DNA from: Candidatus Shapirobacteria bacterium
Lineage (GTDB): Bacteria > Patescibacteriota > Microgenomatia > UBA12405
Direction of reading: 5' to 3'
Length of the DNA: 64,000 nucleotides
NCBI GenBank assembly: GCA_041665485.1
Contig: JBAYIT010000001.1
Coordinates: 345,399-409,398 of the forward strand
Shown here: in pieces, positions 1 to 64,000 of the stretch
Position numbering within the stretch: the stretch's first letter is position 1
How the letters are laid out: the number at the start of each line of letters is the position of its first letter
Position numbers and translations under genes: made by a program
The notes under the pieces: generated by a model
What the model was told of the DNA's origin: nothing
Seen by the model: only the letters and a program-made list of their open reading frames with translations
Database searches by the model: none

Positions 1-944
1 AAAAGAATTTAGTTGAAGGGAAAACTATTTATGTGTTTAACGAGGTGTTTGCCCAAGAGTTAAAAAAGAGAGGGTTGGACTCGGAGGAATTAAGACAAAA
101 AATTGTAGCTAATGGGGGGAAGTTGGAGGGGGTGGAGGGGGTACCAGCAGAGTTGCTAGAGATTTATCGGACGGCGCTGGAGATTAGCCCGGAGTGGCAT
201 ATAAAATTGCAAGCAGCGTTTCAAGAACATACCGATAATGCAGTCAGTAAAACGATTAACTTTCCCAAAACAGCTACAGTTGAGGAGGTGAGGCAAGCAT
301 ACAAGCTGGCTTATGGGTTGGGAACGAAGGGGATTACTATATATAGAAGTGGAAGTAGGGAGAAGGAGATTATTCAACAAGTTCAAAAGTTAGAAAGTCC
401 GAAAAGTCCAAAAAGTGAATTGGTAGTGAAAAAGAAGACGCCGGAGGTGGCGAGAGGGGTGAGATTAAGAAAACCTTGTGACGTCGGCAAAGTTTATACA
501 TCGATATTTTTTGAAGAAGGCGATGGGCCGGTGGAAGTGTTTGTGACTTTGGGAAAGAGTGGCGGTTATATGTCTGGAGCAGCCGAGGTGACGGGAAGGT
601 TGGCGTCGTTGGCTCTTAAATATGGAGCAAATTTAGACGAAGTGGCTGACGAATTGGTGGGAATATCCTGTGGCCAGAAAGTGGGGTTGGGAAATGGAGC
701 AGTGCTATCTATGTTTGATGCGGTGGGTAAGTCGCTTTTGGAAATTTCCCGAGGGGAACAATTATCGATGTTTGAGGAAGAAAAAGTAAAGATTAGCCAG
801 AATATTTTGGGAGAAGTGAGGAGTAAGCAGGCGGAGGGTGAAAGTAAGTTTTCCTCGTGCCCCGACTGTGGCAGTCCGCTCTATGCCGAAGAGGGGTGTT
901 TTAAATGTTCTAATAGTTTTTGCGGTTATAGCAAATGTTCGTAA
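1..944 (+). CDS. nrdJ: ribonucleotide reductase, class II adenosylcobalamin-dependent, C-terminal part (5' end outside window)
   Basis: Reading frame of ORF 33..944 is open back to position 3 with no stop. Motifs TINFP and GITIYRSGSR plus terminal CxxC..CxxC zinc ribbon match B12-dependent RNR C-termini. Contains repeat-derived insert VQKLESPKSPKSELVVKK (positions 391-420). Confidence 0.75.
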   Translation, partial: KNLVEGKTIYVFNEVFAQELKKRGLDSEELRQKIVANGGKLEGVEGVPAELLEIYRTALEISPEWHIKLQAAFQEHTDNAVSKTINFPKTATVEEVRQAYKLAYGLGTKGITIYRSGSREKEIIQQVQKLESPKSPKSELVVKKKTPEVARGVRLRKPCDVGKVYTSIFFEEGDGPVEVFVTLGKSGGYMSGAAEVTGRLASLALKYGANLDEVADELVGISCGQKVGLGNGAVLSMFDAVGKSLLEISRGEQLSMFEEEKVKISQNILGEVRSKQAEGESKFSSCPDCGSPLYAEEGCFKCSNSFCGYSKCS

Positions 945-952
945 AACGGCTC

Positions 953-1038
953 ATTGATAAATTTTTGCAGTCCTCGCTACCTTCGGGCTTGACTTCGTCT
1001 TCGCATTCGCTGCGGGCTGAAAAATTATCAATTTCGCC
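953..1038. repeat. 85-bp palindromic element, copy A (ttgataaatttttgcag...cgctaccttcggg...ctgaaaaattatcaa)
   Basis: Outer 15-bp inverted repeat enclosing a conserved core with TTCGGG hairpin. Two further copies at 31481-31577 and 60561-60642 carry compensatory substitutions in the outer stem. Confidence 0.6.
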
Positions 1039-1044
1039 TAACTT

Positions 1045-1527
1045 ATGTCTGTAATTACTAAGATGGGGGATGACGGGGAAAGCCGATTTTTGGGGAAAGT
1101 GCATAGTAAGGATAGTTGTTTACTGGAAACGATAGGAACTTTGGATGAAGTGCAATCAATAATTTCAGTCATCCAGTTACGAGTTACAAGTTACGAGTTA
1201 CAAAATATAGTTAAAGATTTGCAGGGGATTATGGGGGAGTTGGCCACTGGAAAACCAGTTATCGGTTACGAGTTACGAGTTATGAGTTTGGAAAAAGAAA
1301 TAGGAGAAATAGAGAAGAAGTTGCCAAAGCAAGATAAGTTTTTGAGTTTTGAGAAAGAGGGGGCGGTGTATTTGAATTGGACTAGAACGGTGGCGCGTCG
1401 AGCCGAGAGAGTTTTGGTTAAATATAACAAAAAGTGTCAGAATTTGGATCCAAATATTCTTATTTATATCAACCGATTATCTGATTATTTATTTATCCTT
1501 GCACGCGAAGTAGAATCTAAAAGTTAG
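1045..1527 (+). CDS. ATP:cob(I)alamin adenosyltransferase, PduO-type
   Basis: N-terminus MSVITKMGDDGESRFLGKVHSKD and overall size match PduO-type ATR (consensus M.ITKTGDKGET..). Sits beside the B12-dependent RNR. Two in-frame agttacg heptamer-repeat inserts (LRVTSYELQ and IGYELRVMS). Confidence 0.65.
   Translation: MSVITKMGDDGESRFLGKVHSKDSCLLETIGTLDEVQSIISVIQLRVTSYELQNIVKDLQGIMGELATGKPVIGYELRVMSLEKEIGEIEKKLPKQDKFLSFEKEGAVYLNWTRTVARRAERVLVKYNKKCQNLDPNILIYINRLSDYLFILAREVESKS
1175..1288. repeat. agttacg heptamer tandem arrays (two, in-frame inside PduO gene)
   Basis: agttacgagttacaagttacgagttac at 1175-1201 and ggttacgagttacgagttatgagtt at 1264-1288. Same family at 36245-36266 (inside sufS) and 55953-55986 (intergenic). 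Confidence 0.8.
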
Positions 1528-1536
1528 TTGAATTAG

Positions 1537-2688
1537 GTGAAATTCCTAGACAGTGCCGCTACGGTGACAGTCCGAGCCTTGAAGCTTTCGAGCAAAAGTA
1601 TGGAGAGAGATGTCTTAAATAAACAGGTTAATGTTGGGGTTTTGGCGAGGGTTTTTTACCCGTGGGTAAGAAGCCAGATTGATCAACGGCAAGGTGTGGA
1701 TCAGGTTTTGTTGTTGGAGGCGCCGAAGAAGAGAGTGGTTGGTTTTGATCCGGTGGGGGAAGTTGATTATTTGGGTCGAGTTGATTGTTTAGTAAGAAGT
1801 GGGGTATTGGTTAGAGAATTGGCAACACAAACAGCCGAAGATTTGGGGTTAGTAGAACATGTTGGGCATTATGATTTAAGAGACGGAAAGATTTCTGATA
1901 GGCTGTCGGGGGAAAGTTTGGTAGAAATGACTAAACGAGGAGGAGTGACAGATGAGGTGATGGCTTTGGAAAAAATTGAGAAGGGATTAGTAGAAGGGGG
2001 CGGAGTTTGGGTGCATTTTAGTCCAGTAAATGAGGAATTGGGATATCAATTCAATTGTGTTGATTTTTGGCGAGTGGTTGATGGCGAGGTGGTGAGTGTG
2101 CGATTGATGGTTAAGAATGGCGAAGCGGAAATGAGGAATGTTTGGAAGTTAATTAATAATGGAGTTGGTTTGGGTGTGGATGAAAAACTGTTGACTAACC
2201 CAGTGGTGTCGGAGAAACTTAAATTAACCAAACTTTTTGATATGGTTGAGTTGGTGGCGAAAAAAACGGGAGTTAATTTTGAGGAGATTGATAGGGTGGC
2301 CCAGCAAGTGATCGAGTATTTACGTAAAGAAAAAGGAGAAAGATTATTTGAGGATCCGGAACTGATATTGCGTGCATATACAATGGTACACGAGTTTCTA
2401 AAGCCGGGGGTGGTGGTTGAATCTTCCGGATTGGTGGGAATGATTGCCGAAAATTATTTGAGGTATTATGCGGTGGCGCCAATGAATGGGGTAAAACAGA
2501 TTAGAAGTTATGGTTGTGCTGGGAGCAGTACGGTGGGGAATTTTGCCAGTGGGGAGGGGTGGATAATTAGGAATTTGGGGGGGAAATATGTGGTTCAAAA
2601 AGGATCAACGGAAGGAAAAACTTTTTGTAAAGATTGCGGTTGTTGGTATGAGGGAAGTAAATGCCCGTTTTGTTCGAAGGGGGATTGA
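1537..2688 (+). CDS. hypothetical protein with C-terminal CxxC-x-CxxC zinc-ribbon
   Basis: 383-aa ORF with GTG start. C-terminus CKDCGCWYEGSKCPFCSKGD. No family recognised. Confidence 0.5.
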   Translation: MKFLDSAATVTVRALKLSSKSMERDVLNKQVNVGVLARVFYPWVRSQIDQRQGVDQVLLLEAPKKRVVGFDPVGEVDYLGRVDCLVRSGVLVRELATQTAEDLGLVEHVGHYDLRDGKISDRLSGESLVEMTKRGGVTDEVMALEKIEKGLVEGGGVWVHFSPVNEELGYQFNCVDFWRVVDGEVVSVRLMVKNGEAEMRNVWKLINNGVGLGVDEKLLTNPVVSEKLKLTKLFDMVELVAKKTGVNFEEIDRVAQQVIEYLRKEKGERLFEDPELILRAYTMVHEFLKPGVVVESSGLVGMIAENYLRYYAVAPMNGVKQIRSYGCAGSSTVGNFASGEGWIIRNLGGKYVVQKGSTEGKTFCKDCGCWYEGSKCPFCSKGD

Positions 2689-2692
2689 GAAG

Positions 2693-2770
2693 TGGTCAGA
2701 AATGGCTAATAACTAGTCAGGATTGGGGCAATTGAGGTCAAGATGGAGAAAGTGTTATGGGATAAGATAA
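2693..2770 (+). promoter_or_regulatory. conserved upstream module A: three GTCAGGA-like direct repeats at exact 21-bp spacing plus TTGAGG-N17-TTATGG
   Basis: gtcag at 2695, 2716 and 2737 (third is gtcaag, overlapping TTGAGG). Same architecture at 3671-3747 and 9232-9310. Lies directly upstream of ORF 2795. Confidence 0.55.
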
Positions 2771-2794
2771 CGACAATTAACTTTTGATTATTAT

Positions 2795-3241
2795 ATGAAC
2801 AAAAATCTTAAAGAAATACTCTTTCCCAATCTTGGACATGCCTCTGACAATTCAGTGGCAATAGAGAAAATTATGAGAGAAGGTGGGTATGCTAATGAAG
2901 GTGGGTATGCTAATATGGTTAGGGAAATTCGTGGTTCGGCTCAAGGAGTGTTTCTTCGGGCAGAAAGGGTGGGAATTGCAACAGGAGCTCTTATTGGTGG
3001 CCTAGTTTTACCTGCAGTTGCAGTAGCAACTCATAGCTCAGGAAACTTGATTGTGGATGGAATCGCGGGTTTGTGTTTGTCTCTCGTGGTGGGAACTTCT
3101 GGTTTTAAAGCGGGTGGATTTATTGGAGGTGCTATTGGGCAAAGTCAGGCAGATCAAATTATTGAAAAAAGACACAAAGAGATGTTTGGCTTATCATTAG
3201 GAGATCATCTAAACAAACTAAGAAGCAGACAGACAGAATAA
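2795..3241 (+). CDS. hypothetical small membrane protein (glycine-zipper helices)
   Basis: 148-aa ORF. Has GxxxG-rich hydrophobic segments and a 15-bp tandem duplication encoding EGGYANEGGYAN. Preceded by conserved module A. Confidence 0.5.
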   Translation: MNKNLKEILFPNLGHASDNSVAIEKIMREGGYANEGGYANMVREIRGSAQGVFLRAERVGIATGALIGGLVLPAVAVATHSSGNLIVDGIAGLCLSLVVGTSGFKAGGFIGGAIGQSQADQIIEKRHKEMFGLSLGDHLNKLRSRQTE

Positions 3242-3250
3242 AAGAATAAT

Positions 3251-3682
3251 ATGGATGAGGTAAATGCAAAAATAACCAACAAGATTGCGAGTTATCAGAC
3301 AGCGGTTCTTAATCCTCTTTTTGCTGTTATGGATGTTTCCAATGAAGCGAAACAACACTTACTTGAGACTATATCGATGACTATTTTGGGTGACTTTTTT
3401 GTAACTATTGTTGAGGCTATTGCCGACAAAGAAAAACAGCAAAGAGCAGTAGCGATCATTAATAATGATGAATCTAAACCTGAAGATAAATTACAAGCAT
3501 TTTCAAAAATTGTACAAGAGGATAGAGAGTTGCAGAAAGTTGGGGAAAATTTTCTTGATACTAAACTACCTCAATATATAAATGATACCGTTTCGGCCTA
3601 TCTTGCCGTAGCTACTAAAGAACAGAAGGAGGCATATTTTGCCCTCGTGCAGAAAGTAGTTGACTCGACTGGTCAGGAATAG
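3251..3682 (+). CDS. hypothetical protein
   Basis: 143-aa ORF, tightly spaced after 2795 ORF. No recognisable motifs. Confidence 0.45.
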   Translation: MDEVNAKITNKIASYQTAVLNPLFAVMDVSNEAKQHLLETISMTILGDFFVTIVEAIADKEKQQRAVAIINNDESKPEDKLQAFSKIVQEDRELQKVGENFLDTKLPQYINDTVSAYLAVATKEQKEAYFALVQKVVDSTGQE

Positions 3683-3747
3683 ACAAGGATTAGTCAGGAT
3701 AGGGTGAATTGAGGTCAAGATTGAGGAAATGTTATGGGATAGGATAA
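3671..3747 (+). promoter_or_regulatory. conserved upstream module B (3 x GTCAGGA at 21-bp phase + promoter-like spacing)
   Basis: gtcag at 3672, 3693 and gtcaag at 3714. TTGAGG-N17-TTATGG follows. Upstream of ORF 3788. Confidence 0.55.
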
Positions 3748-3787
3748 GTGTGATTTCTTTTAGTTAAAAATTTTAGAATTAAAAAAT

Positions 3788-4831
3788 ATGTCAAGTGTAA
3801 ATTTTGCGCCTGATTACAAAAGTTTATTTCCGCAAACTAATGTCCCCAAAACTGATTTGAGTGAAGATGTCTCTTTTGATGCCACGACTTTAATCGGTGG
3901 GTACAATGCTTTAAATGTCGCTCGCGAGCTGGATCGATATTATGACTACGGATTAGACAGAACGGCGACTAGTGTAGTTGGTTCTAATATGAGTGTGTGG
4001 GCGGATAAAGATGAAAGATTGTGGGGGAAAGAAGGCAATGTTTTGTTTTCTATTGGAGCTGGGCAACTGGATTCAGTTTTGATGTGCAACGTGGCTGATG
4101 CTAAGGGTACTAATATAGGGAGAGGGGTGAGACTAGCCGATCCGACGTTGTCGATGAGTGTTGTTGAGGTGGATGGAAAACTTGTATTTGTCAAAGAAGA
4201 TCCTCGGGGCGATCGGACTACTGCCGGCGTTGATGAATTGGATTTGCCTGCGTTGCAGGCACTTAATGTTTCATTGAATAAATCGGGTTACGGGAGAGAG
4301 GGGGCATTTAGATTATTAGCTGAAGGACTCAAATTATCGCAGGTTGGTGGTGGGGTGGCAGAAAGATTAAGAGAAACTAAGACATTAGACATAATGGTGA
4401 AGACAGCTCTGGAGGTCGAGACAACCATGACTCGTTGTAGTGCAATAGAGGCAGTAAAAAAAATGGTTGCTTATCGCCCACCGGCAAATGCACCAGAGGG
4501 TGTTATTGGACAGTTGGGTAGTCGTTATGATACTGTTGCCAATAATCCAGGTGAAGTCATTTTGGCTTTATGGTTGTTAGATAATAACCCCAAAGCTTTT
4601 GTAGAGAGTGGTGGTATGGATTTTGCCTATATCTTGGTAGAAAAGGTTGGCGAGTGTATTGACGCTTTAATGGAAAACAAAGAGGAGGGTGATGGGTTTA
4701 TTTCTGAGGCTATAAAGAACGGGGATATGTATAAATATTTTTTAGGTGGTGGGGATAGTGCTATGGCTAAACTTGGGGATCTTAAGGCGAAGATCGATGC
4801 GATGAATCCACTAAAAAATATAGCATTTTAA
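3788..4831 (+). CDS. hypothetical protein
   Basis: 347-aa ORF preceded by module B. No family recognised. Confidence 0.5.
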   Translation: MSSVNFAPDYKSLFPQTNVPKTDLSEDVSFDATTLIGGYNALNVARELDRYYDYGLDRTATSVVGSNMSVWADKDERLWGKEGNVLFSIGAGQLDSVLMCNVADAKGTNIGRGVRLADPTLSMSVVEVDGKLVFVKEDPRGDRTTAGVDELDLPALQALNVSLNKSGYGREGAFRLLAEGLKLSQVGGGVAERLRETKTLDIMVKTALEVETTMTRCSAIEAVKKMVAYRPPANAPEGVIGQLGSRYDTVANNPGEVILALWLLDNNPKAFVESGGMDFAYILVEKVGECIDALMENKEEGDGFISEAIKNGDMYKYFLGGGDSAMAKLGDLKAKIDAMNPLKNIAF

Positions 4832-4891
4832 AAAATGTCTTAGGTCTTAGGTTTGGGTTTAGTTTAGAGAGGCTGTGGTATAAATTTAATT

Positions 4892-5194
4892 ATGACCTTC
4901 GACCCGATTGAATTTTTGAAACTAGATAATTTGGAGCCGGAGGAGAAAGATAAAATTAGGCCAAAATTGTTTGAGCACATGGCTTGGTTTTTGATAAATC
5001 GATTCCTTGAAGGTTTTGATGAAAACAAACTGGAGAGTTTTGAGGCAGGGCTGGGGGGTAAAAATGGGGAAGAGATATTGGAGTTAATTAAGAGTTATGA
5101 TGCTGATTTTGAAGAAAAGAAGGTTGATTGGCTGGGAGAATACCGAGCGAATTTTGATTTAAGCAAACTTTACGAGGGGATAAAACATGAATGA
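4892..5194 (+). CDS. hypothetical protein
   Basis: 100-aa acidic ORF. Overlaps the start of the next gene by 8 nt. Confidence 0.4.
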   Translation: MTFDPIEFLKLDNLEPEEKDKIRPKLFEHMAWFLINRFLEGFDENKLESFEAGLGGKNGEEILELIKSYDADFEEKKVDWLGEYRANFDLSKLYEGIKHE

Positions 5195-6686
5195 TCGGGG
5201 ATTGACAGCGGAAAAACCAAAAGGGAAAGATGCCTTGAGTAGTTTGAAATTACGGGTGGCGACAGCAGTAATGGTTGGTTTGGTGGCGGTGACGGGAATC
5301 GGGGCAACAAATACTGGTGGTTTAGATGTGTTGCGGGCGTTGGTGACACCGCAAAAAATAGAGGCAAAGGCTCCGGATGGTGTTGGTCGGACGTTGGTAA
5401 CAGAAAATAGTGGACCATGGGGTTTTGATCGGGTATATAGTGATGGAACTAAGGAAGGTGGGAGAGTTGAGGGTGGACATGAAATGCCAGAACTGATGGT
5501 AGAGGCAACAGAATTAACAGAGGAAGACAGGATGGAACAAGTGGCTGATAATGTGACTAGTATTTTGGGAGTGAATTTGTATTTAGTGGATGGGGTGCCA
5601 GTTGGCTATAGGCAGGTTGATGGGACAATCATTAAACTCAGTCAAGCGGAGATAAATGAAATAAGAACAAAAAGGGAGACGGCGATGGCTTCGGGCAATT
5701 CTACTTTGGCGTTAACTATTCGTACTGGGCCGGAGTTGGTGAACGATGGGCGAGAACGGCCGGAAATTAGACAGTGGCCAGGAGATGTAGTAAGTGATCA
5801 GGAGTTGGTGGCCAAAAAAGTAAAGATCGTAACCCCAGACGGAATGGAACTAAAACTCAAAGATTCTGCTTTTGGCCCGGGAGGTTTTTTGGAGAGATTG
5901 GTAGAGGGAAGGTTGGGTAAAAGTTTACATATTGTTGTTTTGCCGAATACAATGATGGAGATACCTGAAGATTCAAAGTATGACTTGTATCGGGGGCTGG
6001 TGGATAGTCGAGCCGGGGAGGTTAAAGCCTATCGGGATAAAGAGAGCCAGAGATTGGCAGAGGTTATTAAGCAGGGTGGACAGGCAAAATTATGGGCGGA
6101 AATTGAGTTGGCGACGATAAAGCAATTATCAAATGCGGAACTATTGAACTGGATGGTGAACAATGGAGTAGCAGAGAAACAATCTGAGCCGGCGGGAATG
6201 TTTTTGTCGCCTGGGGCAGTGAGGGCTAGGAATCCAAATTCGCCATTAGTAAAAGAGGGAGCAATAGTAGTATTTGTGGGTTGGAATGCTGATGGTGACA
6301 AGGGAATGGTGGTGCCGTTGGTGTGTGGTTCTAGTGGGGAATTTTGGGCCGAATATGGGGGTGGGATTGTTTCCAGTGGAAGTAGAACTGGAGTTTTTGA
6401 TGGTGCTACCAATTTACCAAGAGAACACAAGACTGATCCAGCACGGGCCCCGTATCAGATTGCAGAGACAACGGGTGATGTCATTGTGGCTCATGAAATG
6501 GATCATTTGAAAAAGTGGGCTGATGGAGACCCTAAAAAACCTCACACGGACGAGGGTTTGGTAGACCAAGGGGTGATTGATTATCATGAAGATGCCGGAA
6601 AAACTTTTGATGAATCTGATGGTGTAGATATGTCTAAGTATCAGTTCGCGGTTAGATTGCCAAATAATCGGGTCGTGGTTTTTTGA
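5187..6686 (+). CDS. hypothetical membrane-anchored protein with HExxH motif (possible metallopeptidase)
   Basis: N-terminal hydrophobic segment VATAVMVGLVAVTGIGA. C-terminal VAHEMDHL carries an HExxH motif. No further family assignment possible. Confidence 0.45.
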   Translation: MNDRGLTAEKPKGKDALSSLKLRVATAVMVGLVAVTGIGATNTGGLDVLRALVTPQKIEAKAPDGVGRTLVTENSGPWGFDRVYSDGTKEGGRVEGGHEMPELMVEATELTEEDRMEQVADNVTSILGVNLYLVDGVPVGYRQVDGTIIKLSQAEINEIRTKRETAMASGNSTLALTIRTGPELVNDGRERPEIRQWPGDVVSDQELVAKKVKIVTPDGMELKLKDSAFGPGGFLERLVEGRLGKSLHIVVLPNTMMEIPEDSKYDLYRGLVDSRAGEVKAYRDKESQRLAEVIKQGGQAKLWAEIELATIKQLSNAELLNWMVNNGVAEKQSEPAGMFLSPGAVRARNPNSPLVKEGAIVVFVGWNADGDKGMVVPLVCGSSGEFWAEYGGGIVSSGSRTGVFDGATNLPREHKTDPARAPYQIAETTGDVIVAHEMDHLKKWADGDPKKPHTDEGLVDQGVIDYHEDAGKTFDESDGVDMSKYQFAVRLPNNRVVVF

Positions 6687-6705
6687 TTTAGAGTAAAATG
6701 GGTGA

Positions 6706-8043
6706 ATGGGGAAAGATGATGGCGCTGATAATCCAAAACTGATAGTGGATTTTGGATTGGAGAGGAGGCAATTGACAGATGGGCCGTTGAAGAGATTGAA
6801 TAGAGTGTTAAAAATGCCGTTCAATGGGGCGGTTATAGATCTGTTTGGGGATAATGTAGCCTTGGGTGGAGGCATGGCGACGATGATTTTGGCTGACAGA
6901 CTTGATGGTGAAAGAGTTGGTTTAGGGTGGGTGGGAGAGGATATGTCGCCAATAGCGGGAGCTGTTGGTGATTGTGATTGGTTGGTAAAAAGAGATGATT
7001 GGGACGTGGAGAGAATTGTCGCCGATTTGAACGAGAGTAATAATGGTCGATTTGTGGCGATGGCAGTGGGAGTTGGGGGTGAATACTCGAGGGTGGATAT
7101 TGAGGCTAATGGAGTAATTGTGGCGTCGGTAAGAAATATTGCTTTGGTGGCGGAATATGAAAGAAAGTTAAGAGAATCTTTAGGGGAAGAGGTGGAAGAA
7201 GTGCCTGATTGGGTTTTGGATCTGGCGGGAGCTCCTTTTAAAAATTGGGCGACGATTGAGAAGAGCGGGGAAGGGTGGGAGGTGTTGGGATTCAAAAGAG
7301 ATGGTGGTTTAAATCTGGAAAGAAACGAGTTTTCGACAACTAATGTTGTGAATTTTGAAAAATTATTGCGTGCTGGAAAGCCGGAGGCTTATTTGGTGGC
7401 GGGTGATTTTTTGGCGATGATGGGGAGATTGTTCACATTGAAGTGTTATGGGGCAGGTTTTGGAGATCGGGCTGAAGACATGCAGAAGATAATGGCTGAA
7501 TTTGGACAATTTTTCCAACTGGCGGAAGGATTTAAAAAAAAGCAATACAACTCATCTAGATCAAGATTGGCGGAAAGGATGGCATTGGGTTTGGCTTTTG
7601 ATGTCGATGCTGGCAGGCAAATGCTGATTAAAACTGGCTTAATGGCTGTATTTTCAGAAAAATTGGCGGGAAAAATTAGTGAACTTAGTAACCTCGAGAA
7701 TCAAGCAAAGTTTTCTAATGCATTCGATCTAGTAAATTATTTTGACAATGGATTGAAGATAAGAGATATAGGAAGATTGTTGGTAGTGTTGGGAATAGGT
7801 TGTGGTTTAAACCGAGAAGAATATCTTGAAGTAATGGAGGAAATGAGACAATATTGGAACCCGAGGCCGATTGATAAAGTGGCAAAATGGGGTGGCCGAG
7901 GTGGGTTTGACGTGAGCTTGAGAGAGAGAGGTTTTAGTGAAGTGTTTGATGATGAACAGGTAAGAAGTTGGCAAAGATTGGAAACCAGAAAACCCGAAGA
8001 GACGGAGAAGTTGGTTGGATGGTTGGTTGATGTAGTAAAATGA
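6706..8043 (+). CDS. hypothetical protein
   Basis: 445-aa ORF. Its stop overlaps the start of the next gene (ATGA at 8040-8043). Confidence 0.5.
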   Translation: MGKDDGADNPKLIVDFGLERRQLTDGPLKRLNRVLKMPFNGAVIDLFGDNVALGGGMATMILADRLDGERVGLGWVGEDMSPIAGAVGDCDWLVKRDDWDVERIVADLNESNNGRFVAMAVGVGGEYSRVDIEANGVIVASVRNIALVAEYERKLRESLGEEVEEVPDWVLDLAGAPFKNWATIEKSGEGWEVLGFKRDGGLNLERNEFSTTNVVNFEKLLRAGKPEAYLVAGDFLAMMGRLFTLKCYGAGFGDRAEDMQKIMAEFGQFFQLAEGFKKKQYNSSRSRLAERMALGLAFDVDAGRQMLIKTGLMAVFSEKLAGKISELSNLENQAKFSNAFDLVNYFDNGLKIRDIGRLLVVLGIGCGLNREEYLEVMEEMRQYWNPRPIDKVAKWGGRGGFDVSLRERGFSEVFDDEQVRSWQRLETRKPEETEKLVGWLVDVVK

Positions 8044-9233
8044 ATGATCTTATGAGTACTTTTGGACCAATATTAACTAAAGAAAGTTATCGGGTGGTGG
8101 CCGAAGTGGTGGAAAAGGTGATTGACGGGAGTAAATTAGAGGTACTTGTGGGATTACCGTATTCGGGGCGGTCCTTGATTTTGCGGCAAATGATGTACAA
8201 CCCGGAATTTTATAGTGAAGAATTTAAAAAGAAGGTAGAGAAAATAGTTGGAGTAGTGTTTGATATTCCCTCGGAGGCTGGTTTGGATGAGGTTTGGCAA
8301 AATAGTCCCTGGGGGAAAAAGATGGGAGGGAATTTTGAGGAGGCGGTTGAAAAAATAGTGAGTAGTGGTAAGCGATTAGTTTTAGCAATTAATTCAATTG
8401 ACACCTTGGGAGATAGTAAGGAAACTAGAAAAAATTGGAAGAAACTAATGGCAATTTATTATCGTCATCAGGCAGGTATTTCTTGGATAATTGGCCAAGG
8501 TTGGGAGGAGGTTGACGATGTGGCTGGTTGGCTTAGAGAAATGGATGGGTATTATCTAACCAATAAAAATTGGTTGCCAATGAGAACTTTAGAGGATATA
8601 AGCTTGTTTTTAAAAAATAGTAATAGTCAAAAACCAGAGACAGGGAAAATTTATGGTTTGAGTGGTGGATATTATTGTTTGGCAGAAAGGCTTAGAGAAA
8701 AACCGGAATTAGTTGATGCGCCGGTGGCGGTTAACGACGGAGTTATAGATCATTATTTGGGAATTTTATGGGAAAGTTGTGGCGAGAAAAGTCAACAGCA
8801 ATTATTAGATTTAATGCGGGGAAAGAGTAGTAATTTTAATGATTATTTGGCTAAAACTGGAGTGGTAAAAATAGAAGAGGGAAAGTGGAAATTATTTTCA
8901 CCGTTATTTTACGAGTGGCTAAAAAAGATGGTGGGAAGTAAGAGGCCAGAGATTGAGGAAAAGCTGGAAAAATTGTGGTTGGGAAGTAGTGATTTGAGCG
9001 AGGAGTTGAGTTATCAGGAGTATGAGGTATTGAAATTGCTGTGGCAAAAACAGGGTGAGGTGGTGGTGCGAAATGAGGTGGCCGAAGTGTTGTGGCCAAA
9101 TGATACGGAGGATAAATATTCCGATTGGGCGATTGACCAGGTAATGGCAAAAATTAGAAAAAAGCTTGGAGATGTAGGGGAAAATAGATTGATTAGGACA
9201 ATCAAGGGCAAGGGGATGATGCTAGAAAAATAG
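8040..9233 (+). CDS. P-loop NTPase-like domain fused to C-terminal OmpR/PhoB-type winged-helix DNA-binding domain (putative transcriptional regulator)
   Basis: C-terminus LSYQEYEVLKLLWQKQGEVVVRNEVAEVLWPND..DQVMAKIRKKLGD..LIRTIKGKGMML matches the trans_reg_C consensus (L.E..LL..L....G.V.SR..L...VW......D....I..LRKKL.....I.TVRG.GY). N-terminus has Walker-A-like GLPYSGRS and Walker-B-like LVLAINSID. Confidence 0.6.
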   Translation: MNDLMSTFGPILTKESYRVVAEVVEKVIDGSKLEVLVGLPYSGRSLILRQMMYNPEFYSEEFKKKVEKIVGVVFDIPSEAGLDEVWQNSPWGKKMGGNFEEAVEKIVSSGKRLVLAINSIDTLGDSKETRKNWKKLMAIYYRHQAGISWIIGQGWEEVDDVAGWLREMDGYYLTNKNWLPMRTLEDISLFLKNSNSQKPETGKIYGLSGGYYCLAERLREKPELVDAPVAVNDGVIDHYLGILWESCGEKSQQQLLDLMRGKSSNFNDYLAKTGVVKIEEGKWKLFSPLFYEWLKKMVGSKRPEIEEKLEKLWLGSSDLSEELSYQEYEVLKLLWQKQGEVVVRNEVAEVLWPNDTEDKYSDWAIDQVMAKIRKKLGDVGENRLIRTIKGKGMMLEK

Positions 9234-9310
9234 TCAGAATTGGGCAAAAAATAGTCAGGAAAGAGGCATTTAAGGTCAAGATGTTAATAATGTTATGGGA
9301 TATTATGGGG
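9232..9310 (+). promoter_or_regulatory. conserved upstream module C (3 x GTCAGGA at 21-bp phase + TTAAGG-N17-TTATGG)
   Basis: gtcag at 9233 and 9254, gtcaag at 9275. Immediately downstream of the regulator gene and upstream of ORF 9357. Confidence 0.55.
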
Positions 9311-9356
9311 GCATATGAAAAACATAGATAGAAGGTAATTTTTAAGATTTGCTACT

Positions 9357-9980
9357 TTGGCTGTGGTTGGCGCTGGAGTGGCGGCGTGTGCTCCTAGAGC
9401 CCCGGAAGTAGTTGACCCAAGCTGTTTAATTGAGTGGACTAAAAATGGCGAATGGATAGACGCTAGTAGGAAATTGGACAAGACAGAGTCAGTTTGGCCA
9501 GTAGACGGTTTGGTTGGTGGTGGTTGCCCGTGTACTCTAAGGGCTGGGGTGTTGCACGGAAGAGAGCTTGATGGGGATGAATTAAGGTTATTAGAAAAAA
9601 GTAAATATTATATTAATTTGGCAGATGGAGTAAATGTTGATGATGAAACGTATGAAAGTGGGCCAGATTTTAATGGAATATGGACAGGACAAGATGGTTA
9701 TATAAAGAAGGCGCATTTGATTGCGGTTCGTAAGCTGAACACTGCTACTGGGGAAATGACTTTGAGTGATTATGTCTTGTCTGTGGAAGAAGTGAATGGG
9801 CAAACCGGTGGTGGATATCATCGATTTAGTGTGCCTTTGGGCCGAGAAACAATGGTGATTGCAACCGTGACTGACAGTAATGGAAAAATGGGATTAACAA
9901 GTCGAGACAGATTGGTTGTGTGGAAAAATGGTAATGGAGGGATTGGTTTGTATCGACAGTCTTCGGGGTTTGGGCCCTAG
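9357..9980 (+). CDS. hypothetical protein (possible lipoprotein; start codon uncertain)
   Basis: TTG start. N-terminus AVVGAGVAAC resembles a lipobox but the signal peptide is too short. The in-frame upstream region is closed by a stop at 9336. Confidence 0.35.
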   Translation: MAVVGAGVAACAPRAPEVVDPSCLIEWTKNGEWIDASRKLDKTESVWPVDGLVGGGCPCTLRAGVLHGRELDGDELRLLEKSKYYINLADGVNVDDETYESGPDFNGIWTGQDGYIKKAHLIAVRKLNTATGEMTLSDYVLSVEEVNGQTGGGYHRFSVPLGRETMVIATVTDSNGKMGLTSRDRLVVWKNGNGGIGLYRQSSGFGP

Positions 9981-10010
9981 TGGGGGTGTATTTTGGTGAT
10001 AGAATTAAGT

Positions 10011-10733
10011 ATGAAAAAAATAATTGCAACGGTGGTGATGGTGTTAGCGATTATTTGGATTGTGCCGTTTCGGCTGATTAATTGGGGCAAGATTGCCTGG
10101 GTGCCGGCGGAAACGGTGACAGTGATGGGGGAGGCAAAGACAACGGTTAAAAATCAAATTGCCAGTTTTAATGCCGGGGTGGATGTGTTGAGTAATACCA
10201 AAGAGGAAGCGACTAAAGAAATTAATAGCAAAATGGAGGCGCTGGTGGTGGCGATGAAAGGTTTTGGAATCGGTGAGGCTGATATTAGAACTCAAAGCTT
10301 GAGTTATTACCAACAGGAAGAACCATATTGGGAAAATGGGGTGCAGAGATACAAAAAGGGCCAGTGGCGGGTTAGTAGTTCAATTGAGGTTAAATTGAGG
10401 GAGATTGACAGGGCGTCGGAATTGGCCGGAGTGCTGGCGGGAAGCGGAGCCAACAATGTTTATGGGCCAAATTTCCAGCTGGATGACACGACTGAAGCAG
10501 AGAAAGGGTTGTTTGAAGAGGCAGTTAAAAATGCCAAAGATAAGGCAGAGTTAGTGGCAACGGCTACTGGAAGGAAATTGGGGAAAGTATTAAGTGTGAG
10601 TGAAGGAGGAGCCAGTGGTGGGATTTACCCAGTATATGGAGCTAAAATGGCCGAGGGTGGAGGTGGAGCACCAATGGAGGCTGGAGCCGGGACGGTGTAC
10701 AAATCGGTGACGGTGGTGTTTGAACTCAAGTAG
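10011..10733 (+). CDS. SIMPL-domain (DUF541/BP26-like) protein
   Basis: N-terminal TM segment followed by conserved core resembling SIMPL/BP26 periplasmic proteins (GIGEADIRTQSLSYY ... GANNVYGPNF ... ATGRKLGKVLSV). ATG at 10011 preferred over TTG at 9993. Confidence 0.65.
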   Translation: MKKIIATVVMVLAIIWIVPFRLINWGKIAWVPAETVTVMGEAKTTVKNQIASFNAGVDVLSNTKEEATKEINSKMEALVVAMKGFGIGEADIRTQSLSYYQQEEPYWENGVQRYKKGQWRVSSSIEVKLREIDRASELAGVLAGSGANNVYGPNFQLDDTTEAEKGLFEEAVKNAKDKAELVATATGRKLGKVLSVSEGGASGGIYPVYGAKMAEGGGGAPMEAGAGTVYKSVTVVFELK

Positions 10734-10789
10734 TTCAAAAAGTCCAAAAAGTAGAAAGTCCAAAAAGTTTTGGTGGTAAAATTGGATTT

Positions 10790-10972
10790 ATGGATTTGCA
10801 AAAGAGGAAAAGGCTAGAGGAGGAGTTAGAGAAATATAAAGATAAGTTGAATCAATTGCAAAAGGACTGGGCCTCGAGCAAAGAGGGGAGTAGATATGGC
10901 AATGAATATTTGGAAACACAAGTGAAGGTGTATAAAGCAATGATTGAGGAAGTGGAGAGAGAACTAAAATAA
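10790..10972 (+). CDS. hypothetical small coiled-coil protein
   Basis: 60-aa charged helical ORF. No homology recognised. Confidence 0.3.
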   Translation: MDLQKRKRLEEELEKYKDKLNQLQKDWASSKEGSRYGNEYLETQVKVYKAMIEEVERELK

Positions 10973-11054
10973 ACTTCGTAAACCGTTAACCGTGATCCGT
11001 GAACCGTAAGAATCTACGAATATAGAATCTGGGGGGTGGTAAAATGAGATTTGA

Positions 11055-11894
11055 ATGACGGAATTTGACAAACAATACCAAGAGGTTTTGAGAGAGATTA
11101 TGGAGAGGGGGATTGAAGAGATTAACGAGCGGACGGGCCACAAAACCAAAATAATAACGGGTGTGAATCTGGTAATAAACAAGGGATTTCCGTTGTTAAC
11201 CTTAAGAAAAATACCGACTCGGATTTTTACGGCTGAACAAATTTGGTTTCAAATGGGGAGCCGACGGCCAGCGGAATTTTTAAATAAATACACCAAAATT
11301 TGGGATGATTTTACCAATATTGATGGGGTGGTGAGCGCGGCCTATGGCTATCGCTGGCGGCACCATTTTGGCCGGGACCAAATGGAAGGGTTAGTAGAAC
11401 TTTTGGAAAAACAGCCAAGTTCGCGGCACGGAGTGGTGATGACTTGGGATGCGGGAGATGATGGGTTAAATTCGAGTTTGGGAAAGAGAAATAAAAAGAA
11501 TGTGCCTTGCCCATTTTGTTTTGTGGTTAATATTGTGGGGGGAAAGTTAAATTTACACAACATTGTTAGAAGTAATGATATGGTGTTGGGGGCGCCAATG
11601 GATGCGGCCGGGTTTGGGTTGTTACAAAATATTTTGGCGGCCAGATTGGGGGTGGAGGTGGGAACATATATTCACACCATATCTCATGCTCATGTTTACG
11701 ATATTCATTACGAAGTGGCTAAAGAACTAATGGGGAGAAAAAATGATCATCCGGAAATAAAACTAGAGCCGAAAAAAAATTGGTATGATCGGTCTAAAGT
11801 AGGTGACGAAACTTTGGTTGATGAAATACTTGGGCAATTTGAAAAACAATATAATCCCGGTGAGCCAATTAAGGGAATTCAGATTGTGCTATGA
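11055..11894 (+). CDS. thyA: thymidylate synthase (ThyA family)
   Basis: GFPLLTLRKIP, IWFQMG, IWDDF and the catalytic-Cys region VPCPFCFVVN (compare PCHAFFQF) align with ThyA. Confidence 0.8.
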   Translation: MTEFDKQYQEVLREIMERGIEEINERTGHKTKIITGVNLVINKGFPLLTLRKIPTRIFTAEQIWFQMGSRRPAEFLNKYTKIWDDFTNIDGVVSAAYGYRWRHHFGRDQMEGLVELLEKQPSSRHGVVMTWDAGDDGLNSSLGKRNKKNVPCPFCFVVNIVGGKLNLHNIVRSNDMVLGAPMDAAGFGLLQNILAARLGVEVGTYIHTISHAHVYDIHYEVAKELMGRKNDHPEIKLEPKKNWYDRSKVGDETLVDEILGQFEKQYNPGEPIKGIQIVL

Positions 11895-12406
11895 AGAAAA
11901 TAATAGTTTGTGCCATGAGCTTGGATGGGAAAATTGCTAAAACATCGGCGGATAATTTGAGTTGGACAGGAAGCGATGACAAAAAATGGTTTGCCGGTGT
12001 GAGCCGGGAGGCGGGAGTAATAATTATGGGCAATAATGCTTTTAAACAAATAAATCGTCCGTTGTCGGGGCGGTTGATTAAAGTGATGGTGTTGCCCGGA
12101 GAGGAGGGCGAGAATATTGAAGGTCAAGTGGAATATACTTCAAAAAAACCAGCAGAAGTAATTGAGGAATTAGAGACGAGAGGTTACAAACAAGTGGTGA
12201 TTGGCGGCGGGGCAATGATAAACACTTTATATTTGGAGGCGAATTTAGTGGATGAAATGTGGCTGTCGGTGATTCCGATGGTGCTGGGGTCAGGAATCGG
12301 GCTGTTTAGAAACGATGTTGATTTGGAAAAGGAGCTAGAACTAATTAGTAGTGAAAAGTTGGGCGAAAAGGGACTGGTTTTGAAATACAAACTACTTTTT
12401 GTATAA
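11891..12406 (+). CDS. dihydrofolate reductase family protein (RibD C-terminal-like)
   Basis: MKKIIVCAMSLDGKIA N-terminus is typical of the RibD_C/DHFR-like fold. Start overlaps the thyA stop (ATGA), suggesting a thyA-folA-like coupling. Confidence 0.6.
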   Translation: MKKIIVCAMSLDGKIAKTSADNLSWTGSDDKKWFAGVSREAGVIIMGNNAFKQINRPLSGRLIKVMVLPGEEGENIEGQVEYTSKKPAEVIEELETRGYKQVVIGGGAMINTLYLEANLVDEMWLSVIPMVLGSGIGLFRNDVDLEKELELISSEKLGEKGLVLKYKLLFV

Positions 12407-12835
12407 GGCAACGGAATCTTCTCGCAAATAGACATTGGCAATTCGAGCTTCAATCATTTTGTTCCAACAGTCTTCACAACACCACCAGTGGCCGTCGAGA
12501 TAGAGATCGGCATTGGTAGTATCAAAACCATTTTGTTTAGCATCGGCAATGGCAGTGACTTCGGCATGGCCGATTTGATGACAAATTTCTCTACATAAGT
12601 GATAGCCCTCACCGGTTTTGAAACCTTGTTGGTCGCGAGGACAAACCTTAACTTTTATACCAGCATTAGTGCCTCGGCCAATAACTTGGCCATCTTTAAC
12701 AATGACAGCACTGGTGGCTTGTTTGCAACAACCACTGTGTTGAAGACCTTCGGAGGCGGTGAACATAAATTGATTATTGGCGGGAACGTAGAGAATAGTC
12801 CGGCCTGGTGGCAAATAGGGGTATTCGATGGTCAT
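12392..12835 (-). CDS. dCMP deaminase (cytidine/deoxycytidylate deaminase family)
   Basis: Zinc-binding HAEVTAI and a second-half PCxxC equivalent (WCCEDC) are typical of deoxycytidylate deaminase. Confidence 0.8.
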   Translation of the reverse strand: MTIEYPYLPPGRTILYVPANNQFMFTASEGLQHSGCCKQATSAVIVKDGQVIGRGTNAGIKVKVCPRDQQGFKTGEGYHLCREICHQIGHAEVTAIADAKQNGFDTTNADLYLDGHWWCCEDCWNKMIEARIANVYLREDSVALYKK

Positions 12836-13197
12836 TTAATATTGATTGCTTTATCGATTGTATTTATCAGGTCAGTGCTTGAAGAGTAGGTAAGAATCTG
12901 TTGGGAAACTGAAGAGACAGAACTCGAAGGTGGAGAGGTAGGTTTATGAAGGCAGATAATGGGTACATTAAGATCGTAAGCCCAGCCAAGCTCGATACCA
13001 AGGCCGGTTGAAGGAAAAGAGACTTCGGCAACTAATAACTGGCAAGTTTTAATGATATCTCGGGAAAATTCGGTGGTTCTAGTTGCGTCATGAGGAAAAA
13101 CAAATTGATGTTGACTTGATAGGTGAGAATTTTTAATGGGAAGGTAAAGTTCATTTTGAAAATCGAAGAGGCGAGAATGAGCGATGTAAATTTTCAT
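12832..13197 (-). CDS. nucleoside 2-deoxyribosyltransferase-like protein
   Basis: MKIYIAHS N-terminus and GLGIELGWAYDLNVPIICL resemble the NDT/Rcl family (KIYLAGP ... G.A.ELG.A.A.GKPV). Sits in the deoxynucleotide cluster. Confidence 0.45.
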   Translation of the reverse strand: MKIYIAHSRLFDFQNELYLPIKNSHLSSQHQFVFPHDATRTTEFSRDIIKTCQLLVAEVSFPSTGLGIELGWAYDLNVPIICLHKPTSPPSSSVSSVSQQILTYSSSTDLINTIDKAINIK

Positions 13198-13221
13198 TTG
13201 AGTTATGTTACTATATTTCCA

Positions 13222-13857
13222 ATGTCAGTGCTAACGAGAAATGAAATTTTGGATTTGTTGAAAAAAGAAAAGTTAAAATTCGCCCCAGAGTTAGATCAAT
13301 TTCAGTTACAAGGGCATTCGATTGACCTGAGGCTTGGCTATTCTTTTATGGTGCCAAGAGTGTGGGAGCTGGTGTCGGAGGGGAGGGTGGCGCTAAATAT
13401 TGACCGCTTTAAAAGTGATAAAAAAAGTTTTGAAATAATTGAGCTTGAAGAGGGGCAGTATTTTGAAATTTTGCCGGGGGAACACGTGATTGTGTCGACT
13501 TTAGAGAAAATTACTTTACCAACAACGGTGATGGGGGTGTTGTACCCCCGGTCGTCGGTGAATCGAAGAGGGTTGTCGCTTGATTTAACAGGAATTGTGG
13601 ATGCTGGTTATGAGGGAACTTTGGTGGTGCCGGTGCGAAATACAACTGGAAGCCAAGTGATTCGGGTGTATCCCGGGGAGAGATTTTGCCAGATTGTGTT
13701 GCATCCGTTGATGTCAGAAGTAAAAATGGAGCAGTCGAGGTGGCACAATCGGGACACGACGGTGGAAGTGTTGCCAGAGAGGAACACCAGTGAAATGGAT
13801 TTATTGGAAAAAGGGGATTTGAGGAAATTAAAACAGGATTTTAAGCTGGAATTTTAA
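13222..13857 (+). CDS. dcd: dCTP deaminase (dUTPase superfamily)
   Basis: SIDLRLG, ILPGEHVIVSTLEKITLP, RSSVNRRGL and GIVDAGYEGTL fit Dcd. ATG at 13222 chosen to avoid overlap with the convergent upstream gene. Confidence 0.8.
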   Translation: MSVLTRNEILDLLKKEKLKFAPELDQFQLQGHSIDLRLGYSFMVPRVWELVSEGRVALNIDRFKSDKKSFEIIELEEGQYFEILPGEHVIVSTLEKITLPTTVMGVLYPRSSVNRRGLSLDLTGIVDAGYEGTLVVPVRNTTGSQVIRVYPGERFCQIVLHPLMSEVKMEQSRWHNRDTTVEVLPERNTSEMDLLEKGDLRKLKQDFKLEF

Positions 13858-13858
13858 A

Positions 13859-14287
13859 ATGAGTCGAGTATTTGGAACCCGTGAGGCTGTGTTAGGGGCA
13901 GGTTTAATAAGTGTTCATTTTGAAGTAATGAATCAGATTTGTGGTGGCAACTACTTGTTAATGAAACCAGGCGGTGATTGTCACTCGATGGTGGGGGGAG
14001 TGAGGACAGCAATTGGTTTATTGTATGATGGCGCTTTTGTGGTAGAGAACGGGAGTGGGTATGAGGCGGTTTGTGGTCGATGCGGGGCGAGATTTAATCT
14101 GGAAAAAATAGAAAAGGGAGATTGTTTTAGAGGGCCATTGGGTTTGAGAGAATCTCTGGTGTGTGGTGTTTTGGGTTGCCCAAAAACAAGATGTTATTGG
14201 TATTGGGAGGTGGCCAATAGGAGAGATCTTAATTTTGCAGACTGGATACCAAATGGTGTGATGGAGGGTGGTAGACCTAGGACTTAA
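13859..14287 (+). CDS. hypothetical Cys-rich protein
   Basis: 142-aa ORF with several Cys pairs (CGGNY..CHS, CGRCGARF, CGVLGCPKTRC). Lies between dcd and tmk. Confidence 0.4.
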   Translation: MSRVFGTREAVLGAGLISVHFEVMNQICGGNYLLMKPGGDCHSMVGGVRTAIGLLYDGAFVVENGSGYEAVCGRCGARFNLEKIEKGDCFRGPLGLRESLVCGVLGCPKTRCYWYWEVANRRDLNFADWIPNGVMEGGRPRT

Positions 14288-14313
14288 GAAAAAATGTGAG
14301 ATAATGGGGTTAT

Positions 14314-15015
14314 ATGACGGGTGGAGTTGAAAGGGGTAAATTGTTGGTAACTGAAGGTATTGATGGAAGTGGTAAGTCCCTTCAGACCGATTTGTTAGTG
14401 GGGAAGTTAAGGTCTATTGGTTTGACGGTATATGTGGATGATTACCCGAGATATGAAACATCTTTTTGGGGACGTCATGTTGGAAGAATGTTAAAGGGAG
14501 ATTTTGGTGATCCAATGAAAATTGATCCTAGTCTGACTTGTTTACCATATTTATTGGATGAAGCTGATGGCAGTCGCGCAAACGAGGCTAGGTTGCAGAA
14601 TGGGGTTTGGGTAGTAAGTAATCGATATTTTACTTCTAATATCCATCAAATAGCCAAATTACCTGTAGCAGAAAGGGAAGAGTATGCGAGGTGGTTGTGG
14701 CAGGCGGGGTATGGAGAATTGGGAATTTTGCGGCCAGATTTGGTAACAGTTTTGTTGGTTGATCCTTTGGTTTGTCGCGAGAATATAGGGAAAAAGGCAG
14801 AGAGAAAATATACTGGTGGAGAAGTGTTAGACTATGCCGAGAAAGATTTTGGACATCAGATGGTGGCGGCAGAGGAGTATCGAAGGATGGTGGACAAAAA
14901 CCCTGATTGGTGGGTAGCGATCGAATGTTGTGTTGAAGGAAAGTTACTAACTCCGGAACAAATCCACGAGATGGTGTGGGGAGAGATAGAGGCCAGGAAT
15001 ATTTTAAAGGGTTGA
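14314..15015 (+). CDS. tmk: thymidylate kinase
   Basis: P-loop LLVTEGIDGSGKS matches the Tmk consensus FIVFEGIDGAGKST. Size fits. Confidence 0.8.
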   Translation: MTGGVERGKLLVTEGIDGSGKSLQTDLLVGKLRSIGLTVYVDDYPRYETSFWGRHVGRMLKGDFGDPMKIDPSLTCLPYLLDEADGSRANEARLQNGVWVVSNRYFTSNIHQIAKLPVAEREEYARWLWQAGYGELGILRPDLVTVLLVDPLVCRENIGKKAERKYTGGEVLDYAEKDFGHQMVAAEEYRRMVDKNPDWWVAIECCVEGKLLTPEQIHEMVWGEIEARNILKG

Positions 15016-15046
15016 TTTGAGGGGGAAATTGGGGTAAAAGTGGGGT

Positions 15047-16324
15047 GTGGAAAACAGAGAGACAAAAATGGGTGATGTTTTACGGGAGATTGTTTTTCAG
15101 AGCGACTGGTCTTTGTTGCCAAGAGTGAGAGAGAGTTGGTCTTGTGGGAAAGAATTGGGGACATTGGAAGCAAAAGAGGTGGCGATAAGACTGGCGGCGG
15201 TGGTTGGAGCAGTGAGATGTTATGATGGGTCTACTGATTGTTCAAAGCTCGATAAGTTGAGAGATTTTGTGTACAGAGAGTGGGATCCGTTTATCTTTGG
15301 AGAAAATGTTTTGATTGACTTTTATTCAACTGTCTTAAGAGGAGAGGAAGAAAGTGTCACTGATTTTACGGTTGGGGAATGGGTCGTCAGGGATTGGGAG
15401 GTGGCAAAACCAATGACAGCAAGATGCGACTTTTCGAAAAAGATTATCGAAATGGTTAATGAACATGGATACACGAGAATATTGTTTGAGTTGTCGGGAA
15501 TTAACGATGTGCTGGCAAGAATGGCTGGTTTCAAATTTTTAGGTGTATTAGAACCGGAAAAAGACTGGAGTTCATTTGTCTCCCGCTTAGGTTTAGGAAG
15601 GAATTATGTTTTTGACAAGTTAAAATTGGTAGCAGACGAGTTGAGTAAAAGAGTAGATGGCCATGAGATGCATTTAACTGATAGAGAATGGCTTAAGGAA
15701 ATGGTGACTAAAATGGATGAAGGTTGGAATGATTTTGTTTGGCAGAGATTATTGACTGAAGGTAGTCGGCCTAGAGCAGAAGTGGCGGGGTGGACTAAAG
15801 GAAAAACGAGAGAAGAAAAGATGGCAATCTGGAAACAGTCTGGATTTTGGGAGAAACTGACTGATTCGGAAAGGGTGGTGTTGGTGGCAGTGTCAGAAAT
15901 TACTGGACAACTGAAAAATGATCGACAGTTGGCAGAAGAATTGGCTATTGGATATACGACTTTTAAGGCAACATTGGGGCGTGTTTTAGCTGTAGGTAAA
16001 GGTGAAGAAGACAGGGTGGTGGGAACTGATCGTTACCCGTTTGCCAGAAAGACGGATTTCCCTTTGTCTTTAATTTTGTTGTCTAGAGATTGTAAGCCGG
16101 AGTGGCTTAAGGAAAAACTTGACCCTCTCCATTGGGAAATTTGGGAGTTTGTAACTACATCGGTTAGAGGTGGTTATTATCATACTTGGAAAGAAGTGGA
16201 AATGAAATTTGGAGATAGGTGTAACCTCTATTGCTATACGAAGATTTTGACAGAGAAGGTGAGAAAAATAATGGAGGAAAACGGAGTGACAGTGACCAGA
16301 CAGAAGAATTTTAGAGTAAAATAA
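15047..16324 (+). CDS. hypothetical protein with sigma-70 region-4-like HTH
   Basis: 425-aa ORF. Segment LTDSERVVLVAVSEITGQLKNDRQLAEELAIGYTTFKATLGRV resembles a region-4/LuxR-type HTH. Confidence 0.4.
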   Translation: MENRETKMGDVLREIVFQSDWSLLPRVRESWSCGKELGTLEAKEVAIRLAAVVGAVRCYDGSTDCSKLDKLRDFVYREWDPFIFGENVLIDFYSTVLRGEEESVTDFTVGEWVVRDWEVAKPMTARCDFSKKIIEMVNEHGYTRILFELSGINDVLARMAGFKFLGVLEPEKDWSSFVSRLGLGRNYVFDKLKLVADELSKRVDGHEMHLTDREWLKEMVTKMDEGWNDFVWQRLLTEGSRPRAEVAGWTKGKTREEKMAIWKQSGFWEKLTDSERVVLVAVSEITGQLKNDRQLAEELAIGYTTFKATLGRVLAVGKGEEDRVVGTDRYPFARKTDFPLSLILLSRDCKPEWLKEKLDPLHWEIWEFVTTSVRGGYYHTWKEVEMKFGDRCNLYCYTKILTEKVRKIMEENGVTVTRQKNFRVK

Positions 16325-16327
16325 ACT

Positions 16328-17485
16328 ATGGATAAGATATTTGAATTAATTAAAAAAGAAGAAGAAAGGCAGAGGGAGGAGATAAGTTTAATACCGAGTG
16401 AAAACTTTGTTTCTGAGGCGGTTAAACGGGCATTAGGGAGTGATTTGACCAATAAATATGCCGAAGGGTACCCTGGGAAACGTTATTATCAGGGAAATAA
16501 AGTGTGTGATGAAATTGAGAGTTTAGCAATAGAGCGGGGGAAGAAATTATTGGGAGTGGAATATTTAAATGTTCAGCCGTATTCGGGCAGTCCGGCCAAC
16601 AGTGCCGTTCAGATGGCCTTGCTGGAAAGGGGTGATAAAATTTGCGGTTTGAAATTATCGGCGGGAGGCCACTTAACTCACGGCCACCCTAACATTACTT
16701 TTTCAGGGAAGTACTTCGACTCCGTTCAGTATGATGTGGAGGAGGACGGGCGGATTGATTACGACAAACTAAAAGAGCTCGTTTTAAGGGAAAAACCGAA
16801 GTTAATTATGGCGGGGACAACAGCTTACCCCTGGATTTTAGACTGGCAAAAGTTTAGTGAGATTGCTGATTTAGTGGGGGCGTGGCTAGTGGCTGATATC
16901 TCCCATGTGGTGGGATTAATCGTTGGTGGAGTTCATCCAAGTCCAGTTCCATTTGTGGATATTATTACGTCGACTACACACAAAACCTTACGGGGGCCGA
17001 GAGGGGCGGTGATTGGAGTGACTAAGAAAGGTTTAGGTAAAGATAGTGAACTAAACAAGAGGATAGACCGAGCAGTTTTCCCCGGTTTACAGGGTGGACC
17101 GCATATGAATAATATTGGTGCTATGGCGGTGGCTTTCGAGGAAGCGAGCACACCTGAGTATAAAATTTATACAAAGCAAGTGATAAGTAATGCCTACACA
17201 TTGACGGAAACACTAAAAAAACAGGGATTAAAAGTATTTGGGACGGAGAATCATTTGATGGTGGTTGATGTTGGTGAGGGTAGAGGTAAGGAGATAGCGG
17301 TGAAGTTAGAAGAGGAGGGGATAATTGTTAATGCTAATACGATTCCGCACGATAAAGCAGGCCCGCTTAAGCCGTCAGGAATTAGGATTGGTAGTCCGGC
17401 AATGACAACACTGGGCTGGAAGGAAAAAGAGTTTGAGGAAATCGGGGAGAAGATTGCGAGAGTGCTCGGAAAGATGGCTGGCTAA
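16328..17485 (+). CDS. glyA: serine hydroxymethyltransferase
   Basis: LIPSENFVS, YAEGYPGKRYYQG, SAGGHLTHGH and THKTLRGPRGA are canonical SHMT motifs. Confidence 0.9.
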   Translation: MDKIFELIKKEEERQREEISLIPSENFVSEAVKRALGSDLTNKYAEGYPGKRYYQGNKVCDEIESLAIERGKKLLGVEYLNVQPYSGSPANSAVQMALLERGDKICGLKLSAGGHLTHGHPNITFSGKYFDSVQYDVEEDGRIDYDKLKELVLREKPKLIMAGTTAYPWILDWQKFSEIADLVGAWLVADISHVVGLIVGGVHPSPVPFVDIITSTTHKTLRGPRGAVIGVTKKGLGKDSELNKRIDRAVFPGLQGGPHMNNIGAMAVAFEEASTPEYKIYTKQVISNAYTLTETLKKQGLKVFGTENHLMVVDVGEGRGKEIAVKLEEEGIIVNANTIPHDKAGPLKPSGIRIGSPAMTTLGWKEKEFEEIGEKIARVLGKMAG

Positions 17486-17709
17486 AGATTACAAGAGATA
17501 AGGGGTTGAAATGACGAGGAGCCACCCAACTCCTTATTCTCTTCTAATCTCTAGTTGTTAAGTTTACAACCTATATTATACATTATTTATGTCGCTTGTC
17601 AAGTTATAGGTCTATGTTTTAAAGTAATTGGTAAACGGTAACCGGTAATTGGTAAAAATATAGGGCTAGAAGATGGTTGATTAGATTTCGAGGCCTATAA
17701 AGTTTAGAT

Positions 17710-18297
17710 TTAGTAGCCTCGGGTGAGGCGACGGGCTTTGAGGGTGACCAGAGTGCCACTGAGGCTTAAAAGAGTTCCGAAGATGAGATTGGTCGAGCCG
17801 GTCTGAGGCAAGGGCTTCTTATTGTTGATTGAGCCGGAATTAGTGTAGAAGTAAAGGTTGTCGGAAGCAACTGTGCCTATGTCTGATTTGATACCAACAC
17901 TCATGTCGTTTTTGGTTAGAGTTTGGTTGACTTGAGTTTTGTCTTTAATAGTGAGGATAAAATTTTGGGTGTAGTCGGTATTGGCGGAGATTTGGGGAAT
18001 AGTAAAGACTAGTGGTGAATTGATGGAAACAGAACTTGGAAGTTTGCCGATGACTTTGACATTGGTTTGGTTGCGATTACCCAAATTTCGAACAGTTAGC
18101 TGGAGTTGGATTTGAGAGCCGGGAGGGAAAATGACTGTATTGCTATCTAGATTGTCAAAATATTGGCTTTGATTAAGGACTTTGGCTTTGAGATCGACTT
18201 GAAGATTGCGGATTTCGTCGTCAGCGAGGGCAATAGAGTTGCCCAGAGATAAGAAATAAGAGCTAAGAACTAAGAGGCCAAAGATTAATTTTTTCAT
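17710..18297 (-). CDS. LPXTG-anchored secreted protein (sortase substrate)
   Basis: N-terminal signal peptide MKKLIFGLLVLSSYFLSLG. C-terminus LPQTGSTNLIFGTLLSLSGTLVTLKARRLTRGY is LPXTG plus hydrophobic stretch plus basic tail. Confidence 0.7.
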   Translation of the reverse strand: MKKLIFGLLVLSSYFLSLGNSIALADDEIRNLQVDLKAKVLNQSQYFDNLDSNTVIFPPGSQIQLQLTVRNLGNRNQTNVKVIGKLPSSVSINSPLVFTIPQISANTDYTQNFILTIKDKTQVNQTLTKNDMSVGIKSDIGTVASDNLYFYTNSGSINNKKPLPQTGSTNLIFGTLLSLSGTLVTLKARRLTRGY

Positions 18298-18383
18298 TTT
18301 CCACCTGCTTAATGGTTAATGGTAGGGCTAGTTTAACAGATTTTGAATAAAAAAAGATATGGGTTGAAGAATAATGAATATTT

Positions 18384-18746
18384 TTGAAAAATGAAGATGT
18401 GGAGACATCAAGACATCATTTGTTGCCCAAAGAATTTGTTGGTATGAGGGTCTCTCTGACTGGTTTGGGAGTAATTAGTGTTAGACGAGAAGATGTATTT
18501 TGTGAGAGGAATGTTATGAAACTAGATGGAAGGTTGCATGCTCTAACTCATTATTGGTGGGTGGTTATGTTAGAGGATAGGAGATTGGCAGAAAAACAAA
18601 GAATGGGCATGGGTGGGTTAACTGGTGGAATGACTCGTTCGGAGTGGCAATGGTTTCAGAGAGCCACAGCTAAATTAGATAAAAATCCGACAGAAACCAT
18701 TGATCCTTTTTGGAAAAGATGGACGCTTAATGAATTATTGGTTTAG
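18384..18746 (+). CDS. hypothetical protein (weak)
   Basis: 120-aa ORF with TTG start and no recognisable features. May be non-coding. Confidence 0.2.
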   Translation: MKNEDVETSRHHLLPKEFVGMRVSLTGLGVISVRREDVFCERNVMKLDGRLHALTHYWWVVMLEDRRLAEKQRMGMGGLTGGMTRSEWQWFQRATAKLDKNPTETIDPFWKRWTLNELLV

Positions 18747-18800
18747 CGCCGGAGAAAAGTTGGGATCTTTTTTGGCCAAGAGAAGGTTGGCTTTGAAACG

Positions 18801-19721
18801 TCAAAAGAGTTTTGGGGGGTAGGCGCCACTGTCGATTAACTGTTTGATGGACTCGATAATACGGGGGCGGTCTTCTTGGTAAGTAACGCCAAACCATTTT
18901 TCGCCAGTAGAGAGAACTTTGACTTTAGCCCGACCTTCACGGGCCATATTACCAATAATATTTGGGAGTAAAAATTCAGCCTTTTCCGGATTTTGGGGGA
19001 CTTTTTCTGCTAAGAATTTAGGAAATTGGGTTTCCAATTCGGTAATAAAGTTGGGGGTTAGCCCCCACATGTTCATAGAAACATGGTCGTCGTAAGAGAC
19101 TTCGGTCCAGGTGGTGCCATCTTCTGACAATGATTGAAGTTTGCCATCTTTCTCTTCAACGTGTTTGTGTTCGATTAGATCGGTTAAATAGCCATCTTGA
19201 TTAATTTGACAGATTCCTCGGCTGACGAAGCCATTTTCGGAGAGGGTATTTTTCATAGTGTAGCCGGGGAGAGCATAAGTAGCAGGATTTGAGTCGGTGG
19301 CAGTGGAGAGGAATTTGGCCATTTGTTGATATGATTCCAGGCCATAGAAGTCGTCAGCGTTGATATCTAGGAAATTACCAGTAATTTTGTCTTTACAGCA
19401 GAGGACGGCGTGGCCGGTGCCCCAGGGTTTAACCCGGCCTTCGGGGATAGTGAAGCCAGCAGGTAAATAATTTAATTCCTGAAAGGCATATTCGACTTGA
19501 ATGGCTTTTTCTACAGCCTGGCCAATTCTTTCTCGGAAGGCTTCTTCGATGTCGTGACGGATGAGAAAAATTACTCGGTTAAAACCACTACGAATAGCGT
19601 CGTAGATGGAGTAGTGGATAATAAGCTCGCCGTTGGGGCCGACAGGGTCAATTTGTTTGATACCGCCGTAGCGGGAACCGATACCGGCAGCGCGGATGAG
19701 GAGGGTGAGATTGTTGGTCAT
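18801..19721 (-). CDS. sugar-1-phosphate nucleotidylyltransferase (NTP_transferase family)
   Basis: N-terminal LIRAAGIGSRYGG..K matches the nucleotidyltransferase G-rich loop. KPWGTGHAVL resembles GlmU/GalU-type motifs. Confidence 0.6.
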   Translation of the reverse strand: MTNNLTLLIRAAGIGSRYGGIKQIDPVGPNGELIIHYSIYDAIRSGFNRVIFLIRHDIEEAFRERIGQAVEKAIQVEYAFQELNYLPAGFTIPEGRVKPWGTGHAVLCCKDKITGNFLDINADDFYGLESYQQMAKFLSTATDSNPATYALPGYTMKNTLSENGFVSRGICQINQDGYLTDLIEHKHVEEKDGKLQSLSEDGTTWTEVSYDDHVSMNMWGLTPNFITELETQFPKFLAEKVPQNPEKAEFLLPNIIGNMAREGRAKVKVLSTGEKWFGVTYQEDRPRIIESIKQLIDSGAYPPKLF

Positions 19722-19741
19722 GGTGATTTAATTATATATTA

Positions 19742-20355
19742 TTGATTGTGGATTTCCATCGACGGTCGATAAGATTGAAAGGTTTTGATTATTCGAGTAA
19801 CGGGTTGTATTTTGTGACGGTAGATTTGGAGGATAAAAGAAATTGGCTATGGGAAATCGATGATAATAGCGGAGATGGGAATATAGGAAAGGGCGGAAAT
19901 GGGAATATAGGAAAGGGCGGAAATGGGAATATAGGAAAGGGCGGAAATGGGAATATAGGAAAGGGCGGAGATGAGAATGAGGAGAAGGGCGGACACATCG
20001 GTCCGCCCGTACATATGAATGAGATCGGGAAAATGATGGATTATTGGTGGGGTGAAATAAAATGTCATTTTCAAAATGTGGAATTAGATGAATATGTAAT
20101 AATGCCAAATCATATGCATGGAATAATAATTATTAAATGGGAAATATCATCCAATGGTTTAAAACAATGACGACCAATGAATATATCAACAATGTGAAAT
20201 CAAATAATTGGCCGAGATTTAACAAGAGATTGTGGCAGAGAAATTATTTCGAAAGAATAATTCGAAATAAAAGGCAATACGAAGCAATTAAAAAGTATAT
20301 TAGGGAAAATCCAATAAATTGGAATACAAATCAGAAAAGGGATTTGATAAAATAG
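19742..20355 (+). pseudogene. IS200/IS605-family Y1 (RAYT-like) transposase, frameshifted, with internal 24-bp tandem repeat expansion
   Basis: ORF 19742-20170 ends in the HuH motif region LDEYVIMPNHMHGIII. ORF 20137-20355 in the +1 frame continues with the catalytic-Tyr region LWQRNYFERIIRN..YIRENPINW, matching RAYT/IS200 TnpA. The frameshift lies in an A/T homopolymer tract near 20125-20145. Confidence 0.6.
19877..19996 (+). repeat. 5 x 24-bp perfect tandem repeat (gggaatataggaaagggcggaaat) inside transposase remnant
   Basis: Four near-identical units plus one degenerate unit. In-frame, encoding (GNIGKGGN)n. No spacers, so not CRISPR. Confidence 0.9.
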
Positions 20356-20363
20356 CCGTGTTA

Positions 20364-20439
20364 GGGCCCATGGCTTAGTTGGTAGAGCGTCCCCATGGCA
20401 TGGGGAAGGTCGGGGGTTCGAATCCCCCTGGGTCCACCA
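20364..20439 (+). tRNA. tRNA-Ala (anticodon GGC)
   Basis: Cloverleaf with acceptor gggccca/tgggtcc including the G3:U70 alanine identity pair. Anticodon loop atGGCat, T-loop ttcgaat, encoded CCA. Confidence 0.85.
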
Positions 20440-21149
20440 TGAGTGAAACAGGGATGATAGAAATGATGACTGGTTTTGGTGCTAGGGAGCGTGGCGAGAG
20501 AGAAGGTGGCCTAGGTGTGGTGATAGTGCAAGGAATGGCTGATTTGAAAGAGCTAGGAAATGAAATAATGGCGGGTTTTGTAGACAGTGGAGCTACAGTT
20601 TATGATCCGGGGTGGCATCAGAAAGATGGTGTGGATAGAGACTTGGAAATGATGTTATCTGAATTTGGTCAGATGGTAGAGGTGGCGGGTGAAAATGGAA
20701 AACCAGTGGTGGTGGTGGGGGTTAGTGCTGGAGCTGGGCTAGCATTGCTTTACAAATTGAGAAATCCGGAGGCAAACATCCTTCATTTGTATTCGGCGAG
20801 TGGGGTATTGGATCCAAACATAAATTCGAACAATGTTTACGATATTCGGATGTGGAGGGTACTGTGCGAAGGGCATCCGGCTTTTACAGACATGGTTAAT
20901 GAATTGAGTGCTAGATTGGGGGAAAAAGGTGCGACCGAGAAACATGGATTGAGGGATTGGGTGACGGTGTTGACTTCCGGAGGTGTTGATGGAACGGTTC
21001 CGAAGGCAACGCTTGAGCCGGAGTGGGCAAAAGTCGAACGTGTTGGAAACAGTAATCATGTTGGAACAGTAATAACTGCTTTGGGTGCGATTATTGGACC
21101 AAGAATTAGAGAACTAAAGCAAGGATTAATAAGTGGTGGTTTTGAGTAG
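20439..21149 (+). CDS. alpha/beta-hydrolase-like protein
   Basis: ORF 20379-21149 overlaps the tRNA, so the start is placed at ATG 20439 (MSETGM..). GVSAG nucleophile-elbow-like motif in VVVVGVSAGAGLALLY. Confidence 0.4.
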   Translation: MSETGMIEMMTGFGARERGEREGGLGVVIVQGMADLKELGNEIMAGFVDSGATVYDPGWHQKDGVDRDLEMMLSEFGQMVEVAGENGKPVVVVGVSAGAGLALLYKLRNPEANILHLYSASGVLDPNINSNNVYDIRMWRVLCEGHPAFTDMVNELSARLGEKGATEKHGLRDWVTVLTSGGVDGTVPKATLEPEWAKVERVGNSNHVGTVITALGAIIGPRIRELKQGLISGGFE

Positions 21150-21178
21150 AGGAGTTTTAGGATATAATTCGGTGAATT

Positions 21179-21250
21179 AGGCCCGTAGTGAAACGGCTAT
21201 CACCAAGGTCTCCAAAACCTTTATTCATGGTTCGAATCCATGCGGGCCTG
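21179..21250 (+). tRNA. tRNA-Trp (anticodon CCA)
   Basis: Acceptor aggcccg/cgggcct, D-stem gtga/tcac, anticodon loop ctCCAaa, T-arm catgg-ttcgaat-ccatg, discriminator G. No encoded CCA. Confidence 0.75.
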
Positions 21251-21254
21251 CTGA

Positions 21255-21545
21255 ATGAGAGCTAAATCTTTTTTAGGTTCACCTGATTGTGTTGCTTATA
21301 CGTACGGGGTTGATGGGTTAGACCCTCACCGTGACCAGGTTGTAAGTCATCATTTTCCTCTGTGTAGGCATCCTGGAAATGAACTCGGTGAGTGTGCGTT
21401 AGTTGCAGTCGATCTGAAAAGAGGTTGCTTAGTGGTGGGCTTGAATTCAGATGTTACTTGTCCATTTCAGGTTAGATCAACAGATGTGGGAGCGGAGGCG
21501 TTGTTGAAAAAAATTGAGCAACTAGAGCATGAAAAAATGTTTTGA
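21255..21545 (+). CDS. hypothetical protein (weak)
   Basis: 96-aa ORF starting 5 nt after tRNA-Trp. No features recognised. Confidence 0.2.
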   Translation: MRAKSFLGSPDCVAYTYGVDGLDPHRDQVVSHHFPLCRHPGNELGECALVAVDLKRGCLVVGLNSDVTCPFQVRSTDVGAEALLKKIEQLEHEKMF

Positions 21546-21562
21546 CGGGATAAAATAGAGGA

Positions 21563-22207
21563 GTGAAGGCGATAATAATTGCAATATTGGGGTGGTTGGG
21601 AATTTTGGGAAAGGGGGAGATGGTCAAGCCGGTGGTGATTGAGACGTTTAAACCGGCACCGACAGAAATTATTGAGCCGACTTTAGTACCGACGAAGATG
21701 GTGATAAAACTAAAACCAGTAGTAATTGGACCGAGTCAAACTCGGCTGTCGGACACTGGGCCGTGGGGAGTGGCCAAACAAGTTGGGGAGCACACTTATA
21801 CGATGAAGATTAAACTAGACGAGAGGATGGGAACGCCAAAAGAAATTCTTGAAGCCTTAAATGATTATCGGGTGAGGCGGGGGTCGCAGAGATTGACTTG
21901 GGATGATAAGCTGGCTAATTACGCTCAAAGCCGGGCGGTATATTTGGCCTCAATTAAAAATGTGGATGGGCATGCTGGATTTCAAAATTATTTAGAAAAG
22001 GAAAATGGCTTTGAAAAGCTGGGGTTTACCAAACTTGGGGAAAACATAAGTTATGGCTACAAAATGGAGGGGGTGCATTTAATTGAATGGATTTATGCTG
22101 GGGACAAACCACATGATGACAACCAGACGAATAATGATTGGAACTATGTGGGAATTGGAGTGGAGGGGACAGCAACGTGTTTGATTTTTGGAACCGGTCG
22201 GTCATAA
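21563..22207 (+). CDS. CAP/SCP-domain (PR-1-like) secreted protein
   Basis: N-terminal hydrophobic segment. C-terminal region LNDYRVRRGSQRLTWDDKLANYAQSRAVYL...GHAGFQNY resembles the CAP-domain consensus. Confidence 0.5.
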   Translation: MKAIIIAILGWLGILGKGEMVKPVVIETFKPAPTEIIEPTLVPTKMVIKLKPVVIGPSQTRLSDTGPWGVAKQVGEHTYTMKIKLDERMGTPKEILEALNDYRVRRGSQRLTWDDKLANYAQSRAVYLASIKNVDGHAGFQNYLEKENGFEKLGFTKLGENISYGYKMEGVHLIEWIYAGDKPHDDNQTNNDWNYVGIGVEGTATCLIFGTGRS

Positions 22208-22270
22208 GAATCTACGAATTTAGGAATCTAGAATCTAGAATAGGAAACGGTAAACTGGTAAAGTTTTAGA

Positions 22271-23497
22271 GTGAAGAGGAGATTTAAAAAAGTTTTGGTG
22301 GTGGTGGTTTTTGGAGTATTAATGATGGCGGGGGGGTTGGTAGCCGGGAAAATGATATTTGAGGAAAAGCAGAGGCCGGCAGTGGTGGAGAAAAATATCT
22401 ATTTAGAATTTATTAATGAGGTTAGAGGAATAATTTCTGATAATTACTGGAATAAATTGACTGTTGAGCAGTTGGATAAATTATTAATTGCCGGAACGGA
22501 AAAACTAACCGGTCAAATTCAAAACGGTTCGGCAGAAAAAGTGATCTTGGGGGTGTTGAAACAATATGAAAGTGACGAGAAAAGGAAGCAGTTTACCAGT
22601 AGTTTAATGGATGCGGTGTTGGCGAGTTTGGAGCCGGTGGGGAGGTCAAGGCTTTATGTTAAGCAGGATGCTAAAGCGTTGTCGGATAACGTGAATAATA
22701 AGACAGATAAGGATTTTTATGCTGATTTGGGAGTAGACAAGAAAGCCAGTGATGAGGAGATTAAGAAGGCTGGCGAAATAAAAAAGGATGACCCATTAGC
22801 CCAAAAGGCTTATCAGATTTTGAGTGACCCAGTGGCTAAGAAAAACTACGATATTGCCGGAGTTGAGCCGACGATGGAGTATAAATTGATGGACGGCGGG
22901 GTGTTTTATATCCACTTGACTAAATTTTCGCCACAGACAGTGGAAGAATTAACCAGAGTAACGGAGAAAGTTAAAGGAAAGATGGGGGTAGTAAGCTTGA
23001 TATTGGATTTGAGAGACAATGTGGGCGGGGCCATCGATGGTTTGCCTTATTTTTTGGGGCCGTTTATTGGAAATGATAATTATGCTTATCAATATTTTCA
23101 TCAAGGAGCCAAAGAAGATTTCAAAACCAAATCTGGCTGGCTTGAAAGCCTAGTGCAATACAAACGGGTGGTGGTGCTGATAAATGGAAATACTCAATCA
23201 ACGGCAGAATTAATGGCCTCGGTGGTTAAAAAATATAATGTTGGGGTGGTGGTGGGAACTAAAACCCGAGGTTGGGGAACAGTGGAGCGGGTGTTTCCAA
23301 TCAAAAATCAGATTGACCAAAATGAAGTTTATAGCGTGTTTTTGGTGCATAGTTTGACGTTGCGGGAAGACGGCGAGCCAATTGAGGGCAAGGGAGTCGA
23401 GCCGGTGGTGGATATCAGTAGTAAAACCTGGCAGAAGGAATTGTTGGAATATAATGGGGATGAAAGGCTGGTTAAGGCGGTTTCGGAAGTGTTATAA
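22271..23497 (+). CDS. S41-family C-terminal processing peptidase
   Basis: N-terminal TM segment. LILDLRDNVGG and VVLINGNTQSTAELMASVVK...GTKTRGWG match the S41 peptidase catalytic region. Confidence 0.65.
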   Translation: MKRRFKKVLVVVVFGVLMMAGGLVAGKMIFEEKQRPAVVEKNIYLEFINEVRGIISDNYWNKLTVEQLDKLLIAGTEKLTGQIQNGSAEKVILGVLKQYESDEKRKQFTSSLMDAVLASLEPVGRSRLYVKQDAKALSDNVNNKTDKDFYADLGVDKKASDEEIKKAGEIKKDDPLAQKAYQILSDPVAKKNYDIAGVEPTMEYKLMDGGVFYIHLTKFSPQTVEELTRVTEKVKGKMGVVSLILDLRDNVGGAIDGLPYFLGPFIGNDNYAYQYFHQGAKEDFKTKSGWLESLVQYKRVVVLINGNTQSTAELMASVVKKYNVGVVVGTKTRGWGTVERVFPIKNQIDQNEVYSVFLVHSLTLREDGEPIEGKGVEPVVDISSKTWQKELLEYNGDERLVKAVSEVL

Positions 23498-23956
23498 TTG
23501 GCTATGGAGCCGATGCAAGTGATGGTGATAGCTGGTTTACTAATGGTAATGGCGGAATTGTTGATGGGAATTCAGACAGGATTTGATCTGGTGCTGGGGG
23601 GAAGTATTTTAATAATTTCTGGCTTTGCCGGGATGTTGGGGGGTGGATGGCAGTTGAGTATTGGCCTGGCGATTATAATGAGTATTGTCTATATTGCTTA
23701 TGGCCGAGGGTTGGTGAAATCAAAATTAATAATTACAACCACCCACACCAATATTGATAAATTAATTGGCCAGAAGGGAGTGGTGGTTAGATCAATTACA
23801 CCGGATACAGCCGGGCTGGTGAGACTGATGGATGAAGACTGGCGGGCGGTGAGCGATGAGGTGTTGTATGAAAAAGACAGGGTGGAGGTGGTGACAGTGG
23901 AGGGGGTGAGCTTGAGAGTCCAAAAAGTAGAAAGTCCAAAAAGTTCAAAAAGTTAG
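23498..23956 (+). CDS. NfeD-family membrane protein
   Basis: Three N-terminal TM helices followed by OB-fold-like C-terminal region IGQKGVVVRSITPDTAGLVRL. Upstream partner of the SPFH gene. C-terminal VQKVESPKSSKS tail is derived from the aaagtcc/aaaaagt repeat (23918-23960). Confidence 0.65.
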   Translation: MAMEPMQVMVIAGLLMVMAELLMGIQTGFDLVLGGSILIISGFAGMLGGGWQLSIGLAIIMSIVYIAYGRGLVKSKLIITTTHTNIDKLIGQKGVVVRSITPDTAGLVRLMDEDWRAVSDEVLYEKDRVEVVTVEGVSLRVQKVESPKSSKS

Positions 23957-23974
23957 AAAGTTAAAAATAAAAAT

Positions 23975-24823
23975 ATGGCATTTGGAAGCACAACGTTTTT
24001 GATAGTTTTTATTATTTCTCTAATTGCACTTTTTCGAAGTTTTCGGATAATAAAGCAGTATGAGAAGGGGTTGGTAATAAGATTGGGAAAATATCACACC
24101 ACAGCTGATTCAGGAGTGGTATTTTTAATGCCATTTATCGATAGTTTAATAGCGGTTGATATGCGGGAGAACGTTATAAATGTGGCGCCACAGAAGGTAA
24201 TTACTAAAGATAATGTGTCGGTGGTGGTGGATGCAGTGATTTACTACAAAGTGGTTGATCCGGTTAAGGCGGAATTTGAAATTGTCGATTTTGATTATGC
24301 AGCGACAACCTTGGCTCAAACTAATTTGCGGAATTTAATTGGCGACAAGTCTTTGGATGAGACATTGACGGCCAGAGACAGTATTAATGCCTCGTTGCGG
24401 GCGGTGCTGGACGAATCAACTAATGGTTGGGGGGTAAAAGTAACTAAAGTGGAATTACAAAAGATTGATCCGCCAACTGATATCACCGATGCCATGAGTC
24501 AACAAATGAAAGCTGAACGGGAAAAAAGAGCGAGGATATTGGAGGCGGAAGGAAAGAAACAGTCGGCAATTTTGGAAGCGGAAGGTGAAGCAACAGCCAA
24601 GAAGATGAGGTCTGAAGCTGATGCTAAAGCGATTGAAGTGGTGGCGAATTCGGCTGAAAAGAACTTTACTCAAAGAGCAGAAAAATTAAAAAGATTAGAT
24701 GTTGTGGCTCAAGTGTTGGGCGGAAATTCAACTAAATTTGTGCTCCCGGCCAATGGCGAGATTGTTTCAGTGCTTAATCTTGAGGGCAAGGGAGATAATA
24801 ATATTATCCCGGTGAGGAAATAA
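23975..24823 (+). CDS. SPFH/band-7 (stomatin-like) protein
   Basis: N-terminal TM segment plus conserved SPFH core (QYEKGLVIRLGKY, TKDNVSVVVDAVIYYKVVDP, EAEG repeats). Classic NfeD-stomatin operon. Confidence 0.85.
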   Translation: MAFGSTTFLIVFIISLIALFRSFRIIKQYEKGLVIRLGKYHTTADSGVVFLMPFIDSLIAVDMRENVINVAPQKVITKDNVSVVVDAVIYYKVVDPVKAEFEIVDFDYAATTLAQTNLRNLIGDKSLDETLTARDSINASLRAVLDESTNGWGVKVTKVELQKIDPPTDITDAMSQQMKAEREKRARILEAEGKKQSAILEAEGEATAKKMRSEADAKAIEVVANSAEKNFTQRAEKLKRLDVVAQVLGGNSTKFVLPANGEIVSVLNLEGKGDNNIIPVRK

Positions 24824-24863
24824 AAACTAAGAATTTACGAATCTAGGAATTTACGAATCTAGA

Positions 24864-27239
24864 TTACTTGAGAATGACTTTGATGGGCCAAGATTTCATG
24901 CCAGTGTTCTTTTGTTTGTCCCAAACAGAGAGGGATGTCCAGTAGTCGCCGGCTTTAGTTGGCCAGCCACGAAGAGTACAAGTGAATAACTTTCGAGAGT
25001 CGTTTTTGGCGGTGTATTGACGGCAGGAGCTGTAGAGGCCACGAGGTAAATTGGTGAATTTAAAATAGAGGTAATGTTTTTTATCGGGGTCAGAGCCGGT
25101 GATAGTGGCGGAATAATATTTGTAGCGCTTAAGGACTGGAAAGGAGGTGTCGATGATAGTGATGTGAGAGGGAGGGGGAGCCGGAGGCCCGGGAGGTGAA
25201 GAACCGCCACCACCACCACCAGAATTACCACCGCCACCTCCGCCACCACTTGAAGAGCCACCCCCACCTCCACCGATAGCCGGGGCAGTTGTGGGAGTTG
25301 GTGTATTAGTCGGAATTGGAGTTAAAGTCGGGGTTGGGGTTAGGGTAGGAGTTGGAGTATTGGTTGGCGTTGAAGTTGGGGTGGAGGTGGGCGTTGAAGT
25401 ATTAGTAGGAATAGGTGTATTTGTTGGAGTTGGGCTGGGGGTGGGGGTAGAAGTAGGGGTAATTACTAAATTTGGTATGGCAAAGTTTCGGGTAGTAGTT
25501 CTGGTGTAGGTATATGGCAGTGGGCCACCATCTTTACTAAAAGAAATAAATCCTGATGGGAGACCTAGAGGGTATGTATAACGGTAGTAGTTATAACTAA
25601 CACGGTCATAAGTGACACGAGAATTTTCTGGTTTAGGTTGGTATGAGGAAAGTGAAAAATATTTTGCCGGCGGCTGATAATTCCAATAAGCCATTTCAGC
25701 TTGATCTGAAGAGATGCCGGAGGTGATTGGATAAAGCTCAAAAACTGTTTTATTAAATTGATTATTTGAAAAATCGTGAGTAATGTAGAAAACACGGTTG
25801 CCAAAAGGATTAAGGCCGTTTTGATTGTTGACAGGCCGATAACGCTTATCGAAAGCGGTTGAAACAAATAATACTCTGGCTTTTTTGTTGGCACCAAAAT
25901 AATCAACAGTTAGATCGATATTGGTAACGGTGGGGTTGATCAATGTTTTGGCGGTGGTGTTAAAAATTCGGCTGTCGTAACAAAAAGAGCTTAAATATGA
26001 GTGAGATGTAGAAGCCGTTGAAGTTGAACCGAAAAGATCAAAACACTCTTCTGCGGTAGGATCAATAATAGTAGACGTAAAAGAGGGATAACTTTGATTG
26101 TTACTAGTAAAGCTTATTGGTTGCGAGCTATTGGATTGGCCAAGAGCAAAGAGTTGTTTTAGATTTTTAACTTGATCGCCAGTGATATTAAAAATGATTG
26201 AATTAGTTGAATCTTTGACTTCGGCGGTGATGGTGATGTTGTAATATTCCAATGTTTGAGGGTCGCTGTCGCCAATTTGTCTGGCGGCTGGAACCGGATA
26301 GTAACAGTGAGGAGCTCTCTTTTCACAATCCTCTTTGGCAATTTGTTGCCAGCGGACGTCAGTAGTTTGGCCATTGTTATCAACGTAATCCCAGTAATAC
26401 CCATCAGTACACCAATATTTAATGCCGATGTGTCCTGGCCAAGCCATCTGGACTAAAAACTGTTCACCTTGATATTCGATTTTATCAACTACTGTTTTTA
26501 GTGGGCAGGATAGACCGATTGGGAGTGGAATTGGAGTGGGAGTGGGGGTGGAAGTAGGGGTTGGAGTTGGGGTGGGGCTGTTGGTAGGAGTAGGAATAGG
26601 TGTTGTTGGCGAGCTTGAATTGTATGCGATGGAGCTTGCTTCAAAGTCAACAGTTCCATGACCGATGTTTTGACTGTTGGCCGAGTCGGAGAAATCACCA
26701 TCTAGGTGGAATAGAGATACTGTGAATTCGTCGGGGACAAACGGGGTCGATGGTGGGGTAAAGTTAGCGGCATATCTGACGTTTTTTGAGATTCGAATTT
26801 CATCAATACTCCCATAGAATGGAGCATCGTTTGGTTGATACATTCCAATATAAAAGGGGCCGTTTCCGTAAATGATTGGCACAGAAGTACTAGTTGACCC
26901 TTGGAGTTGTCCGTTAACATACAAGCGACCGTTCTGTCTGTTTTGGTTGTTTGGGTCGTTTACCAAGGCGATGTGTGACCATCGGCCGCATAAATTTGAG
27001 TTGGAGGTAATAGCCTGGACTCCACTACCATACATGAAACGACCAGTGTTATCGTTGTAGATTCCTTTGTATGTGAAAAAGGAGAAAGAGTCATTATAGG
27101 GAAGGTCGAAGTTTTCTCGTTTTCGGAAAGCATAAAAAGTACCATCGGGAGAGTTGGTGCAGTCTTTTTTGATCCAGCCTTCGGCGGTAAATTCTTGGAG
27201 ATTGTAGATGCTACCAGGGAAACTTACGCCTTGCCCCAC
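24864..27239 (-). CDS. large Pro/Thr-rich surface protein with LamG/ConA-like lectin domain (C-terminal 791 aa; same frame as ORF 27378-27866)
   Basis: N-terminal part resembles a LamG-like jelly-roll (GRWSHIALV...LYVNGQ...FYGSIDEIRIS). PT-rich linkers, a poly-Gly/Ser tract and a Cys-containing C-terminal domain follow. Apparent start is GTG, and the frame stays open upstream to the TAA at 27378-27380. Confidence 0.6.
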   Translation of the reverse strand: MGQGVSFPGSIYNLQEFTAEGWIKKDCTNSPDGTFYAFRKRENFDLPYNDSFSFFTYKGIYNDNTGRFMYGSGVQAITSNSNLCGRWSHIALVNDPNNQNRQNGRLYVNGQLQGSTSTSVPIIYGNGPFYIGMYQPNDAPFYGSIDEIRISKNVRYAANFTPPSTPFVPDEFTVSLFHLDGDFSDSANSQNIGHGTVDFEASSIAYNSSSPTTPIPTPTNSPTPTPTPTSTPTPTPIPLPIGLSCPLKTVVDKIEYQGEQFLVQMAWPGHIGIKYWCTDGYYWDYVDNNGQTTDVRWQQIAKEDCEKRAPHCYYPVPAARQIGDSDPQTLEYYNITITAEVKDSTNSIIFNITGDQVKNLKQLFALGQSNSSQPISFTSNNQSYPSFTSTIIDPTAEECFDLFGSTSTASTSHSYLSSFCYDSRIFNTTAKTLINPTVTNIDLTVDYFGANKKARVLFVSTAFDKRYRPVNNQNGLNPFGNRVFYITHDFSNNQFNKTVFELYPITSGISSDQAEMAYWNYQPPAKYFSLSSYQPKPENSRVTYDRVSYNYYRYTYPLGLPSGFISFSKDGGPLPYTYTRTTTRNFAIPNLVITPTSTPTPSPTPTNTPIPTNTSTPTSTPTSTPTNTPTPTLTPTPTLTPIPTNTPTPTTAPAIGGGGGGSSSGGGGGGGNSGGGGGGSSPPGPPAPPPSHITIIDTSFPVLKRYKYYSATITGSDPDKKHYLYFKFTNLPRGLYSSCRQYTAKNDSRKLFTCTLRGWPTKAGDYWTSLSVWDKQKNTGMKSWPIKVILK

Positions 27240-27377
27240 GGTGGTGAGTTTGATTGCCTGGCCGAAAGGGTTGGTTGGTGATGGAATTGGGGTGGTGGTT
27301 GATGTCGGAGTGGGAGTGGAAGTTGCTGTTAGTGTTGGAATGGGTGTGGAATTGGTGGTAGCAGTGAGAGCAACATG

Positions 27378-27866
27378 TTATCTGGTGCTTGTAAATTGCC
27401 AGACTATTTGTGGAGTAGAGGTAACGTCCATTTCATCAACCTTGATGATTGGTGTTTCGCCTTCGTACATGCCGGTGAAAAGGGAAGGATCAATGGATTG
27501 ATCGTGACCGTAAATGTAGGTGTAAGCAAGTTTTCCAGGAGCATTGAGAAGACTGCCACAACCAACTAATTCGCCACGAGGACTGTAAAATTTGACTTGG
27601 GTGCCTTGAGGTAGAGGTTGGCCATCAGAATTGTTTAATTCTCCATAATAGATGGAGTAGACAAAAGATCCGAATCTTTCTCCTGGGCAAATTTGCGGAG
27701 TAGGGGTTTGGGCTCTATTTTTCCAAACAGTTTTTTGTTGGGTAAGAAAAGTAGATAAGGGGAGAACTAAGGCGAGGAAAATAAGTATGCCGACAGTAAT
27801 TTTTTGATCCAGACTAGCTGGTTTTAACCGAGGCATTGAGATAATGGTAGCGGTAGTGGTGATCAT
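27378..27866 (-). CDS. N-terminal signal-anchor segment of the large surface protein (separated from 24864-27239 by one in-frame TAA)
   Basis: 162-aa ORF with TM anchor VGILIFLALVLPLSTFL. Exactly in frame with the downstream ORF, with 46 sense codons (PT-rich) in between. Confidence 0.5.
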   Translation of the reverse strand: MITTTATIISMPRLKPASLDQKITVGILIFLALVLPLSTFLTQQKTVWKNRAQTPTPQICPGERFGSFVYSIYYGELNNSDGQPLPQGTQVKFYSPRGELVGCGSLLNAPGKLAYTYIYGHDQSIDPSLFTGMYEGETPIIKVDEMDVTSTPQIVWQFTSTR

Positions 27867-28123
27867 ATGTCAACAGGTACCGCCGATTATACATACTGGT
27901 TACTTATATGTCAAGTTATAGGACGTTATTTTCCACCGGAACCACGGCTTTGAGTGCGAAAGGCAGTGTTGAATTTAGGGACGTTGAATTGTGGTTTCCT
28001 GAATTGGTTGAAGCCGGGATTTTTGGGAGGAATCCGAACCTCGAAAGGTTTGGTGGCTTGAGGACTTTGGAGAGTGTTGTCTGATGGTTTAGTCATATTG
28101 GTTTATTTTAGCAGAAATTTCTA

Positions 28124-28207
28124 ACGTCATCGCGAGGCCGAAGGCCGTGGCGATCTCGTTTGGGATTGCTTCGTCCTCCGAAAGCTTTCGGAGTCCTCGC
28201 AATGACG
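28124..28207. repeat. REP/MITE-like palindromic element, copy 1 (acgtcatcgcgagg...cctcgcaatgacg)
   Basis: 13-bp terminal inverted repeats enclose ggccgaaggccgtggcgatctc..gggattgcttcg plus an internal hairpin. Other copies at 37624-37727 (reverse orientation, with insert), 55577-55648, 56005-56081, and a minimal fused form at 62735-62752. Confidence 0.8.
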
Positions 28208-28217
28208 GACGATGTGG

Positions 28218-29087
28218 TTAAAGAACAGTATAAACGACATCATTAATAGTATTGGCGCCGGAGAGGAGCATGGCAAGCCGGTCGAAACCGAGGCCGACGC
28301 CGGCGATAGGAGTGGGTAGGCTTGCTGAATTGATGGCGAAATTGGGATTAGTGCGGTGGATGGGGAGATTGTTTTGAAGGCGAAAATTGGTTTCGGTGGC
28401 AAAATTTTCTTCGATTAGTTTGGGGTCGGTGTTTTCAGTACAGCCGTTGGCAATTTCCATGCCATTAATATAGAGTTCAAAACGTTCTGCCAGATTATTT
28501 TTTGGTTTGGCTAATGGTGACATGAAGGCAGGGTAGTCAGTAATAAAAATAGGAGTGAGGGGGAGTTTTGGCTCGATATGGTTTAGAAAAATTTGATTGA
28601 GATCCGGCTCGTTTTTGGGGAGAGAAAAGCCCTTGTTGGCAAAAAGTTTAGCGAGGGGAATTCGGGGCCAAGGAGCATTGGGTATCTTTAGTGTTCGAAT
28701 ACTCTTTATTTTATTAAAGCAGTGGGTAATATAGTTTTGGGTAGAAGTCATTAAGTCAGTGTAATTGTGGCCGATTTCGTACCACTCGAGCATGGTAAAT
28801 TCGGGTTGATGAAGAGGGCCACTGGCTTCAAGGTCGCGAAAAGACTTAGAAATGGCAAAACAATTTTGTTTTTGAGTGGCTAAAATCTTCTTTAGGGTAG
28901 ATTCAGGAGAAGTAGCTAAATATAACTTTTGCTTATTGTGTTGCCAAATGGTGGAAAATGAGTAAATATCTGGTTCGATTGGGAGAGAGGGTAGAAGGAT
29001 GGGCGGGTCGACTTCAATAAAACCGTTAGCCCAAAAATATTCCCTGGTAAATTTTAATAATTGCTGACGAATCTCTTGAGGGGACAT
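28218..29087 (-). CDS. epmA: EF-P lysyl transferase-like protein (truncated class II LysRS paralog, EpmA/PoxA family)
   Basis: Motifs YLATSPE, SKSFRDLEASGPLHQPEFTMLEWY align with EpmA (SPE..., FRNE...HNPEFTMLEWY). Size about 290 aa, lacks an anticodon-binding domain. Confidence 0.6.
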   Translation of the reverse strand: MSPQEIRQQLLKFTREYFWANGFIEVDPPILLPSLPIEPDIYSFSTIWQHNKQKLYLATSPESTLKKILATQKQNCFAISKSFRDLEASGPLHQPEFTMLEWYEIGHNYTDLMTSTQNYITHCFNKIKSIRTLKIPNAPWPRIPLAKLFANKGFSLPKNEPDLNQIFLNHIEPKLPLTPIFITDYPAFMSPLAKPKNNLAERFELYINGMEIANGCTENTDPKLIEENFATETNFRLQNNLPIHRTNPNFAINSASLPTPIAGVGLGFDRLAMLLSGANTINDVVYTVL

Positions 29088-29118
29088 TGAAAAAAATTTT
29101 AAATTTTAAATTTTAAAA

Positions 29119-30069
29119 TCAAGAAAAGTATTTTATAACATCTTGGCAGGAGGGTAGGTGGAGGTCTTGAGAATAACCACAATTATATTTTGGATCACAA
29201 CAACCGGAACAGGAAATTTTTAATTTCTCCGTCTGAGACGGACTTCGCTTCGCTTCGCAATTTTCAATTTTCAATGAATGTTCAAATTTATTAATTTCAA
29301 AATTATTAAATAGTTTGCAGTTTTGACAAGTGGAAAGTAAATTTGAAAAATCAGTAACTATTTTTTTAATTGGATCGGAGAGTTTGCCGATAGAAATAGG
29401 GGATTCGCAACAACTATAAATTAGGCCGTTTGACTGAAGAGAGATTTGGGAGCAGCCTAAATTTTTTCCTGGAAAAGTGGGGTAATTTTGTTTAATGTTG
29501 ATAACTTGGGCGGGAGTGAGAGAGCCTAAACGGTCGGTGAGATAGGTAACGGTAACTGGTAATCGGTAATCGGTAATCAGTGATCTGGGAAAAGAGTCCT
29601 TATACTTATATGAATCTTTAGTAATTAGAAAAAAGATACCAACGGGGAAGCCGAGGGAAAGGGCGTGGTTGATAAAGTCGATAGATTTGGCAAAATTGCC
29701 CCCCCCGCGATTTTTGTCGTGAATTTCCTTGGGGCCATCAAGAGAGACCAGAAGCTGGCAGTTTTGAGGATCATTGATTTTATCGAGTTGGTCGATAGTG
29801 CCATTAGTAATAATGGTGATAAATATGCCAAGTTTGAGGAGATTATTGACGAGGCAGGGAAAGCTTTTAAGAGTGAAGACTTCACCACCGCAAAAAGTAA
29901 TAGATCCTAGATTTTGGTTTTTAGATGTTAGATAGGAACGATATCTTTTAACAAAACCTAGAATTTGCTTGTTGGTGAGGATATTTTTAGTCTTGCGGGT
30001 GTAGCAGTATTTGCAGGCAAGGTTACAGGATTCGAGAGGAGAGATATAAAGACTAGTTAGCATGGCCAA
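29119..30069 (-). CDS. radical SAM enzyme with SPASM/twitch-like C-terminal Cys cluster
   Basis: N-terminal CNLACKYCY (Cx3Cx2C) after 14 residues. CGGE SAM-binding glycine motif. C-terminal CSQISLQSNGLIYSCC (Cx8Gx4C) and CQNC...C...SCSGCC...C clusters. Two repeat families are inserted in-frame (29230-29275 and 29545-29585). Probable ATG at 30063, 8 nt after the rpmG stop. Confidence 0.7.
   Translation of the reverse strand: MAMLTSLYISPLESCNLACKYCYTRKTKNILTNKQILGFVKRYRSYLTSKNQNLGSITFCGGEVFTLKSFPCLVNNLLKLGIFITIITNGTIDQLDKINDPQNCQLLVSLDGPKEIHDKNRGGGNFAKSIDFINHALSLGFPVGIFFLITKDSYKYKDSFPRSLITDYRLPVTVTYLTDRLGSLTPAQVINIKQNYPTFPGKNLGCSQISLQSNGLIYSCCESPISIGKLSDPIKKIVTDFSNLLSTCQNCKLFNNFEINKFEHSLKIENCEAKRSPSQTEKLKISCSGCCDPKYNCGYSQDLHLPSCQDVIKYFS
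29545..29585. repeat. ggtaat[ct] heptamer tandem array (in-frame inside radical SAM gene)
   Basis: ggtaacggtaactggtaatcggtaatcggtaatcagtgatc encodes ITDYRLPVTVTYLTD on the minus strand. Family members at 17625-17658, 22246-22265, 43258-43296, 43575-43600, 56471-56510, 61218-61258 and 61624-61662. Confidence 0.8.
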
Positions 30070-30070
30070 C

Positions 30071-30259
30071 TTATTTCAATTTAGTCGATTCTTTGTGCTC
30101 GGTACGCTTTTTACACCAATTGCAGTATTTCATGAATTTGAGCTTGTCGGGAGTGTTGGTCTTGTTCTTTTGGGTGAGATAATTTTGAGCGCCACAAACA
30201 GAACATAAGAGAGCTAGTAAAATTCGTGGTGTTTTTTTTGATTTTTCGCCTTTGGCCAT
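30071..30259 (-). CDS. rpmG: 50S ribosomal protein L33 (zinc-ribbon form)
   Basis: MAKGEKSKKTPRILLALLCSVCGAQNYLTQKNKTN..KLKFMKYCNWCKKRTEHKE is an L33-like sequence with a CxxC...CxxC zinc ribbon. Confidence 0.8.
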   Translation of the reverse strand: MAKGEKSKKTPRILLALLCSVCGAQNYLTQKNKTNTPDKLKFMKYCNWCKKRTEHKESTKLK

Positions 30260-30296
30260 GAGGGTATTGTACTACAAAATTTTAAATTTGAAATTT

Positions 30297-31154
30297 TTAA
30301 TTTTTAAATTCTAAGGTTTCGATGATTTTGTTGTCGAAAAGGGTTTTGGCCAGGGTGTCGGAGAAGAATTGGGCGCCGAGTTCGGAGGGGTGGAGGTTGT
30401 CGGCCTTGGAGATAAGTTCGGGAAGGCCTTCGTCGTTTTTGAGGCTATTGGTGAAGGCATTGGCTAGGGGGAATTTTTGTGATTGAGCAAAATTAATGAT
30501 GTTTTGAAGATAGGCCCTGATGGTTTTGGTCTTTTCTATTTTTTCGAGATTGGTGAGATGAATATCTTTAATGCCAGAAGCAAAATTAAGAGAATTAGGG
30601 GCAATGGTGGCAGTGAGAACGATTTTGGTGGCAGGTAATTCTTTTTGGATGGTAGAGGTAATATTGCTTAGAGCTTGCCATTGACGATCAAAACCGGATT
30701 GAGTATTACCAAAATTGTTGTAGGCAAATGATTCAACGACGATGATATCTGGGTTGAGAGAGAGGAGGGAAGGATAATCCTGATCTTTATATTGATAATT
30801 ATTTTTGAGCCGGTGGAGAGCGTATTCGATATTAGAGGCGCCGACGCCATAGTTAATAATCTTGAATTTTTTATTGGGGAAATATTGTTCGAGGGCGGTT
30901 TCTAAGCTGGAGATGTCTGGCCCAAGGGTATCGATCATGGAGTCGCCCAAAACGGCAATGGTGATAATCTGCTGGTTTTCTTGAATACCGCCAATGCCAT
31001 GAATTACGGAGTTAGGTCGTCGATCATCGATCGTCGTTTGGATGCCCAAGACCTGAGGTGTTTCAATGTTTTGAACTAGAGCGATTGGGGTGGGCATGGG
31101 TAGAGAATAGTGAGGTTGATAAGCCTCGATAAGTTGATAGAAGAGAGGAATCAT
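30297..31154 (-). CDS. SGNH/GDSL-family hydrolase
   Basis: GDS block IAVLGDSMID and C-terminal DNLHPSELG (DxxH) are typical of SGNH hydrolases. Confidence 0.65.
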   Translation of the reverse strand: MIPLFYQLIEAYQPHYSLPMPTPIALVQNIETPQVLGIQTTIDDRRPNSVIHGIGGIQENQQIITIAVLGDSMIDTLGPDISSLETALEQYFPNKKFKIINYGVGASNIEYALHRLKNNYQYKDQDYPSLLSLNPDIIVVESFAYNNFGNTQSGFDRQWQALSNITSTIQKELPATKIVLTATIAPNSLNFASGIKDIHLTNLEKIEKTKTIRAYLQNIINFAQSQKFPLANAFTNSLKNDEGLPELISKADNLHPSELGAQFFSDTLAKTLFDNKIIETLEFKN

Positions 31155-31468
31155 GAAAGTGAGTAGTTAACCAATGTTTGTTTATAGCGCTTGATTTGTT
31201 TCTCGATTTGTTGGCTTAGATCGATGAGAGCGCTTTCGAGATTAATGTGGGAAGTAGAGGCAAAAAGGCTTTCTTTGCCGGGAAGATTCATGTCAAAGTT
31301 GACGGTAAAATGGCCGATTTTGTCTTTAGTGATTTTCATGGAGGCGATTTTTAAATCAGGGGCAAAATCAGTCAAAAGTTTTTCTAATTTGAGATTAATT
31401 TTGTTGTCGATTAGCTTTTTAACTTTGGAGGAAAGAGAAATGTTATCGCCGAGGATTTGAATGTTCAT
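31151..31468 (-). CDS. hpf: ribosome hibernation promoting factor / RaiA family
   Basis: 105 aa. MNIQILGDNISLSSKVKKLIDNKINLKLEKL...FTVNFDMNL matches the HPF/YfiA short form. Confidence 0.7.
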   Translation of the reverse strand: MNIQILGDNISLSSKVKKLIDNKINLKLEKLLTDFAPDLKIASMKITKDKIGHFTVNFDMNLPGKESLFASTSHINLESALIDLSQQIEKQIKRYKQTLVNYSLS

Positions 31469-31480
31469 GCTTTTTTATTG

Positions 31481-31577
31481 CTCAATAACTGATTTTTGCA
31501 ATCCTCGCTACCTTCGGGGTCCGCTGTATGCTGGACCGTTCGCTGCGGGTTGAAAAATCGTTATTTCGCAATCAATA
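31481..31577. repeat. 85-bp palindromic element, copy B
   Basis: caataactgatttttgcaatcctcgctaccttcgggg...cgctgcgggttgaaaaatcgttattt. Same core as copies A and C, with covarying outer stem. Confidence 0.6.
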
Positions 31578-31615
31578 AAAATATAACCTCTCAATTCAAA
31601 TATAGCACGCGGGGG

Positions 31616-33070
31616 TTAGGTAAAGAGAGAGAGGGAGGCAAGAAGGGTAGAGATACCGAGAGTGTGCGATAGATAAGAAATAAGAAAAAACTGGCGATTT
31701 TTGATGGCCGAGAGGCCCATGAGGCTAATACCTAATTCATCGGGGAGGGGAGAGGCGATAATAATGGCGCCGACAAGGGAGAGTGTCCAACCAAAAAATT
31801 TCGTATGGAGAATTTTTCGGATATGTTGGTGGTGAGGAAAAAGTTTGTAAATGGGGCTGACGTGAGCTTCAGCCTTATGACGGACGAGCTTGAAGATGAG
31901 AAGATCGGTGGTGACAGCACCAAGGGCGCCAACAATGATGAGAATGAGAGGGTTGAGGGTGGGGGCAATGTTGGCAATGAGTAGAGCACCAATGGTGACA
32001 GTAAAGGTGGAGGCGAAAAGGCTTCCGGCGAGAAAGGCAGAAAGATAACCAAGTCTACCAAGATGGGGAGTTAGATTGGCAAAAATAGAACTTTTGAATA
32101 AGACAAAAGTGATGGCTAAGCCAATAAAGAGAGCGATTAGGTTTTTGTGTTTGTGTTGGTGGTGGGGAGCAATTCTGGGCCAACGGTGAAGAAATTGAAG
32201 AGGAATAAGGAGAAGATTATTGCTGATGGTGTAGGCAATTGAGGGAAGGGCAACTAAGGGAGAAAAGACAGTTAGGGCAAGAATGGTGCCCATAGTGTAG
32301 TTTTTGTAACCTGAGGTTAGGCCGTAAGTAATTTTTTCGGGAAAAGAATTCTTGAGGGTTGTGCCAAGAAAAAAATTAATAACAGTGAGAATGGAAATAA
32401 AAACAGTTAACCCAAGAGTTAGAGTGAGGTTTTCAGAAATAACAGTTTTGATGGGGGAAAGAATACCCAAAATAATGAGGAAAAGAATTAGGGTGGAGAG
32501 AGATGAGGTGTAAGAGGAAAGTTTTTGGCCGGGGCGCGTTTTGCCAAATAAATAGCCTAAAATGAGTGGTATTAGAACCATGAAAAAAATGGTTTGTGAC
32601 ATGCTGGCCAAGGGCAAACTAACAACTTGATGAGCAAAAAGATAGACAATGGCCGGGACCAAAATTGGAGAAAGGAGGTTGCTAGTGGTGGAAGCAATTA
32701 GGGCCTTGATGGGAATACCACCATAAATAAGGCTTAAAAAGACAGAACTACGGCCGGCAGGGATGGAGGCAGCCAAAATCAGGCCAAGAAAAATTGGTGG
32801 AGAAAAGAGGTCTCTTAAGAGAAAAATAATTAAAGGAGAAACGAGGTGGACGATGGTTATGACTAAGGCAAGAGATTTGAGGTCGGAAAAGCCATCAATG
32901 ATTTGTTTGATTTGGAGGTCAAGGCAACTTAAAAACATCATGACAGCCAGAAGATAGTTGAGGTAGGGCTTGATTTCTTGGCCAAGAACAGGAAAAATAA
33001 GGCTAACGGTGATTGCTAGAAGAATAATCGCCCAGGTATTTTTCTTAATTAGTTGATTAAGATCGTTCAC
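31616..33070 (-). CDS. bile acid:sodium symporter (BASS)-family-like transporter with C-terminal extra TM domain
   Basis: Polytopic membrane protein. ASIPAGRSSVFLSLIYGG and overall helix pattern resemble BASS/ACR3-type carriers. Confidence 0.45.
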   Translation of the reverse strand: MNDLNQLIKKNTWAIILLAITVSLIFPVLGQEIKPYLNYLLAVMMFLSCLDLQIKQIIDGFSDLKSLALVITIVHLVSPLIIFLLRDLFSPPIFLGLILAASIPAGRSSVFLSLIYGGIPIKALIASTTSNLLSPILVPAIVYLFAHQVVSLPLASMSQTIFFMVLIPLILGYLFGKTRPGQKLSSYTSSLSTLILFLIILGILSPIKTVISENLTLTLGLTVFISILTVINFFLGTTLKNSFPEKITYGLTSGYKNYTMGTILALTVFSPLVALPSIAYTISNNLLLIPLQFLHRWPRIAPHHQHKHKNLIALFIGLAITFVLFKSSIFANLTPHLGRLGYLSAFLAGSLFASTFTVTIGALLIANIAPTLNPLILIIVGALGAVTTDLLIFKLVRHKAEAHVSPIYKLFPHHQHIRKILHTKFFGWTLSLVGAIIIASPLPDELGISLMGLSAIKNRQFFLISYLSHTLGISTLLASLSLFT

Positions 33071-33088
33071 ATAAAGATGGTAGCAGAT

Positions 33089-33173
33089 TGGCGGAGGGTA
33101 CAGGGGTCGAACCTGTTAGTCCTTACGGACACCAGTTTTCAAAACTGGCGCATTACCGTCCTGCCCACCCTCC
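33089..33173 (-). tRNA. tRNA-Ser (anticodon TGA)
   Basis: Reverse complement folds as a type II tRNA: acceptor ggagggt/accctcc, 3-bp D stem, anticodon loop ttTGAaa, long variable arm, T-loop ttcgacc, discriminator G, encoded CCA. Confidence 0.85.
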
Positions 33174-33215
33174 TACACCCAGGTTTCGGAGGGCAATGCC
33201 CTCCAAGATGAAAAG

Positions 33216-33288
33216 AGCCTGGAAAGGAACTCGGATCCTTGACCTTCCCCTTACCAAGGGGATGCTCTACCAACTGAGCTATCCAGGC
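33216..33288 (-). tRNA. tRNA-Thr (anticodon GGT)
   Basis: Reverse complement gcctggatagctcagttggtagagc...ttGGTaa...tccaggc+t folds as a canonical cloverleaf. Confidence 0.85.
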
Positions 33289-33353
33289 ATGTCAAAGGCT
33301 ATTTTAGCAGATTTAAACATACTACACTTGTAGTTGAAGTGGTAGAATAAGGA

Positions 33354-34076
33354 GTGTTGAAAATAGGAAATTTGGAAGTCAAAATTGAAGGGAAGAAGGT
33401 ATTGGCCGGTCTTAATTTGGAAATCAAAGATGGAGAGGTGGTGGCGGTGATGGGGCCAAATGGGAGTGGTAAGTCAACTTTAGCCTATACTTTGGCAGGA
33501 AAATACCCAAATACAGGTAAAATTTTATGGAACAAAAATGATATTAGTGATTTGAAGCCGGAAGAAAGAGCCCATCTTGGCATTTTTTTGGCCAATCAAT
33601 CCCCGGTGGCGATTCCCGGGTTGTCGGTGAATAGATTCTTGTGGAATTTATATAAAGTCCGAAAAGTAGAAAGCCCAAAAAGTTTGGGGGTGATGGAGTT
33701 TAGAAAGTGGATCGAGAAGAAGGTGGAGAATCTAGGGATAGGTGGGGAATTGTTAAAGCGGGGACTGAATGATGGTTTTTCGGGCGGGGAAAGAAAGAAG
33801 ATGGAAATTTTGCAAATGCTAGTACTGGAGCCAAAGTTGGTAATTTTGGATGAAATTGATTCGGGGCTTGATGTTGATGCCCTAAAAAGAGTGACTCAAG
33901 TAGTTGTAGACGAGGTAAAAAATAGAAAAATGGCAGTGTTGGTAATTACTCATTACAGCCGGATTTTGAAGTATTTGAAACCAGATAGAGTGGCAATTTT
34001 GAAAGCAGGAAAAATTGAAAGAACGGGAGGATGGGAACTAACGGAAGAAATTGAAAGAGATGGCTATGAAAAATAA
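33354..34076 (+). CDS. sufC: Fe-S cluster assembly ATPase SufC
   Basis: Walker [15 protein letters not shown] signature FSGGERKK, Walker [13 protein letters not shown]. Contains in-frame repeat-derived insert [12 protein letters not shown] (33655-33690). Confidence 0.85.
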
Positions 34077-35418
34077 AGCTTATGTTTTTAGGGCCAAAAA
34101 GGGTTTGGATCAAGGGGTGGTGGAGCAGATATCGGCCAAGAAACAAGAACCGGAATGGATGAGAGATTTTCGGCTGAGGGCATATAAAATCTTTTTGGAA
34201 AAGCCGATGCCAACTTGGGGGGCAGATTTAAGTGGAATTAATTTTGAGGAAATATATTATTATCTTAAGCCAAACGAAAAGGTGGAGAGGAGTTGGGACG
34301 ATTTACCAAAAGAAATAAGGGATACCTATGACAAAATCGGAATTCCCGAGGCGGAGAAAAAATATTTGGGGGGAGTAAAGGCACAATATGAGTCAGAGGT
34401 GGTATATGGCAGTTTGAAAAAAAGTTTGGAGAAGAAAGGAATTATATTTTGTGGGATGGATGAAGCGCTTTTAAAATATCCGGAAATGGTGAAGAGATAT
34501 TTTGGGACAATAATACCGTCTGGCGACAACAAATTTGCGGCTCTAAATTCGGCAGTTTGGTCGGGCGGATCGTTTATCTATGTGCCAAAGAATATTAAAG
34601 TAGGGCTACCGCTTCAAGCGTATTTTCGGATAAATTCGGCCAATATGGGCCAATTTGAGAGAACACTAATAATCGTGGATGAAAGGGCAGAGGTGCATTA
34701 TGTGGAGGGGTGTTCGGCGCCAATTTATTCTGATGATAGTTTACATGCGGCAGTGGTGGAGGTAGTAGTTAAGAAGGGCGGTAAGTGTCGCTATACTACT
34801 ATTCAAAACTGGTCGACCAATGTTTACAATCTGGTGACCAAAAGAGCTTGGGTGGAAGAAAACGGACTAATGGAGTGGGTGGATGGCAACTTGGGAAGTA
34901 AGGTGACAATGAAATATCCAGCTGTGGTGCTGGCGGGCGAAGGGGCGCGGGGAGAAATTTTATCGATGGCAGTGGCAGGGAAAGGGCAAAATCTTGATAA
35001 TGGAGGAAAATGTATTCATCTGAAGCCAAACACAACTAGTCGGATTACGGCCAAATCGATAAGTATGAAGGGGGGGAGAAGTAGTTATCGGGGGCTAATC
35101 CAAATTAGTCCGGGAGCGAAAAATGCCAGAAGTAAGGTGATGTGTGATGCTTTGATTTTGGATGGAAAATCTCGAAGTGACACCTATCCGACCAATAAAG
35201 TATTGGAAAGTGAGGCGATTGTGGAACATGAGGCAACGGTGAGTAAAATCGGTGAAGAGCAATTATTTTATTTGCGGTCGAGAGGATTTTCCCCTAAAGA
35301 AGCGGAGACGATGATTGTTAATGGTTTTATGGAGCCGATAGTTAAAGAATTACCAATGGAATACGCAGTGGAATTAAACCGACTTATAGGGTTACAAATG
35401 GAGGGAAGTTTGGGATGA
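34051..35418 (+). CDS. sufB: Fe-S cluster assembly protein SufB
   Basis: Conserved SufB core ([51 protein letters not shown]). Confidence 0.85.
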
Positions 35419-35804
35419 GACAACAAGTTATAAAGTTGAAAGTCGGAAAGTTAGAAAGCAAAGGTGTTGCTAAGATTTGGCGGATAAATAAATCCAACAT
35501 AAAAAAAAGACTGGTGATGAGGGCGGTGGTGGAAGAAGGTGGATATTTGGAAATGAAAGGTAAAATAGTCATCGGCAAGAATATTGCCGATGTTGATGTT
35601 TTTTTAGAACAGAGGGTGTTGCTTATGGGGGTTGGAGCTAGAGCGGTGGTGATCCCGGAATTGGAGATTGAAAGTAATGAAGTAAAGGCCGGCCATGCGA
35701 CCAGTGTAGGGCAAATAGACCAGGAACAATTATTCTATTTAACTAGTAGGGGGTTAACTAGAGAATTAGCAGTTAAGTTGTTGATTGAAGCTTTCTTGGC
35801 GTAA
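35415..35804 (+). CDS. sufD: short SufD-like protein (SufBD C-terminal domain)
   Basis: C-terminal [36 protein letters not shown] matches the SufD/SufB C-terminal motif. Gene is unusually short (129 aa). Confidence 0.5.
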
Positions 35805-37023
35805 AATTATGGTGACAATGACCAATTTCCAAAATTACAAACATTTTTTTCCCATCTTTAAAAACAATCCAGATTTGGTGTACTTGGACAGCGGGGCGAC
35901 GACGTTGAAGCCCCAAATAGTGCTCGATAAAATGATGGAGTATTACACTAAATATAGCGCTAATATTCATCGGGGGATTTATGGAATATCAGAAATGGCA
36001 ACGGAGGAGTATGAGAAGTCGAGAGAAAAACTGCGGAAGTTTATTGGTGGACAGGATGGGCAGGTAATATTTACTGGTGGGACAACTGAAGCAATAAATT
36101 TGGTGGCCAGGGGGTGGGGAGATAAAAATTTAGTAGAAGGTGAGGAAATAGTGGTAACAGAAATGGAACACCATTCTAACTTAATTCCATGGCAAGAGTT
36201 GGTAAAGCGCAAAAATTTAAGACTTAAATTCATGACAGTTAACAATTACGAGTTACGAGTTACGAATTTTGGAAAAGTTATTGATAAAAAAACTAGACTA
36301 TTGGCGATAACGCAGGTGAGTAATGTGACCGGGTCAGTTAATCCAATTAAAAAAATAATTGAAGAGGCGAGAAAAATAAATCCGAAAATAGTGGTGGTGG
36401 TGGACGGAGCCCAGGCAGTGGCTCACAGGCCGGTTGACCTGCAGGACTTGGGGTGTGATTTTTATGCATTTTCAGGGCATAAAATGTATGGACCGACAGG
36501 AATTGGAGTGTTGTGGGCAAAAGAAGAAAGATATAAGGAGATGGAACCGATTAAATTTGGCGGGGGGATGATTGCTGAAGTGGGGCTTCTGGAAAGCACA
36601 TTTTCCAGTGGGGTGGAGAAATTTGAGGGGGGCACACCGCCGATTGCCGAAGCTATTGGGATGGGAGTGGCAGTCGATTTTATAGAAAAAATCGGAATGA
36701 CTAAAATCAAAAAACATGAGGAGGAATTAACGGCTTATTTAAGGTTTAAATTAGAAAAAGTTGCCGGTATTAAAACTTTTTCGGCGTGGCAAAGCGGAAT
36801 AGTGGCGATGGAGATCGCCGGAGTTCATCCACACGATGTGGCCCAAATTCTGGCTGACAGGGGAGTATGTGTGCGAGCAGGGCATCATTGCGCTATGCCA
36901 CTTCATAAAGCGCTGGGGGTAGAGGCAACGACACGGGTAAGTTTGGGGATTTATAATACCAAAGAAGATATAGATAAATTAGTTGAGGGACTGGAAGCAG
37001 TTAAGAAAATTTTTAATATCTAA
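35785..37023 (+). CDS. sufS: cysteine desulfurase SufS
   Basis: LDSGATTLKPQIV, HRGIY, PLP-binding FSGHKMYGPTGIGVLW and C-terminal RAGHHCA active-site Cys. In-frame agttacg repeat insert VNNYELRVTNF (36245-36266). Confidence 0.85.
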   Translation: MKLSWRKIMVTMTNFQNYKHFFPIFKNNPDLVYLDSGATTLKPQIVLDKMMEYYTKYSANIHRGIYGISEMATEEYEKSREKLRKFIGGQDGQVIFTGGTTEAINLVARGWGDKNLVEGEEIVVTEMEHHSNLIPWQELVKRKNLRLKFMTVNNYELRVTNFGKVIDKKTRLLAITQVSNVTGSVNPIKKIIEEARKINPKIVVVVDGAQAVAHRPVDLQDLGCDFYAFSGHKMYGPTGIGVLWAKEERYKEMEPIKFGGGMIAEVGLLESTFSSGVEKFEGGTPPIAEAIGMGVAVDFIEKIGMTKIKKHEEELTAYLRFKLEKVAGIKTFSAWQSGIVAMEIAGVHPHDVAQILADRGVCVRAGHHCAMPLHKALGVEATTRVSLGIYNTKEDIDKLVEGLEAVKKIFNI

Positions 37024-37038
37024 TTTCTAAATAAAAAT

Positions 37039-37392
37039 ATGGATGATATATATAGAGATTTAATTATTGATCGGTATCAAAATCCGAAGAACAGGGGAAA
37101 GATTAAAGGGATTGAGGCAAGTGAGGCTAATTTGCTCTGTGGCGATAAACTTTTGATTTCAGCGGAGATAAAAAACGGGGTGATTACTGAAATAAAATTT
37201 GACGGGGGTGGGTGCGCCATTTCGATGGCGGCAGTCGATTTGCTTTTGGATAAAATTAAAGGGAAAAAATTAAGTGAGATTAAAAAAATGAGTGGCAAAG
37301 AGGTTGAGGAAATGATGGGAGTAGAGCTCACTCCGGCACGCAAAAAATGCGCCTATTTAGGTTTGGAAGTTGTCAAAAAGCTGGGGGAGTAA
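37039..37392 (+). CDS. sufU: SUF-system Fe-S scaffold / sulfur acceptor SufU (IscU/NifU-like)
   Basis: NPKNRG, LLCGDKLLI and DGGGCAISMAAVD match SufU conserved Cys/Asp ligand regions. Confidence 0.8.
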   Translation: MDDIYRDLIIDRYQNPKNRGKIKGIEASEANLLCGDKLLISAEIKNGVITEIKFDGGGCAISMAAVDLLLDKIKGKKLSEIKKMSGKEVEEMMGVELTPARKKCAYLGLEVVKKLGE

Positions 37393-37404
37393 AAAATTCT
37401 TTTG

Positions 37405-37477
37405 AGCCTGAAGTCGGACTTGGACCGACGACCTAGCGTTTACAAAACGCTTGCTCTACCAACTGAGCTATTCAGGC
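37405..37477 (-). tRNA. tRNA-Thr (anticodon TGT)
   Basis: Reverse complement gcctgaatagctcagttggtagagc a agcgt ttTGTaa acgct aggtc gtcgg tccaagt ccgac ttcaggc t folds as a cloverleaf. Confidence 0.85.
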
Positions 37478-37623
37478 TAATTGTAAAATTGCGACGACCT
37501 GTCCGAAAGCCTTCGGACTGCTCTGTCTCCCCGATATTGTGATCGGGGTCGTCCCCTGGACGAAACTGTGGGGTTTAGCCCCACTCCGGTTCCATACCGG
37601 AGAGCTATTCAGGCAAGATTCCA

Positions 37624-37727
37624 ACGTCATTGTGAGGATCCCGATAGCTATCGGGAGACGAAGCAATCTCAATGAGATCGCCACGGCCTTTGGCCTTCCG
37701 TCTGAGCCGGACGCGGCGCGATGACGT
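37624..37727. repeat. REP/MITE-like palindromic element, copy 2 (reverse orientation, with about 30-bp internal insert)
   Basis: Reverse complement reads acgtcatcgcg[ccgcgtccggctcagacgg]aaggccaaaggccgtggcgatctcattgagattgcttcgtctc..cctcacaatgacgt. Part of a GC-rich, hairpin-dense intergenic stretch at 37480-37740. Confidence 0.7.
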
Positions 37728-37782
37728 GGGTGTGAAACTGGCTAATTATAACAAGAGGAGGTGGGTAGAGTAGAATAGGAGA

Positions 37783-38943
37783 GTGAAAAAGAAAGTTTTA
37801 GTATTGACTGACGAGTTACCTTGGGGGCATCGGTCGATTGCTAAATCAATTTATGGTTATTTGAAAGCAAGAGAGAAAGAAGGTAATATTGAAGTCGAAT
37901 TTGTTCAAGTAAAGGCTAATATAGGAATTGGCTTTGATGCTTACAACTTTATTTATAAGTATTGGCCAAGTAGTAATATTGTGGCTCATCGGCTGATGCA
38001 CAATGAAACAGCCAGAGAATTGTTTAGGGAGATGTCGGTGCGGAATTTACCCGGTTTGCAAAAGACGGTCAAGTGGTATAAACCTGATTTGATAATTTCG
38101 GCCTATTTTCTTCATAGTAATTCACTGGCTAAATGGAAAGAGAATGATAGGGGATTAACGTGGAAGCTGTGGACAATCGTGGCTGATCCGTGGACAATAA
38201 ACCCGATTTCTTATGTGACAGGAGCTGATAAACATATCGTGTATGACAAAGTGGGAGTAGAATTGGCGCCGAAATATGGTGTGGCCAAGGAAAATGTCTT
38301 AGCAACTGGCTGGTGGACTCGAGAAGAGATGTTTAAGAAATACAATAAAGTTGAGGCCAGAAAGAAGCTGGGAATTGAGGATGACCGGCCGGTAATTTTT
38401 GTGGGAGGGGGAAGTTTGGGAAATAGTGCCTTACCAAAAATATTACCAGCTTTAATGGTGGTTAAGAGACCGGTGGGAATGGTGTTTAATGCCGGGACAG
38501 ATAAGTTGGCTCTTAATTTGGTAACTGAATTCGACAAACTCTATCGGAAAGTTAAAAAAGATAATTTAGTAAAGATTGTTAATTACGGTTGGATTGAAAA
38601 TATCGCTGAGGTCCTGGCTGGGGTGGATATAGTCTTTGGAAAAGCCGGGCCAAACTTTTTATTTGATGTGGTGGCAGCCAGAAAGCCGTTTGTGGCAATG
38701 ATGCATATCAGTGGCCAAGAAGATGGAAATCTTGACATAATTAGAAAAAAGAAATTGGGATGGATTAAAGAAAAAAGTGGAGAATTAGGTGATTTTATGA
38801 TGGAGTATTTGGAAGATCCGGAAAAGTACAATCAAAAGTTTACGGCGACGATTGAAAAAGAAGCGAGAACAAATGAGGGAAGTTTAGAGAAGGTTTGGCA
38901 GGAGCTTTTAAAAGAAATGCCCACCAAAAGTGTTTCCCAATAG
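37783..38943 (+). CDS. diacylglycerol glycosyltransferase (MGDG synthase/UgtP-like, GT28)
   Basis: N-terminal KVLVLTDELPWGHRSIAKSI resembles the MGDG_synth N-terminal motif (ILILTA..G.GH.SAA.AL). Size and a C-terminal GT-B-like region fit. Confidence 0.55.
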   Translation: MKKKVLVLTDELPWGHRSIAKSIYGYLKAREKEGNIEVEFVQVKANIGIGFDAYNFIYKYWPSSNIVAHRLMHNETARELFREMSVRNLPGLQKTVKWYKPDLIISAYFLHSNSLAKWKENDRGLTWKLWTIVADPWTINPISYVTGADKHIVYDKVGVELAPKYGVAKENVLATGWWTREEMFKKYNKVEARKKLGIEDDRPVIFVGGGSLGNSALPKILPALMVVKRPVGMVFNAGTDKLALNLVTEFDKLYRKVKKDNLVKIVNYGWIENIAEVLAGVDIVFGKAGPNFLFDVVAARKPFVAMMHISGQEDGNLDIIRKKKLGWIKEKSGELGDFMMEYLEDPEKYNQKFTATIEKEARTNEGSLEKVWQELLKEMPTKSVSQ

Positions 38944-39093
38944 CGGCTTTTCCACGCTAAAGAACAGAACGTGGGGAGAACTATCTCGAAACGTAAAACG
39001 GATCGAGAACGCGTCCTCCATTTTCAAGGGTTAGCTAGAAAAAACACCCTCTTAGGATTTTGTACCTTCTGGTAGGCCTTTTATTTTAACACA

Positions 39094-39831
39094 TTAGCGA
39101 CAGGTGATTGGGCGATTAGCACAGACATTGCTAGCATAGGCTTTCCAAAGACTTAGTGGCTTACAACTAGTTGGTCCACCCATAGTTTCTTGCCAACCAT
39201 CGGTACATTCTATATCGAGATAGTGATAATTATCGGCACCACAATTCCCCCGAACATTGTATTTCTGTAACTTTATCTTGTCACAGGAAATACTTGCTGG
39301 AGTTGGGGTTGGCATAATGGAAACTTGTGGTGTTGGCATAGCAGAAACACGAGGGGTAGGCATAATGGAAACTGGTGGAGTCGGTATGATTGCTGTTGGA
39401 CAGAAAGGTCTAATTGTCTCCAATAGTTTAATACATGAGCTTGGTTTTTCTAGACAATCATTTTGAATAAAAGCCATAATGACGGAACAAGGGACTGATT
39501 GTCCTATGGTAACTGGTGTTGGTGTTAGATATGTAGTTGGGAAAGGGCGAGCAATGACACAAATGTTATTTATACACATCTCCCCACCTCTGTAATCGCA
39601 GTCAAAATCACTCTGACATTTTTTGGGAATATTTGAAGTTGGGGTTGGAGTGTTGGTGGGTCTGATGGCTGTGGTTGGATAGACAGTTTGTGTTGGAGTG
39701 GGAGTTGGTATTGGATTGGTGATGGTCAGACCGAGAATACCCCCTTTCTTGGTTTGATCGATGAGGTTAACAGTAGTAAGAGAAATAAAGCAGATAACGA
39801 GAGCAATAATAGCTGTTTTAGTGGTGTTCAT
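39094..39831 (-). CDS. hypothetical secreted Cys-rich, Pro/Thr-rich protein
   Basis: Signal peptide MNTTKTAIIALVICFISLTTVNLI. PTPTPTQT linkers and many Cys residues. Confidence 0.5.
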   Translation of the reverse strand: MNTTKTAIIALVICFISLTTVNLIDQTKKGGILGLTITNPIPTPTPTQTVYPTTAIRPTNTPTPTSNIPKKCQSDFDCDYRGGEMCINNICVIARPFPTTYLTPTPVTIGQSVPCSVIMAFIQNDCLEKPSSCIKLLETIRPFCPTAIIPTPPVSIMPTPRVSAMPTPQVSIMPTPTPASISCDKIKLQKYNVRGNCGADNYHYLDIECTDGWQETMGGPTSCKPLSLWKAYASNVCANRPITCR

Positions 39832-39879
39832 AGTATAAAGGTATACTGGTGTAAATTTTCTGTCAACAGTTAATTCTCT

Positions 39880-40488
39880 CTAGAAAAGCAGATGGAGGAG
39901 GAAGGTGGTGGGAGGGGAGAGGATGAGGGAGAGAATGTTGCTGGAACCAAAGGGGAGGATGAAGAGAAAGATGAGGATAAGTTGGCCGTAACGGCCCAAG
40001 CTTTCTTCCCAGTTTAGGGAAGATTCCAAAGGTAAAAGATTAAGAAAAATTTTAGAACCATCGAGGGGGGGCAAGGGGAGGAGATTAAAGAGAGCAAGAG
40101 AAATATTGATAAGAGCAAAAACATAAAGAATGGGAGTAAGAGAGGAAGGGAGAAAATTATTTGAAAGTCCGGCTAGTAGGGCAAGAAGCAAATTACTGCC
40201 GGGGCCGGCCAGAGAAACTAAAAGTTCATCGCGACGGGGGGAGCGGAAATTATAGGGGTCAATTTGAACCGGTTTACCCCAACCAAAGTGGGCGATAATA
40301 AGCATTAAAGTTCCAATTGGGTCGAGATGACGAAGAGGGTTGAGAGACAGTCGGCCAAGACTTCTGGGAGTTGGGTCGCCTAGACGATCGGCGACTAGGG
40401 CGTGGGCAAATTCATGGACAGTAATGGCGACAACAAGAATGATGAGAGAAAGTGGGTTTAGCATGATGGGTTTTTGTAATATGGCCAA
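39880..40488 (-). CDS. M50-family (site-2 protease-like) membrane metallopeptidase
   Basis: HEFAHALVA (HExxH) inside a TM segment. DPIGTLML and LAGPGSNLLLA are typical of M50B peptidases. Confidence 0.75.
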   Translation of the reverse strand: MAILQKPIMLNPLSLIILVVAITVHEFAHALVADRLGDPTPRSLGRLSLNPLRHLDPIGTLMLIIAHFGWGKPVQIDPYNFRSPRRDELLVSLAGPGSNLLLALLAGLSNNFLPSSLTPILYVFALINISLALFNLLPLPPLDGSKIFLNLLPLESSLNWEESLGRYGQLILIFLFILPFGSSNILSLILSPPTTFLLHLLF

Positions 40489-40517
40489 ACAAGAAAGGCT
40501 GTGTTATAGTATACGAC

Positions 40518-40739
40518 ATGAGAAGAGTCTGTGGATTGTGCGGTAAGGGGACGGTTATTTTGCGCAACCGTTCTCACGCCCAAAATCGAACCCCAAAAAG
40601 CTACAAGGCCAATGTTCAGCGGGTGACAATAAAAGTAAAAGAGGGTGAAGTTTCCGGTGATTTTTGCACAAAGTGTATCAAGAGAGTGAAAAGGGATATG
40701 GGAGCCAACCAAAAACTCCGACCTGAGGCCGGAGTTTAA
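40518..40739 (+). CDS. rpmB: 50S ribosomal protein L28
   Basis: MRRVCGLCGKGTVILRNRSHAQNRTPKSYKANVQRVTIKV matches L28 (MSRVCQVTGKRP..GNNRSHA.N.T.R.F.PNLQ). Zinc-binding Cys pairs present. Confidence 0.8.
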   Translation: MRRVCGLCGKGTVILRNRSHAQNRTPKSYKANVQRVTIKVKEGEVSGDFCTKCIKRVKRDMGANQKLRPEAGV

Positions 40740-41000
40740 GGATTAAAAAAGACAAGGACTACTTTTTTTTAGCTTTTTTAACGGTTTTCTTTTTGGCCAC
40801 TTTTTTAACGGCCTTTTTTACTTTTTTGACTGGCATGTTTGTTTCCTCCTTTGATAAAATTTAGACAGAAAATATAATAAATGTCAAAATAATAAAATCC
40901 TATTTTTAGGGTAGAATTAACTAAAATGAATTCAAAAATCAAGATGAGCTATAAAAGATCGATTGAGAGATAATCCCGACGTTGCCGATGAATTTGAGTA

Positions 41001-41870
41001 TCAAATAGTATCAAAATTTGATTTTATAGTATCCCAAGAAGTTGGTTTTTTGCCTTCAATTTGGACAATTAGTGGTTCGAGATTTGTGATTTTCAAACGC
41101 TCTTTTTTGGGAGTAATCGTCCAGATTCCAGGCCAGGGAACGAAGGCGCGAAAGAGATGGTCGAGATCAGTATTGAATTTGGGATGAATAATTTGGTGAT
41201 TATTTAGATATTTTTGAAAAAACTGCCAATCGATGAAGCCATCGTCGCGAGTGATTTGACGGGCATAGATTAGATGTTGGATGTTAGATCCTAGATCCTG
41301 GGGAGCAAGATGATAATTACCGGTGGCAATTTGGGGAAGAAGTTCGAGTGATTTTTGGCCAGCCAAACAGTAAAGAGAATCATAGAGAGCCTCACGGGTG
41401 TCGGTGGGTATTATGGGAATGGGATATTGGGCGATAATTTCGCCACGATCGAATTGGCTTGACATCTTGATAAAGGTAATGCCGGTTTCAGATTCGCCAT
41501 TGATAATGGCCCACTCGACTGGGAAACGACCAGCGTAGTTGGGGAGGAGAGATTGATGAATGTTGATAGCCATAACCTTGGAGAAATTGAGCCATTTTTC
41601 GTTGATCAATTTTCCAAACCCTGAAACTAAAATAAAATCGGGCCGAGTCAAACTCGATGGGATTTGATCAAGAGTTTCGAGGGGAAAACATGGGATTTTG
41701 TTGTCTTCGGCGTAAATTTGAGTGGGGTTTTTAGTGAGAACTAATTTGTCGCCGGGGCGGGGCGGGGTGGTGACAACGCCGATAATATCGAATTGGTGGC
41801 TTTGGGCAAGAAGGTCGAGAGTGAGGACGGAATAGTGTTGGAATGAGCCAAAAAAAATAATTGAATTCAT
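41001..41870 (-). CDS. fmt: methionyl-tRNA formyltransferase
   Basis: N-terminal IIFFGSF..DIIGVVTTPPRP, INIHQSLLPNYAGRFPVEWAIINGESETGIT and the C-terminal domain fit Fmt. In-frame gatctta-family repeat insert (41270-41305). Confidence 0.85.
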   Translation of the reverse strand: MNSIIFFGSFQHYSVLTLDLLAQSHQFDIIGVVTTPPRPGDKLVLTKNPTQIYAEDNKIPCFPLETLDQIPSSLTRPDFILVSGFGKLINEKWLNFSKVMAINIHQSLLPNYAGRFPVEWAIINGESETGITFIKMSSQFDRGEIIAQYPIPIIPTDTREALYDSLYCLAGQKSLELLPQIATGNYHLAPQDLGSNIQHLIYARQITRDDGFIDWQFFQKYLNNHQIIHPKFNTDLDHLFRAFVPWPGIWTITPKKERLKITNLEPLIVQIEGKKPTSWDTIKSNFDTI

Positions 41871-41904
41871 GGGCTAATTATATCGGATTTGTTAAAATAG
41901 AGGC

Positions 41905-42459
41905 GTGAGACGAATTTTGACTTATCCTGACCCAATTTTGAGAACTAAAACGAAAGAAGTTAAGGCGGTTGACGAGAAACTGCTTGGTGAAATTAATGAG
42001 TTGAAGGAGATTTTATTAAAGAGTGAAAATGGGGCGGGGCTGGCGGCTACTCAAATTGGGTCGGCGGGCAGGTTTTTTGGATTGAAAAATTTGAGTAAAA
42101 AAAAGACGGAAGTTTTTATTAATCCAAAAATTACCAAATTTTGGGGAGAAAAGACATATCCTCGAATTATAAAAAACAAGGATGAGTCGGAAGATTTTCT
42201 GGAAGGTTGTTTGTCGTTTCCCAATTATTACGGCACAGTGAAGAGATATTTAAAGATAGAGGTGGAGTGGGATGAAATTAGGAGTAAGGAACTTGGTACG
42301 AGGAAAAAGGTGTTGGAAGGGTTTGAGGCGATTGTTTGGCAACATGAAGCAGATCATTTGGATGGGATTTTGTTTATTGACCATATAAAGCGGGACGGGG
42401 GAAAGTTGTATTGGTGGGAAGGAGAAACTAAAAAAGAGATATTAGATCCTAGATTTTAG
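41905..42459 (+). CDS. def: peptide deformylase
   Basis: GAGLAATQIG, EGCLSFP and HEADHLDG are the three canonical PDF motifs. Confidence 0.9.
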   Translation: MRRILTYPDPILRTKTKEVKAVDEKLLGEINELKEILLKSENGAGLAATQIGSAGRFFGLKNLSKKKTEVFINPKITKFWGEKTYPRIIKNKDESEDFLEGCLSFPNYYGTVKRYLKIEVEWDEIRSKELGTRKKVLEGFEAIVWQHEADHLDGILFIDHIKRDGGKLYWWEGETKKEILDPRF

Positions 42460-44393
42460 ATGTTAGATTTTTTGATTTTGTCGAGGTACTTTTGAGCATC
42501 AATGTTGGTGGGGGCAAATTTGAGGGTAGATTCAAATAGTTGACGGGCTTCGGAGTATTTTTTTTGATTAAAGTAGATTTTGCCGAGATTAAAAAGGGCG
42601 TGGTCGTAGTTGGATTTGAGAGCAATGGCTTGTTGATAGTATTTAGTGGCGGTGGTTTCGTCTTTATTAAGTTCGTTAAAGTAGCCTAGGAGATAAAAGC
42701 TTTTGGCGTCGGTGGGGGCTAATTTAACGACTTGCTCTAGGCTATTAATTGAGGCAGAGATCATTTTAGGGTCGAGGGCCGAGAGATAAAAATAATTTTG
42801 GGCTGATTGCTTCCAAAAATTAGTATTGGCGGGAGAGATTTCTAGGGCGAGTTGGGTGAATTGAAGGGATTGACTGGAATAGAGCTTTTTTGACTCCGGA
42901 TTAGAAATGGCGACGGCTAACTTAGCGGTAATTGAGCCGGCGGAGATTAAATATTCCGGTTCGTTTGGCGATAGTTTTAGAGCTAAAATAATTTGAGTCA
43001 AGGCAGGTTGAATTTGGTTTTGGGAGTCAAGAGTTGAGGCTTTGGCAAAACAGATATCGGCCAAAAACAATTTGGAAATTTGGAGTAAGAGAAATAAGGG
43101 GATAATTAAGACTAAAAACAAAAAAGATCGTCGATCGTCGATCGTCGATGGTCGATTATTTTCATTTAGAACGAGGGCGGGGAGGAGAAAGAGGTAGAGA
43201 GAGGTGATGACGATGGAAAAGCCAGTGAGGTTGGTGATGAGAATTGACAAGAAAGAAATGGTAATTGGTAATCGGTAATTGGTAATCGGTAATTTGAGAA
43301 ATAAATATAGAATAGAAAAAATAAGAATAAGATAGGTGAGGAGGCCGAAGGTGCCGGTGGTGGCGGAAAAATTAAGATATTCGTTGTGGGCTTTGTTGTA
43401 GAGGAAATCCCATTCGGAGGTGAGATTGTGAGACGAAGGCCTGGTCCAATAATAGGAATAAGCAAAGGTTTCGACACCGGTGCCAAAGAGTGGGTAGTGG
43501 CGCCAGAGATCGAAAGCGCCTTGCCAGACGATTTTGCGAATATCCTGACTAGGAGTGATATTGATGTTTTGTGACTCGTGATTAGTGATCGGTGATCCGG
43601 TTTTAGAAGGGAACACGAGGTCTTTGATGGGATTGTTGATGATGAGAGTTAGAGTCAAAAGTAAAAAGTAAAAAGTGAAAAGTGAAAGCTTATTTTTTTG
43701 TTTTTGAATTAGAGAAAGGACAAAAAATAAAAACAAACAAACAAGGGCGGTGAGGATGCCGGTTTTGGATTTGGTAGAGAGAAGACAAAAATAGAAACAA
43801 GAACTAAGAGCTAAGAAATAAGATTTATTAATAAAACTCTTTGAATTTAGAAATTTAAAGAGAGAAAAGGGGAGGAGGAGGCAGAGATAGGCGGATAACC
43901 AATTGGGCTGGCCGAAAGTGGAGAAAACTCGTGATTGAACATCCTGAACCCAGTAGGTTTTATCAATGCCAAAGTGTTGGGCTATGCCATAGAGAGAAAC
44001 TATAAATCCAGAGATTAGGGAATAATTAATAATTTTGGATTTTAATTCTTCGGTAATGTGAACAGACAAAATAAAATAGAGAAGAACAAAACAGACAGTG
44101 GAAATTAGGCCACCATTGAGGCGGGAATAGTAACCAAAAAGTGAAGTGTGAATGTCGATGGAAAAAATAGTAGAAATAACTTGGGAAGTTAAAAACAAAA
44201 GAAGGGGAATGGTGAGAAGGGTGGAGCGAAGGAGGTGGTTCTTACCTTTAATCCAGCCATAAAGATGTAAAGTAAGAATGGTAAGGGTGGCAATATAAAC
44301 AAAATACATTTTGGGGACTTCAAAAAGCTCGGAATTTAGGGGGGAATAGAGGAGAGGGGTGAGAAAAAAGAGAAGACAGTAGAGAAAGTTCAT
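42456..44393 (-). CDS. O-antigen ligase (Wzy_C)-family polytopic membrane protein with C-terminal TPR repeats
   Basis: About 10 TM helices, Wzy_C-like WQGAFDLWRHYPLFGTGVETF, and C-terminal TPR-like repeats. Contains in-frame inserts of three repeat families plus a (cgatcgt)4 heptamer microsatellite at 43125-43160. Confidence 0.6.
   Translation of the reverse strand: MNFLYCLLFFLTPLLYSPLNSELFEVPKMYFVYIATLTILTLHLYGWIKGKNHLLRSTLLTIPLLLFLTSQVISTIFSIDIHTSLFGYYSRLNGGLISTVCFVLLYFILSVHITEELKSKIINYSLISGFIVSLYGIAQHFGIDKTYWVQDVQSRVFSTFGQPNWLSAYLCLLLPFSLFKFLNSKSFINKSYFLALSSCFYFCLLSTKSKTGILTALVCLFLFFVLSLIQKQKNKLSLFTFYFLLLTLTLIINNPIKDLVFPSKTGSPITNHESQNINITPSQDIRKIVWQGAFDLWRHYPLFGTGVETFAYSYYWTRPSSHNLTSEWDFLYNKAHNEYLNFSATTGTFGLLTYLILIFSILYLFLKLPITNYRLPITISFLSILITNLTGFSIVITSLYLFLLPALVLNENNRPSTIDDRRSFLFLVLIIPLFLLLQISKLFLADICFAKASTLDSQNQIQPALTQIILALKLSPNEPEYLISAGSITAKLAVAISNPESKKLYSSQSLQFTQLALEISPANTNFWKQSAQNYFYLSALDPKMISASINSLEQVVKLAPTDAKSFYLLGYFNELNKDETTATKYYQQAIALKSNYDHALFNLGKIYFNQKKYSEARQLFESTLKFAPTNIDAQKYLDKIKKSNI
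43258..43296. repeat. ggtaat[ct] heptamer tandem array (in-frame in Wzy-like gene)
   Basis: gtaattggtaatcggtaattggtaatcggtaatt encodes LPITNYRLPITI on the minus strand. Confidence 0.8.
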
Positions 44394-44421
44394 GTGGTTT
44401 ATATTATAATCGTGTTACTTT

Positions 44422-46068
44422 ATGGGTAATACAGATAGAGTGGGAGTGGGTGATGTACAGCGTTTTCTTGTTAGTCCTAGTACTCAAGGAGAGTTGGATG
44501 CGATGGCGACGGCAGCCTATGTGGCTCCACCACGAGAAGGAATTAGCATGATGGACCAAGAGTCGCCACTGAAACCCCCTTTAAGGTTTCAAGCTGATGG
44601 AAGAGGCGATTGGGTTTTGGTAAGCAGATCGTTGACTGTTCAAGACTCGGTATTGTTGGCAAAGTTTGACGATGATGGAGAAATTTATTATCGTTTGGCC
44701 AGTGGAACTAAGTTTCGCCAGGAGAACAATATTTCAGATAACGCGATTAGAGGCAGAATGAATAGTAGATATCAGATTGATAGCGCTGGGGGTGAAGTTT
44801 CAAATTGGACATATGGTGGAGTGTTTAATAATAAGGTGGTGTTGTTTTGTGCTGATATTTCAAGACCAGTAGAAGAAAGAGTAACTAGTCGGACAATGAC
44901 CATTGGCGATTTTCTGGCGCTTAAGGAGGCGCAAAGAAAGGGGGGTGTGATTGAAGGTTCGGTGAAACCGGGAGTAGTTATAAATGAAGCAGTTGTTAGG
45001 CCACAACTAGATTTTTACAGACCCAATGGATCGCCAGCAGTGGGTAACTTGTTTAGGTGTGAAAAGGCACTTTTACTACCCGATAATCATGGAGGTTTAC
45101 CTGGGTCGCCTTTTGGAAGGATGTTGGATGGAGCTACGGGGGGTGAGTTAGTAATGGTTCAAGAAGTGCCAGACAGAGGGGCTGAGATTGCGAGAGCGAT
45201 GCAAGAGACAATGGAGATGGTTAAATCTGGCAGGGCGGTTTATTTGATTGGTAACCATGATCCAATGATGATGATGGCGATGAGTGGAGACGAGAAGGCC
45301 CTTTTTAACTGGTTGCATCCAAAATATGGCCACGGCGACGCAACTATTAGGAGTTGTGGATACAATCTTCCGGTTGGTTTTGGAGATGATTTTGAAGAGT
45401 TTCAAAAAACGATCGTACAGATATCTTCAGAATTAAAAACAGACCCTCGGTTTCAGATTTTAAGAGAATGGGTTAAGTTTGTGGAAGATTATGGCAGAGT
45501 TTTTGTTAACATAAATGGTCATTTTGCTGTACATGCAGGATTGCCAGTTGATAAGGCGGGAAACTTGGTAGAAATGACTAAGCTTAAGAAAGATAGTTGC
45601 TTCAAAGGGAAGGTGGGCGTGGCTCTGTTGTTGGAAATGCAGATAGCATTGAGAAAAAAGGATATGGTGGCGATTGGTGAGATGTATGGGGCTAGTGCTG
45701 ATGATGGTGGTTTGAACCCTCTTTGGATTAGAGAGCCCTGGTTTGCCGTAGCCGAAAACCCGGGGTTAGTACATAAAGTTAGAGAGCAACTGAATGAACA
45801 GATGGCTCAGAGGTATCCTAATGATCCGAGGGCTTTGGTAGAGGTGGTTGTTTTGGGCCATTCACCTTGGAGGGGGGATGAGAGGTGGAAATCGCACTCT
45901 ATTTGTCCGAGATTAGTTTTTATTGATGTTGGTTTTGCTGATGATGGGCATGAAAGAGTGTTGAAATTGGAGGTAAATCCAAGTAGTCCATCGACAGTAT
46001 CGGCGACTTATTCGGATCCTTCAGGAAGGGATCCGGTGATGATGGTGGCGAATTATGATTTGCATTAG
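44422..46068 (+). CDS. hypothetical protein with PPP-family metallophosphoesterase-like motifs
   Basis: DNHGG, EVPDRG, YLIGNHD, VHAG and VVVLGHSP loosely follow the GDxHG/GDxxDRG/GNH[DE]/HGG/GH motif order of PPP phosphatases. Has an approximately 200-aa N-terminal extension. Confidence 0.4.
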   Translation: MGNTDRVGVGDVQRFLVSPSTQGELDAMATAAYVAPPREGISMMDQESPLKPPLRFQADGRGDWVLVSRSLTVQDSVLLAKFDDDGEIYYRLASGTKFRQENNISDNAIRGRMNSRYQIDSAGGEVSNWTYGGVFNNKVVLFCADISRPVEERVTSRTMTIGDFLALKEAQRKGGVIEGSVKPGVVINEAVVRPQLDFYRPNGSPAVGNLFRCEKALLLPDNHGGLPGSPFGRMLDGATGGELVMVQEVPDRGAEIARAMQETMEMVKSGRAVYLIGNHDPMMMMAMSGDEKALFNWLHPKYGHGDATIRSCGYNLPVGFGDDFEEFQKTIVQISSELKTDPRFQILREWVKFVEDYGRVFVNINGHFAVHAGLPVDKAGNLVEMTKLKKDSCFKGKVGVALLLEMQIALRKKDMVAIGEMYGASADDGGLNPLWIREPWFAVAENPGLVHKVREQLNEQMAQRYPNDPRALVEVVVLGHSPWRGDERWKSHSICPRLVFIDVGFADDGHERVLKLEVNPSSPSTVSATYSDPSGRDPVMMVANYDLH

Positions 46069-46073
46069 TTGAG

Positions 46074-47483
46074 ATGGTTGCCACAGACAAGAGAGAGCGA
46101 GGGAGTAAAAACGAGAGAACTTTGAGTTCTCTGGTGACAACTTGCGGGGTGACAGGTGGTTGGGTGTTGGCAGAAATACCGGGAATGGGGGTGGCAAGAA
46201 ATATTTTTAATGGAGTTTCGAGTGTAGAACAGGTTATGGGGATGGTGTTGACCGACGGAAGAAAATTTGTAAGTGATGGCCAAGGTGGTGTTTGTTATTC
46301 TGATGAGGCAGGATACACTAGCTTAGTTGTTCAATTAGCTTCAAACTTTGCCAGTACAGAAGCGGTACTTAGAGTTGGGGAGACAGTGGTGGATAATTGG
46401 CAGAGAGCTGGGCGAGTGGCTAGTGGCGAATCTTATAAAGCCGGATTGACAACAATGATGTCGGTGTTGGCTGATGATGTTGATCGGGCTCGGTTAGATT
46501 TGGTGGTTGAATCTCTGGAAAGGAGTAGAGATCCAATTGACGGAAAAAGAATTGTAGACGAGAAAGCCTTAGATGGAATTAAACAAGGAAAAATAAAATT
46601 TAAACCACACTTTATTGAGGGAACAAGTAGACGTGGAGTGAGTGTCTTTGTGTGTAAAACAGGACTTTTGGGAAGAGAAATTGTGGGAGAGAAAGAGTTA
46701 AAGAAGATCGCCACTTCTCTTGAAGAGGCGTCTCACTTATTTGGCTTGGATGAACCCGATAAAGGTAGCCCGATTATGTACGTTGTAGTGCCACAATGGT
46801 TTTTAGGAAAATATGCGTATGTAGACGAAGATAGAATGGTATTTCTGGGGGCAAGTTTGGGCGACTCTATTTCATTTGAAAATGTTTTGAAAAAGGAAAT
46901 CTGTGATCATGAAAATGTTCATCTGGTGTTAAGTAGGATATTTGGAGGACATCCACCAATACCGGATTTAGTTGAAGGGGTGGCAGTATGGGTTCAACGT
47001 TATATGGCTGGTTTGAGATACGAGAAGGCAAGAAACTGGAATAATTTTTTAGGAAAGGCGGTGGAAAAATTAAAAAGTGAAACAGGGGTTAGCAATGTTT
47101 CCGGAACTAAGATATTGAAAGATGAGGGTAGGGGGAATGCTTATGCTAATGCTTTTAAGATGGATGTGTTGGTGGGAGTGGTGGTAGCAATGTTTCCTAA
47201 TGATTGGGTAAAGATGATCAAAAAAATGTATTCTTATGGAAATTTTAGTCAATTTAATTCGAGAAAGGGCCAGACATTAATTGATAGTGGGGTGGTAGTT
47301 AGCGGGATAAGACAGAGAGATATATTGTTTGAATTGTTAGCTATGTCGATTTCTGACGTTGATATAAGCCAAAAAAGAGGATGGTTAAGATATTTAAATG
47401 AGAAACAAGTTCCGCCGCAGGATGATATTTTACCCAAATTTGTGGAAGCAATTATGGGAGAACTACTAGAGAAGAAAAAGTAA
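46074..47483 (+). CDS. hypothetical protein with HExxH motif
   Basis: 469-aa ORF. CDHENVHLVL contains HENVH. No family recognised. Confidence 0.45.
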   Translation: MVATDKRERGSKNERTLSSLVTTCGVTGGWVLAEIPGMGVARNIFNGVSSVEQVMGMVLTDGRKFVSDGQGGVCYSDEAGYTSLVVQLASNFASTEAVLRVGETVVDNWQRAGRVASGESYKAGLTTMMSVLADDVDRARLDLVVESLERSRDPIDGKRIVDEKALDGIKQGKIKFKPHFIEGTSRRGVSVFVCKTGLLGREIVGEKELKKIATSLEEASHLFGLDEPDKGSPIMYVVVPQWFLGKYAYVDEDRMVFLGASLGDSISFENVLKKEICDHENVHLVLSRIFGGHPPIPDLVEGVAVWVQRYMAGLRYEKARNWNNFLGKAVEKLKSETGVSNVSGTKILKDEGRGNAYANAFKMDVLVGVVVAMFPNDWVKMIKKMYSYGNFSQFNSRKGQTLIDSGVVVSGIRQRDILFELLAMSISDVDISQKRGWLRYLNEKQVPPQDDILPKFVEAIMGELLEKKK

Positions 47484-47502
47484 AGACTGATATACTTTTG
47501 AA

Positions 47503-48561
47503 ATGAAGGGATGGGGAATTTTGGAAAAAATTAGAGAGACGGGGGGGAGGTTTCGTTGCCATTTGGGAATGGATATGGGTAGCTGTAATACTTTGATGTA
47601 TTTGAAAGATCGGGGGGTGGTGGTGGAAGAGCCGTCGGTGATAGCCCGGATAAAAAAAAGAAGGTGGCAAAAAGAAAGTCGTTTGTTGGCAACCGGATCT
47701 AGGGCTAAAGAAATGGTGGAAAGAGAACCAAGACAAGTAGAAGTGGTTTGGCCAATTAAAGGAGGGATGGTTGACGACTATCGGGCGATGGCAGCAATGA
47801 TGGGTAACTATTTAAAGATTGCTTATGATGTGCCGGTTAAAGGGTTGGCGATATTAAGACCGACGACGGTGGTGGCAGTGCCCGGTTTGATGACTGATGT
47901 TCAATTAAGAGCGATATCGTCAATATTGTCTGACTTGGGAATAGGAGAGGTGACATTGGTGAACGCGGCGGTGGCAGCAACAATAGGAGTGGGAATGTCG
48001 GTTGATCGGTTTTCTGGAATAGTGGTTGACATTGGTGGTGGTAAGACGGCGGTAAGTGTTGTTTCGGCAGGAGGGGTGGTGGCGGAGAGAAACATTGAAA
48101 CAGGAGGAAATTCGATTGACGAGGCGATTGTTGGTTTTGTTAAAATGAAATACGGCGTATTAATAGGTAAAGTCACAGCAGAAAGGATAAAAATGAAGGT
48201 TAGTAATATGGTGGTTAGGGGCAGAGATCTGGAAAGCGGTTTGCCAAAAAGTATTATGGTGGGGGTAGCGGAAGTAGATGAGGCGGTGGCGTTGGAGTTG
48301 ACCAAAATTGTGAGGACAATTAAGTCAGTTTTAGACGAAGCCCCGCCGGAAATTACCAACGAAGTGGTTAGACAGGGAATTTTATTGGTGGGTAGGGGTT
48401 CGTTAATTTCCGGATTAAGGGAGATGGTTGAGAGTGAGACCAAAATAAACTGTATGCCCTTAGAAGATCCGGGAACGGTGGTAATTCGAGGGGTGGCAGC
48501 GATTGTCGAAGATAATCAACTAAGGGAAAGTGTTAAGCTGGTGTCGGGATATGGAAACTAA
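47503..48561 (+). CDS. mreB: rod shape-determining protein MreB
   Basis: GMDMGSCNTLMY (compare GIDLGTANT), AVPGLMTDVQLRAISS, VDIGGGKTAVSVVSAGGVV. Actin-like ATPase motifs. Confidence 0.85.
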   Translation: MKGWGILEKIRETGGRFRCHLGMDMGSCNTLMYLKDRGVVVEEPSVIARIKKRRWQKESRLLATGSRAKEMVEREPRQVEVVWPIKGGMVDDYRAMAAMMGNYLKIAYDVPVKGLAILRPTTVVAVPGLMTDVQLRAISSILSDLGIGEVTLVNAAVAATIGVGMSVDRFSGIVVDIGGGKTAVSVVSAGGVVAERNIETGGNSIDEAIVGFVKMKYGVLIGKVTAERIKMKVSNMVVRGRDLESGLPKSIMVGVAEVDEAVALELTKIVRTIKSVLDEAPPEITNEVVRQGILLVGRGSLISGLREMVESETKINCMPLEDPGTVVIRGVAAIVEDNQLRESVKLVSGYGN

Positions 48562-50083
48562 CAAACAAAGAATCTATTGGTTGTTGATGTGGTGTTTGGT
48601 GTCGTCATTGGGACTTTTGGTGGTGATTAGTTTTAGAACGATGATTATTCGGGGCGGGTATTATCGAAATTTGGCGATGGGCAATAAAATTCGGGAGATT
48701 GTGATTCCGGCCCCCAGAGGTAAAATTGTTGACCGTAAAGGCAGAGTGGTGGCTTTAGATAAATTCCAATACAAAAATGGGGTTCCCGGAGAATTTTTGG
48801 GATGGCAATTTGAGGGCAAAGATTTGGCAGTGAAAATAAATCGATATTATCCGTATGGAGAATCGATGGCGACAGTGACAGGATGGGTGGAAAAGGCTGG
48901 GGTAGAGGCGGTAAAGAATAAGGAGTTGTCTGGGGTTTCGGGAAAAAGGTTGGTGGAAGTTGACGCTTTGGGTGATTTTATGAGAGAGCTTGGTGGCCAG
49001 AATCCTGAAGTAGGCAAAGATTTGGAGCTAACAATTGATGCTTATTGGCAGGAAAAGTTGTATCAAATAATGACAGGAGCCGGAGTTAAAGGAGCGGTGG
49101 TGGTGTCGGAGCCGGCAACGGGCAAAATAATTGCCATGGTGTCAACACCTTCTTACGACCCGAATATGTTTACCAATATATTGGACAATCAAAAAATTGG
49201 AGAATATCTAAATGATGAAAAAGGATTTCCCCTGCTTAATCGAGTAGTGGCGGCCAGATATCATCCGGGGAGCGTTTTCAAAATTGCTGTAGCCATAGGC
49301 GGATTGGAAAGTGGAGTAGTGTCAAAAAATGACACTTTTGAGGACACTGGGGTAATTAAAATCGGTGATTATAGCTATACTAATTGGTTGTGGAATAAGT
49401 CAGGGGGGACTGACGGAATGGTGGACATGGTAAAGGCGTTGAAACGATCTAATGACATTTATTTTTATAGATTGGGGGAAAAAATGGGGGCGGAAAAAAT
49501 TAAGGAATGGGCGGTAAAATTGGGATTGGGGGAGAAAACTGGAGTGGAATTGCCAGGAGAATTGGCTGGAGTAATACCTGATCCTAATTGGAAGTGGGAA
49601 ACAAGAAGGGAAAAGTGGTTTTTGGGAAATACTTTTCATATGGCCATTGGCCAGGGTGATGTGGACGTGACTCCATTGCAAATTAATTTAATTACTAATG
49701 TGGTGGCCAGTGGGGGAATGAGGTGCCAGCCGACAATAATTTCGGGGGCGGAAAAGTGTAAGGATTTGGGCTTAAAAACAGAGACACTGGCAGTAATTAA
49801 AGAGGGGATGATGGCAGCGTGTAGTAGTGGCGGAACGGCCTATCCTTTGGTAAACTTTAAAACAAGATTGGCCTGTAAAACAGGAACGGCGGAAGTGGGA
49901 GACGGCAGTAAAGATACCCATGCCTGGCTAACGGCTTTTGGGCCGGCAGAAAATCCGGAAATATCAATAACAATGGTGGTGGAGAAAGGTGGGGAGGGTA
50001 GCGATGTGGCCGCGCCGTTGGTGGGGGATTTTTTGAAAGAATGGTTTGAGGAACCAGGGACTGTAATAGTTAGAAAGAAATAA
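48551..50083 (+). CDS. mrdA: penicillin-binding protein 2 (transpeptidase)
   Basis: N-terminal TM. SxxK PGSVFK, SxN KRSNDIY and KTG CKTGTAEV active-site triad. ATG at 48551 preferred. Confidence 0.8.
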   Translation: METNKQRIYWLLMWCLVSSLGLLVVISFRTMIIRGGYYRNLAMGNKIREIVIPAPRGKIVDRKGRVVALDKFQYKNGVPGEFLGWQFEGKDLAVKINRYYPYGESMATVTGWVEKAGVEAVKNKELSGVSGKRLVEVDALGDFMRELGGQNPEVGKDLELTIDAYWQEKLYQIMTGAGVKGAVVVSEPATGKIIAMVSTPSYDPNMFTNILDNQKIGEYLNDEKGFPLLNRVVAARYHPGSVFKIAVAIGGLESGVVSKNDTFEDTGVIKIGDYSYTNWLWNKSGGTDGMVDMVKALKRSNDIYFYRLGEKMGAEKIKEWAVKLGLGEKTGVELPGELAGVIPDPNWKWETRREKWFLGNTFHMAIGQGDVDVTPLQINLITNVVASGGMRCQPTIISGAEKCKDLGLKTETLAVIKEGMMAACSSGGTAYPLVNFKTRLACKTGTAEVGDGSKDTHAWLTAFGPAENPEISITMVVEKGGEGSDVAAPLVGDFLKEWFEEPGTVIVRKK

Positions 50084-50193
50084 CCAAATTCCAATTTTCA
50101 ATTTTCAATGAATTTATTAATTTTAAAAATTTTCAATTGAAAATTAATACATTAGAATATTCATTGGATTTTGGAATTTGAAAATTGAAAATT

Positions 50194-50844
50194 ATGACTT
50201 TGGCGATTGGTAAATTAGTTAGAGATTTCTCAGAACTATTAAAACAGATACCGGATTGTCCCCATAAATTATATTGTTTGGGAAATATTGATTTACTGCG
50301 AGAAAAGAAAATAGTGGCGGTGGTGGGGAGCCGAAAAATGAGTGATTATGGTAAGCTCATGGTGGAAAAATTGGTTGTTGAGGCGGTGAAAAACGATTGG
50401 GTAATTGTGGCGGGGATGGCCCTGGGGGTGGATGCGTGGGTGCACCAGGTTTGCCTTGACAATAAAGGGAAAACGATAGCAGTTTTAGCGGGAGGAGTGG
50501 AAAGGCCTAGGCCGGCAGCTAACCAACAAATATATCAAAGTATAATAGACGGGGGTGGTTTAGTTATTTCAGAAGACAGGGAAGGGAGTGTTATAGATAA
50601 GAATAGCTTCTTAAGAAGAAATCGAATTGTGGCCGGATTGAGCTTGGGGGTGGTGGTGATTGAGGGAGAGAGGAGAAGTGGAACTTTGAATACGGCTGGT
50701 TGGGCGGGGAAATTTGGGCGAGAAGTGATGGCTATTCCGGGAAGGATTGGAGATAGCCTGTCAGAAGCACCGAATTGGCTTATTAAGAATGGGGCGGGAT
50801 TAGTGGAAAATTTCAGCGATGTCGCTGAAATTTTAGGAAACTAG
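50194..50844 (+). CDS. dprA: DNA processing protein DprA (Rossmann domain)
   Basis: VVGSRKMSDYG, IVAGMALGVDAWVHQ, VLAGGVE and IEGERRSGTLNTAGWAGKFGREVMAIPG match the DprA core. Lacks an N-terminal SAM domain. Confidence 0.8.
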   Translation: MTLAIGKLVRDFSELLKQIPDCPHKLYCLGNIDLLREKKIVAVVGSRKMSDYGKLMVEKLVVEAVKNDWVIVAGMALGVDAWVHQVCLDNKGKTIAVLAGGVERPRPAANQQIYQSIIDGGGLVISEDREGSVIDKNSFLRRNRIVAGLSLGVVVIEGERRSGTLNTAGWAGKFGREVMAIPGRIGDSLSEAPNWLIKNGAGLVENFSDVAEILGN

Positions 50845-50949
50845 AAACTAGTAACTAGATACAAGATGTTGACAGGGGATGATAAGATAGACGACAATGC
50901 TTGAAGTTCATCAAGTAGAAAGTTAGAAAGTTTATCAAGTAGAAAATTC

Positions 50950-52938
50950 ATGAAGAATTTATTGATAGTCGAGTCGCCGACAAAGGCGAGAACAATTTCC
51001 AAGTACTTGGGCAAGGATTATGAAGTGGTGGCAACGGTGGGACATTTGCGGGATTTGCCAAAGAATAAGATGGCGATTGATATTAAGAACAATTTTGAAC
51101 CGGAATATGTGGTGGATTCGGAAAAAAAGAAAATAGTTGATGGTTTACTTTCGGCAGCTAAACGAGCGGAGAGAATTATATTGGCAACTGATCCGGATCG
51201 AGAAGGAGAAGCGATAGCGTTTCATGTAAAATTTCTAATTTCCAATAACCAATTTCCAAACAAATCACAAAAAACAAGCTCAAAAAAACAAATTTCGAGG
51301 ATTACGTTTCATGAAATTACTAAGGAGGCGGTGGAAGAAGCGCTGAAAGGGGCGAGGGAGGTGGATATGAATATGGTAAATGCCCAGCAGGGGAGGCGGG
51401 TGTTGGATCGATTGGTGGGTTATTCGTTATCGCCGGTGTTGTGGCGGAAAGTACGCCGAGGTTTGTCGGCGGGGAGAGTGCAGTCGGTGGCCGTCAGACT
51501 AATTGCGGAGCGGGAAAAGGAGATAGAAAGTTTTACTAAATCAAAATTTTTCCGGCTTAAAGCCGTGCTGGGGAAGAAAAAGTTTGAAGCAGAAATGACG
51601 AGATGGAAGGGAGAAAGAACAGAAATAACAACCAAAATAAAGTTATTTGATGGAATTTACAGCTTTTCGAAATCTATTTTTGAAAACAAAATTAAGGTAG
51701 AGGAGATAAAAGAGATTTTAGCGAGAGGGAAATTTGAAGTAACCGACGTTAAAATGAGCGAAACACATCGCCATCCATTACCGCCGTTAACAACGTCGAA
51801 AATGCAACAGGTGGCGGCCAGGCGATTTGGCTGGAGTGGTAAGCAGACAATGCGGATTGCCCAAAGACTGTACGAACAGGGGTTAATTACTTATCATCGG
51901 ACCGATGCTGTGAACATTTCAGAAAAAGCCATAGAAGATTTTCGCAGATATATAAAGGAGCGGATCGGGGCGGAGTATGTAGCGGAAAAAGAAAGGCATT
52001 TTAAGAATACGTCAAAGAACGCCCAAGAAGCCCATGAAGCCATTAGGCCAACCAGCGCTTTTTCCGATGTAGAAGAAATTGATAGTAAAGAAAAGAAGCT
52101 TTATGAATTGATTTGGAAGAGAGCAGTGGCCACCCAGGCTTCAAGTGCGGTTTTGGACACGACTAAAATAACTTTAAAAAATAATGAGGGAGAATTTAAT
52201 AGTGGCGGAGTGGTGGTGAAGTTCCCTGGATTTTTAAAAATTACTGAAGATAAAACCGAAGAGCAGGAATTGCCAAAATTGGCGGTGGGGGAGACTTTGG
52301 ATGGCGAAGTGGCGGTGGAGGAGCTGGAAACCAGCCCACCTCCCCGTTATAGCGATGCCTCGCTGGTGTCGTCTTTGGAAAAGCAGGGAATAGGCCGACC
52401 TAGCACCTATGCCCCAATTATTAGCACAATTCTCGATCGGCAATATGTAGAGAGAGAGGAGGGGAGGTTTAGGCCGACTGGATTAGGCACGGCGGTAAAT
52501 GAATTTTTGGTGGCTAATTTTGCCAGAGAGGTGGATTTGCCGTTTACGGCCGGGATGGAGGAGGAGCTGGATGAGGTGGCTCTGGGCAAAGTTGATTGGC
52601 GAAAAATGATAGGTAATTTTTGGGAAAAGTTTGAAAAAGAGGTGGTGCTGGCGTCGGATCAGGCGGATAGAGTTAGGGTGGCGGTGGAGAAGACAGGGGA
52701 GAAGTGTCCGGAGTGCAAGGTTGGTGACTTGGTGATAAGGCTAGGAAGATTTGGCAAGTTTATTTCCTGTGATCGGTTTCCGGGATGTAAATATACGGGA
52801 AAACTAGTGGAAAAGGCGGGATTTAACTGCCCGTTGTGTGGCGGGGAGGGAGTGGTTAAGAAAACCCGCACCGGCCGTAAATTTTACGGCTGTGCTAACT
52901 ACCCTAATTGCAAATGGGCGGGGTGGAAAAAGCCGTAA
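50950..52938 (+). CDS. topA: DNA topoisomerase I
   Basis: TOPRIM N-terminus LLIVESPTKARTISKYLG, active-site region LITYHRTD, and C-terminal C4 zinc ribbons (CPECK..C, CPLCGG..C). Low-complexity insert ISNNQFPNKSQKTSSKKQIS. Confidence 0.9.
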   Translation: MKNLLIVESPTKARTISKYLGKDYEVVATVGHLRDLPKNKMAIDIKNNFEPEYVVDSEKKKIVDGLLSAAKRAERIILATDPDREGEAIAFHVKFLISNNQFPNKSQKTSSKKQISRITFHEITKEAVEEALKGAREVDMNMVNAQQGRRVLDRLVGYSLSPVLWRKVRRGLSAGRVQSVAVRLIAEREKEIESFTKSKFFRLKAVLGKKKFEAEMTRWKGERTEITTKIKLFDGIYSFSKSIFENKIKVEEIKEILARGKFEVTDVKMSETHRHPLPPLTTSKMQQVAARRFGWSGKQTMRIAQRLYEQGLITYHRTDAVNISEKAIEDFRRYIKERIGAEYVAEKERHFKNTSKNAQEAHEAIRPTSAFSDVEEIDSKEKKLYELIWKRAVATQASSAVLDTTKITLKNNEGEFNSGGVVVKFPGFLKITEDKTEEQELPKLAVGETLDGEVAVEELETSPPPRYSDASLVSSLEKQGIGRPSTYAPIISTILDRQYVEREEGRFRPTGLGTAVNEFLVANFAREVDLPFTAGMEEELDEVALGKVDWRKMIGNFWEKFEKEVVLASDQADRVRVAVEKTGEKCPECKVGDLVIRLGRFGKFISCDRFPGCKYTGKLVEKAGFNCPLCGGEGVVKKTRTGRKFYGCANYPNCKWAGWKKP

Positions 52939-52944
52939 GGATTT

Positions 52945-53271
52945 TTAGATCGAAGCTTGGTTTGTGGCCTCGCAAGTGCCGTTTATAATCTCGTAAGCCT
53001 TAGCCAAAGTTATTGTTTGGTCACATTGACGAGTTTTAGGACATTGTGCGCAGATAGCATTAGTTAATCCTGCGAGCGGAGTGACTTCTGTGCCATCTGG
53101 CATTGTTACTTTTTCTAAGGCAATCCTTCTTGCCTCTTTCTTTGCTTGACAGATATCAGGTTGTTTAGGGTCTATCGGAAAAACTCTCTCTCCTTTGTCG
53201 TCCTCTTTCCAAAGAATAGTGTTTGCTGTCCTAATTAATTCTCTTTTTGTTGCCATGTCGGTATTATACAA
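52945..53271 (-). CDS. hypothetical protein
   Basis: 108-aa ORF downstream of the ATPase gene and small ORFs on the same strand. Four Cys. No family recognised. Confidence 0.4.
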   Translation of the reverse strand: MYNTDMATKRELIRTANTILWKEDDKGERVFPIDPKQPDICQAKKEARRIALEKVTMPDGTEVTPLAGLTNAICAQCPKTRQCDQTITLAKAYEIINGTCEATNQASI

Positions 53272-53463
53272 AATTTATTATGAGATTCTAGGGGTTAGAT
53301 TTGGGAGCCGGAACGACCAACTAAAATATCAGTAGGTTTGATTTCTCCAATGATATTTAAATTGGTTCTGGATGGTTCTGCTCCTTTTGTTCCAGGTTTC
53401 ATTTCTAAACCAGTAGGACTTTTAAAAAATTCTGGTGATTTCATATTTGATAAAAATTAATAA

Positions 53464-53619
53464 TTAAATTTTATTGAGTTGAGATAACCGAGTGGTTAAG
53501 GCTTCGTAGACCCTTGCTTGGAGTTCGATAGGGGAAGCCTCGATTATTTTTTCGAGTGATGGGCCTTTTTCAACTGGTTTATGTAATTCTGGCTTGAAGC
53601 CGATTGGTGATCTTTCCAT
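53464..53619 (-). CDS. hypothetical small protein (51 aa)
   Basis: Hand-translated ATG..TAA ORF MERSPIGFKPELHKPVEKGPSLEKIIEASPIELQARVYEALTTRLSQLNKI. Not in supplied track (below 60 aa). Confidence 0.2.
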   Translation of the reverse strand: MERSPIGFKPELHKPVEKGPSLEKIIEASPIELQARVYEALTTRLSQLNKI

Positions 53620-53686
53620 AATCTTATAATAATGATTATTAATTAAATATAGGCTGGCCTATAAGAGATGTCAAGGGGGGAATTTG

Positions 53687-53727
53687 GATCTTAGATCTTG
53701 GATCTTAGTTCTTAGATTCTAGATTAC
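53687..53727. repeat. gatctta heptamer tandem array
   Basis: ggatcttagatcttggatcttagttcttagattctagattac at the 3' end of the ATPase gene. Same family at 60048-60080, 42445-42476 and 41270-41305. Confidence 0.8.
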
Positions 53728-55943
53728 TTATGCTTGCCCCAGCGTTCTTGGGAAGTGCGGATGAGCTTATCGTGGCCTTGGTTTTTACAGTCAAGTAGAG
53801 GCAGAGTGGTGGCGTAAAATGGTTCTTTGGTTTCGGAGTCGATCGATAATTTACAAATGATTTGATATTTGCCCAGTTTGACTAGGTCATCGGCGGGGAA
53901 CTTCTCGCCAAATTCTTTGCTTAAGATATAAGCGTCTTGATTGCCAACGACAAAGGACATAAGTGAGCCGACGTTGCCAAAAATAGCGTCTTGGATGGGG
54001 CGCTCAAGCTGATTCATATATTGGTTGGCAACAATGAGGTTGAGTTTAAATTTGCGGGCTTCAGAGAGTATTTTAATAAAGGCCTCGGTGGCAAAATTTT
54101 GGAATTCGTCAACGTAGAGATAGAAGTCTGATCGGTCGGCTTGTGTTTGAAATACCCGATTCATGGCCGAAAGTTGAATTTGGGTGATCAACATGGCGCC
54201 AAGAAGGGCAGAATTATCTTCGCCGAGTTTGCCATTGGACAGGTCGGCGATCAAGATTTTCTTTTGATCCATGATATCTTGAATGCGGACTTTAGATTTG
54301 GGGTGGGCAATAGTGTTGCGGATATTAGTGGAGGAAATAAATTGGCCGACTTTGTTCAAAATAGGAGCGATGGCTTCGTTTTGGAATTTGGCATCCATTT
54401 GATCAAATTCATTAATCCAGAAGTTTTTAAGAGTTTGATTGGCAAGGAGAGGAACGATTTTTTGGCGATAAGATTTGGAGGTGAGAATTTCAACGATATG
54501 AGTGAGATCGGAGCCGGGAACGTTGACGAGAGTTAAAACGGCGTTGCGCAAAATATGCTCGAGGCGTGGCCCCCAGGAGGTGGCGCCATAAAGTTTTTTG
54601 AAAATGGAAATAACGCCGGAGGCAACTAATTCTTTTTGGGAATCGTTTTCAGCCTCCAAAACATTTAAGGGGTAAACATAATCGGGATCGGCGGGGTTGA
54701 AATAACAACAATCGTTGATGCGGGAGGAGGGGATGTAATCAAGAATAGTTTGGCAAAGGTCGCCGTGGGGGTCGATGACGGCTACGCCCCGGCCTTTGCG
54801 AATATCGTCGATGGCCATGTTGGCGATGAGAGTGGTTTTACCGGTGCCGGATTTACCGACAATGTAGGTGTGGCGGCGGCGGTCTTCACCTTCTTTAATG
54901 CCAAAAATAGCTTCTTTATTGCGGAATTCGGTTTTGGCAAAAACAGTCACGTTTTGACGTTCTTCTTCGGAAAGGTCGGCAACGACGGGTAAGTTTTCGG
55001 GCGGATCAGCATACAGCTTTTTGCCCCAAGCAATGTTGGGGATCTTGGTTTTTTCTCCGGGAAAGTGCCAAAGGACTGACAATTCTTCAGTGTTTAAAAT
55101 TTGATGATTAAGAGAAGAAGTAAAAGCGCGGTTAAGAATCGATTTGAGTAATTTCTTTTTGGTGAAAAAACCGGGTTGATTAATTTTAATAAAATTGCCA
55201 CGAGGGTTGGTATAAATGCCAAAGGAAGAGGTAAAAGCAGATAGAAGGCCGGAATTATTGGTTAAAAAATTAATTTGGGTGAGGAGGCCGGGGAATTGGA
55301 TTTTGGTTTCGAAAACGGCCTTATCGGGGTGATTTTGGCGAAAATTGCGGGATGAGTCGACCATGATGCCATTTTGAATGATGGAGGTGATGGGGTATTG
55401 CCAATTGTTGGGGGCGGAAGTGATTAAAATTTGATAAAGAAAAAAATCGGTGGGGGAGAGGGAGCGGGAAAGGGGGGAGAGGAGGGAATTAAGGGGATCA
55501 GTGTCCTTAAAATCGTGAATGGATTTTATTGGATAATTGTCTGATTTTGATAAGGACAATTGACTAAAAAATAGCCCGTCATCGCGAGGCCGAAGGCCGT
55601 GGCGATCTCCTTGGGATTGCTTCGTCGCTTCGCTTCTCGCAATGACGTCGGAAGCAAGGTAATCATTAATTTCCAAAGTAATAGCGGTGGGGTACTGGGC
55701 TAGGATTTGGGAGCGAAAGAATTCGGCTGAATCGGCAGGCGTTGCCACCATAAAATAAAGCTGGCCTTGTTTGAGAACGATTTCTAAAGAAATGGCGGTG
55801 TGCTTTTTGCCAAAGATGCGGTCAAAAAACGAGCCTGTGCCGGCTTGAGAAAAATTAGAGAGGAGGGAGGACATGGATTCGAGAGTGAATTCGTTGGTTT
55901 GAGGAAGACGGATGTTGAAGAGTTTCCAGGGAGACATAACCAA
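53724..55943 (-). CDS. P-loop NTPase of the TraG/TraD/VirD4-like (DUF87/AAA-like) conjugation/secretion ATPase type
   Basis: Walker A IVGKSGTGKTTL and Walker B YLYVDEFQNF in a C-terminal domain of about 400 aa. No N-terminal TM helices. Carries a complete REP-like element in-frame (55577-55648, encoding SDVIARSEATKQSQGDRHGLRPRDD). Confidence 0.5.
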   Translation of the reverse strand: MVMSPWKLFNIRLPQTNEFTLESMSSLLSNFSQAGTGSFFDRIFGKKHTAISLEIVLKQGQLYFMVATPADSAEFFRSQILAQYPTAITLEINDYLASDVIARSEATKQSQGDRHGLRPRDDGLFFSQLSLSKSDNYPIKSIHDFKDTDPLNSLLSPLSRSLSPTDFFLYQILITSAPNNWQYPITSIIQNGIMVDSSRNFRQNHPDKAVFETKIQFPGLLTQINFLTNNSGLLSAFTSSFGIYTNPRGNFIKINQPGFFTKKKLLKSILNRAFTSSLNHQILNTEELSVLWHFPGEKTKIPNIAWGKKLYADPPENLPVVADLSEEERQNVTVFAKTEFRNKEAIFGIKEGEDRRRHTYIVGKSGTGKTTLIANMAIDDIRKGRGVAVIDPHGDLCQTILDYIPSSRINDCCYFNPADPDYVYPLNVLEAENDSQKELVASGVISIFKKLYGATSWGPRLEHILRNAVLTLVNVPGSDLTHIVEILTSKSYRQKIVPLLANQTLKNFWINEFDQMDAKFQNEAIAPILNKVGQFISSTNIRNTIAHPKSKVRIQDIMDQKKILIADLSNGKLGEDNSALLGAMLITQIQLSAMNRVFQTQADRSDFYLYVDEFQNFATEAFIKILSEARKFKLNLIVANQYMNQLERPIQDAIFGNVGSLMSFVVGNQDAYILSKEFGEKFPADDLVKLGKYQIICKLSIDSETKEPFYATTLPLLDCKNQGHDKLIRTSQERWGKHK
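55577..55648. repeat. REP/MITE-like palindromic element, copy 3 (inside ATPase coding sequence, in-frame)
   Basis: cgtcatcgcgaggccgaaggccgtggcgatctccttgggattgcttcgtcgcttcgcttctcgcaatgacg. Confidence 0.8.
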
Positions 55944-56004
55944 TTATAGAACAGTTATCAGTTAAGAGTTACGAGTTACGAGTTGATTTTTAATTTAAAG
56001 ACAT

Positions 56005-56081
56005 ACGTCATCGCGAGGCCGAAGGCCGTGGCGATCTCGTTCGGGATTGCTTCTCCGCTAGCTGGCGGATCGCAATGACGT
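56005..56081. repeat. REP/MITE-like palindromic element, copy 4 (intergenic)
   Basis: acgtcatcgcgaggccgaaggccgtggcgatctcgttcgggattgcttctccgctagctggcggatcgcaatgacgt. Preceded by an agttacg array (55953-55986). Confidence 0.8.
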
Positions 56082-56210
56082 TAAATTTGTTTTTGTCTTA
56101 TGGGATAAAAGAAACTACATACGTAGTAGGTAGAAAAAAGACCACTTGCTACTTGAAAATGATTTTATAAGAGTGTATCTTATAGGGCAATTTACTAGTT
56201 ATTATCTTTT

Positions 56211-56441
56211 ATGCCTAGTGGGCGGGTAATGAATAATCAAGTAGTAGCTGCGATTGCAATCGACGAGTTGAGGTGTTTGGAAGTTGTTGATGGGGGTGAT
56301 GGTTCTAACGTTCCAGGTTTTCAGGTAATGGAGAGGTTCACGAGGACATTAAAAACGGATGAGAGTCCTCATGCAAACAGGAGGTTGGATGCCCCAGATG
56401 ATAGAGGTTACACCCCTTCTCACGATATTAGAAGAAGTTAA
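56211..56441 (+). CDS. hypothetical protein (weak)
   Basis: 76-aa ORF. No features. Confidence 0.25.
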   Translation: MPSGRVMNNQVVAAIAIDELRCLEVVDGGDGSNVPGFQVMERFTRTLKTDESPHANRRLDAPDDRGYTPSHDIRRS

Positions 56442-56552
56442 TTTAACCAGACAGGATCCGAAGAAAAAACACTGGTAATCAGTAATTGGTAATCAGTAAC
56501 TGGTAACTAGAAACAAGAAAAAAGTTAAAAATTTAATTTAATCCGCCAGTGG

Positions 56553-56801
56553 GTGGACAAGAAAAAAATGGCGCCGAGAAAGGGTAGGGGCGAAAGAGAA
56601 GGACAGATGGCTTTTGGTTATACTGTTCCGAGCTTGGCTCCAAAACAACCGGAAGGCTTGCCTGGTAAACCTCCAAAACCAGCAATTGGAGGGTTGCCAC
56701 TTATTAGAGAGAATGTTGGGCATTATGAGTTTGGAGATACTGGGGGTGGAGAGCCAGAGTATGTTTGGGTGAGAGGAGGGGAGAATGAATGGACTGATTG
56801 A
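56553..56801 (+). CDS. hypothetical Gly/Pro-rich protein
   Basis: 82-aa ORF. Overlaps the next ORF by 17 nt. Confidence 0.3.
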   Translation: MDKKKMAPRKGRGEREGQMAFGYTVPSLAPKQPEGLPGKPPKPAIGGLPLIRENVGHYEFGDTGGGEPEYVWVRGGENEWTD

Positions 56802-57543
56802 GGGAAGGGATGGAGGGAGTTGTGGAGGATATACTGATCAGTTGATTGGTGGGGCGAGGATAAATGGATTGAGACTTGGTGATTCTTTGTCCGTGTTGGG
56901 GGATGGAGGTGGTTTAGCCAGAATTAGGGGAGATTTAATGTTTGACATATTGGCGGGTCATAGAGGATTTGGAAAAACGGAAGAGATAAAAAGAAATGTC
57001 ACTGAAGGCGAGGCGAAATGGCTGGCGGTGCTGGCGGAGACGTTGGATTTGGTGATGGGAAGAGTTTCTGGAGAGACGATTTTTTTGGCAAGTCAGAGAA
57101 CAGTGGGGGGAGATAAAGAAATTGGTTTGGAAGTTGGCTGGGTTGGTGGATCTTTAAATTTATTGCTTATGCGTAGTGGAAGATCGGTTGGTGGGGTAGT
57201 AGCTAAGGTCGACAGCGAAAACTCGGTGAGTTTTGGAACTACTAATGGCAGTGGAATGATGGTGGATTGGGATCTGAGAGTTTGGGAGGTGGTTAAGCAG
57301 TTATTACCGGAAGCGACGGGGAATGATGCGCAAGCGATAGTGCGAAGGGGTGCAAGATCGGAAAGTTATGTTTGGAGCGATTTGAGAGATAAAATGATTA
57401 GGTGGCAGGATTTTGATGGTTATCCATGGAGTGATGTGTTTGGTGTTATGCGATATGGGAACGAATTTGTCGGCAGTCGTTTTGGTGTTGGTTGTGGTGT
57501 TAAAAAAACTAAAATATCTGATTTGAGTTTGAGGGTTAATTGA
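56785..57543 (+). CDS. hypothetical Gly/Val/Arg-rich protein
   Basis: 252-aa ORF. No family recognised. Confidence 0.4.
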   Translation: MNGLIEGRDGGSCGGYTDQLIGGARINGLRLGDSLSVLGDGGGLARIRGDLMFDILAGHRGFGKTEEIKRNVTEGEAKWLAVLAETLDLVMGRVSGETIFLASQRTVGGDKEIGLEVGWVGGSLNLLLMRSGRSVGGVVAKVDSENSVSFGTTNGSGMMVDWDLRVWEVVKQLLPEATGNDAQAIVRRGARSESYVWSDLRDKMIRWQDFDGYPWSDVFGVMRYGNEFVGSRFGVGCGVKKTKISDLSLRVN

Positions 57544-57588
57544 CATTATGATGAAAATTGATGCAGTTTGTGATATATTTGCCTAAAT

Positions 57589-58776
57589 ATGGCAGGGGTG
57601 AATCCGATTGAAGCGAGAAATGGAGATGAAGTGGTTCCGTTTGGGTTGGCGCAGATTGACAGGTTGGTGACAAGATTAGTGGGTACAGAAAATTGTAGAG
57701 GTGGAGGTGTTGTTTTGAGTGGAGTAGCAAATGAATGTGGTGAAGTGGCTATGATGAGGGCGTGGCGTGGTAGTTTGGAGGCAGGGGCCGGGTTAATTCA
57801 GGTAATGACTAGAGCTGGTACTGTTTATTGTGTTGAGGCAGAACGGGACGGGAGACATCGGGTGTCGGTTAACGGGATGGTTGAGTCAGACGAGAATAAG
57901 GCCTGGCTGGGAAAGCAACTATCTGTTTTTTTTGGGAGGGCTGATTTGGAGGTAATGAAAATTGATGAAAGTGGACAAGAGGTGAAATCTGGGGGCAGGT
58001 TTGAATGGAGGCCGGTAGTGGTCGCTGAAATGCCGGTGGTGAGAAACCACCCCACAACTTCAGAAAGATCTTTACCTATGGTAGATGGGAGAACAGGTGA
58101 GCGGGCTGATGTTGAATATGTGGCTTTAGTAAGAGATACCTTGGCGGCATGGAACACTCAAATTAAAGGGGTGATTGGGCATGCGGTTTTTGGGGATGAT
58201 GGCGAAAAAGGGGTGATAAGGTGCTATTGGAAAGAAGAAGGGCGTCTTGGGGTGGAAGTGATGGGTGGTGATGGAACTATACATATTTGCACTTTAGTAG
58301 TTGATGGTAATACGGTTAGGGGAGTTGATGTTGAAGGTGAGGATGTAAAAAGTGTAGAATTGTCGCTTATTGTTGGAAAATTACGTCAGGTGGTTGATAC
58401 AGGTACTTTGTGTCATTATGCTGGCAATGTGGCAACCGAGACTATTGCGGTGAGTTTTGGTGGTAAAGTTGCCAACTCAGATGTAGTACTGGTGAGAGCA
58501 GTGGAAAGTCGGTTAGGTGCTAGTGGGGGCGGGAATATGTCTGGACGTATTACTCTGGAGGATGGTTCTGTGGTTGAGGCGAAGTTGGTTGCAATGATGG
58601 GTGGTGTTGGTATGGAATTAAAGTTTGGAGGGGACGTGTATTGTGTTTATGTAAGGGACGGAATACTCAGTGTCCAAAATGAGTACGAGCGTAGTTTGGC
58701 GGGGGGGAGAGAAGGTGAGGAATTGCGTGTAAGAGTGCTAAATTGGGTTCGAGAAATAGTAAATAGACAGAGTTAA
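57589..58776 (+). CDS. hypothetical Gly/Val-rich protein
   Basis: 395-aa ORF. No family recognised. Confidence 0.45.
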   Translation: MAGVNPIEARNGDEVVPFGLAQIDRLVTRLVGTENCRGGGVVLSGVANECGEVAMMRAWRGSLEAGAGLIQVMTRAGTVYCVEAERDGRHRVSVNGMVESDENKAWLGKQLSVFFGRADLEVMKIDESGQEVKSGGRFEWRPVVVAEMPVVRNHPTTSERSLPMVDGRTGERADVEYVALVRDTLAAWNTQIKGVIGHAVFGDDGEKGVIRCYWKEEGRLGVEVMGGDGTIHICTLVVDGNTVRGVDVEGEDVKSVELSLIVGKLRQVVDTGTLCHYAGNVATETIAVSFGGKVANSDVVLVRAVESRLGASGGGNMSGRITLEDGSVVEAKLVAMMGGVGMELKFGGDVYCVYVRDGILSVQNEYERSLAGGREGEELRVRVLNWVREIVNRQS

Positions 58777-58815
58777 TTTGACATTATAGGATGGCGGGGG
58801 TAGAATACTGGGCAA

Positions 58816-59037
58816 ATGATAGGAGCTATCGCTTCTCATTCTCATGAAGCTTGGTTTTATGGTACACATGATCCGAACTTGTCTTGGAGACGGCGTCTGC
58901 AGGAGGCAAAAAAAGAACCTTTTGATTTGGTAAGGTGTTTTAGAGAAAATTTAGAATGCAGATTTGGGGTGATTGGTGTTGGAGTTGGTTTTGGGTCGTT
59001 GTTGTGTGCTTGTGTTCTTCGTGGAGTACCGCAATAA
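58816..59037 (+). CDS. hypothetical small protein (weak)
   Basis: 73-aa ORF with hydrophobic Cys-containing C-terminus. Confidence 0.25.
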   Translation: MIGAIASHSHEAWFYGTHDPNLSWRRRLQEAKKEPFDLVRCFRENLECRFGVIGVGVGFGSLLCACVLRGVPQ

Positions 59038-59135
59038 AAAATCTGTTATAATTCCCTGTTAAAAAGTTTTAGCTGGGCTTTAGTAATTATCCTGGGATTT
59101 TCCCTGAAGTCTGGCTTAATAAAAAGGATAGTCAA

Positions 59136-60047
59136 ATGGCAAAAAAAATTGTTAAGACAAAAACGGTTAATCGAACCGGTAAAAAAATCGTTAAGAAAGC
59201 GTTGGTAATTAAAGAAAAAAAAGAAAAGGTGTTGACGGCGGAGAAGATTAAGTCTTTGAACGAGAAAACTTTAGGAACAAGGAAAGAGGTACAAGGTACA
59301 AGGAAAGAGGAATTGGAAATTAAGGCAAAAGATGAGAAGAAGATACTTGAGGACAAAAAATATAATTTGACGGTGGGGCTGAAGGATTTATTGGCGGCAG
59401 GATGCCACCTGGGGCATAAAGTCAGTAAAACTAACCCCAAAGCCAAGGGAAATCTTTACAAAGCAATTGACGGAATTCAGGTGTTTGATTTGGTTAAAAC
59501 GATGGCCGGGCTAGAGGCGGCCTGCAATTTTGTCTACAACTCCAAGAGGAACGGTAAACAGATTGTGTTGGTGGGAACTAAGAGACAAGCTAAAGAAGTG
59601 GTTAAGAGAGTGGCGCTGGACGCCGGAGTGGCCTACATTACCAACCGATGGCTGGGAGGAACGATAACTAATTGGGACCAGATTAGAAAAACGATCAAGC
59701 GTTATTGGGATTGGAAAGAAGGCTTGGAGCAAAATAAATTCACCAATAAAACCAAAAGAGAGCTTTTGGAAATGAGTAAAGAATTAGTTCGGATTGAGAA
59801 AAATATCGGTGGATTGGCTAAGTTGGATAAACTATTTGATGTGATGTTTGTGGTTGATGCCGGTGGAGAAAAGACGGCGGTAAAAGAAGCAAGTTTGACT
59901 AAAGTGAAGATAGTGGGAATGGTGGACACTGACACTGATCCGGCTAAAGTTGACTTTCCGATTCCGGCCAATGATGACAATGTTAAATCAGTGACTTTAA
60001 TAGTTGAGGAAATTGGGAAGGCTATTAAGGCGGCAGGGGTCAAATAG
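59136..60047 (+). CDS. rpsB: 30S ribosomal protein S2 with about 90-aa Lys-rich N-terminal extension
   Basis: Core LLAAGCHLGHKVSKTNPKAKGNLY, QIVLVGTKRQAKEVVKRVALDAGVAYITNRWLGGTITNW and FVVDAGGEKTAVKEA match S2. The extension contains a direct duplication (LGTRKEVQGTRKEE). Confidence 0.85.
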   Translation: MAKKIVKTKTVNRTGKKIVKKALVIKEKKEKVLTAEKIKSLNEKTLGTRKEVQGTRKEELEIKAKDEKKILEDKKYNLTVGLKDLLAAGCHLGHKVSKTNPKAKGNLYKAIDGIQVFDLVKTMAGLEAACNFVYNSKRNGKQIVLVGTKRQAKEVVKRVALDAGVAYITNRWLGGTITNWDQIRKTIKRYWDWKEGLEQNKFTNKTKRELLEMSKELVRIEKNIGGLAKLDKLFDVMFVVDAGGEKTAVKEASLTKVKIVGMVDTDTDPAKVDFPIPANDDNVKSVTLIVEEIGKAIKAAGVK

Positions 60048-60102
60048 ATCTTAGATTTTAGATCTTAGTTCTTAGAAATAATATATTAATTTTAATTAAA
60101 AC

Positions 60103-60552
60103 ATGGAACAAAAAAAATTGATTGAAATTGTTAAAAAGTTGAGGGATGAGACGGGGGCGGGGGTGATGGAGGTAAAGACGGCAGTTGAAGAAGCCGGAGG
60201 CGACGAGAAGAAAGCGAGAGAGGTGTTGAAGAGAAAAGGAAAAGAGAAGGCGGAGAAAAAAGCCGAGAGGGAAACCAGACAGGGATTAGTGGCAACTTAT
60301 ACCCATTCTACGGGAAAAATAGGGGTGATGGTGGAGCTTCTATGTGAAACCGATTTTGTGGCTAAAAACGAAGAGTTTACTAAAATAGCCAGAGATTTTT
60401 GCTTGCAGGTGGCAGCGATGGGAACAGAAAAACTTTTGGAGCAAGAGTTTATAAAAGATCCTTCAAAAAAGATGGATGATTTGATTAAAGAGCTGGTGTT
60501 GAAATTTGGAGAAAATATTAAATTAGGTAGAGTTGAACGATACGAAATATAA
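60103..60552 (+). CDS. tsf: elongation factor Ts (short form)
   Basis: N-terminal UBA-like IEIVKKLRDETGAGVMEVKTAVEEAGGDEKKAREVLKRKG, followed by TYTHSTGKIGVMVELLCETDFVAKNEEF. Confidence 0.85.
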   Translation: MEQKKLIEIVKKLRDETGAGVMEVKTAVEEAGGDEKKAREVLKRKGKEKAEKKAERETRQGLVATYTHSTGKIGVMVELLCETDFVAKNEEFTKIARDFCLQVAAMGTEKLLEQEFIKDPSKKMDDLIKELVLKFGENIKLGRVERYEI

Positions 60553-60560
60553 TTTCTGGC

Positions 60561-60642
60561 TCGATAACTAATTTTTGCAGTGCTCACGCGTTGCGCCCTT
60601 CGGGCTTACATGATTGCGCGCTGAAAAATTGTTATCTCGCCT
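60561..60642. repeat. 85-bp palindromic element, copy C
   Basis: cgataactaatttttgcagtgctcacgcg...cccttcgggc...gcgcgctgaaaaattgttatctcg. Outer stem differs from copy A by paired, complementary substitutions. Confidence 0.6.
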
Positions 60643-60665
60643 TAAAATTATTGCTATACTAACTT

Positions 60666-61217
60666 ATGATAAATACAACCGATGTCAGACAGAAAATGGA
60701 TAGGGTGGGGCAATTGTTTTCCGAGGATATTGGCTCAATACGGACAGGGAGAGCGACGCCGGCGCTGATTGAAAACGTGGCAGTGGCGGTGTATGGAGGG
60801 CAGAAAATGAAGTTGATTGAGCTGGGGAGTATAGGTGTTCCTGATGTGCGGAGTTTGACGTTCCAGCCATGGGATGCGTCGACAGTACGAGAGATTGCTA
60901 ATCAGATTCAGGCGGCTAATGTGGGGTTGACACCAGTAGTAGACGGAGTGTTGATTCGGATAAACTTACCGATGTTGACGGTAGAACAGAGGGAAGATTA
61001 TGTAAAGTTATTGGGAAGAAAACTGGAAGGGGTGAGGGTGATGATTCGAGACATACGGGCTGATTTTAGAAAAAAGCTAATTGATGCCAAACAAGAGAAA
61101 ACGATTGGCGAGGATGAATATAAACGGGATGAGACGGAATTACAAAAAGTGACCGATGAATACGTGGCCAAGTTGGAAAAGATAGCTCAAGAAAAAGAGA
61201 AAGAGATTAGGGGATAG
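60666..61217 (+). CDS. frr: ribosome recycling factor
   Basis: IRTGRATPALIENVAVAVYG, LTFQPWDAS and VMIRDIRADFRKKL are canonical RRF blocks. Confidence 0.9.
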   Translation: MINTTDVRQKMDRVGQLFSEDIGSIRTGRATPALIENVAVAVYGGQKMKLIELGSIGVPDVRSLTFQPWDASTVREIANQIQAANVGLTPVVDGVLIRINLPMLTVEQREDYVKLLGRKLEGVRVMIRDIRADFRKKLIDAKQEKTIGEDEYKRDETELQKVTDEYVAKLEKIAQEKEKEIRG

Positions 61218-61258
61218 CATTGGTAATTGGTAATTGGTAATCTGTAATCTGTGATAGG
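61218..61258. repeat. ggtaat/tctgtaa heptamer array (left flank of four-helix-bundle gene)
   Basis: attggtaattggtaattggtaatctgtaatctgtgatagg. Inverted counterpart at 61624-61662 (gattaccaattaccaattactgattactgattactaatc). Confidence 0.8.
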
Positions 61259-61625
61259 AAATAAATTGGTTGATTTTTATGATCTAGAAGCATGGAAGGA
61301 AGGACATAAGTTGGCTCTGTTGGTGTATGGAATGGTTAGTAAATTACCATCAGACGAAAAATATGGTTTGTCAGATCAACTAAGAAGAGCTTCAGCTTCG
61401 GTAACGGCAAATATTGCCGAGGGTTTTGGTAGGTTTCATTTTAATGACAAAATACACTTTTTCTATTTATCGAGAGGTTCGGTGAAAGAAGTTCAGAGTT
61501 TTTTATTGCTAGGGAGAGATTTGAAGTATTTGAGTGTAGTAGATGTTAATATTGTTTGGACCCAATCAAAGTCGGCTGAAAAATTAATTAACGGACTAAT
61601 AAGGTCAACAGAAAAACAAAAATGA
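61251..61625 (+). CDS. four-helix-bundle protein (TIGR02436, 23S rRNA IVS protein / Avd-like)
   Basis: GTG start. YDLEAWKEGHKLALLVY...LSDQLRRASASVTANIAEGFGRF...FLLL matches the family signature. Confidence 0.8.
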   Translation: MIGNKLVDFYDLEAWKEGHKLALLVYGMVSKLPSDEKYGLSDQLRRASASVTANIAEGFGRFHFNDKIHFFYLSRGSVKEVQSFLLLGRDLKYLSVVDVNIVWTQSKSAEKLINGLIRSTEKQK

Positions 61626-61662
61626 TTACCAATTACCAATTACTGATTACTGATTACTAATC
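61624..61662. repeat. inverted heptamer array (right flank of four-helix-bundle gene)
   Basis: Reverse complement pairs with 61218-61258 over gattaccaattaccaatta. Confidence 0.8.
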
Positions 61663-62715
61663 ATGGATATAATAATTTTCGTAATTGCGCTGTCAATTTT
61701 AGTTTTGGTGCATGAATTTGGCCATTATTTGGCGGCGATTAAGACTGGGGTATTGGTGGAAGAGTTTGGGCTGGGGTTGCCACCAAGGATTTTTGGCAAA
61801 AAGATAGGTAAAACTATTTTTAGTTTGAATTGGTTGCCGATTGGTGGTTTTTGCCGGCTTTACGGCGAGGACGGCGACAAAAAAGAAAAAAATGCTTTTA
61901 ATAACAAAAATCCATGGCAAAAGGGACTGATAGTTTTGGGAGGAGTATTGATGAATTTGGTTATGGCAGTGGTAATTTTTTCGGTGGTTTACTCGATTTT
62001 GGGAGTGCCCAAGGAAACGGATGTGGTGAAGATTATTGGGGTGACTAAAAATAGTCCGGCGGAGACGGCTGGCTTGAAAGAAGGCGATGTAATTTTGGCG
62101 GTGGAGCAGAAGCCGATAACTAAATCGGCAGAATTGATTGAAGAAGTGGGGAAATATAAAAATAAGTTTGTCAAGTTGAAAGTTGAAAGTTTCAAGTCGA
62201 AAGTGATTGGGGAGGTGGAGGTGGAGGTAAGGGAGAATCCGCCGGCGGGGGAGGGGGCGATGGGAGTGGCAGTGTCAAACACAGAAATGGTGAAATTACC
62301 TTGGTACCGATTTTACGAGGGGATTGGAGCGGGATTTAAGGAAGCTTATTATTGGGGCCGAGTGATATTCGGCGGAGTGACAAAAATGATTGGCGGATTG
62401 CTTTTGGGCCAAGTGCCAAAGGATGTGGCCGGGCCAATTGGCATGTTTCAGGCAACAAGTAGTATTAAGCAGAGCCAGGGAATGCTGGCAGTAATTCATT
62501 TTTTCGGAATAGTGTCGGTTAACTTGGCGATTGTGAATATTTTACCGTTTCCGGCGCTGGACGGAGGCAGAATTATTTTTGTGCTTTATGAACTTATAGC
62601 CAAGAAGCGAGTAAACCAGAGGTTTGAGGTGTTGGTTAATAATGTTGGGATGATGGTGTTGCTGGGATTGTTGTTGCTGATAACAGTAGGGGACATTGGG
62701 AGAGTGCTTAAATAG
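61663..62715 (+). CDS. rseP: RIP metalloprotease RseP (site-2 protease, M50, with PDZ)
   Basis: HEFGHYLAA in TM1, PDZ-like middle region (GLKEGDVILAV), and C-terminal LDGGRII/NIL motif. In-frame agttgaa repeat insert KFVKLKVESFKSKV (62161-62210). Confidence 0.85.
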   Translation: MDIIIFVIALSILVLVHEFGHYLAAIKTGVLVEEFGLGLPPRIFGKKIGKTIFSLNWLPIGGFCRLYGEDGDKKEKNAFNNKNPWQKGLIVLGGVLMNLVMAVVIFSVVYSILGVPKETDVVKIIGVTKNSPAETAGLKEGDVILAVEQKPITKSAELIEEVGKYKNKFVKLKVESFKSKVIGEVEVEVRENPPAGEGAMGVAVSNTEMVKLPWYRFYEGIGAGFKEAYYWGRVIFGGVTKMIGGLLLGQVPKDVAGPIGMFQATSSIKQSQGMLAVIHFFGIVSVNLAIVNILPFPALDGGRIIFVLYELIAKKRVNQRFEVLVNNVGMMVLLGLLLLITVGDIGRVLK

Positions 62716-62734
62716 TCCAAAAAGTAAAACAAGA

Positions 62735-62752
62735 ACGTCATCGCAATGACGT
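62735..62752. repeat. minimal REP-like palindrome (acgtcatcgcaatgacgt), fused terminal repeats without internal region
   Basis: 7-bp stem and 4-nt loop identical to the termini of the long copies. Lies between rseP and the convergent GH gene. Confidence 0.6.
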
Positions 62753-62760
62753 GGGCTGGG

Positions 62761-63927
62761 TTATAGTGGAGAAAGTTCCAAAAGAACGGCGGAGTTGACG
62801 TCAAGAAAAATTTCGGTTAGATAACGGGTGGTAACGGAAATTTGCTTAGTTGAAGGTTTGCGGGAGGCGGGGTAGAGACTAGTAGTGAGCTGATATTGAC
62901 CGGGAGAAATACCAGTGATAGCCAAAGGAACTGTTTCGGCGTGAGTTTGACGAGGATCATAATTAACTAAAAGTATTCTAGTGACACTGCCGTCTTGAGC
63001 AGAGAGAGAGGTAACCCAACTGCCATCGCCGGTGGTGGCGAGGCGTTCTCCAGAGAGGTTATTGAGAAGCTCTATCGCTTGAAAACGGGGTTTAGGAGTG
63101 GCTTTGGAATTGGGGTGAGTGATCATGCCCCAGCCGGTGGATTTATCACTTCGGGGGGAGGGGCCGTCGACGGCTTCAAAGGGAAAAATACGATGGACTT
63201 TGCCGGCAAGTTGAGTGGTAAGAGAGAGGAGATGGATGCCGGAAAGATGGTTGTCGTACCAGGGGTCGGGCTCGGAATTGGGGCCGATTTCAGTGATAAG
63301 ACGTTCAATATTTGAATACTGTGGGTAATCAGTAAGAATTAGATTTAATTTGTCAAAATCGGCAATAAAGTCGTCGATGTTTTTGGAATAGCGATGCCAG
63401 GAAAGAAAATCAAGGCGAAGATGGTTGTCGGCAGTAGTTTTTAAAAGCGAGGTGATCCAATTGGGGTAAAAGCCGGTAGTGGCCGGGCCACCAATCTTGT
63501 ATGGAGAGTTGCCGGCCCCTTGGGCAACTGCCTTGGCGGTTTGAAGATAAAGAGTGGAGTAGGAAGGGGAACGGCTGTAATGCCAGCCACCAAAAAGGTC
63601 GGGCTCGTTCCAAACTTCGTAATAGATGTTGGGAATGTTTTGGTCGACACTATAGCGTTTGGCGGTGGCAGAAACGAGCTGAAACCAAAGATTCCAGTCT
63701 TTGGGCTCGCCGGCATTTTGGCCGGTTTTACTCATATCGGCGGTGGTATAAGAAATAGAGAGGAGGGGAGTGGCGCCGGTTAAGAGAATACTATTGACAA
63801 CTTTGTCGAGTTTGGAAAAGTCGTAGTTGCCCGGGCCCTGATAAACCTGGTAATAGTCAAATAAGTGATCGACGCGGATTAATTCGGGCTGAAGTTGGCG
63901 AACTAGAGGGAAAATAGGGCCGATCAT
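62761..63927 (-). CDS. glycoside hydrolase, GH39/GH5-like (TIM-barrel) family
   Basis: YYEVWNEPDL (acid/base Glu) and ITEIGP (nucleophile Glu) are spaced as in GH39-type beta-xylosidase/iduronidase-like enzymes. A TGA stop lies immediately upstream of the ATG at 63927. Confidence 0.5.
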   Translation of the reverse strand: MIGPIFPLVRQLQPELIRVDHLFDYYQVYQGPGNYDFSKLDKVVNSILLTGATPLLSISYTTADMSKTGQNAGEPKDWNLWFQLVSATAKRYSVDQNIPNIYYEVWNEPDLFGGWHYSRSPSYSTLYLQTAKAVAQGAGNSPYKIGGPATTGFYPNWITSLLKTTADNHLRLDFLSWHRYSKNIDDFIADFDKLNLILTDYPQYSNIERLITEIGPNSEPDPWYDNHLSGIHLLSLTTQLAGKVHRIFPFEAVDGPSPRSDKSTGWGMITHPNSKATPKPRFQAIELLNNLSGERLATTGDGSWVTSLSAQDGSVTRILLVNYDPRQTHAETVPLAITGISPGQYQLTTSLYPASRKPSTKQISVTTRYLTEIFLDVNSAVLLELSPL

Positions 63928-64000
63928 GTCAACTGGCTCCTCGCCACCTTGAGCAAGATTACGCCAAAGAGAGGGGTTTATACTGCCTTGAGGAGAGGAA

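Follow-up and report, generated by a model that had tools for sequence, protein, structure and literature searches.

Among described systems, the locus presented here most resembles the nonsense pseudogenes and null alleles known from surface proteins and adhesins of bacteria, in which one premature stop interrupts a long, modular and linker-rich open reading frame (ORF). A nonsense-broken gene of this sort is an ordinary event. In-frame stops within CPR coding sequences are also encountered as stop codon reassignment or programmed read-through, for example the reassignment of UGA to glycine in Gracilibacteria and Absconditabacteria. At the level of domains, the YLP-box proteins (NCBIfam NF050076) carry an uncharacterised beta-sandwich domain, which in other phyla is found ahead of the C-terminal sorting motif known as the YLP-box.

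Here we analysed a locus of Candidatus Shapirobacteria, a tiny groundwater bacterium, within a 64-kb window, by which we mean the whole stretch of DNA under study. As in the null alleles of surface proteins, one premature stop lies in a long modular frame, and neither the promoter nor the downstream frame has decayed, which points to a recent event. In contrast to that class, the host is an uncultured CPR bacterium and, without a sister strain carrying an intact allele, the loss is neither dated nor polarised. An in-frame stop in a CPR coding sequence is what the locus shares with reassignment and programmed read-through, but here the codon is TAA and the site is the only one in 64 kb. The N-terminal domain of the encoded protein belongs to the family of the beta-sandwich domain from YLP-box proteins. 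In the window, and in the homolog P0068, this domain instead sits N-terminally behind a predicted membrane anchor and is followed by a Pro/Thr linker, without a YLP-box tail, and the window copy is cut by the stop. Compared with Laminin_G_3 proteins, just one of about five modules is LamG, and neither carbohydrate binding nor another activity is readable from its sequence.

Results

Layout of the locus

Translated from 27866 to 24864, the minus strand spans 1001 codons, ends with TAA and is interrupted by a stop just once, at codon 163 (Table 1). The ORFs 27866..27378 and 27239..24864 share one frame, and the 46 codons that separate the TAA from the GTG of the second ORF translate as HVALTATTNSTPIPTLTATSTPTPTSTTTPIPSPTNPFGQAIKLTT. 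Between 27377 and 27240, these 46 codons contain no in-frame ATG, GTG or TTG. Translation and the ORF list thus confirmed what had been read from the sequence alone, namely two same-frame ORFs split by a single TAA that is followed by 46 open codons. The same sequence-only reading had taken the intervening codons for a Pro/Thr-rich linker. Linker 1 is indeed present, but the last strand of the N-terminal domain comes first.

Table 1. Features of the locus. Positions are those of the window; residues are numbered in the read-through translation.
Feature	Position	Strand	Remarks
Sigma-70-type promoter	27886..27914	-	TTGACA-17 nt-TATAAT, 12/12 matches; 19 nt upstream of ATG 27866
Upstream ORF	27378..27866	-	162 aa, ATG start; ends at premature TAA; predicted membrane anchor and most of beta-sandwich domain
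Hydrophobic segment ITVGILIFLALVLPLSTFL	27744..27800	-	Residues 23-41; read as signal anchor from sequence; pattern kept in P0068
N-terminal beta-sandwich domain	27354..27695	-	~110 aa, residues ~58-171; spans the TAA
Premature TAA	27378..27380	-	Codon 163; next base C; start of last beta-strand of N-terminal domain
46 open codons	27240..27377	-	Last strand of domain (HVALTAT), then Pro/Thr linker 1
Downstream ORF	24864..27239	-	Listed with GTG start, 791 aa plus TAA; own signal peptide absent
LamG / concanavalin-A-like lectin domain	26775..27236	-	Laminin_G_3, PF13385; Pfam match and BLASTP
Pro/Thr linker 2	26532..26618	-	Residues 417-445; seen in sequence
Middle region	25461..26513	-	351 aa; Cys-rich start weakly similar to P0068 (E=0.01); rest orphan
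Pro/Thr linker 3	25278..25460	-	Residues 803-863; seen in sequence
Poly-Gly/Ser tract	25197..25274	-	Residues 865-890; seen in sequence; also in P0068
C-terminal domain	24867..25169	-	~100 aa, two conserved Cys; motif LPxGLYSSC ... F.CT.RG.P; homologous to C-terminal domain of P0068

The frame sharing of the 162-aa and 791-aa ORFs exceeds chance. Past the stop the frame stays open for 837 codons, against a median of 11.5 codons over the window's 60 ORFs. Elsewhere in the window, long ORFs that come after a stop in the same frame have their start codon 0-16 codons on, versus 46 here. A second interrupted gene of such configuration was not found in the 64-kb window, which leaves this site as the only one. 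Gene callers vary in the start that they give to the downstream ORF, and the listed product is either 791 aa or 723 aa long. The shorter product begins at an ATG at codon 69 of the downstream ORF, inside the LamG match. NCBI labels the 162-aa product as a hypothetical protein from a Candidatus Shapirobacteria MAG.

The stop codon is present in four assemblies

The exact 162-aa product was found on four contigs (ENA ERZ27249449, JGI 3300037810, Logan SRR6484324 and Logan SRR18595301). Across these assemblies, which stem from different pipelines and at least two SRA runs whose accession numbers lie far apart, the DNA of the locus is 100% identical. The only differences are confined to one copy (L002), where a single mismatch lies beside a scaffold gap of Ns in a neighbouring gene. 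The TAA is real in the DNA, because product and DNA recur unchanged in all four assemblies, for which at least two runs were used. Single-base errors are possible in metagenome assemblies, and the true codon could in principle be a sense codon. With four identical assemblies from different pipelines, including two SRA runs as well as JGI and ENA assemblies, a sequencing or assembly error, which had initially been among the causes offered, is essentially excluded.

The four assemblies appear to represent a single clonal population that was probably sampled at one landfill and groundwater site. It is conceivable, albeit rather improbable, that the codon is polymorphic in this population (TAA versus sense), that the assemblies show the majority allele and that part of the population has a working gene, for instance under phage- or host-driven selection, of which surface proteins are common targets. 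The intact downstream frame would fit ongoing selection somewhere in the population. On the other hand, TAA is found in all four consensus assemblies, and no full-length, uninterrupted allele was found when 5.8 billion protein clusters were searched with a word-based method.

The stop site reads ACCAGATAACATGTTGCT and a repeat is absent from it. Phase variation, another cause that had been put forward, finds no footing here, as the stop is of the substitution type, no slippery or tandem repeat lies nearby and both parts of the gene are in one frame.

The stop falls within a conserved beta-sandwich domain

Hydrophobic residues 23-41 probably form a transmembrane or signal anchor. They are followed by a beta-sandwich domain that has no entry in Pfam or NCBIfam and for which we found 212 homologs at E<=1e-3. 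In a multiple sequence alignment of 70 homologous domains, the domain ends with the conserved pattern 'W..D...H.[VI].L', which matches 'VWQFTSTR*HVALTAT' in the window. The distant homologs in the alignment are all continuous at the position equivalent to the TAA; no relative closer than 32% identity was found. Against a profile built from the homologs only (70 domains, 108 positions), the ORF alone covers positions 10-95, and with in-frame read-through positions 10-107. The strand behind the stop adds a modest 4.2 bits to the profile score, and the +1 and +2 frames give no extension.

An AlphaFold2 (AF2) model of the homolog P0099 (pLDDT 89.9) is a seven-stranded sandwich with an eight-residue final strand at positions 138-145, and weakly resembles usher C-terminal and prealbumin-like folds. 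The last residue of the 162-aa ORF aligns to P0099 position 138. The TAA therefore sits in a conserved structural unit, right where the last beta-strand begins, and not at a natural protein end. That the stop falls in the folded domain and not in a linker, as alignment, profile and AF2 model show, had been missed when the sequence was first read.

Homologs point to a single ancestral gene

P0068 is a protein of 762 aa encoded by one uninterrupted ORF (Logan SRR22387926, locus L005). Its anchor and N-terminal domain are 32% identical to those of the window (E=1e-22), and a pairwise comparison of the C-terminal domains gave 34% identity (E=2e-20). The Cys-rich module matches with E=0.01, and Pro/Thr and poly-Gly linkers occur in both proteins. 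As in the window, the order in P0068 is anchor, domain, Pro/Thr linker, Cys-rich module, Pro/Thr and poly-Gly linker, and C-terminal domain, and the coding strand of its contig is likewise C-rich. P0068 differs from the window protein in that it lacks the LamG domain and the internal stop, and over most of its middle region no similarity is detectable. In another homolog, P0112, the beta-sandwich domain passes directly into a Pro/Thr linker.

A comparison with orthologs for a continuous ORF had been proposed earlier. The distant P0068 and P0112 are indeed continuous, but no ortholog of the window gene above 32% identity was found. Scans of genome contigs and metagenome contigs with the middle region and with the N-terminal alignment yielded no confirmed relative, and a search with the 837 aa behind the stop was swamped by low-complexity Pro/Thr and LamG-only matches.

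Could the locus comprise two real genes, one for a 162-aa anchored protein and an independent one for a 791-aa protein that starts at GTG 27239? Two products are what the gene callers report, and the domain also occurs alone elsewhere (P0099 and P0111, ~150-170 aa). In these stand-alone homologs, however, the domain is complete up to its last strand; the window ORF ends before this strand, which is encoded in frame past the TAA. In addition, the 46 intervening codons encode a Pro/Thr linker like the other two, no promoter intervenes, P0068 is continuous and the GTG product would have neither signal nor anchor, though all its domains are of extracellular type. We therefore regard two separate genes as very improbable. 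Instead, the comparison supports the 162-aa and 791-aa ORFs as parts of one ancestral gene, because the domain spans the TAA, P0068 is continuous, the sole strong promoter lies 5' of the 162-aa ORF and a signal peptide is missing from the downstream piece.

Modules downstream of the stop

The Laminin_G_3 match (E=2.9e-19, 70.2 bits versus a cut-off of 27.6) covers profile positions 4-145 of 151. It corresponds to residues 48-201 of the post-stop translation and 211-364 of the read-through protein, and the same region aligns by BLASTP to the LamG repeats of P0002. By sequence, residues 211-364 belong to the Laminin_G_3 / concanavalin-A-like lectin superfamily. The alignments to both Pfam and P0002 begin at the GTG codon.

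For the 351-aa middle region, a sequence search gave zero matches, and a single-sequence AF2 prediction reached a pLDDT of only 32. The C-terminal two-Cys domain has no Pfam match, and neither a PDB sequence search nor PADLOC returned anything meaningful. The third-position GC skew of the downstream part is -0.62, matching intact minus-strand genes. All features that had been described from the sequence (LamG, poly-Gly/Ser tract, Cys-containing C-terminal domain, anchor and three Pro/Thr linkers) are present, and they support the original proposal of one signal-anchored, multi-linker LamG surface protein with a poly-Gly/Ser tract and, at its C terminus, a domain that contains Cys.

Expression signals

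The perfect promoter match upstream of the 162-aa ORF is unique within 24600..28200, and no promoter-like site was found on the minus strand between TAA and GTG. Continued selection, with some read-through or in a polymorphic population, would also be expected to leave the promoter perfect and the 837-codon frame intact. The first in-frame start past the TAA is the GTG, 46 codons on and amid C-rich, coding-like sequence. Its product would open at the LamG boundary, without a signal sequence. Shine-Dalgarno motifs are missing from most genes here, so the lack of one before the GTG says nothing for or against it as a start. Reinitiation at an ATG that overlaps the stop ('TAACATG') was rejected, as this ATG is out of frame and meets a TAA after 15 codons.

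The terminators of the 60 ORFs in the window are TAA (31), TAG (17) and TGA (12). Reassignment of TAA is ruled out, because it is the commonest normal terminator in the window, and only one gene in 64 kb is interrupted.

A leaky or suppressed TAA, as had also been suggested, would yield mostly the short anchored fragment and little full-length protein, and may tune or diversify surface display. In its favour, the 837 downstream codons are intact and keep a coding-type codon-position bias, the promoter is perfect, and the base after the TAA is a C; a stop followed by C is among the weaker termination contexts in E. coli. On the other side, UAA, which both release factors recognise, tends to be the least leaky of the three stops, and TAA is the terminator most used in the window. 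No stimulatory RNA structure was found past the stop (z=-0.5), and a suppressor tRNA is absent among the five tRNAs in the window. P0068 and P0112 are continuous, so the family does not conserve the stop. Furthermore, it truncates a domain, while programmed read-through extensions usually lie at domain boundaries. RNA structure, window tRNAs and TAA usage thus lend no positive support to read-through expression, and the stop shows none of the marks of a programmed event, being neither conserved in homologs nor accompanied by a stimulatory signal or, in the window, by a suppressor tRNA. On balance we consider read-through unlikely. The further-reaching idea that the Shapirobacteria lineage reads through or suppresses TAA at a useful rate, so as to make a tunable full-length LamG surface protein, is quite improbable. 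If true, it would amount to stop-codon-based regulation of surface display in a CPR bacterium, and would explain the intact 837 codons and the promoter.

Discussion

We propose, with a probability of about 0.7, that a gene for a surface protein with a LamG domain was recently broken here, which has left a young nonsense allele or pseudogene. Among the causes offered by the sequence-only reading, a recent pseudogenising mutation gives the best fit.

The intact product would be a large membrane-anchored extracellular multi-domain protein. Its domains would be ordered as anchor, beta-sandwich, Pro/Thr linker, LamG, Pro/Thr linker, Cys-rich orphan region, Pro/Thr and poly-Gly/Ser linker, and C-terminal two-Cys domain. 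A single base substitution would have turned codon 163 into TAA. Ribosomes that start at ATG 27866 would halt there and release an anchored fragment of 162 aa whose domain is incomplete. Essentially no expression would come from the other 837 codons, because the 46 codons behind the stop offer no start and a secretion signal is missing. The downstream ORF is most likely an untranslated or poorly translated remainder of the gene. The nonsense event itself appears to be recent, because the downstream frame is fully open and shows a coding-type codon-position bias.

A role of the protein at the cell surface or as an adhesin is suggested by its sequence. The combination of anchor, linkers and lectin-like domain, together with the CPR taxonomy of the host, makes an adhesin of an epibiotic bacterium plausible.

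For annotation, the finding means that the 162-aa and 791/723-aa 'hypothetical proteins' are best treated as fragments of one ~1000-aa surface-protein gene and entered together as one interrupted gene. In addition, the locus records a modular family of Microgenomates surface proteins, built from an anchor, an uncharacterised beta-sandwich, Pro/Thr linkers and a two-Cys C-terminal domain, and shows one strain that seems to have lost such a protein only very recently. If this loss is adaptive, through phage escape or altered host attachment, it would have a bearing on CPR ecology.

Gene layout and the interrupting stop

Translated in one frame, 27866..24864 comprises 1001 codons with a single internal stop besides the terminal TAA, in agreement with the sequence-only reading of two ORFs parted by one TAA. 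The 46 codons from this TAA to the downstream GTG were said to be open and indeed are (HVALTATTNSTPIPTLTATSTPTPTSTTTPIPSPTNPFGQAIKLTT); they also contain no in-frame ATG, GTG or TTG. The modules described earlier were all recovered: an anchor, three Pro/Thr (PT) linkers, a LamG domain, a poly-Gly/Ser tract and a Cys-containing C-terminal domain. LamG membership of the downstream part is confirmed by a Laminin_G_3 match (E=2.9e-19, 70.2 bits; cut-off 27.6).

Features of the interrupted gene (residues refer to the read-through translation)
Feature	Position	Strand	Basis
Promoter TTGACA-17-TATAAT, perfect	27914..27886	minus	motif; 19 nt ahead of ATG
Upstream ORF, ATG start, 162 aa	27866..27378	minus	ORF list
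Hydrophobic anchor	residues 23-41	minus	translation
Premature TAA, codon 163	27380..27378	minus	translation and sequence
Downstream ORF, GTG start, 791 aa	27239..24864	minus	ORF list
Poly-Gly/Ser tract	residues 865-890	minus	translation
C-terminal domain, ~100 aa, two Cys	end of read-through protein	minus	translation

The same-frame open run after the stop is 837 codons, against a median of 11.5 for the 60 ORF stops examined in the window. Other long in-frame following ORFs start 0-16 codons past the stop, which is tight gene packing and nothing unusual, versus 46 here. This configuration is unique within the window.

The TAA as a genuine terminator

The exact 162-aa product, assigned in NCBI to a Candidatus Shapirobacteria MAG, is recorded on four contigs: ENA ERZ27249449 (411,674 bp), JGI 3300037810, Logan SRR6484324 and Logan SRR18595301. 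All four match the window at 100% DNA identity, apart from one mismatch in the JGI contig, within a neighbouring gene and beside a scaffold gap of Ns. The JGI sample comes from groundwater well GW1 (2017), adjoining a Southern Ontario landfill (bioRxiv 10.1101/2024.05.30.596742). Because product and DNA recur on four contigs, a sequencing or assembly error appears very unlikely as the source of the TAA. The copies look like one clonal population and are therefore uninformative on conservation of the stop.

TAA is a genuine stop in this organism, ending 31 of the 60 window ORFs with 120 aa or more (TAG 17/60, TGA 12/60). Reassignment of TAA was rejected on this count and because no further interrupted gene was found in the 64 kb. 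The window's five tRNAs are all ordinary (Ala, Trp, Ser, two Thr).

A beta-sandwich domain cut by the stop

With the 162-aa ORF as query, exhaustive HMMER searching returned 212 proteins at E<=1e-3 that share a domain of ~100-110 aa, for which neither Pfam nor NCBIfam has a model. It follows signal peptides, occurs in tandem or is C-terminal, in proteins of 116 to 3888 aa. In an alignment of 70 homologous domains the conserved end is 'W..D...H.[VI].L'; the window's 'VWQFTSTR*HVALTATT' stands against 'WTNDRDIHQVTLTATT' in the homolog P0098. On a 108-position profile built from homologs only, the 162-aa ORF covers positions 10-95. In-frame read-through extends this to 10-107, a gain of 4.2 bits, and the +1 and +2 frames past the TAA add nothing.

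The stand-alone homolog P0099, modelled with AlphaFold2 from a 50-sequence alignment (mean pLDDT 89.9, domain about 98), is predicted to be a seven-strand beta-sandwich whose last strand is residues 138-145 (LHPITVYA). Since R162, the last residue of the window ORF, aligns with position 138, the TAA is predicted to take away the final core strand, itself encoded in frame directly past it. Foldseek searches of the PDB with this model gave weak generic sandwich matches only (best: PapC usher C-terminal domain, E=1.6e-3).

In many homologs (e.g. P0099, P0064, P0111, P0198, P0059, P0063) the domain lies directly ahead of an ultrashort C-terminal '[YF]LPL[VI]xR' tail, and might serve as a conserved stalk or pre-anchor module. 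The tail-bearing sequences resemble Chloroflexi-type surface proteins. NCBIfam lists the tail as 'YLP-box putative sorting motif' (NF050076, NF053834).

One gene or two

The sequence-only reading looked to related loci for a continuous ORF, and P0068, though distant (32-34% identity), provides one: 762 uninterrupted aa on a 5,965-bp Logan contig. It resembles the window protein in its N-terminus, anchor and domain (32% identity, E=1e-22), in a PT linker immediately past the domain's last strand, in a Cys-rich module akin to the beginning of the window protein's middle region (E=0.01), in a PT and poly-Gly/Ser linker and in its C-terminal domain (34% identity, E=2e-20). Its contig, too, has a coding strand rich in C. 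In P0112, another homolog, the domain likewise runs on into a PT linker. As both are continuous past the domain, the family architecture is a single polypeptide, with the LamG module as the window's addition.

Two real, separate genes are accordingly disfavoured: P0068 is continuous across the corresponding modules, and the TAA falls inside a domain whose last strand is encoded just beyond it. No promoter-like site was found on the minus strand between TAA and GTG, and the GTG product lacks a signal or anchor, although its modules are all of extracellular type. Its first residue would coincide with the LamG boundary; an alternative 723-aa call starts at an ATG within the LamG match. The missing Shine-Dalgarno motif before the GTG is uninformative, since such motifs are rare throughout the window.

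The window and P0068 also share an N-terminus ahead of and through the anchor (27866-27744, minus; P0068 residues 1-60), M..TT.T...MP ... L.QK....I..FLA..LP.S...T.....W..RA, which suggests a family-specific sorting or anchoring signal, not a generic signal peptide.

Origin of the interruption

The best-supported explanation is a real, recent nonsense mutation within a single surface-protein gene. If ribosomes stop at codon 163, the product would be an anchored fragment of 162 aa whose domain is incomplete, with essentially no translation of the 837 codons beyond. Recency is suggested by the intact downstream frame and its third-position GC skew of -0.62, as in intact minus-strand genes. Functional read-through of the TAA predicts the same two properties but has no positive support and is improbable; nothing unusual in RNA structure was seen over the 120 nt spanning and following the TAA (z=-0.5). 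A TAA/sense polymorphism in the population predicts them likewise, also without positive support, and a word-based search of 5.8 billion protein clusters found no uninterrupted allele. Among the causes proposed earlier, pseudogenisation is thus best supported; sequencing error is disfavoured by the agreement of the four contigs, and slipped-strand phase variation was rejected, with no repeat tract at the TAA.

Genomic setting

The neighbouring genes (S41 peptidase, NfeD, SPFH, EpmA-like class II synthetase paralog, radical SAM, GDSL lipase, SBF transporter) are housekeeping and point to no functional link. At 28218-30069 (minus), the EpmA/PoxA-like truncated class II lysyl-tRNA-synthetase paralog (289 aa, tRNA-synt_2 E=3e-44) and the radical SAM protein (316 aa) may form an elongation-factor-P modification pair; the JGI assembly has the paralog in two pieces across a scaffold gap of Ns. 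At 53724-55943 (minus), a 739-aa protein matching TrwB/type IV coupling protein and HerA (DUF87) ATPase domains may belong to a DNA-transfer or competence-type system in this reduced genome.

Most of about 60 ORFs lack a recognisable upstream Shine-Dalgarno motif, and several genes (e.g. 42456..44393(-), 44422..46068(+), 27866(-)) carry a TATAAT-like box only ~7-20 nt ahead of the start codon, which suggests that initiation in this genome is widely SD-independent, leaderless or with short leaders.

The plus strand of the window (1-64000) holds 18888 G and 8385 C, a GC skew of +0.385 with constant sign over 64 kb. At third codon positions, skew ranges from +0.3 to +0.76 in plus-strand genes and from -0.39 to -0.77 in minus-strand genes; it tracks DNA strand, not gene strand. 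This disparity is a known oddity of the lineage, since Microgenomates order UBA1400 shows 29.8% C versus 15.0% G and monotonic cumulative skew (Kadnikov et al. 2020, PMC7143001). Its effect on amino-acid composition is visible: Pro, Thr, Leu, Gln and Asn are abundant in the products of minus-strand genes.

Biological meaning

The 351-aa middle region had no homologs in a sequence search and a pLDDT of 32 in single-sequence AlphaFold2. A role in cell-surface binding or adhesion is plausible, given the overall architecture and the CPR host. For a large surface-protein gene rich in linkers, known from a MAG, interruption by a premature stop is ordinary; functional read-through, if true, would be moderately interesting. 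What is gained is a corrected gene model, together with a domain family now recognised but uncharacterised.

Follow-up and report, generated by a model that had tools for sequence, protein, structure and literature searches.

The CGTC-tagged REP superfamily was described by Di Nocera, De Gregorio and Rocco (2013, BMC Genomics 14:522; PMC3733652) and, in the passages of that paper compared here, includes the Neisseria dRS3 repeat (family CGTC-1) and the Rickettsia elements RPE-4 and RPE-6. According to the same passages, the published families have a contiguous stem of 8–9 bp, a loop of 4–5 nt, a tail with the consensus CCA and the tag variants TGTC and CCTC, and they have no dedicated transposase. 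The Neisseria REP ATTCCCGCGCAGGCGGGAATC forms REPINs that are tied to a Group 2 RAYT (bioRxiv 10.1101/2021.07.10.451892).

In the present study, a 64,000-nt stretch of a Candidatus Shapirobacteria genome (hereafter the window) was found to contain several copies of a small palindromic repeat, which was compared with these systems. As described in the passages of Di Nocera et al. (2013), the CGTC superfamily has in common with the repeat the terminal CGTC/TGTC tag, a stem starting with A-T and T-A pairs (here ATCGC/GCGAT and ATTGC/GCAAT), the occurrence of intragenic copies and the lack of a linked transposase. Inverted dimers predominate in both, with the proviso that the search pattern used here demanded a doublet. 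The tail of the repeat has 3 nt, which are CTC or CCC in the window and CCA in most of the proteobacterial and Bacteroidota members. The taxa named in those passages overlap our pattern matches in Bradyrhizobium, sphingomonads, Micavibrio, Rickettsiales and Coxiellaceae. The published description of stem and loop does not fit the repeat, which has a 5-bp basal stem, an internal loop or branched interior and a separate apical hairpin. The passages compared, from which families CGTC-1 to CGTC-4 are known to us by description, name no host from the CPR or Patescibacteria, whereas the host here belongs to the CPR.

Like REPINs (Bertels and Rainey 2011; PMC3337134), the repeat is built of inverted units with a short spacer, forms a long hairpin and is present in multiple copies; in both cases the total length is ~70–100 nt, there is no target-site duplication and the element is non-autonomous. 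The defining partner of REPINs, however, is a RAYT flanked by the repeats, and none was found in ~74 kb (the window plus an adjacent 10 kb), out of at least 411 kb in the genome. In addition, REPIN-RAYT systems are described as being inherited vertically within lineages, whereas the doublet described here has near-identical ends across phyla. The E. coli BIMEs are likewise heterodimers of two REP unit types with differing stems and an imperfect long hairpin, but their tag is GTAG rather than CGTC. As in the Rickettsia RPEs (Ogata et al. 2000, 2002, as summarized in part of PMC10969869), which are inserted in frame in unrelated protein-coding genes and give rise to a tolerated peptide, one copy in the window forms an in-frame insertion at a structurally permissive site of an ATPase gene. 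Elements of the RPE-1 type, in the same partial account, are ~150 bp long and encode a conserved peptide; the intragenic copy here is 72 nt long and is the only one of the four full window copies to lie within a gene. Overall, the element represents a familiar type of repeat, probably selfish, in a host lineage that is new for it, Candidatus Shapirobacteria (Microgenomates, CPR/Patescibacteria).

Anatomy of the doublet and its copies in the window

The 22-nt core of the element, GGCCGAAGGCCGTGGCGATCTC, matches the window four times with at most one mismatch (at 28136, 55588 and 56017 on the plus strand and at 37674 on the minus strand), compared to an expectation of 0.00 from 100 shuffles. The terminus CGTCATCGCGAGG and its inverted partner are present at every copy. 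All five sites proposed by the initial annotation were recovered, namely four full copies (72–104 nt) and one copy with fused termini (18 nt). The copies and their host or neighbouring genes are as follows.

28124..28207, plus strand: copy 1, full doublet of 84 nt; the same junction occurs in Logan contig L002
28125–28157: unit A of copy 1 (CGTC, ATCGC ... GCGAT, CTC), with apical hairpin GGCC-GAA-GGCC
28158–28161: spacer of copy 1, GTTT
28162–28207: unit B of copy 1, inverted (GGG, ATTGC ... GCAAT, GACG), with apical palindrome CTCCGAAAGCTTTCGGAG
28127..28402, minus strand: spurious 91-aa ORF, a read-through of copy 1 overlapping the epmA-like gene at its 3' end
28218..29087, minus strand: epmA-like gene (class II aaRS-like, PF00152, 289 aa), with copy 1 directly downstream
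37624..37727, minus strand: copy 2, full doublet (104 nt), oppositely oriented
53724..55937 (ORF to 55943), minus strand: ATPase gene, 737 aa, host of copy 3
55576..55648, plus strand: copy 3, intragenic doublet of ~72 nt, antisense to the ATPase gene
56005..56081, plus strand: copy 4, full doublet (77 nt), situated ~60 nt before the start codon of the ATPase gene
62735..62752, strand unassigned: collapsed copy of 18 nt, ACGTCA-TCGC-AATGACGT, between convergent genes

Alignment and folding of the copies reveal two types of unit. Unit A is composed of CGTC, ATCGC, GAGG-GGCC GAA GGCC-GTG, GCGAT and CTC, and the inverted unit B of CGTC, ATTGC, GAGG-variable palindrome-ACGAA, GCAAT and CCC. The consensus unit of the doublet is therefore written as CGTC-AT(C/T)GC...GC(G/A)AT-C(T/C)C, i.e., a CGTC tag, a 5-bp basal stem starting with AT, a short internal loop, a variable apical palindrome and a 3-nt tail, with a unit size of 31–46 nt. 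The units of a doublet are separated by 3–4 nt, with the tags pointing outward and the tails facing each other. CGTC occupies all eight unit heads of the four full window copies, and all copies fold strongly (z-scores of -3.1 to -5.2). The apical hairpins in the window are unrelated perfect palindromes (CTCCGAAAGCTTTCGGAG, CCCGATAGCTATCGGG, CCGCTAGCTGGCGG and GCTTCGC), and they also differ between near-identical loci from two metagenomes (L127 and L134).

The 13-bp terminal inverted repeats proposed initially are borne out in that the termini occur at every copy, but the match between the two halves is broken by one C.A mismatch, each half being a unit of a different type. The termini of the element differ at this base (C versus T), which forms a Watson-Crick pair within each unit. 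In doublets parsed from other genomes, the basal-stem base that varies (T..A or C..G) covaries within the unit in 127 of 135 cases, 30 of these 127 having at least one C-G unit, and this covariation holds even where the termini thereby mismatch. Since the termini differ at a base that covaries with the inner half of its own unit, pairing is conserved within the units and not between the ends. The conserved structure is thus the unit hairpin of a REP doublet, rather than a simple element with terminal inverted repeats.

Copy 1 starts 10 nt past the stop codon of the epmA-like gene and, as originally noted, creates the spurious overlapping ORF. Copy 2 is located in a divergent spacer, between tRNA-Thr(TGT) and a gene at 37783. 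It is indeed inverted and carries an extra segment, but this segment, a mini-hairpin within unit A, measures 20 nt and not the 30 given previously; the apical palindrome of its unit B is CCCGATAGCTATCGGG. Between the tRNA gene and copy 2, five short GC-rich hairpins occupy positions 37478–37623 (folding energy -59.8 kcal/mol, z = -4.0; no Rfam match), and these are similar to the variable apical palindromes of the element. Copy 4 (repeat family D9), which precedes the ATPase gene as had been claimed, is 98% identical to copy 1 over the left 49 nt, whereas its apical hairpin (CCGCTAGCTGGCGG) is unlike that of copy 1. Two further candidates for degenerate copies, at 40224–40332 and 42805, were rejected as chance matches, and the 10 kb past the window contain no additional copy.

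The fused-termini copy is the 18-mer ACGTCATCGCAATGACGT, in which the left terminus of unit A and the right terminus of unit B are joined via a shared TCGC. Direct repeats of TCGC are situated in CATCGCGAGG and CCTCGCAATG, at the base of the hairpin, and when one TCGC and the interior are removed from ACGTCA-TCGC-GAGG...CC-TCGC-AATGACGT the result is exactly the 18-mer. The initial view of this site as an excision footprint or solo site thus appears broadly right, but the sequence would fit a hairpin-stimulated deletion between the 4-bp TCGC repeats better than the footprint of a transposase. The fused form is rare: 1.2 Mb of DNA rich in the element yielded one clear case.

The window copies were also found in ENA, JGI and Logan contigs, and their recurrence in independent assemblies rules out an assembly artefact. 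Position x of the window translates to 65575-x on ENA contig ERZ27249449:k141_1025756, of 411,674 bp. Logan contig L002 breaks off inside copy 1, as expected of a repeat. Near-identical contigs from other samples (L278, L280 and L281) show no presence/absence polymorphism of the copies, so that movement in the source population was not directly observed, and the fused copy is identical (fixed) in three independent assemblies.

Several other features of the window were recorded. The GC skew, (G-C)/(G+C), on the plus strand ranges from +0.26 to +0.52 in every 2-kb bin of 1–64000 independently of gene orientation, an unusually strong strand asymmetry. Tandem heptamers of the form GGTAAYY give 19 matches, versus 0.6 expected, at 17630–17656, 29551–29577, 43260–43293, 56474–56507, 61222–61248 and 61625–61644; two of these arrays lie within ORFs, 29119–30069(-), where the array is translated as ITDYRLPVTVTY, and 42456–44393(-). 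Other heptamer arrays (GTTACGA, AGATYTT, AAAGTCC and CAATTTT) recur in spacers. A 78-nt intergenic repeat with a promoter-like look, ending in TGTTATGGGATAAGATAA, occurs at 2693–2770, 3670–3747 and 9231–9308, and TCTTATGGGATAAAAG, which is akin to its end, follows copy 4 at 56096–56110. The 24-nt sequence GCGGAAATGGGAATATAGGAAAGG is repeated four times in tandem at 19869–19988. Degenerate G/T-rich repeats with periods of 6 and 18 nt occupy 25280–25460, 26521–26595, 27271–27369 and 39286–39680, within the long ORF 24864–27239(-) and nearby ORFs, and may represent low-complexity (Pro/Thr/Asn-rich) protein segments.

The copy within the ATPase gene

The 737-aa protein that hosts copy 3 consists of DUF8128, TrwB_AAD_bind and DUF87 domains, with GKSGTGKT as its Walker A motif, an architecture like that of T4SS DNA-binding or coupling-protein ATPases. 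The ORF 53724–55943(-) remains open through the copy, in agreement with the initial annotation, and reads ...SDVIARSEATKQSQGDRHGLRPRDD... The copy itself, whose first base is C and not A at 55576, is translated in frame as (S)DVIARSEATKQSQGDRHGLRPRDD(G) and provides residues ~97–121 of the ATPase. The 96 residues on the N-terminal side of the insert contain many positions that are invariant among 54 orthologues; because of this conservation, the copy is truly intragenic and does not lie in a mis-called 5' UTR.

Alignment of 119 orthologues places the insert in a hypervariable loop of 8 to ~40 residues, between DYL and FSQLxLxR. As had been anticipated, a CGTC-type insert is absent from nearly all of them (116 of the 119), and three proteins carry one. 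The DNA of P0031 and P0035 contains related doublets at this loop, with orientation and frame (D/N-V-I-A...) shared and an offset of 0–2 codons. The three insert-carrying proteins share only 75–78% identity, and their nearest relatives are without the element. In this regard, P0035 possesses a CGTC doublet in the loop, whereas P0046, 97% identical to it outside the loop, does not, indicating a recent, lineage-specific gain; P0021 and P0054 (~91% identical to P0035) are also devoid of the doublet.

In an AlphaFold2 model of the ATPase (mean pLDDT of 73.5), residues ~97–121 have pLDDT values of 41–52 and are located between strands 86–90 and 123–129 of the N-domain (pLDDT 83–91). Judging from this model, copy 3 would constitute a surface-loop insertion that is apparently harmless. 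Four of the six frames are free of stop codons in copies 1 and 3, and ~55% of frames are open throughout the family; with so many stop-free frames, an open in-frame insertion is not improbable, given a length divisible by three.

The same loop harbors a second palindrome, AATAATTTTTCGG...CCGCAAAAATTTATT, in many of the ATPase orthologues, where it encodes the peptide NNFSERSE...EGSEHRKNLF (L154 3001–5343, P0036; L156 3001–5193, P0046; and ~17 other orthologues). It occurs in full, decayed or fused form, and P0046 retains only the fused termini, AATAATTTTTCGGAAAAATTAATT. With the CGTC doublet and this palindrome at one site, the loop has been colonised by two unrelated palindrome families. The window contains another palindromic family, with three intergenic copies (949–1035, 31480–31570 and 60559–60645) and the ends GATAA(A)TTTTTGCAG / CTGAAAAATTATC, that is similar in style to the 'NNFS...RKNLF' palindrome in the ATPase loop of other Microgenomates.

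Distribution, mobility and origin

The possibility that the element is restricted to the window fails decisively. The pattern CGTCATYGCGAG-N35-65-TCGCRATGACG, which requires a doublet and leaves singletons uncounted, yielded at least 120 GTDB loci, in species genomes of several phyla. Among the matches listed, the hosts include Bradyrhizobium, sphingomonads, Micavibrio, Rickettsiales (including the MAG loci L020, L054, L068 and L071), Coxiellaceae/Legionellales and Burkholderiales, with Alphaproteobacteria thus represented, together with Bacteroidota, Planctomycetota, Omnitrophota and Margulisiibacteriota; in most of the GTDB matches listed, the inner repeat is GAAGCAATCC...GGATTGCTTC and the tail is CCA. 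The heterodimer subtype of the window was found in 29 metagenome contigs with GC contents of 0.33–0.70, often with TGTC or AGTC where the window has CGTC. The shorter pattern GTCATYGCGAG-N35-65-TCGCRATGAC matched at least 120 IMG/VR contigs, and most of those listed represent high-GC GTA/prophage-like regions; the ORF clusters near the listed IMG/VR doublets resemble the head-tail structural genes of GTAs or prophages of high-GC hosts. Several of these viral or proviral contigs (within L157–L276) carry three doublets in 8–12 kb. About 45 of the 80 nt are conserved across phyla and over GC contents of 0.33–0.70, and the 12-nt termini are identical from CPR to Proteobacteria. Like the four full window copies, all pattern matches are inverted doublets, as the pattern itself demanded.

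Among 285 family members, the base that precedes GTCAT is C in 78–81% and T in 15–17%, which corresponds to the CGTC/TGTC tag of Di Nocera et al. (2013). Partial tandem duplication of the termini is frequent (three times in L137, twice in L127, and the head twice in P0035). In L137, L127, L123 and L151, terminal pieces composed of the apical hairpin and CTCGCAATGAC are tandemly repeated two to three times, and orphan hairpins build up beside some of the copies; such arrangements suggest slippage or re-nicking at the ends. A BLASTN search of copy 1 against plasmids and phages gave no match, and a text search of the literature with the terminal sequences returned nothing relevant.

Target-site duplications, implied by the initial REP/MITE label, were found at none of the four full window copies, and duplications of 2–8 bp among the 285 non-redundant family members were at or below chance, the sole flank signal being the tag base. 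Their absence speaks for behaviour in the style of a REP or REPIN and makes a DDE-type MITE less likely. No insertion sequence with the ends of the element was found, and clustering of the ORFs situated within 1.5–2 kb of the elements revealed no recurrent neighbour protein family or parent insertion sequence at 149 listed genome and metagenome loci and 120 listed viral loci. The label can consequently be retained in its first half, since the repeat is confirmed as a small palindromic REP doublet (REP/REPIN-like) of a multi-copy family, and has to be dropped in its second. A phmmer search for RAYT/IS200-like proteins in the window and in 1.2 Mb of element loci, with two approximate queries, produced one weak match (E = 0.003). 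An association with GIY-YIG nucleases was considered and dropped, since a motif scan detected no such nuclease in the window or in 906 kb of loci that bear the element. Sequence considerations also led to the rejection of integron attC sites, dif/Xer sites and retron ncRNA.

We infer that the repeat is probably a selfish, non-autonomous REPIN-like element, composed of two CGTC-tagged, inverted REP-type hairpin units. A trans-acting protein would recognise the tag, the basal stem and the tail on folded single-stranded DNA, leaving the apical hairpin free to vary. The doublets would then spread in the genome without target-site duplication and settle in tolerated sites, which here would be short intergenic spacers and, once, the surface loop of the ATPase. 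There, copy 3 may have been able to persist as a disordered loop extension of ~24 aa because its frame lacks stops and its length is a multiple of three. Copies would decay via hairpin-stimulated deletion, with the 62735 site as the presumed product of a TCGC-TCGC event. The leading candidate for the mobiliser would be a RAYT-like HUH tyrosine transposase, by analogy with the REPINs of Neisseria and Pseudomonas. This analogy is the closest one, given that the CGTC-1/dRS3 repeat of Neisseria builds REPINs to which a Group 2 RAYT is linked; the Neisseria REP concerned presumably matches the dRS3 consensus.

Counting against the selfish reading are the single weak match to a RAYT/IS200-like protein in the DNA searched, the absence of polymorphism among the near-identical strains, the departure from the published stem and loop, and the 12-nt termini shared unchanged between CPR and Proteobacteria, for which a conserved host function would be an equally good explanation. 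E. coli REP/BIME sequences have been proposed to bind gyrase, IHF and Pol I, and the present element could similarly be a host-selected cis-acting element, whose hairpins stabilise or terminate mRNAs or whose DNA binds a conserved host protein. The conservation of ~45 of 80 nt over such a range of phyla and GC contents is in line with this explanation, as are the strong folding of all copies, the position of copy 1 just past a stop codon and that of copy 5 between convergent genes, and the location of REPs mostly downstream of ORFs in the passages of Di Nocera et al. (2013, BMC Genomics 14:522). No window copy, however, is followed by a U-tract, and the copies occupy divergent, convergent and co-directional spacers as well as a gene, in both orientations, and thus share no consistent transcriptional context of position or strand. 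The G:U-compatible positions prefer different strands in different helices, and Rfam returned only tRNAs for the window copies (at gathering and E-value thresholds) and for 14 loci from other phyla (at the gathering threshold), leaving the element unmatched. Moreover, the position of the element is not kept between orthologous regions of related genomes. We therefore consider host selection unlikely as the explanation, although it is compatible with the selfish reading. Somewhat more doubtful still is the proposal that the doublet CGTCATYGCGAG...GAAGCAATC / GATTGCTTC...CTCGCRATGACG is an ancient pan-bacterial replicator, its ends kept near-invariant via non-RAYT machinery or a universal host factor, and that insertion and collapse of palindromes diversify the loops of Microgenomates proteins. 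Were this to hold, the replicator would reach even CPR genomes of ~1 Mb, and the two unrelated families in the ATPase loop would generate diversity instead of being merely tolerated junk.

The copies might also be immobile products of duplication or gene conversion acting locally on short palindromes, with the 18-mer as a seed grown by snap-back synthesis. The hypervariable apical palindromes, the frequent tandem duplication of terminal parts (L137, L127 and P0035), the string of orphan hairpins adjoining copy 2, and the full and fused forms of the second palindrome family in the same ATPase loop would all agree with such an origin. It is nevertheless very unlikely, in view of the 98% identical 49-nt segments in dispersed copies 9–27 kb apart, the same 45 conserved nucleotides in unrelated genomes, and the rarity of the fused form, which is precisely explained by the TCGC deletion. 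A classical MITE, i.e., an insertion sequence shortened by deletion, bounded by 13-bp terminal inverted repeats and mobilised by a DDE transposase with duplication of the target site, would account for the terminal inverted repeats, the small size and the multiple copies. Duplications of 2–8 bp, however, do not exceed chance either in the family or at the window copies, pairing is conserved within the units and not between the ends, and the 149 and 120 listed loci yielded neither a parent insertion sequence nor a recurrent neighbour family; this reading is largely refuted, and we regard it as extremely improbable.

The repeat widens the known range of tagged REP doublets, whose best-known hosts are Proteobacteria, to include the Candidate Phyla Radiation, where such repeats are unexpected because CPR genomes are tiny and gene-dense. 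It also provides a CPR parallel to the 'protein-coding palindromes' of Rickettsia. In practical terms, the repeats make spurious ORFs, break short-read contigs and put recurrent peptides (VIARSEATKQS, IATAFGLAMT and SLRG..DEAI) into predicted proteins. The near-identical ends across phyla raise the question of which enzyme recognises CGTC-tagged hairpins. Among the orthologues of a conserved T4SS-type ATPase, a single surface loop displays full, duplicated and collapsed palindrome states, and the points of most interest are the cross-phylum invariance of the ends and the way in which palindromes have repeatedly colonised this loop and collapsed there.

Follow-up and report, generated by a model that had tools for sequence, protein, structure and literature searches.

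To rescue ribosomes stalled at polyproline stretches, EF-P/eIF5A has to be modified at a single loop residue, in a way that differs between lineages. Only a handful of such chemistries have been described, and they account for a minority of the bacterial phyla. The closest described system is the EpmA/EpmB/EpmC (GenX-YjeK-YfcM) pathway of Gammaproteobacteria, by which Lys34 of EF-P is beta-lysylated; the KamA/EpmB enzymes (TIGR00238, TIGR03821) carry a CX3CX2C motif around residue 120-130 and a C-terminal PLP-lysine domain. Other EF-P/eIF5A modifications comprise rhamnosylation of Arg32 by EarP, 5-aminopentanolylation in Bacillus, and hypusine. Like the candidate system described here, they place a lineage-specific chemistry on the loop-tip residue by means of dedicated enzymes often encoded near efp, but we know of none among them that couples a radical-SAM enzyme of the twitch/SPASM type to an EpmA-like ligase. 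SPASM domains (PF13186/TIGR04085) hold two auxiliary clusters on seven cysteines, CX9-15GX4C...CX2CX5CX3C...C, and the twitch domain of enzymes such as SkfB, BtrN, MoaA and EpeE is a C-terminal beta-hairpin with about four cysteines and a single auxiliary cluster.

The window, i.e. the whole stretch of 64,000 nucleotides that was analyzed, contains a string of genes on the minus strand, headed by a ribosome hibernation factor of the HPF/RaiA family (31151-31468; PF02482, E 2e-9; its TIGR00741 score in NCBIfam of 30.4 bits lies below the cut-off of 40.9). It is followed by an SGNH/GDSL-family hydrolase (30297-31154; PF13472 and PF00657), rpmG for the 62-residue ribosomal protein L33 (30071-30259; PF00471, E 1e-18, and TIGR01023), a radical-SAM gene (rSAM, 29119-30069 from a TTG or 29119-30063 from an ATG; PF04055, E 1.3e-15) and a gene for an EpmA-like class-II aminoacyl-tRNA synthetase core of 289 residues (28218-29087; PF00152, E 3e-44, and TIGR00462). 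The L33 is of the zinc-ribbon type, with CxxC...CxxC at C19, C22, C46 and C49. These Pfam and NCBIfam identities confirm the order SGNH hydrolase, rpmG, rSAM, epmA-like on the minus strand that a previous sequence-only reading of this DNA had given. The rSAM start also falls, as had been stated there, on the eighth nucleotide past the rpmG stop: the TAA of rpmG ends at 30071 and is followed by the TTG at 30069 and the ATG at 30063, which puts seven nucleotides between stop and ATG. The protein would have 316 residues from the TTG and 314 from the ATG; the public record takes the latter and names the product 'radical SAM protein'. No Shine-Dalgarno sequence is visible before the rSAM start, an AT-rich spacer of 31 nucleotides lies between the rSAM stop and the ATG of the EpmA-like gene, and a promoter and terminator scan yielded nothing decisive.

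The ligase resembles EpmA in being a LysRS-type class-II catalytic core devoid of an anticodon-binding domain, and its best NCBIfam match is the genX/EpmA model TIGR00462 with 216.8 bits, compared to 156 bits for the LysRS models. This match covers residues 6-286, corresponding to model positions 3-303 of 304, and that to PF00152 covers residues 5-285. Unlike EpmA itself, the protein scores below the family cut-offs (216.8 versus 286.9 for TIGR00462; 185.5 versus 264 for NF006828), its rSAM-linked relatives score 243-282 on TIGR00462, and only the ligase of locus L084, which has no rSAM, passes with 316 bits. For a check of individual residues, the ligase was aligned to Salmonella PoxA (3G1Z) and to LysRS; S76, P77, E78, R100, E102, H108, E116, Y118, E244, N247, E251, G296, G300 and R303 (E. 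coli EpmA numbering) are invariant in 74 relatives. As every residue checked in the class-II motifs and among the acidic positions that bind lysine is kept, the enzyme is probably catalytically intact and hence likely active, and we regard it as a putative EF-P lysine ligase and a divergent relative of EpmA. A split LysRS was considered and rejected: the protein lacks the anticodon-binding domain and fits EpmA models better than LysRS ones, and its gene repeatedly has efp nearby. In public records the ligase is called 'amino acid--tRNA ligase-related protein', and the two products could be annotated as a pair.

A further departure from EpmA concerns the residue that gates beta-lysine, Ala298, in whose place the window ligase has Gly (AGVGLGFDRL versus CSGVALGVDRL). 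Gly298 occurs in 70 of 75 and in 49 of 50 relatives; altogether, 119 of 125 complete EpmA-like sequences have it, 124 of the 125 being encoded next to an rSAM, and five rSAM-linked ligases (L064, L066, L068, L070 and L157) keep Ala. In E. coli EpmA, the substitution A298G turns the enzyme from (R)-beta-lysine to alpha-lysine (bioRxiv 10.64898/2026.07.07.736966). The ligase is a natural EpmA variant with this A298G 'alpha-lysine' switch, which has been studied by mutagenesis only so far. A strict rule that Gly298 means alpha-lysine and hence no EpmB is weakened by the five Ala-type ligases and by a KamA-family gene beside a Gly-type ligase in L081/L091.

The partner enzyme belongs to the radical SAM superfamily (PF04055), with C15/C19/C22 and C60-G-G-E invariant. 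Its signature consists of CX3CX2C (C15/C19/C22), GGE, C206-x13-C220-C221-E222 and C290-x6-C297. In the window protein, the cysteines are arranged as C206-x8-G-x4-C220-C221...C248xxC251...C287xxC290C291x5C297...C308; this pattern (C-x8-G-x4-C, CxxC, CxxCCx5C...C) resembles the SPASM seven-cysteine motif without fitting it, and aligns weakly with the SPASM cysteines of anSME. The extra cysteines 248, 251, 287, 291 and 308 flank an in-frame insertion, and only C206, C220, C221, C290 and C297 of the C-terminal domain are kept across 239 family members: C-x(11-16)-CCE is present in 238 and CX6C in 237 of them, and at least six cysteines after the CCE motif in 108 of 238 (45%). Five conserved cysteines would serve one auxiliary cluster and leave one residue to spare, and the C-terminal core is predicted to be twitch-like, with one cluster, rather than a full SPASM domain. 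Thus, of what had been claimed for this enzyme, the Cx3Cx2C motif near the N-terminus stands, at residues 15, 19 and 22, and the 'SPASM-like' cluster stands in part: the predicted fold supports it, but Pfam returns no SPASM match at E<=0.01.

The enzyme falls into none of the curated families, QueE, PflA and NrdG included, which had been named as identities that would speak against a new pathway: its top NCBIfam match reaches 48.6 bits, and every family listed demands 131 bits or more. Searches of Pfam, NCBIfam and PDB sequences match the generic core only, and the C-terminal 80 residues searched on their own gave chance matches only. Only 29 clusters (50% identity) match the enzyme at E<=1e-30 among 1.84 billion proteins; the family comprises well over a thousand non-redundant sequences from Shapirobacteria, Woesebacteria, Gottesmanbacteria and their relatives. 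The AlphaFold model (pLDDT 80.8) has SkfB, anSME, EpeE, SuiB, BlsE and MoaA as top Foldseek matches, with viperin and DesII also among the neighbors; SkfB ranks first whether the long form (TM 0.59) or the short one (TM 0.69) is searched. No KamA-family model is among the best 25 of 61 NCBIfam family matches, and no KAM structure is found in the top 50 fold matches; furthermore, the CX3CX2C motif at residue 15 is unlike KamA/EpmB in position. Sequence and modeled fold hence characterize the protein as a twitch/SPASM-type enzyme and not as a KamA/EpmB aminomutase, in line with the sequence-only reading. Since some of the fold neighbors, namely BlsE, viperin and MoaA, work on small molecules, the rSAM may also act on a free substrate.

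The best structural neighbors SkfB, anSME and SuiB (TM 0.59-0.69) act on polypeptides and share with the rSAM the SxDG...HD..R.G.GxF core and the CX8-15GX4C hairpin cysteines. They differ from it in that the rSAM lacks a Pfam SPASM or NCBIfam subfamily match, that about half of its family is too cysteine-poor for a second auxiliary cluster, and that its partner is an aaRS-like ligase instead of a precursor peptide or a sulfatase. EpeE (YydG) from B. subtilis is similar in size (319 versus 316 residues), in having CX3CX2C near residue 15, in the twitch-type C-terminal domain with one auxiliary cluster (predicted for the rSAM), and in a G-x4-C-C doublet. In a global alignment, the CC doublet of the rSAM falls on C222/C223 of a YydG sequence checked for length and C14/18/21, D210 and C223 only. 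In EpeE, C223 is the H-atom donor (PMC13012085). Yet the rSAM is only about 17-20% identical to EpeE, has no RiPP precursor gene, and does not conserve the proton-relay Asp210. As the hhalign match is limited to residues 9-92 of the N-terminal core (82% probability), and EpeE, matched with E 1e-8, comes at rank 5-9 with the long-form model and at rank 26 with the short-form one, with SkfB, anSME, BlsE and viperin equal or better, we do not adopt a kinship to EpeE and keep it only as a lead for the CC doublet.

The pair is further connected to EF-P by a comparison of the window's Shapirobacteria-like clade (clade 1, GTDB species loci) with a second Microgenomates clade (clade 2, metagenome loci). 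In clade 2, efp lies near the pair in ten loci, in the order rSAM-EpmA-efp in L075, L086, L112, L121, L145, L167 and L168, no more than 2.3 kb away in L113 and L138, and divergently oriented in L157. These EF-Ps are only 42-56% identical to that of L075, which indicates several divergent lineages, and all ten have a PGKG (lysine) loop, as do 114 or more of 120 related EF-Ps from CPR bacteria. The efp adjacency is confined to clade 2, and in the clade of the window the constant neighbor is rpmG. Neither efp (tblastn with the E. coli and B. subtilis proteins) nor epmB/kamA (tblastn with EpmB and KamA) was found in the window or in 10 kb beyond either end. Of the substrates proposed in the sequence-only reading, EF-P has become the favored one.

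We propose, with a probability of roughly 45%, that the rSAM and the EpmA-like ligase are a two-gene cassette of CPR Microgenomates which modifies the loop-tip lysine (PGKG) of EF-P. The EpmA-like enzyme would form the adenylate of lysine, or of a compound closely derived from it, and ligate the activated residue onto the EF-P lysine; the rSAM would then tailor EF-P or the attached lysyl group by H-abstraction through the 5'-deoxyadenosyl radical. In the rSAM, C206, C220, C290 and C297 would hold one auxiliary [4Fe-4S] cluster, and C221 of the CCE motif is, by analogy to Cys223 in EpeE, a possible H-atom donor or redox partner. Candidate outcomes are epimerization, dehydrogenation or another C-H functionalization. 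A tentative and more specific version, to which we give somewhat less credence, is that the Gly-gated ligase adds alpha-lysine or a non-canonical derivative and the rSAM rewrites the bound residue, e.g. by L-to-D epimerization, in-situ isomerization or dehydrogenation. The genes rpmG, HPF and SGNH would be operon or synteny neighbors, co-expressed with translation genes, and not substrates.

The proposed cassette parallels EpmA/EpmB/EpmC in its ligase, in the radical-SAM gene alongside, in the loop-tip lysine of EF-P (PGKG) and in the occasional presence of efp in the cluster. It differs in its hosts, which are CPR Microgenomates, and in a radical-SAM partner that belongs to a compact, uncurated twitch/SPASM-type family instead of being a PLP-dependent KamA; nor did an EpmC come to notice in the window or the fetched loci. 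The rSAM-EpmA-(efp) arrangement points to an undescribed way of modifying EF-P chemically; no description of such a pathway was found in the searchable literature on EF-P together with radical SAM, SPASM or CPR, in line with the sequence-only reading. If the more specific version is true, EF-P would carry a modification of a new type, and the rSAM would be the first radical-SAM enzyme to act directly on one of its side chains. The cassette provides a testable candidate EF-P pathway for a large uncultured radiation, and a compact uncharacterized radical-SAM family gains a candidate role.

The alternative that fares best, although we consider it unlikely, also ends at the EF-P lysine but reverses the sequence of events: the rSAM would act before ligation and make the acyl donor, by a non-KamA route to beta-lysine or as another lysine derivative, which the Gly298 pocket would accommodate. 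Since Gly298 prevails and A298G alters the choice of lysine, the ligase probably uses another donor than canonical EpmA does. At L084, a locus syntenic with L075, efp is preceded by an EpmA of the canonical Ala298 type and the rSAM is missing, so that rSAM and ligase type tend to change together; this arrangement fits a donor-supplying role of the rSAM as well as a tailoring one. The small-molecule enzymes among the fold neighbors, DesII included, and the gene order, which echoes an EpmB-then-EpmA logic, are likewise in favor of donor synthesis. Against it, the rSAM has neither a PLP-binding domain nor similarity to KamA, and a PLP-independent aminomutase would, to our knowledge, be unprecedented. 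Moreover, the best fold matches work on peptides or proteins, and the five Ala-type ligases are linked to an rSAM all the same. A KamA-family gene, absent from the window and from 170 loci otherwise, stands beside the pair in L081/L091 (same organism) although the ligase there has Gly, which leaves another role for the rSAM. This relative also makes it unsafe to assume that the system operates without EpmB. Among 722 genomes, yjeA was found without yjeK in only two (Bailly and de Crecy-Lagard 2010).

It is improbable that the rSAM has an unrelated housekeeping role, acting on a cofactor or metabolite, on RNA or on another protein, and just shares a transcript with the EpmA-like gene in small, compact genomes. 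Genes are densely packed in CPR genomes and many of them overlap, and nine clade-2 loci whose downstream flank spans 1 kb or more show no adjacent EpmA; in seven of the nine this flank is 1.3-6 kb long, and five of these seven are from one lineage with the arrangement UppP-rSAM-MFS. In clade 1, locus L078 has no adjacent EpmA. A sister family (about 290 residues, 28-31% identical and also with a CC doublet) has no EpmA-like neighbor either, and we place it outside the system. Nevertheless, rSAM and EpmA-like gene are a conserved unit: they stand side by side in 75 of the 76 species-level loci that could be evaluated in clade 1 and in 63 of 72 evaluable loci of clade 2, i.e. over two deep clades in which rSAM identity drops to about 37-45% and all other flanks change. 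In L081-L083, the pair is adjacent amid wholly different flanks, with genes overlapping by 1-8 nucleotides. The linkage has also outlasted inversion to divergent orientation (L048, L064, L070) and insertion of one to two genes (L002, L051, L058, L060), a classical signature of a functional link.

The rpmG part of the rpmG-rSAM-epmA adjacency, which the sequence-only reading had put forward as a whole, fails outside clade 1. There, 70 of 78 evaluable loci have rpmG ahead of the rSAM, the stop of the one frequently abutting the start of the other, and HPF lies upstream in most loci, with the SGNH hydrolase between HPF and rpmG in part of the clade only. In clade 2, rpmG is beside the pair in none of 80 loci; in the first scan, eight evaluable loci also lack it there, whereas EpmA stays. 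The rpmG link is clade-specific synteny, shared with HPF and amounting to about one evolutionary event, and L33 is therefore a weak substrate candidate. Furthermore, the statement that no small ORF is evident nearby was inaccurate: 121 nucleotides downstream of the EpmA-like gene starts a conserved 56-residue ORF (27926-28096, minus strand), basic and ending in FRTQSRGSGGK, which is Cys-free and no typical precursor peptide. In 14 related loci, the same C-terminal motif recurs past the EpmA gene and on its strand; the ORF has no NCBIfam match at a cut-off of 1e-20, is called a hypothetical protein in the public record, and its place in the cassette is doubtful. That the cassette targets one of these two proteins, the translationally coupled L33 or the 56-residue protein, with the acceptor of the ligase changed, would agree with the tight rpmG spacing, the recurrent ORF and the ligase score under the EpmA cut-off. 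However, the ORF is limited to a sub-clade, often has a gene in between and has no cysteine, and the neighbor that recurs in independent contexts is efp and not rpmG. We judge such a target quite improbable and set aside the more exotic idea of L33 as substrate. Least of all do we expect a RiPP maturase acting on an unrecognized precursor peptide with the aaRS-like protein as accessory: despite the fold and a weak profile likeness to SkfB, SuiB, GggB or DynA (about 45-49 bits), the pair has no conserved small companion ORF with a Cys-, Trp- or otherwise core-like sequence, a RiPP recognition element domain is missing, no transporter or protease gene lies nearby, and across clades with differing flanks the only recurrent partners are EpmA-like genes and efp.

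Finally, the spacer between rSAM and EpmA-like gene contains an AT-rich heptad repeat (AAATTTA/AAAATTT; 29094-29113, no strand assigned), which recurs before rpmG (30277-30303) and within the insertion of the rSAM (29214-29226). Allowing at most one mismatch, AAATTTAAAATTT has 10 matches in the window where 1.7 are expected, and all of them lie inside 29094-30303.

Five minus-strand genes lie head-to-tail in the window at 28218-31468: an HPF/RaiA-type hibernation factor (31151-31468, PF02482), an SGNH/GDSL hydrolase (30297-31154, PF13472 and PF00657), rpmG for a zinc-ribbon-type L33 with four cysteines (30071-30259, PF00471), a radical-SAM protein (29119-30069, PF04055; here rSAM, as are its homologues) and a 289-aa protein with a class-II aaRS catalytic core (28218-29087), whose best family model is EpmA/GenX (here EpmA-like). 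The TAA stop of rpmG ends at 30071, and 7 nt later comes the rSAM ATG at 30063, from which the public record starts its 314-aa protein; between the stop of rSAM and the start of the EpmA-like gene lies an AT-rich spacer of 31 nt. Family models, sequence spacing and the public record thus bear out the order and identities of rpmG, rSAM and the EpmA-like gene proposed in the sequence-only reading. The record contains exactly these last two proteins, named 'radical SAM protein' and 'amino acid--tRNA ligase-related protein' and nothing more specific, and neither rSAM nor its pairing with an EpmA-like gene is described by any curated family, any solved structure or any paper in the library searched.

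This pairing is conserved. One genome per GTDB species was scanned with an alignment of rSAM homologues, which gave 80 loci, all Shapirobacteria-, Woesebacteria- or Microgenomates-like (the first clade), and their neighbours were scored by tblastn with the window proteins. An EpmA-like gene adjoins rSAM in 75 of the 80, and in four of the remaining five the sequence ends within 300 nt of rSAM; L078 is the sole first-clade locus with a flank (1.9 kb) yet without an EpmA-like gene. The pair is kept despite inversion to divergent orientation (L048, L064, L070) and despite the insertion of one or two glycosyltransferase genes between its members (L002, L051, L058, L060). Starting from locus L075, we reached a further clade of larger size (the second clade; Gottesmanbacteria among others, ~45% identical), where in three look-ups the genes for rSAM and a tRNA-synt_2 protein overlap by 1-8 nt and the flanks differ wholly (RuvABC/DsbA; MgtE/Nramp; GT2/NUDIX). 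A metagenome scan added 80 further second-clade loci, 63 of them with an EpmA-like gene adjoining rSAM; of the other 17, 8 are cut by contig ends, and nine have at least 1 kb of downstream flank and no adjoining EpmA-like gene. Five of these nine belong to one lineage with the order UppP-rSAM-MFS (L094, L099, L100, L109, L110), in which no EpmA-like gene occurs within the available downstream flank (6 kb in three, 5.6 kb and 1.3 kb). rpmG lies 5' of rSAM in 70 of 78 evaluable first-clade loci, mostly together with HPF, and beside rSAM in none of the 80 second-clade loci. Hence, of the rpmG-rSAM-epmA adjacency first suspected, the latter two genes form the conserved unit, whereas L33 is a clade-specific neighbour and the rpmG/HPF adjacency is synteny common to one clade.

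The window EpmA-like protein scores 216.8 bits against TIGR00462 over its full length versus ~156 bits against LysRS models; those paired with rSAM reach 217-282 bits, below the curated EpmA cut-off of 286.9. All class-II motif and acidic lysine-contact residues examined are invariant in an alignment of 74 relatives (S76, P77, E78, R100, E102, H108, E111, F112, E116, Y118, E237, E244, N247, E251, G296, G300 and R303 in E. coli EpmA numbering), and from the LysRS and GenX structures we take them to be substrate contacts. Position 298 is Gly, the same as in LysRS, in 70 of 75 and 49 of 50 sequences of two sets, and Ala in L064, L066, L068, L070 and L157, all linked to rSAM, as well as in L084. 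In EpmA, A298 is described as the backbone-selectivity gate, and A298G makes the enzyme prefer (S)-alpha-lysine where it had preferred (R)-beta-lysine (bioRxiv 10.64898/2026.07.07.736966). The alignments point to a ligase with an intact predicted active site and a LysRS-like Gly gate.

In Pfam, rSAM matched the core domain alone, and its best NCBIfam score, 48.6 bits, compares with cut-offs that run into the hundreds. The family is compact, with 29 clusters (50% identity) at E<=1e-30 among 1.84 billion representatives, and with 536 and 871 non-redundant members in two word-indexed searches. AlphaFold models of the window protein (pLDDT 80.8) and a short-form relative (pLDDT 84.5) match SkfB (TM 0.59 and 0.69), anSME, SuiB, BlsE, viperin, EpeE and MoaA, and the best 50 fold matches include no structure of a lysine aminomutase. 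Whether the enzyme is KAM or anSME-like, a question raised by the sequence-only reading, is settled by these models for the twitch/SPASM side and not for KamA. Among 239 members, CX3CX2C is present in 239, C-x(11-16)-C-C-E in 238, a later CX6C in 237 and an extra CxxC in 72. Since about half of the members have just two or three cysteines beyond the CCE motif, the conserved core would comprise four candidate ligands of one auxiliary cluster (C206, C220, C290, C297; window protein numbering) and an invariant spare Cys221. When rSAM and EpeE/YydG are aligned globally, the rSAM G-x4-C-C doublet falls on C222/C223 of EpeE/YydG; the YydG sequence used agrees with the published enzyme in length and in the places of C14/18/21, D210 and C223. 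In the epimerisation mechanism of EpeE, Cys223 acts as the H-atom donor (PMC13012085). Because profile comparison supports the N-terminal core alone, the likeness to EpeE is a lead rather than a classification. As a long form, the window protein has added cysteines, which lie around a variable, low-confidence insertion at residues 255-280. The corresponding DNA (~29205-29300 (-), residues ~255-285) combines repeats of AAAATTG and of CGAAG with a short GC hairpin (tccgtctcagacgga), and looks like an in-frame DNA insertion into the C-terminal domain; in homologues the same repeat encodes 'LKI(E/V)NCKL', either N-terminally or where rSAM has its insertion.

The neighbourhood of the pair also recurrently includes efp. 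This gene lies directly 3' of the pair in L075, L086, L112, L121, L145, L167 and L168, no more than 2.3 kb away in L113 and L138, and divergently in L157. The EF-Ps of the metagenome loci share 42-56% identity with that of L075, and therefore several lineages have efp near the pair. The loop (V/T)(N/S)PGKG(S/G/A)A is common to every adjoining EF-P that was checked and to at least 114 of the 120 related EF-Ps from CPR, and its lysine falls where E. coli EpmA modifies EF-P; in the window itself and in 10 kb past either end no efp was found. At L084, which is syntenic with L075 (NUDIX ... EpmA - efp - methyltransferase - PAP2 - Lon - PIG-L), EF-P shares 81% identity with its L075 counterpart, but EpmA just 38%. 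The L084 EpmA has Ala298 and scores 316 bits, above the family cut-off, and no rSAM gene is present at this locus. Thus, one locus can carry either rSAM with a Gly-type ligase or a canonical EpmA by itself, and the difference between the compared stretches (L084 3982-5570; L075 4255-6668) looks like a natural module swap.

EpmB was found neither in the window nor in the fetched loci, except for L081 and L091, which represent one organism (their KamA-family protein is identical). Here, a convergent gene for a divergent, 393-aa radical-SAM protein of the KamA family directly follows the EpmA-like gene (L081 7040-8221 (-), L091 3085-4266 (-)). Its product has CX3CX2C and a C-terminal GYGK and scores 182 bits against TIGR03822, 157 against TIGR00238 and 154 against EpmB, all below cut-off; the ligase has Gly at position 298. 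BipA/TypA comes next after the KamA-family gene. This one instance speaks against rSAM being simply a substitute for EpmB. As of 2010, yjeA without yjeK was reported in 2 of 722 genomes (PMC2821294).

Altogether, we infer that the loop lysine of EF-P is what the pair modifies. In the reading we tentatively prefer (probability roughly 45%), the EpmA-like ligase would join lysine or a close derivative to EF-P, and rSAM would then tailor EF-P or lysyl-EF-P by radical chemistry, with C221 as a possible H-donor. The reverse order, in which rSAM acts before ligation and makes the acyl donor, is a less probable alternative. Systems that modify EF-P through an EpmA-type ligase and a radical-SAM helper are already known in kind; new here are a helper of a different enzyme class and a ligase with a different specificity gate.

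It is rather unlikely that rSAM has an unrelated function, a reading in whose favour the nine second-clade loci without an adjoining EpmA-like gene count. Slightly less credit still is due to a different acceptor, for example L33 or the 56-aa protein encoded 3' of the EpmA-like gene. RiPP maturation by rSAM is very improbable.

The undecaprenyl-diphosphatase-like and major-facilitator-like neighbours in the UppP-rSAM-MFS lineage were named by eye, not by HMM. In L078, the ~1.9-kb stretch 3' of rSAM (6919-8848) holds no convincing ORF at the expected EpmA-like place, which may reflect a decayed gene or a non-coding element. Many L001-L080 records are titled 'uncultured Gammaproteobacteria bacterium', and one Methanoperedens; similarity to named Shapirobacteria makes them clearly Microgenomates, and the titles are unreliable as taxonomy. 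A sister radical-SAM family (P0376-P0409; L087-L090) of ~280-310 aa, 28-31% identical and uncurated, likewise carries a CC doublet, with CX2CX5C after it at the C-terminal end, and is not linked to EpmA-like genes.

A conserved basic, Cys-free ORF of 56-62 aa ending in FR(T/N)Q(N/S)RG(S/G)GGK sits 3' of the EpmA-like gene in the window (27926-28096 (-)) and in 14 related loci (e.g. L016 8819-9010, L014 6755-6985); the 56-aa copy is annotated 'hypothetical protein' in the public record and had no match at a 1e-20 cut-off in an NCBIfam search. Farther along, 24864-27239 (-) encodes a secreted-type protein of 791 aa, in which a Laminin_G_3/ConA-like domain at the N-terminus is accompanied by long linkers rich in Pro/Thr and by a run of Gly/Ser. 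The AT-rich heptad AAATTTA/AAAATTT has 10 matches in the window versus 1.7 expected; its sites (29094-29113, 29214-29226, 30277-30303) are limited to 5' of rpmG, 5' of the EpmA-like gene and the inside of the rSAM gene, and it may serve the rSAM operon as a common promoter or regulatory element. Strand asymmetry is extreme: GC skew is +0.385 across the whole 64 kb (G 18888 vs C 8385) irrespective of gene orientation, with coding-strand third-codon-position skews of +0.56 for plus-strand and -0.65 for minus-strand genes. The magnitude of GC skew is 0.10-0.40 in the Shapirobacteria-like loci L001-L074, except in L048 and L063 (near zero), and the second-clade loci checked (L075, L077, L079-L086) have little or none (-0.08 to +0.08).
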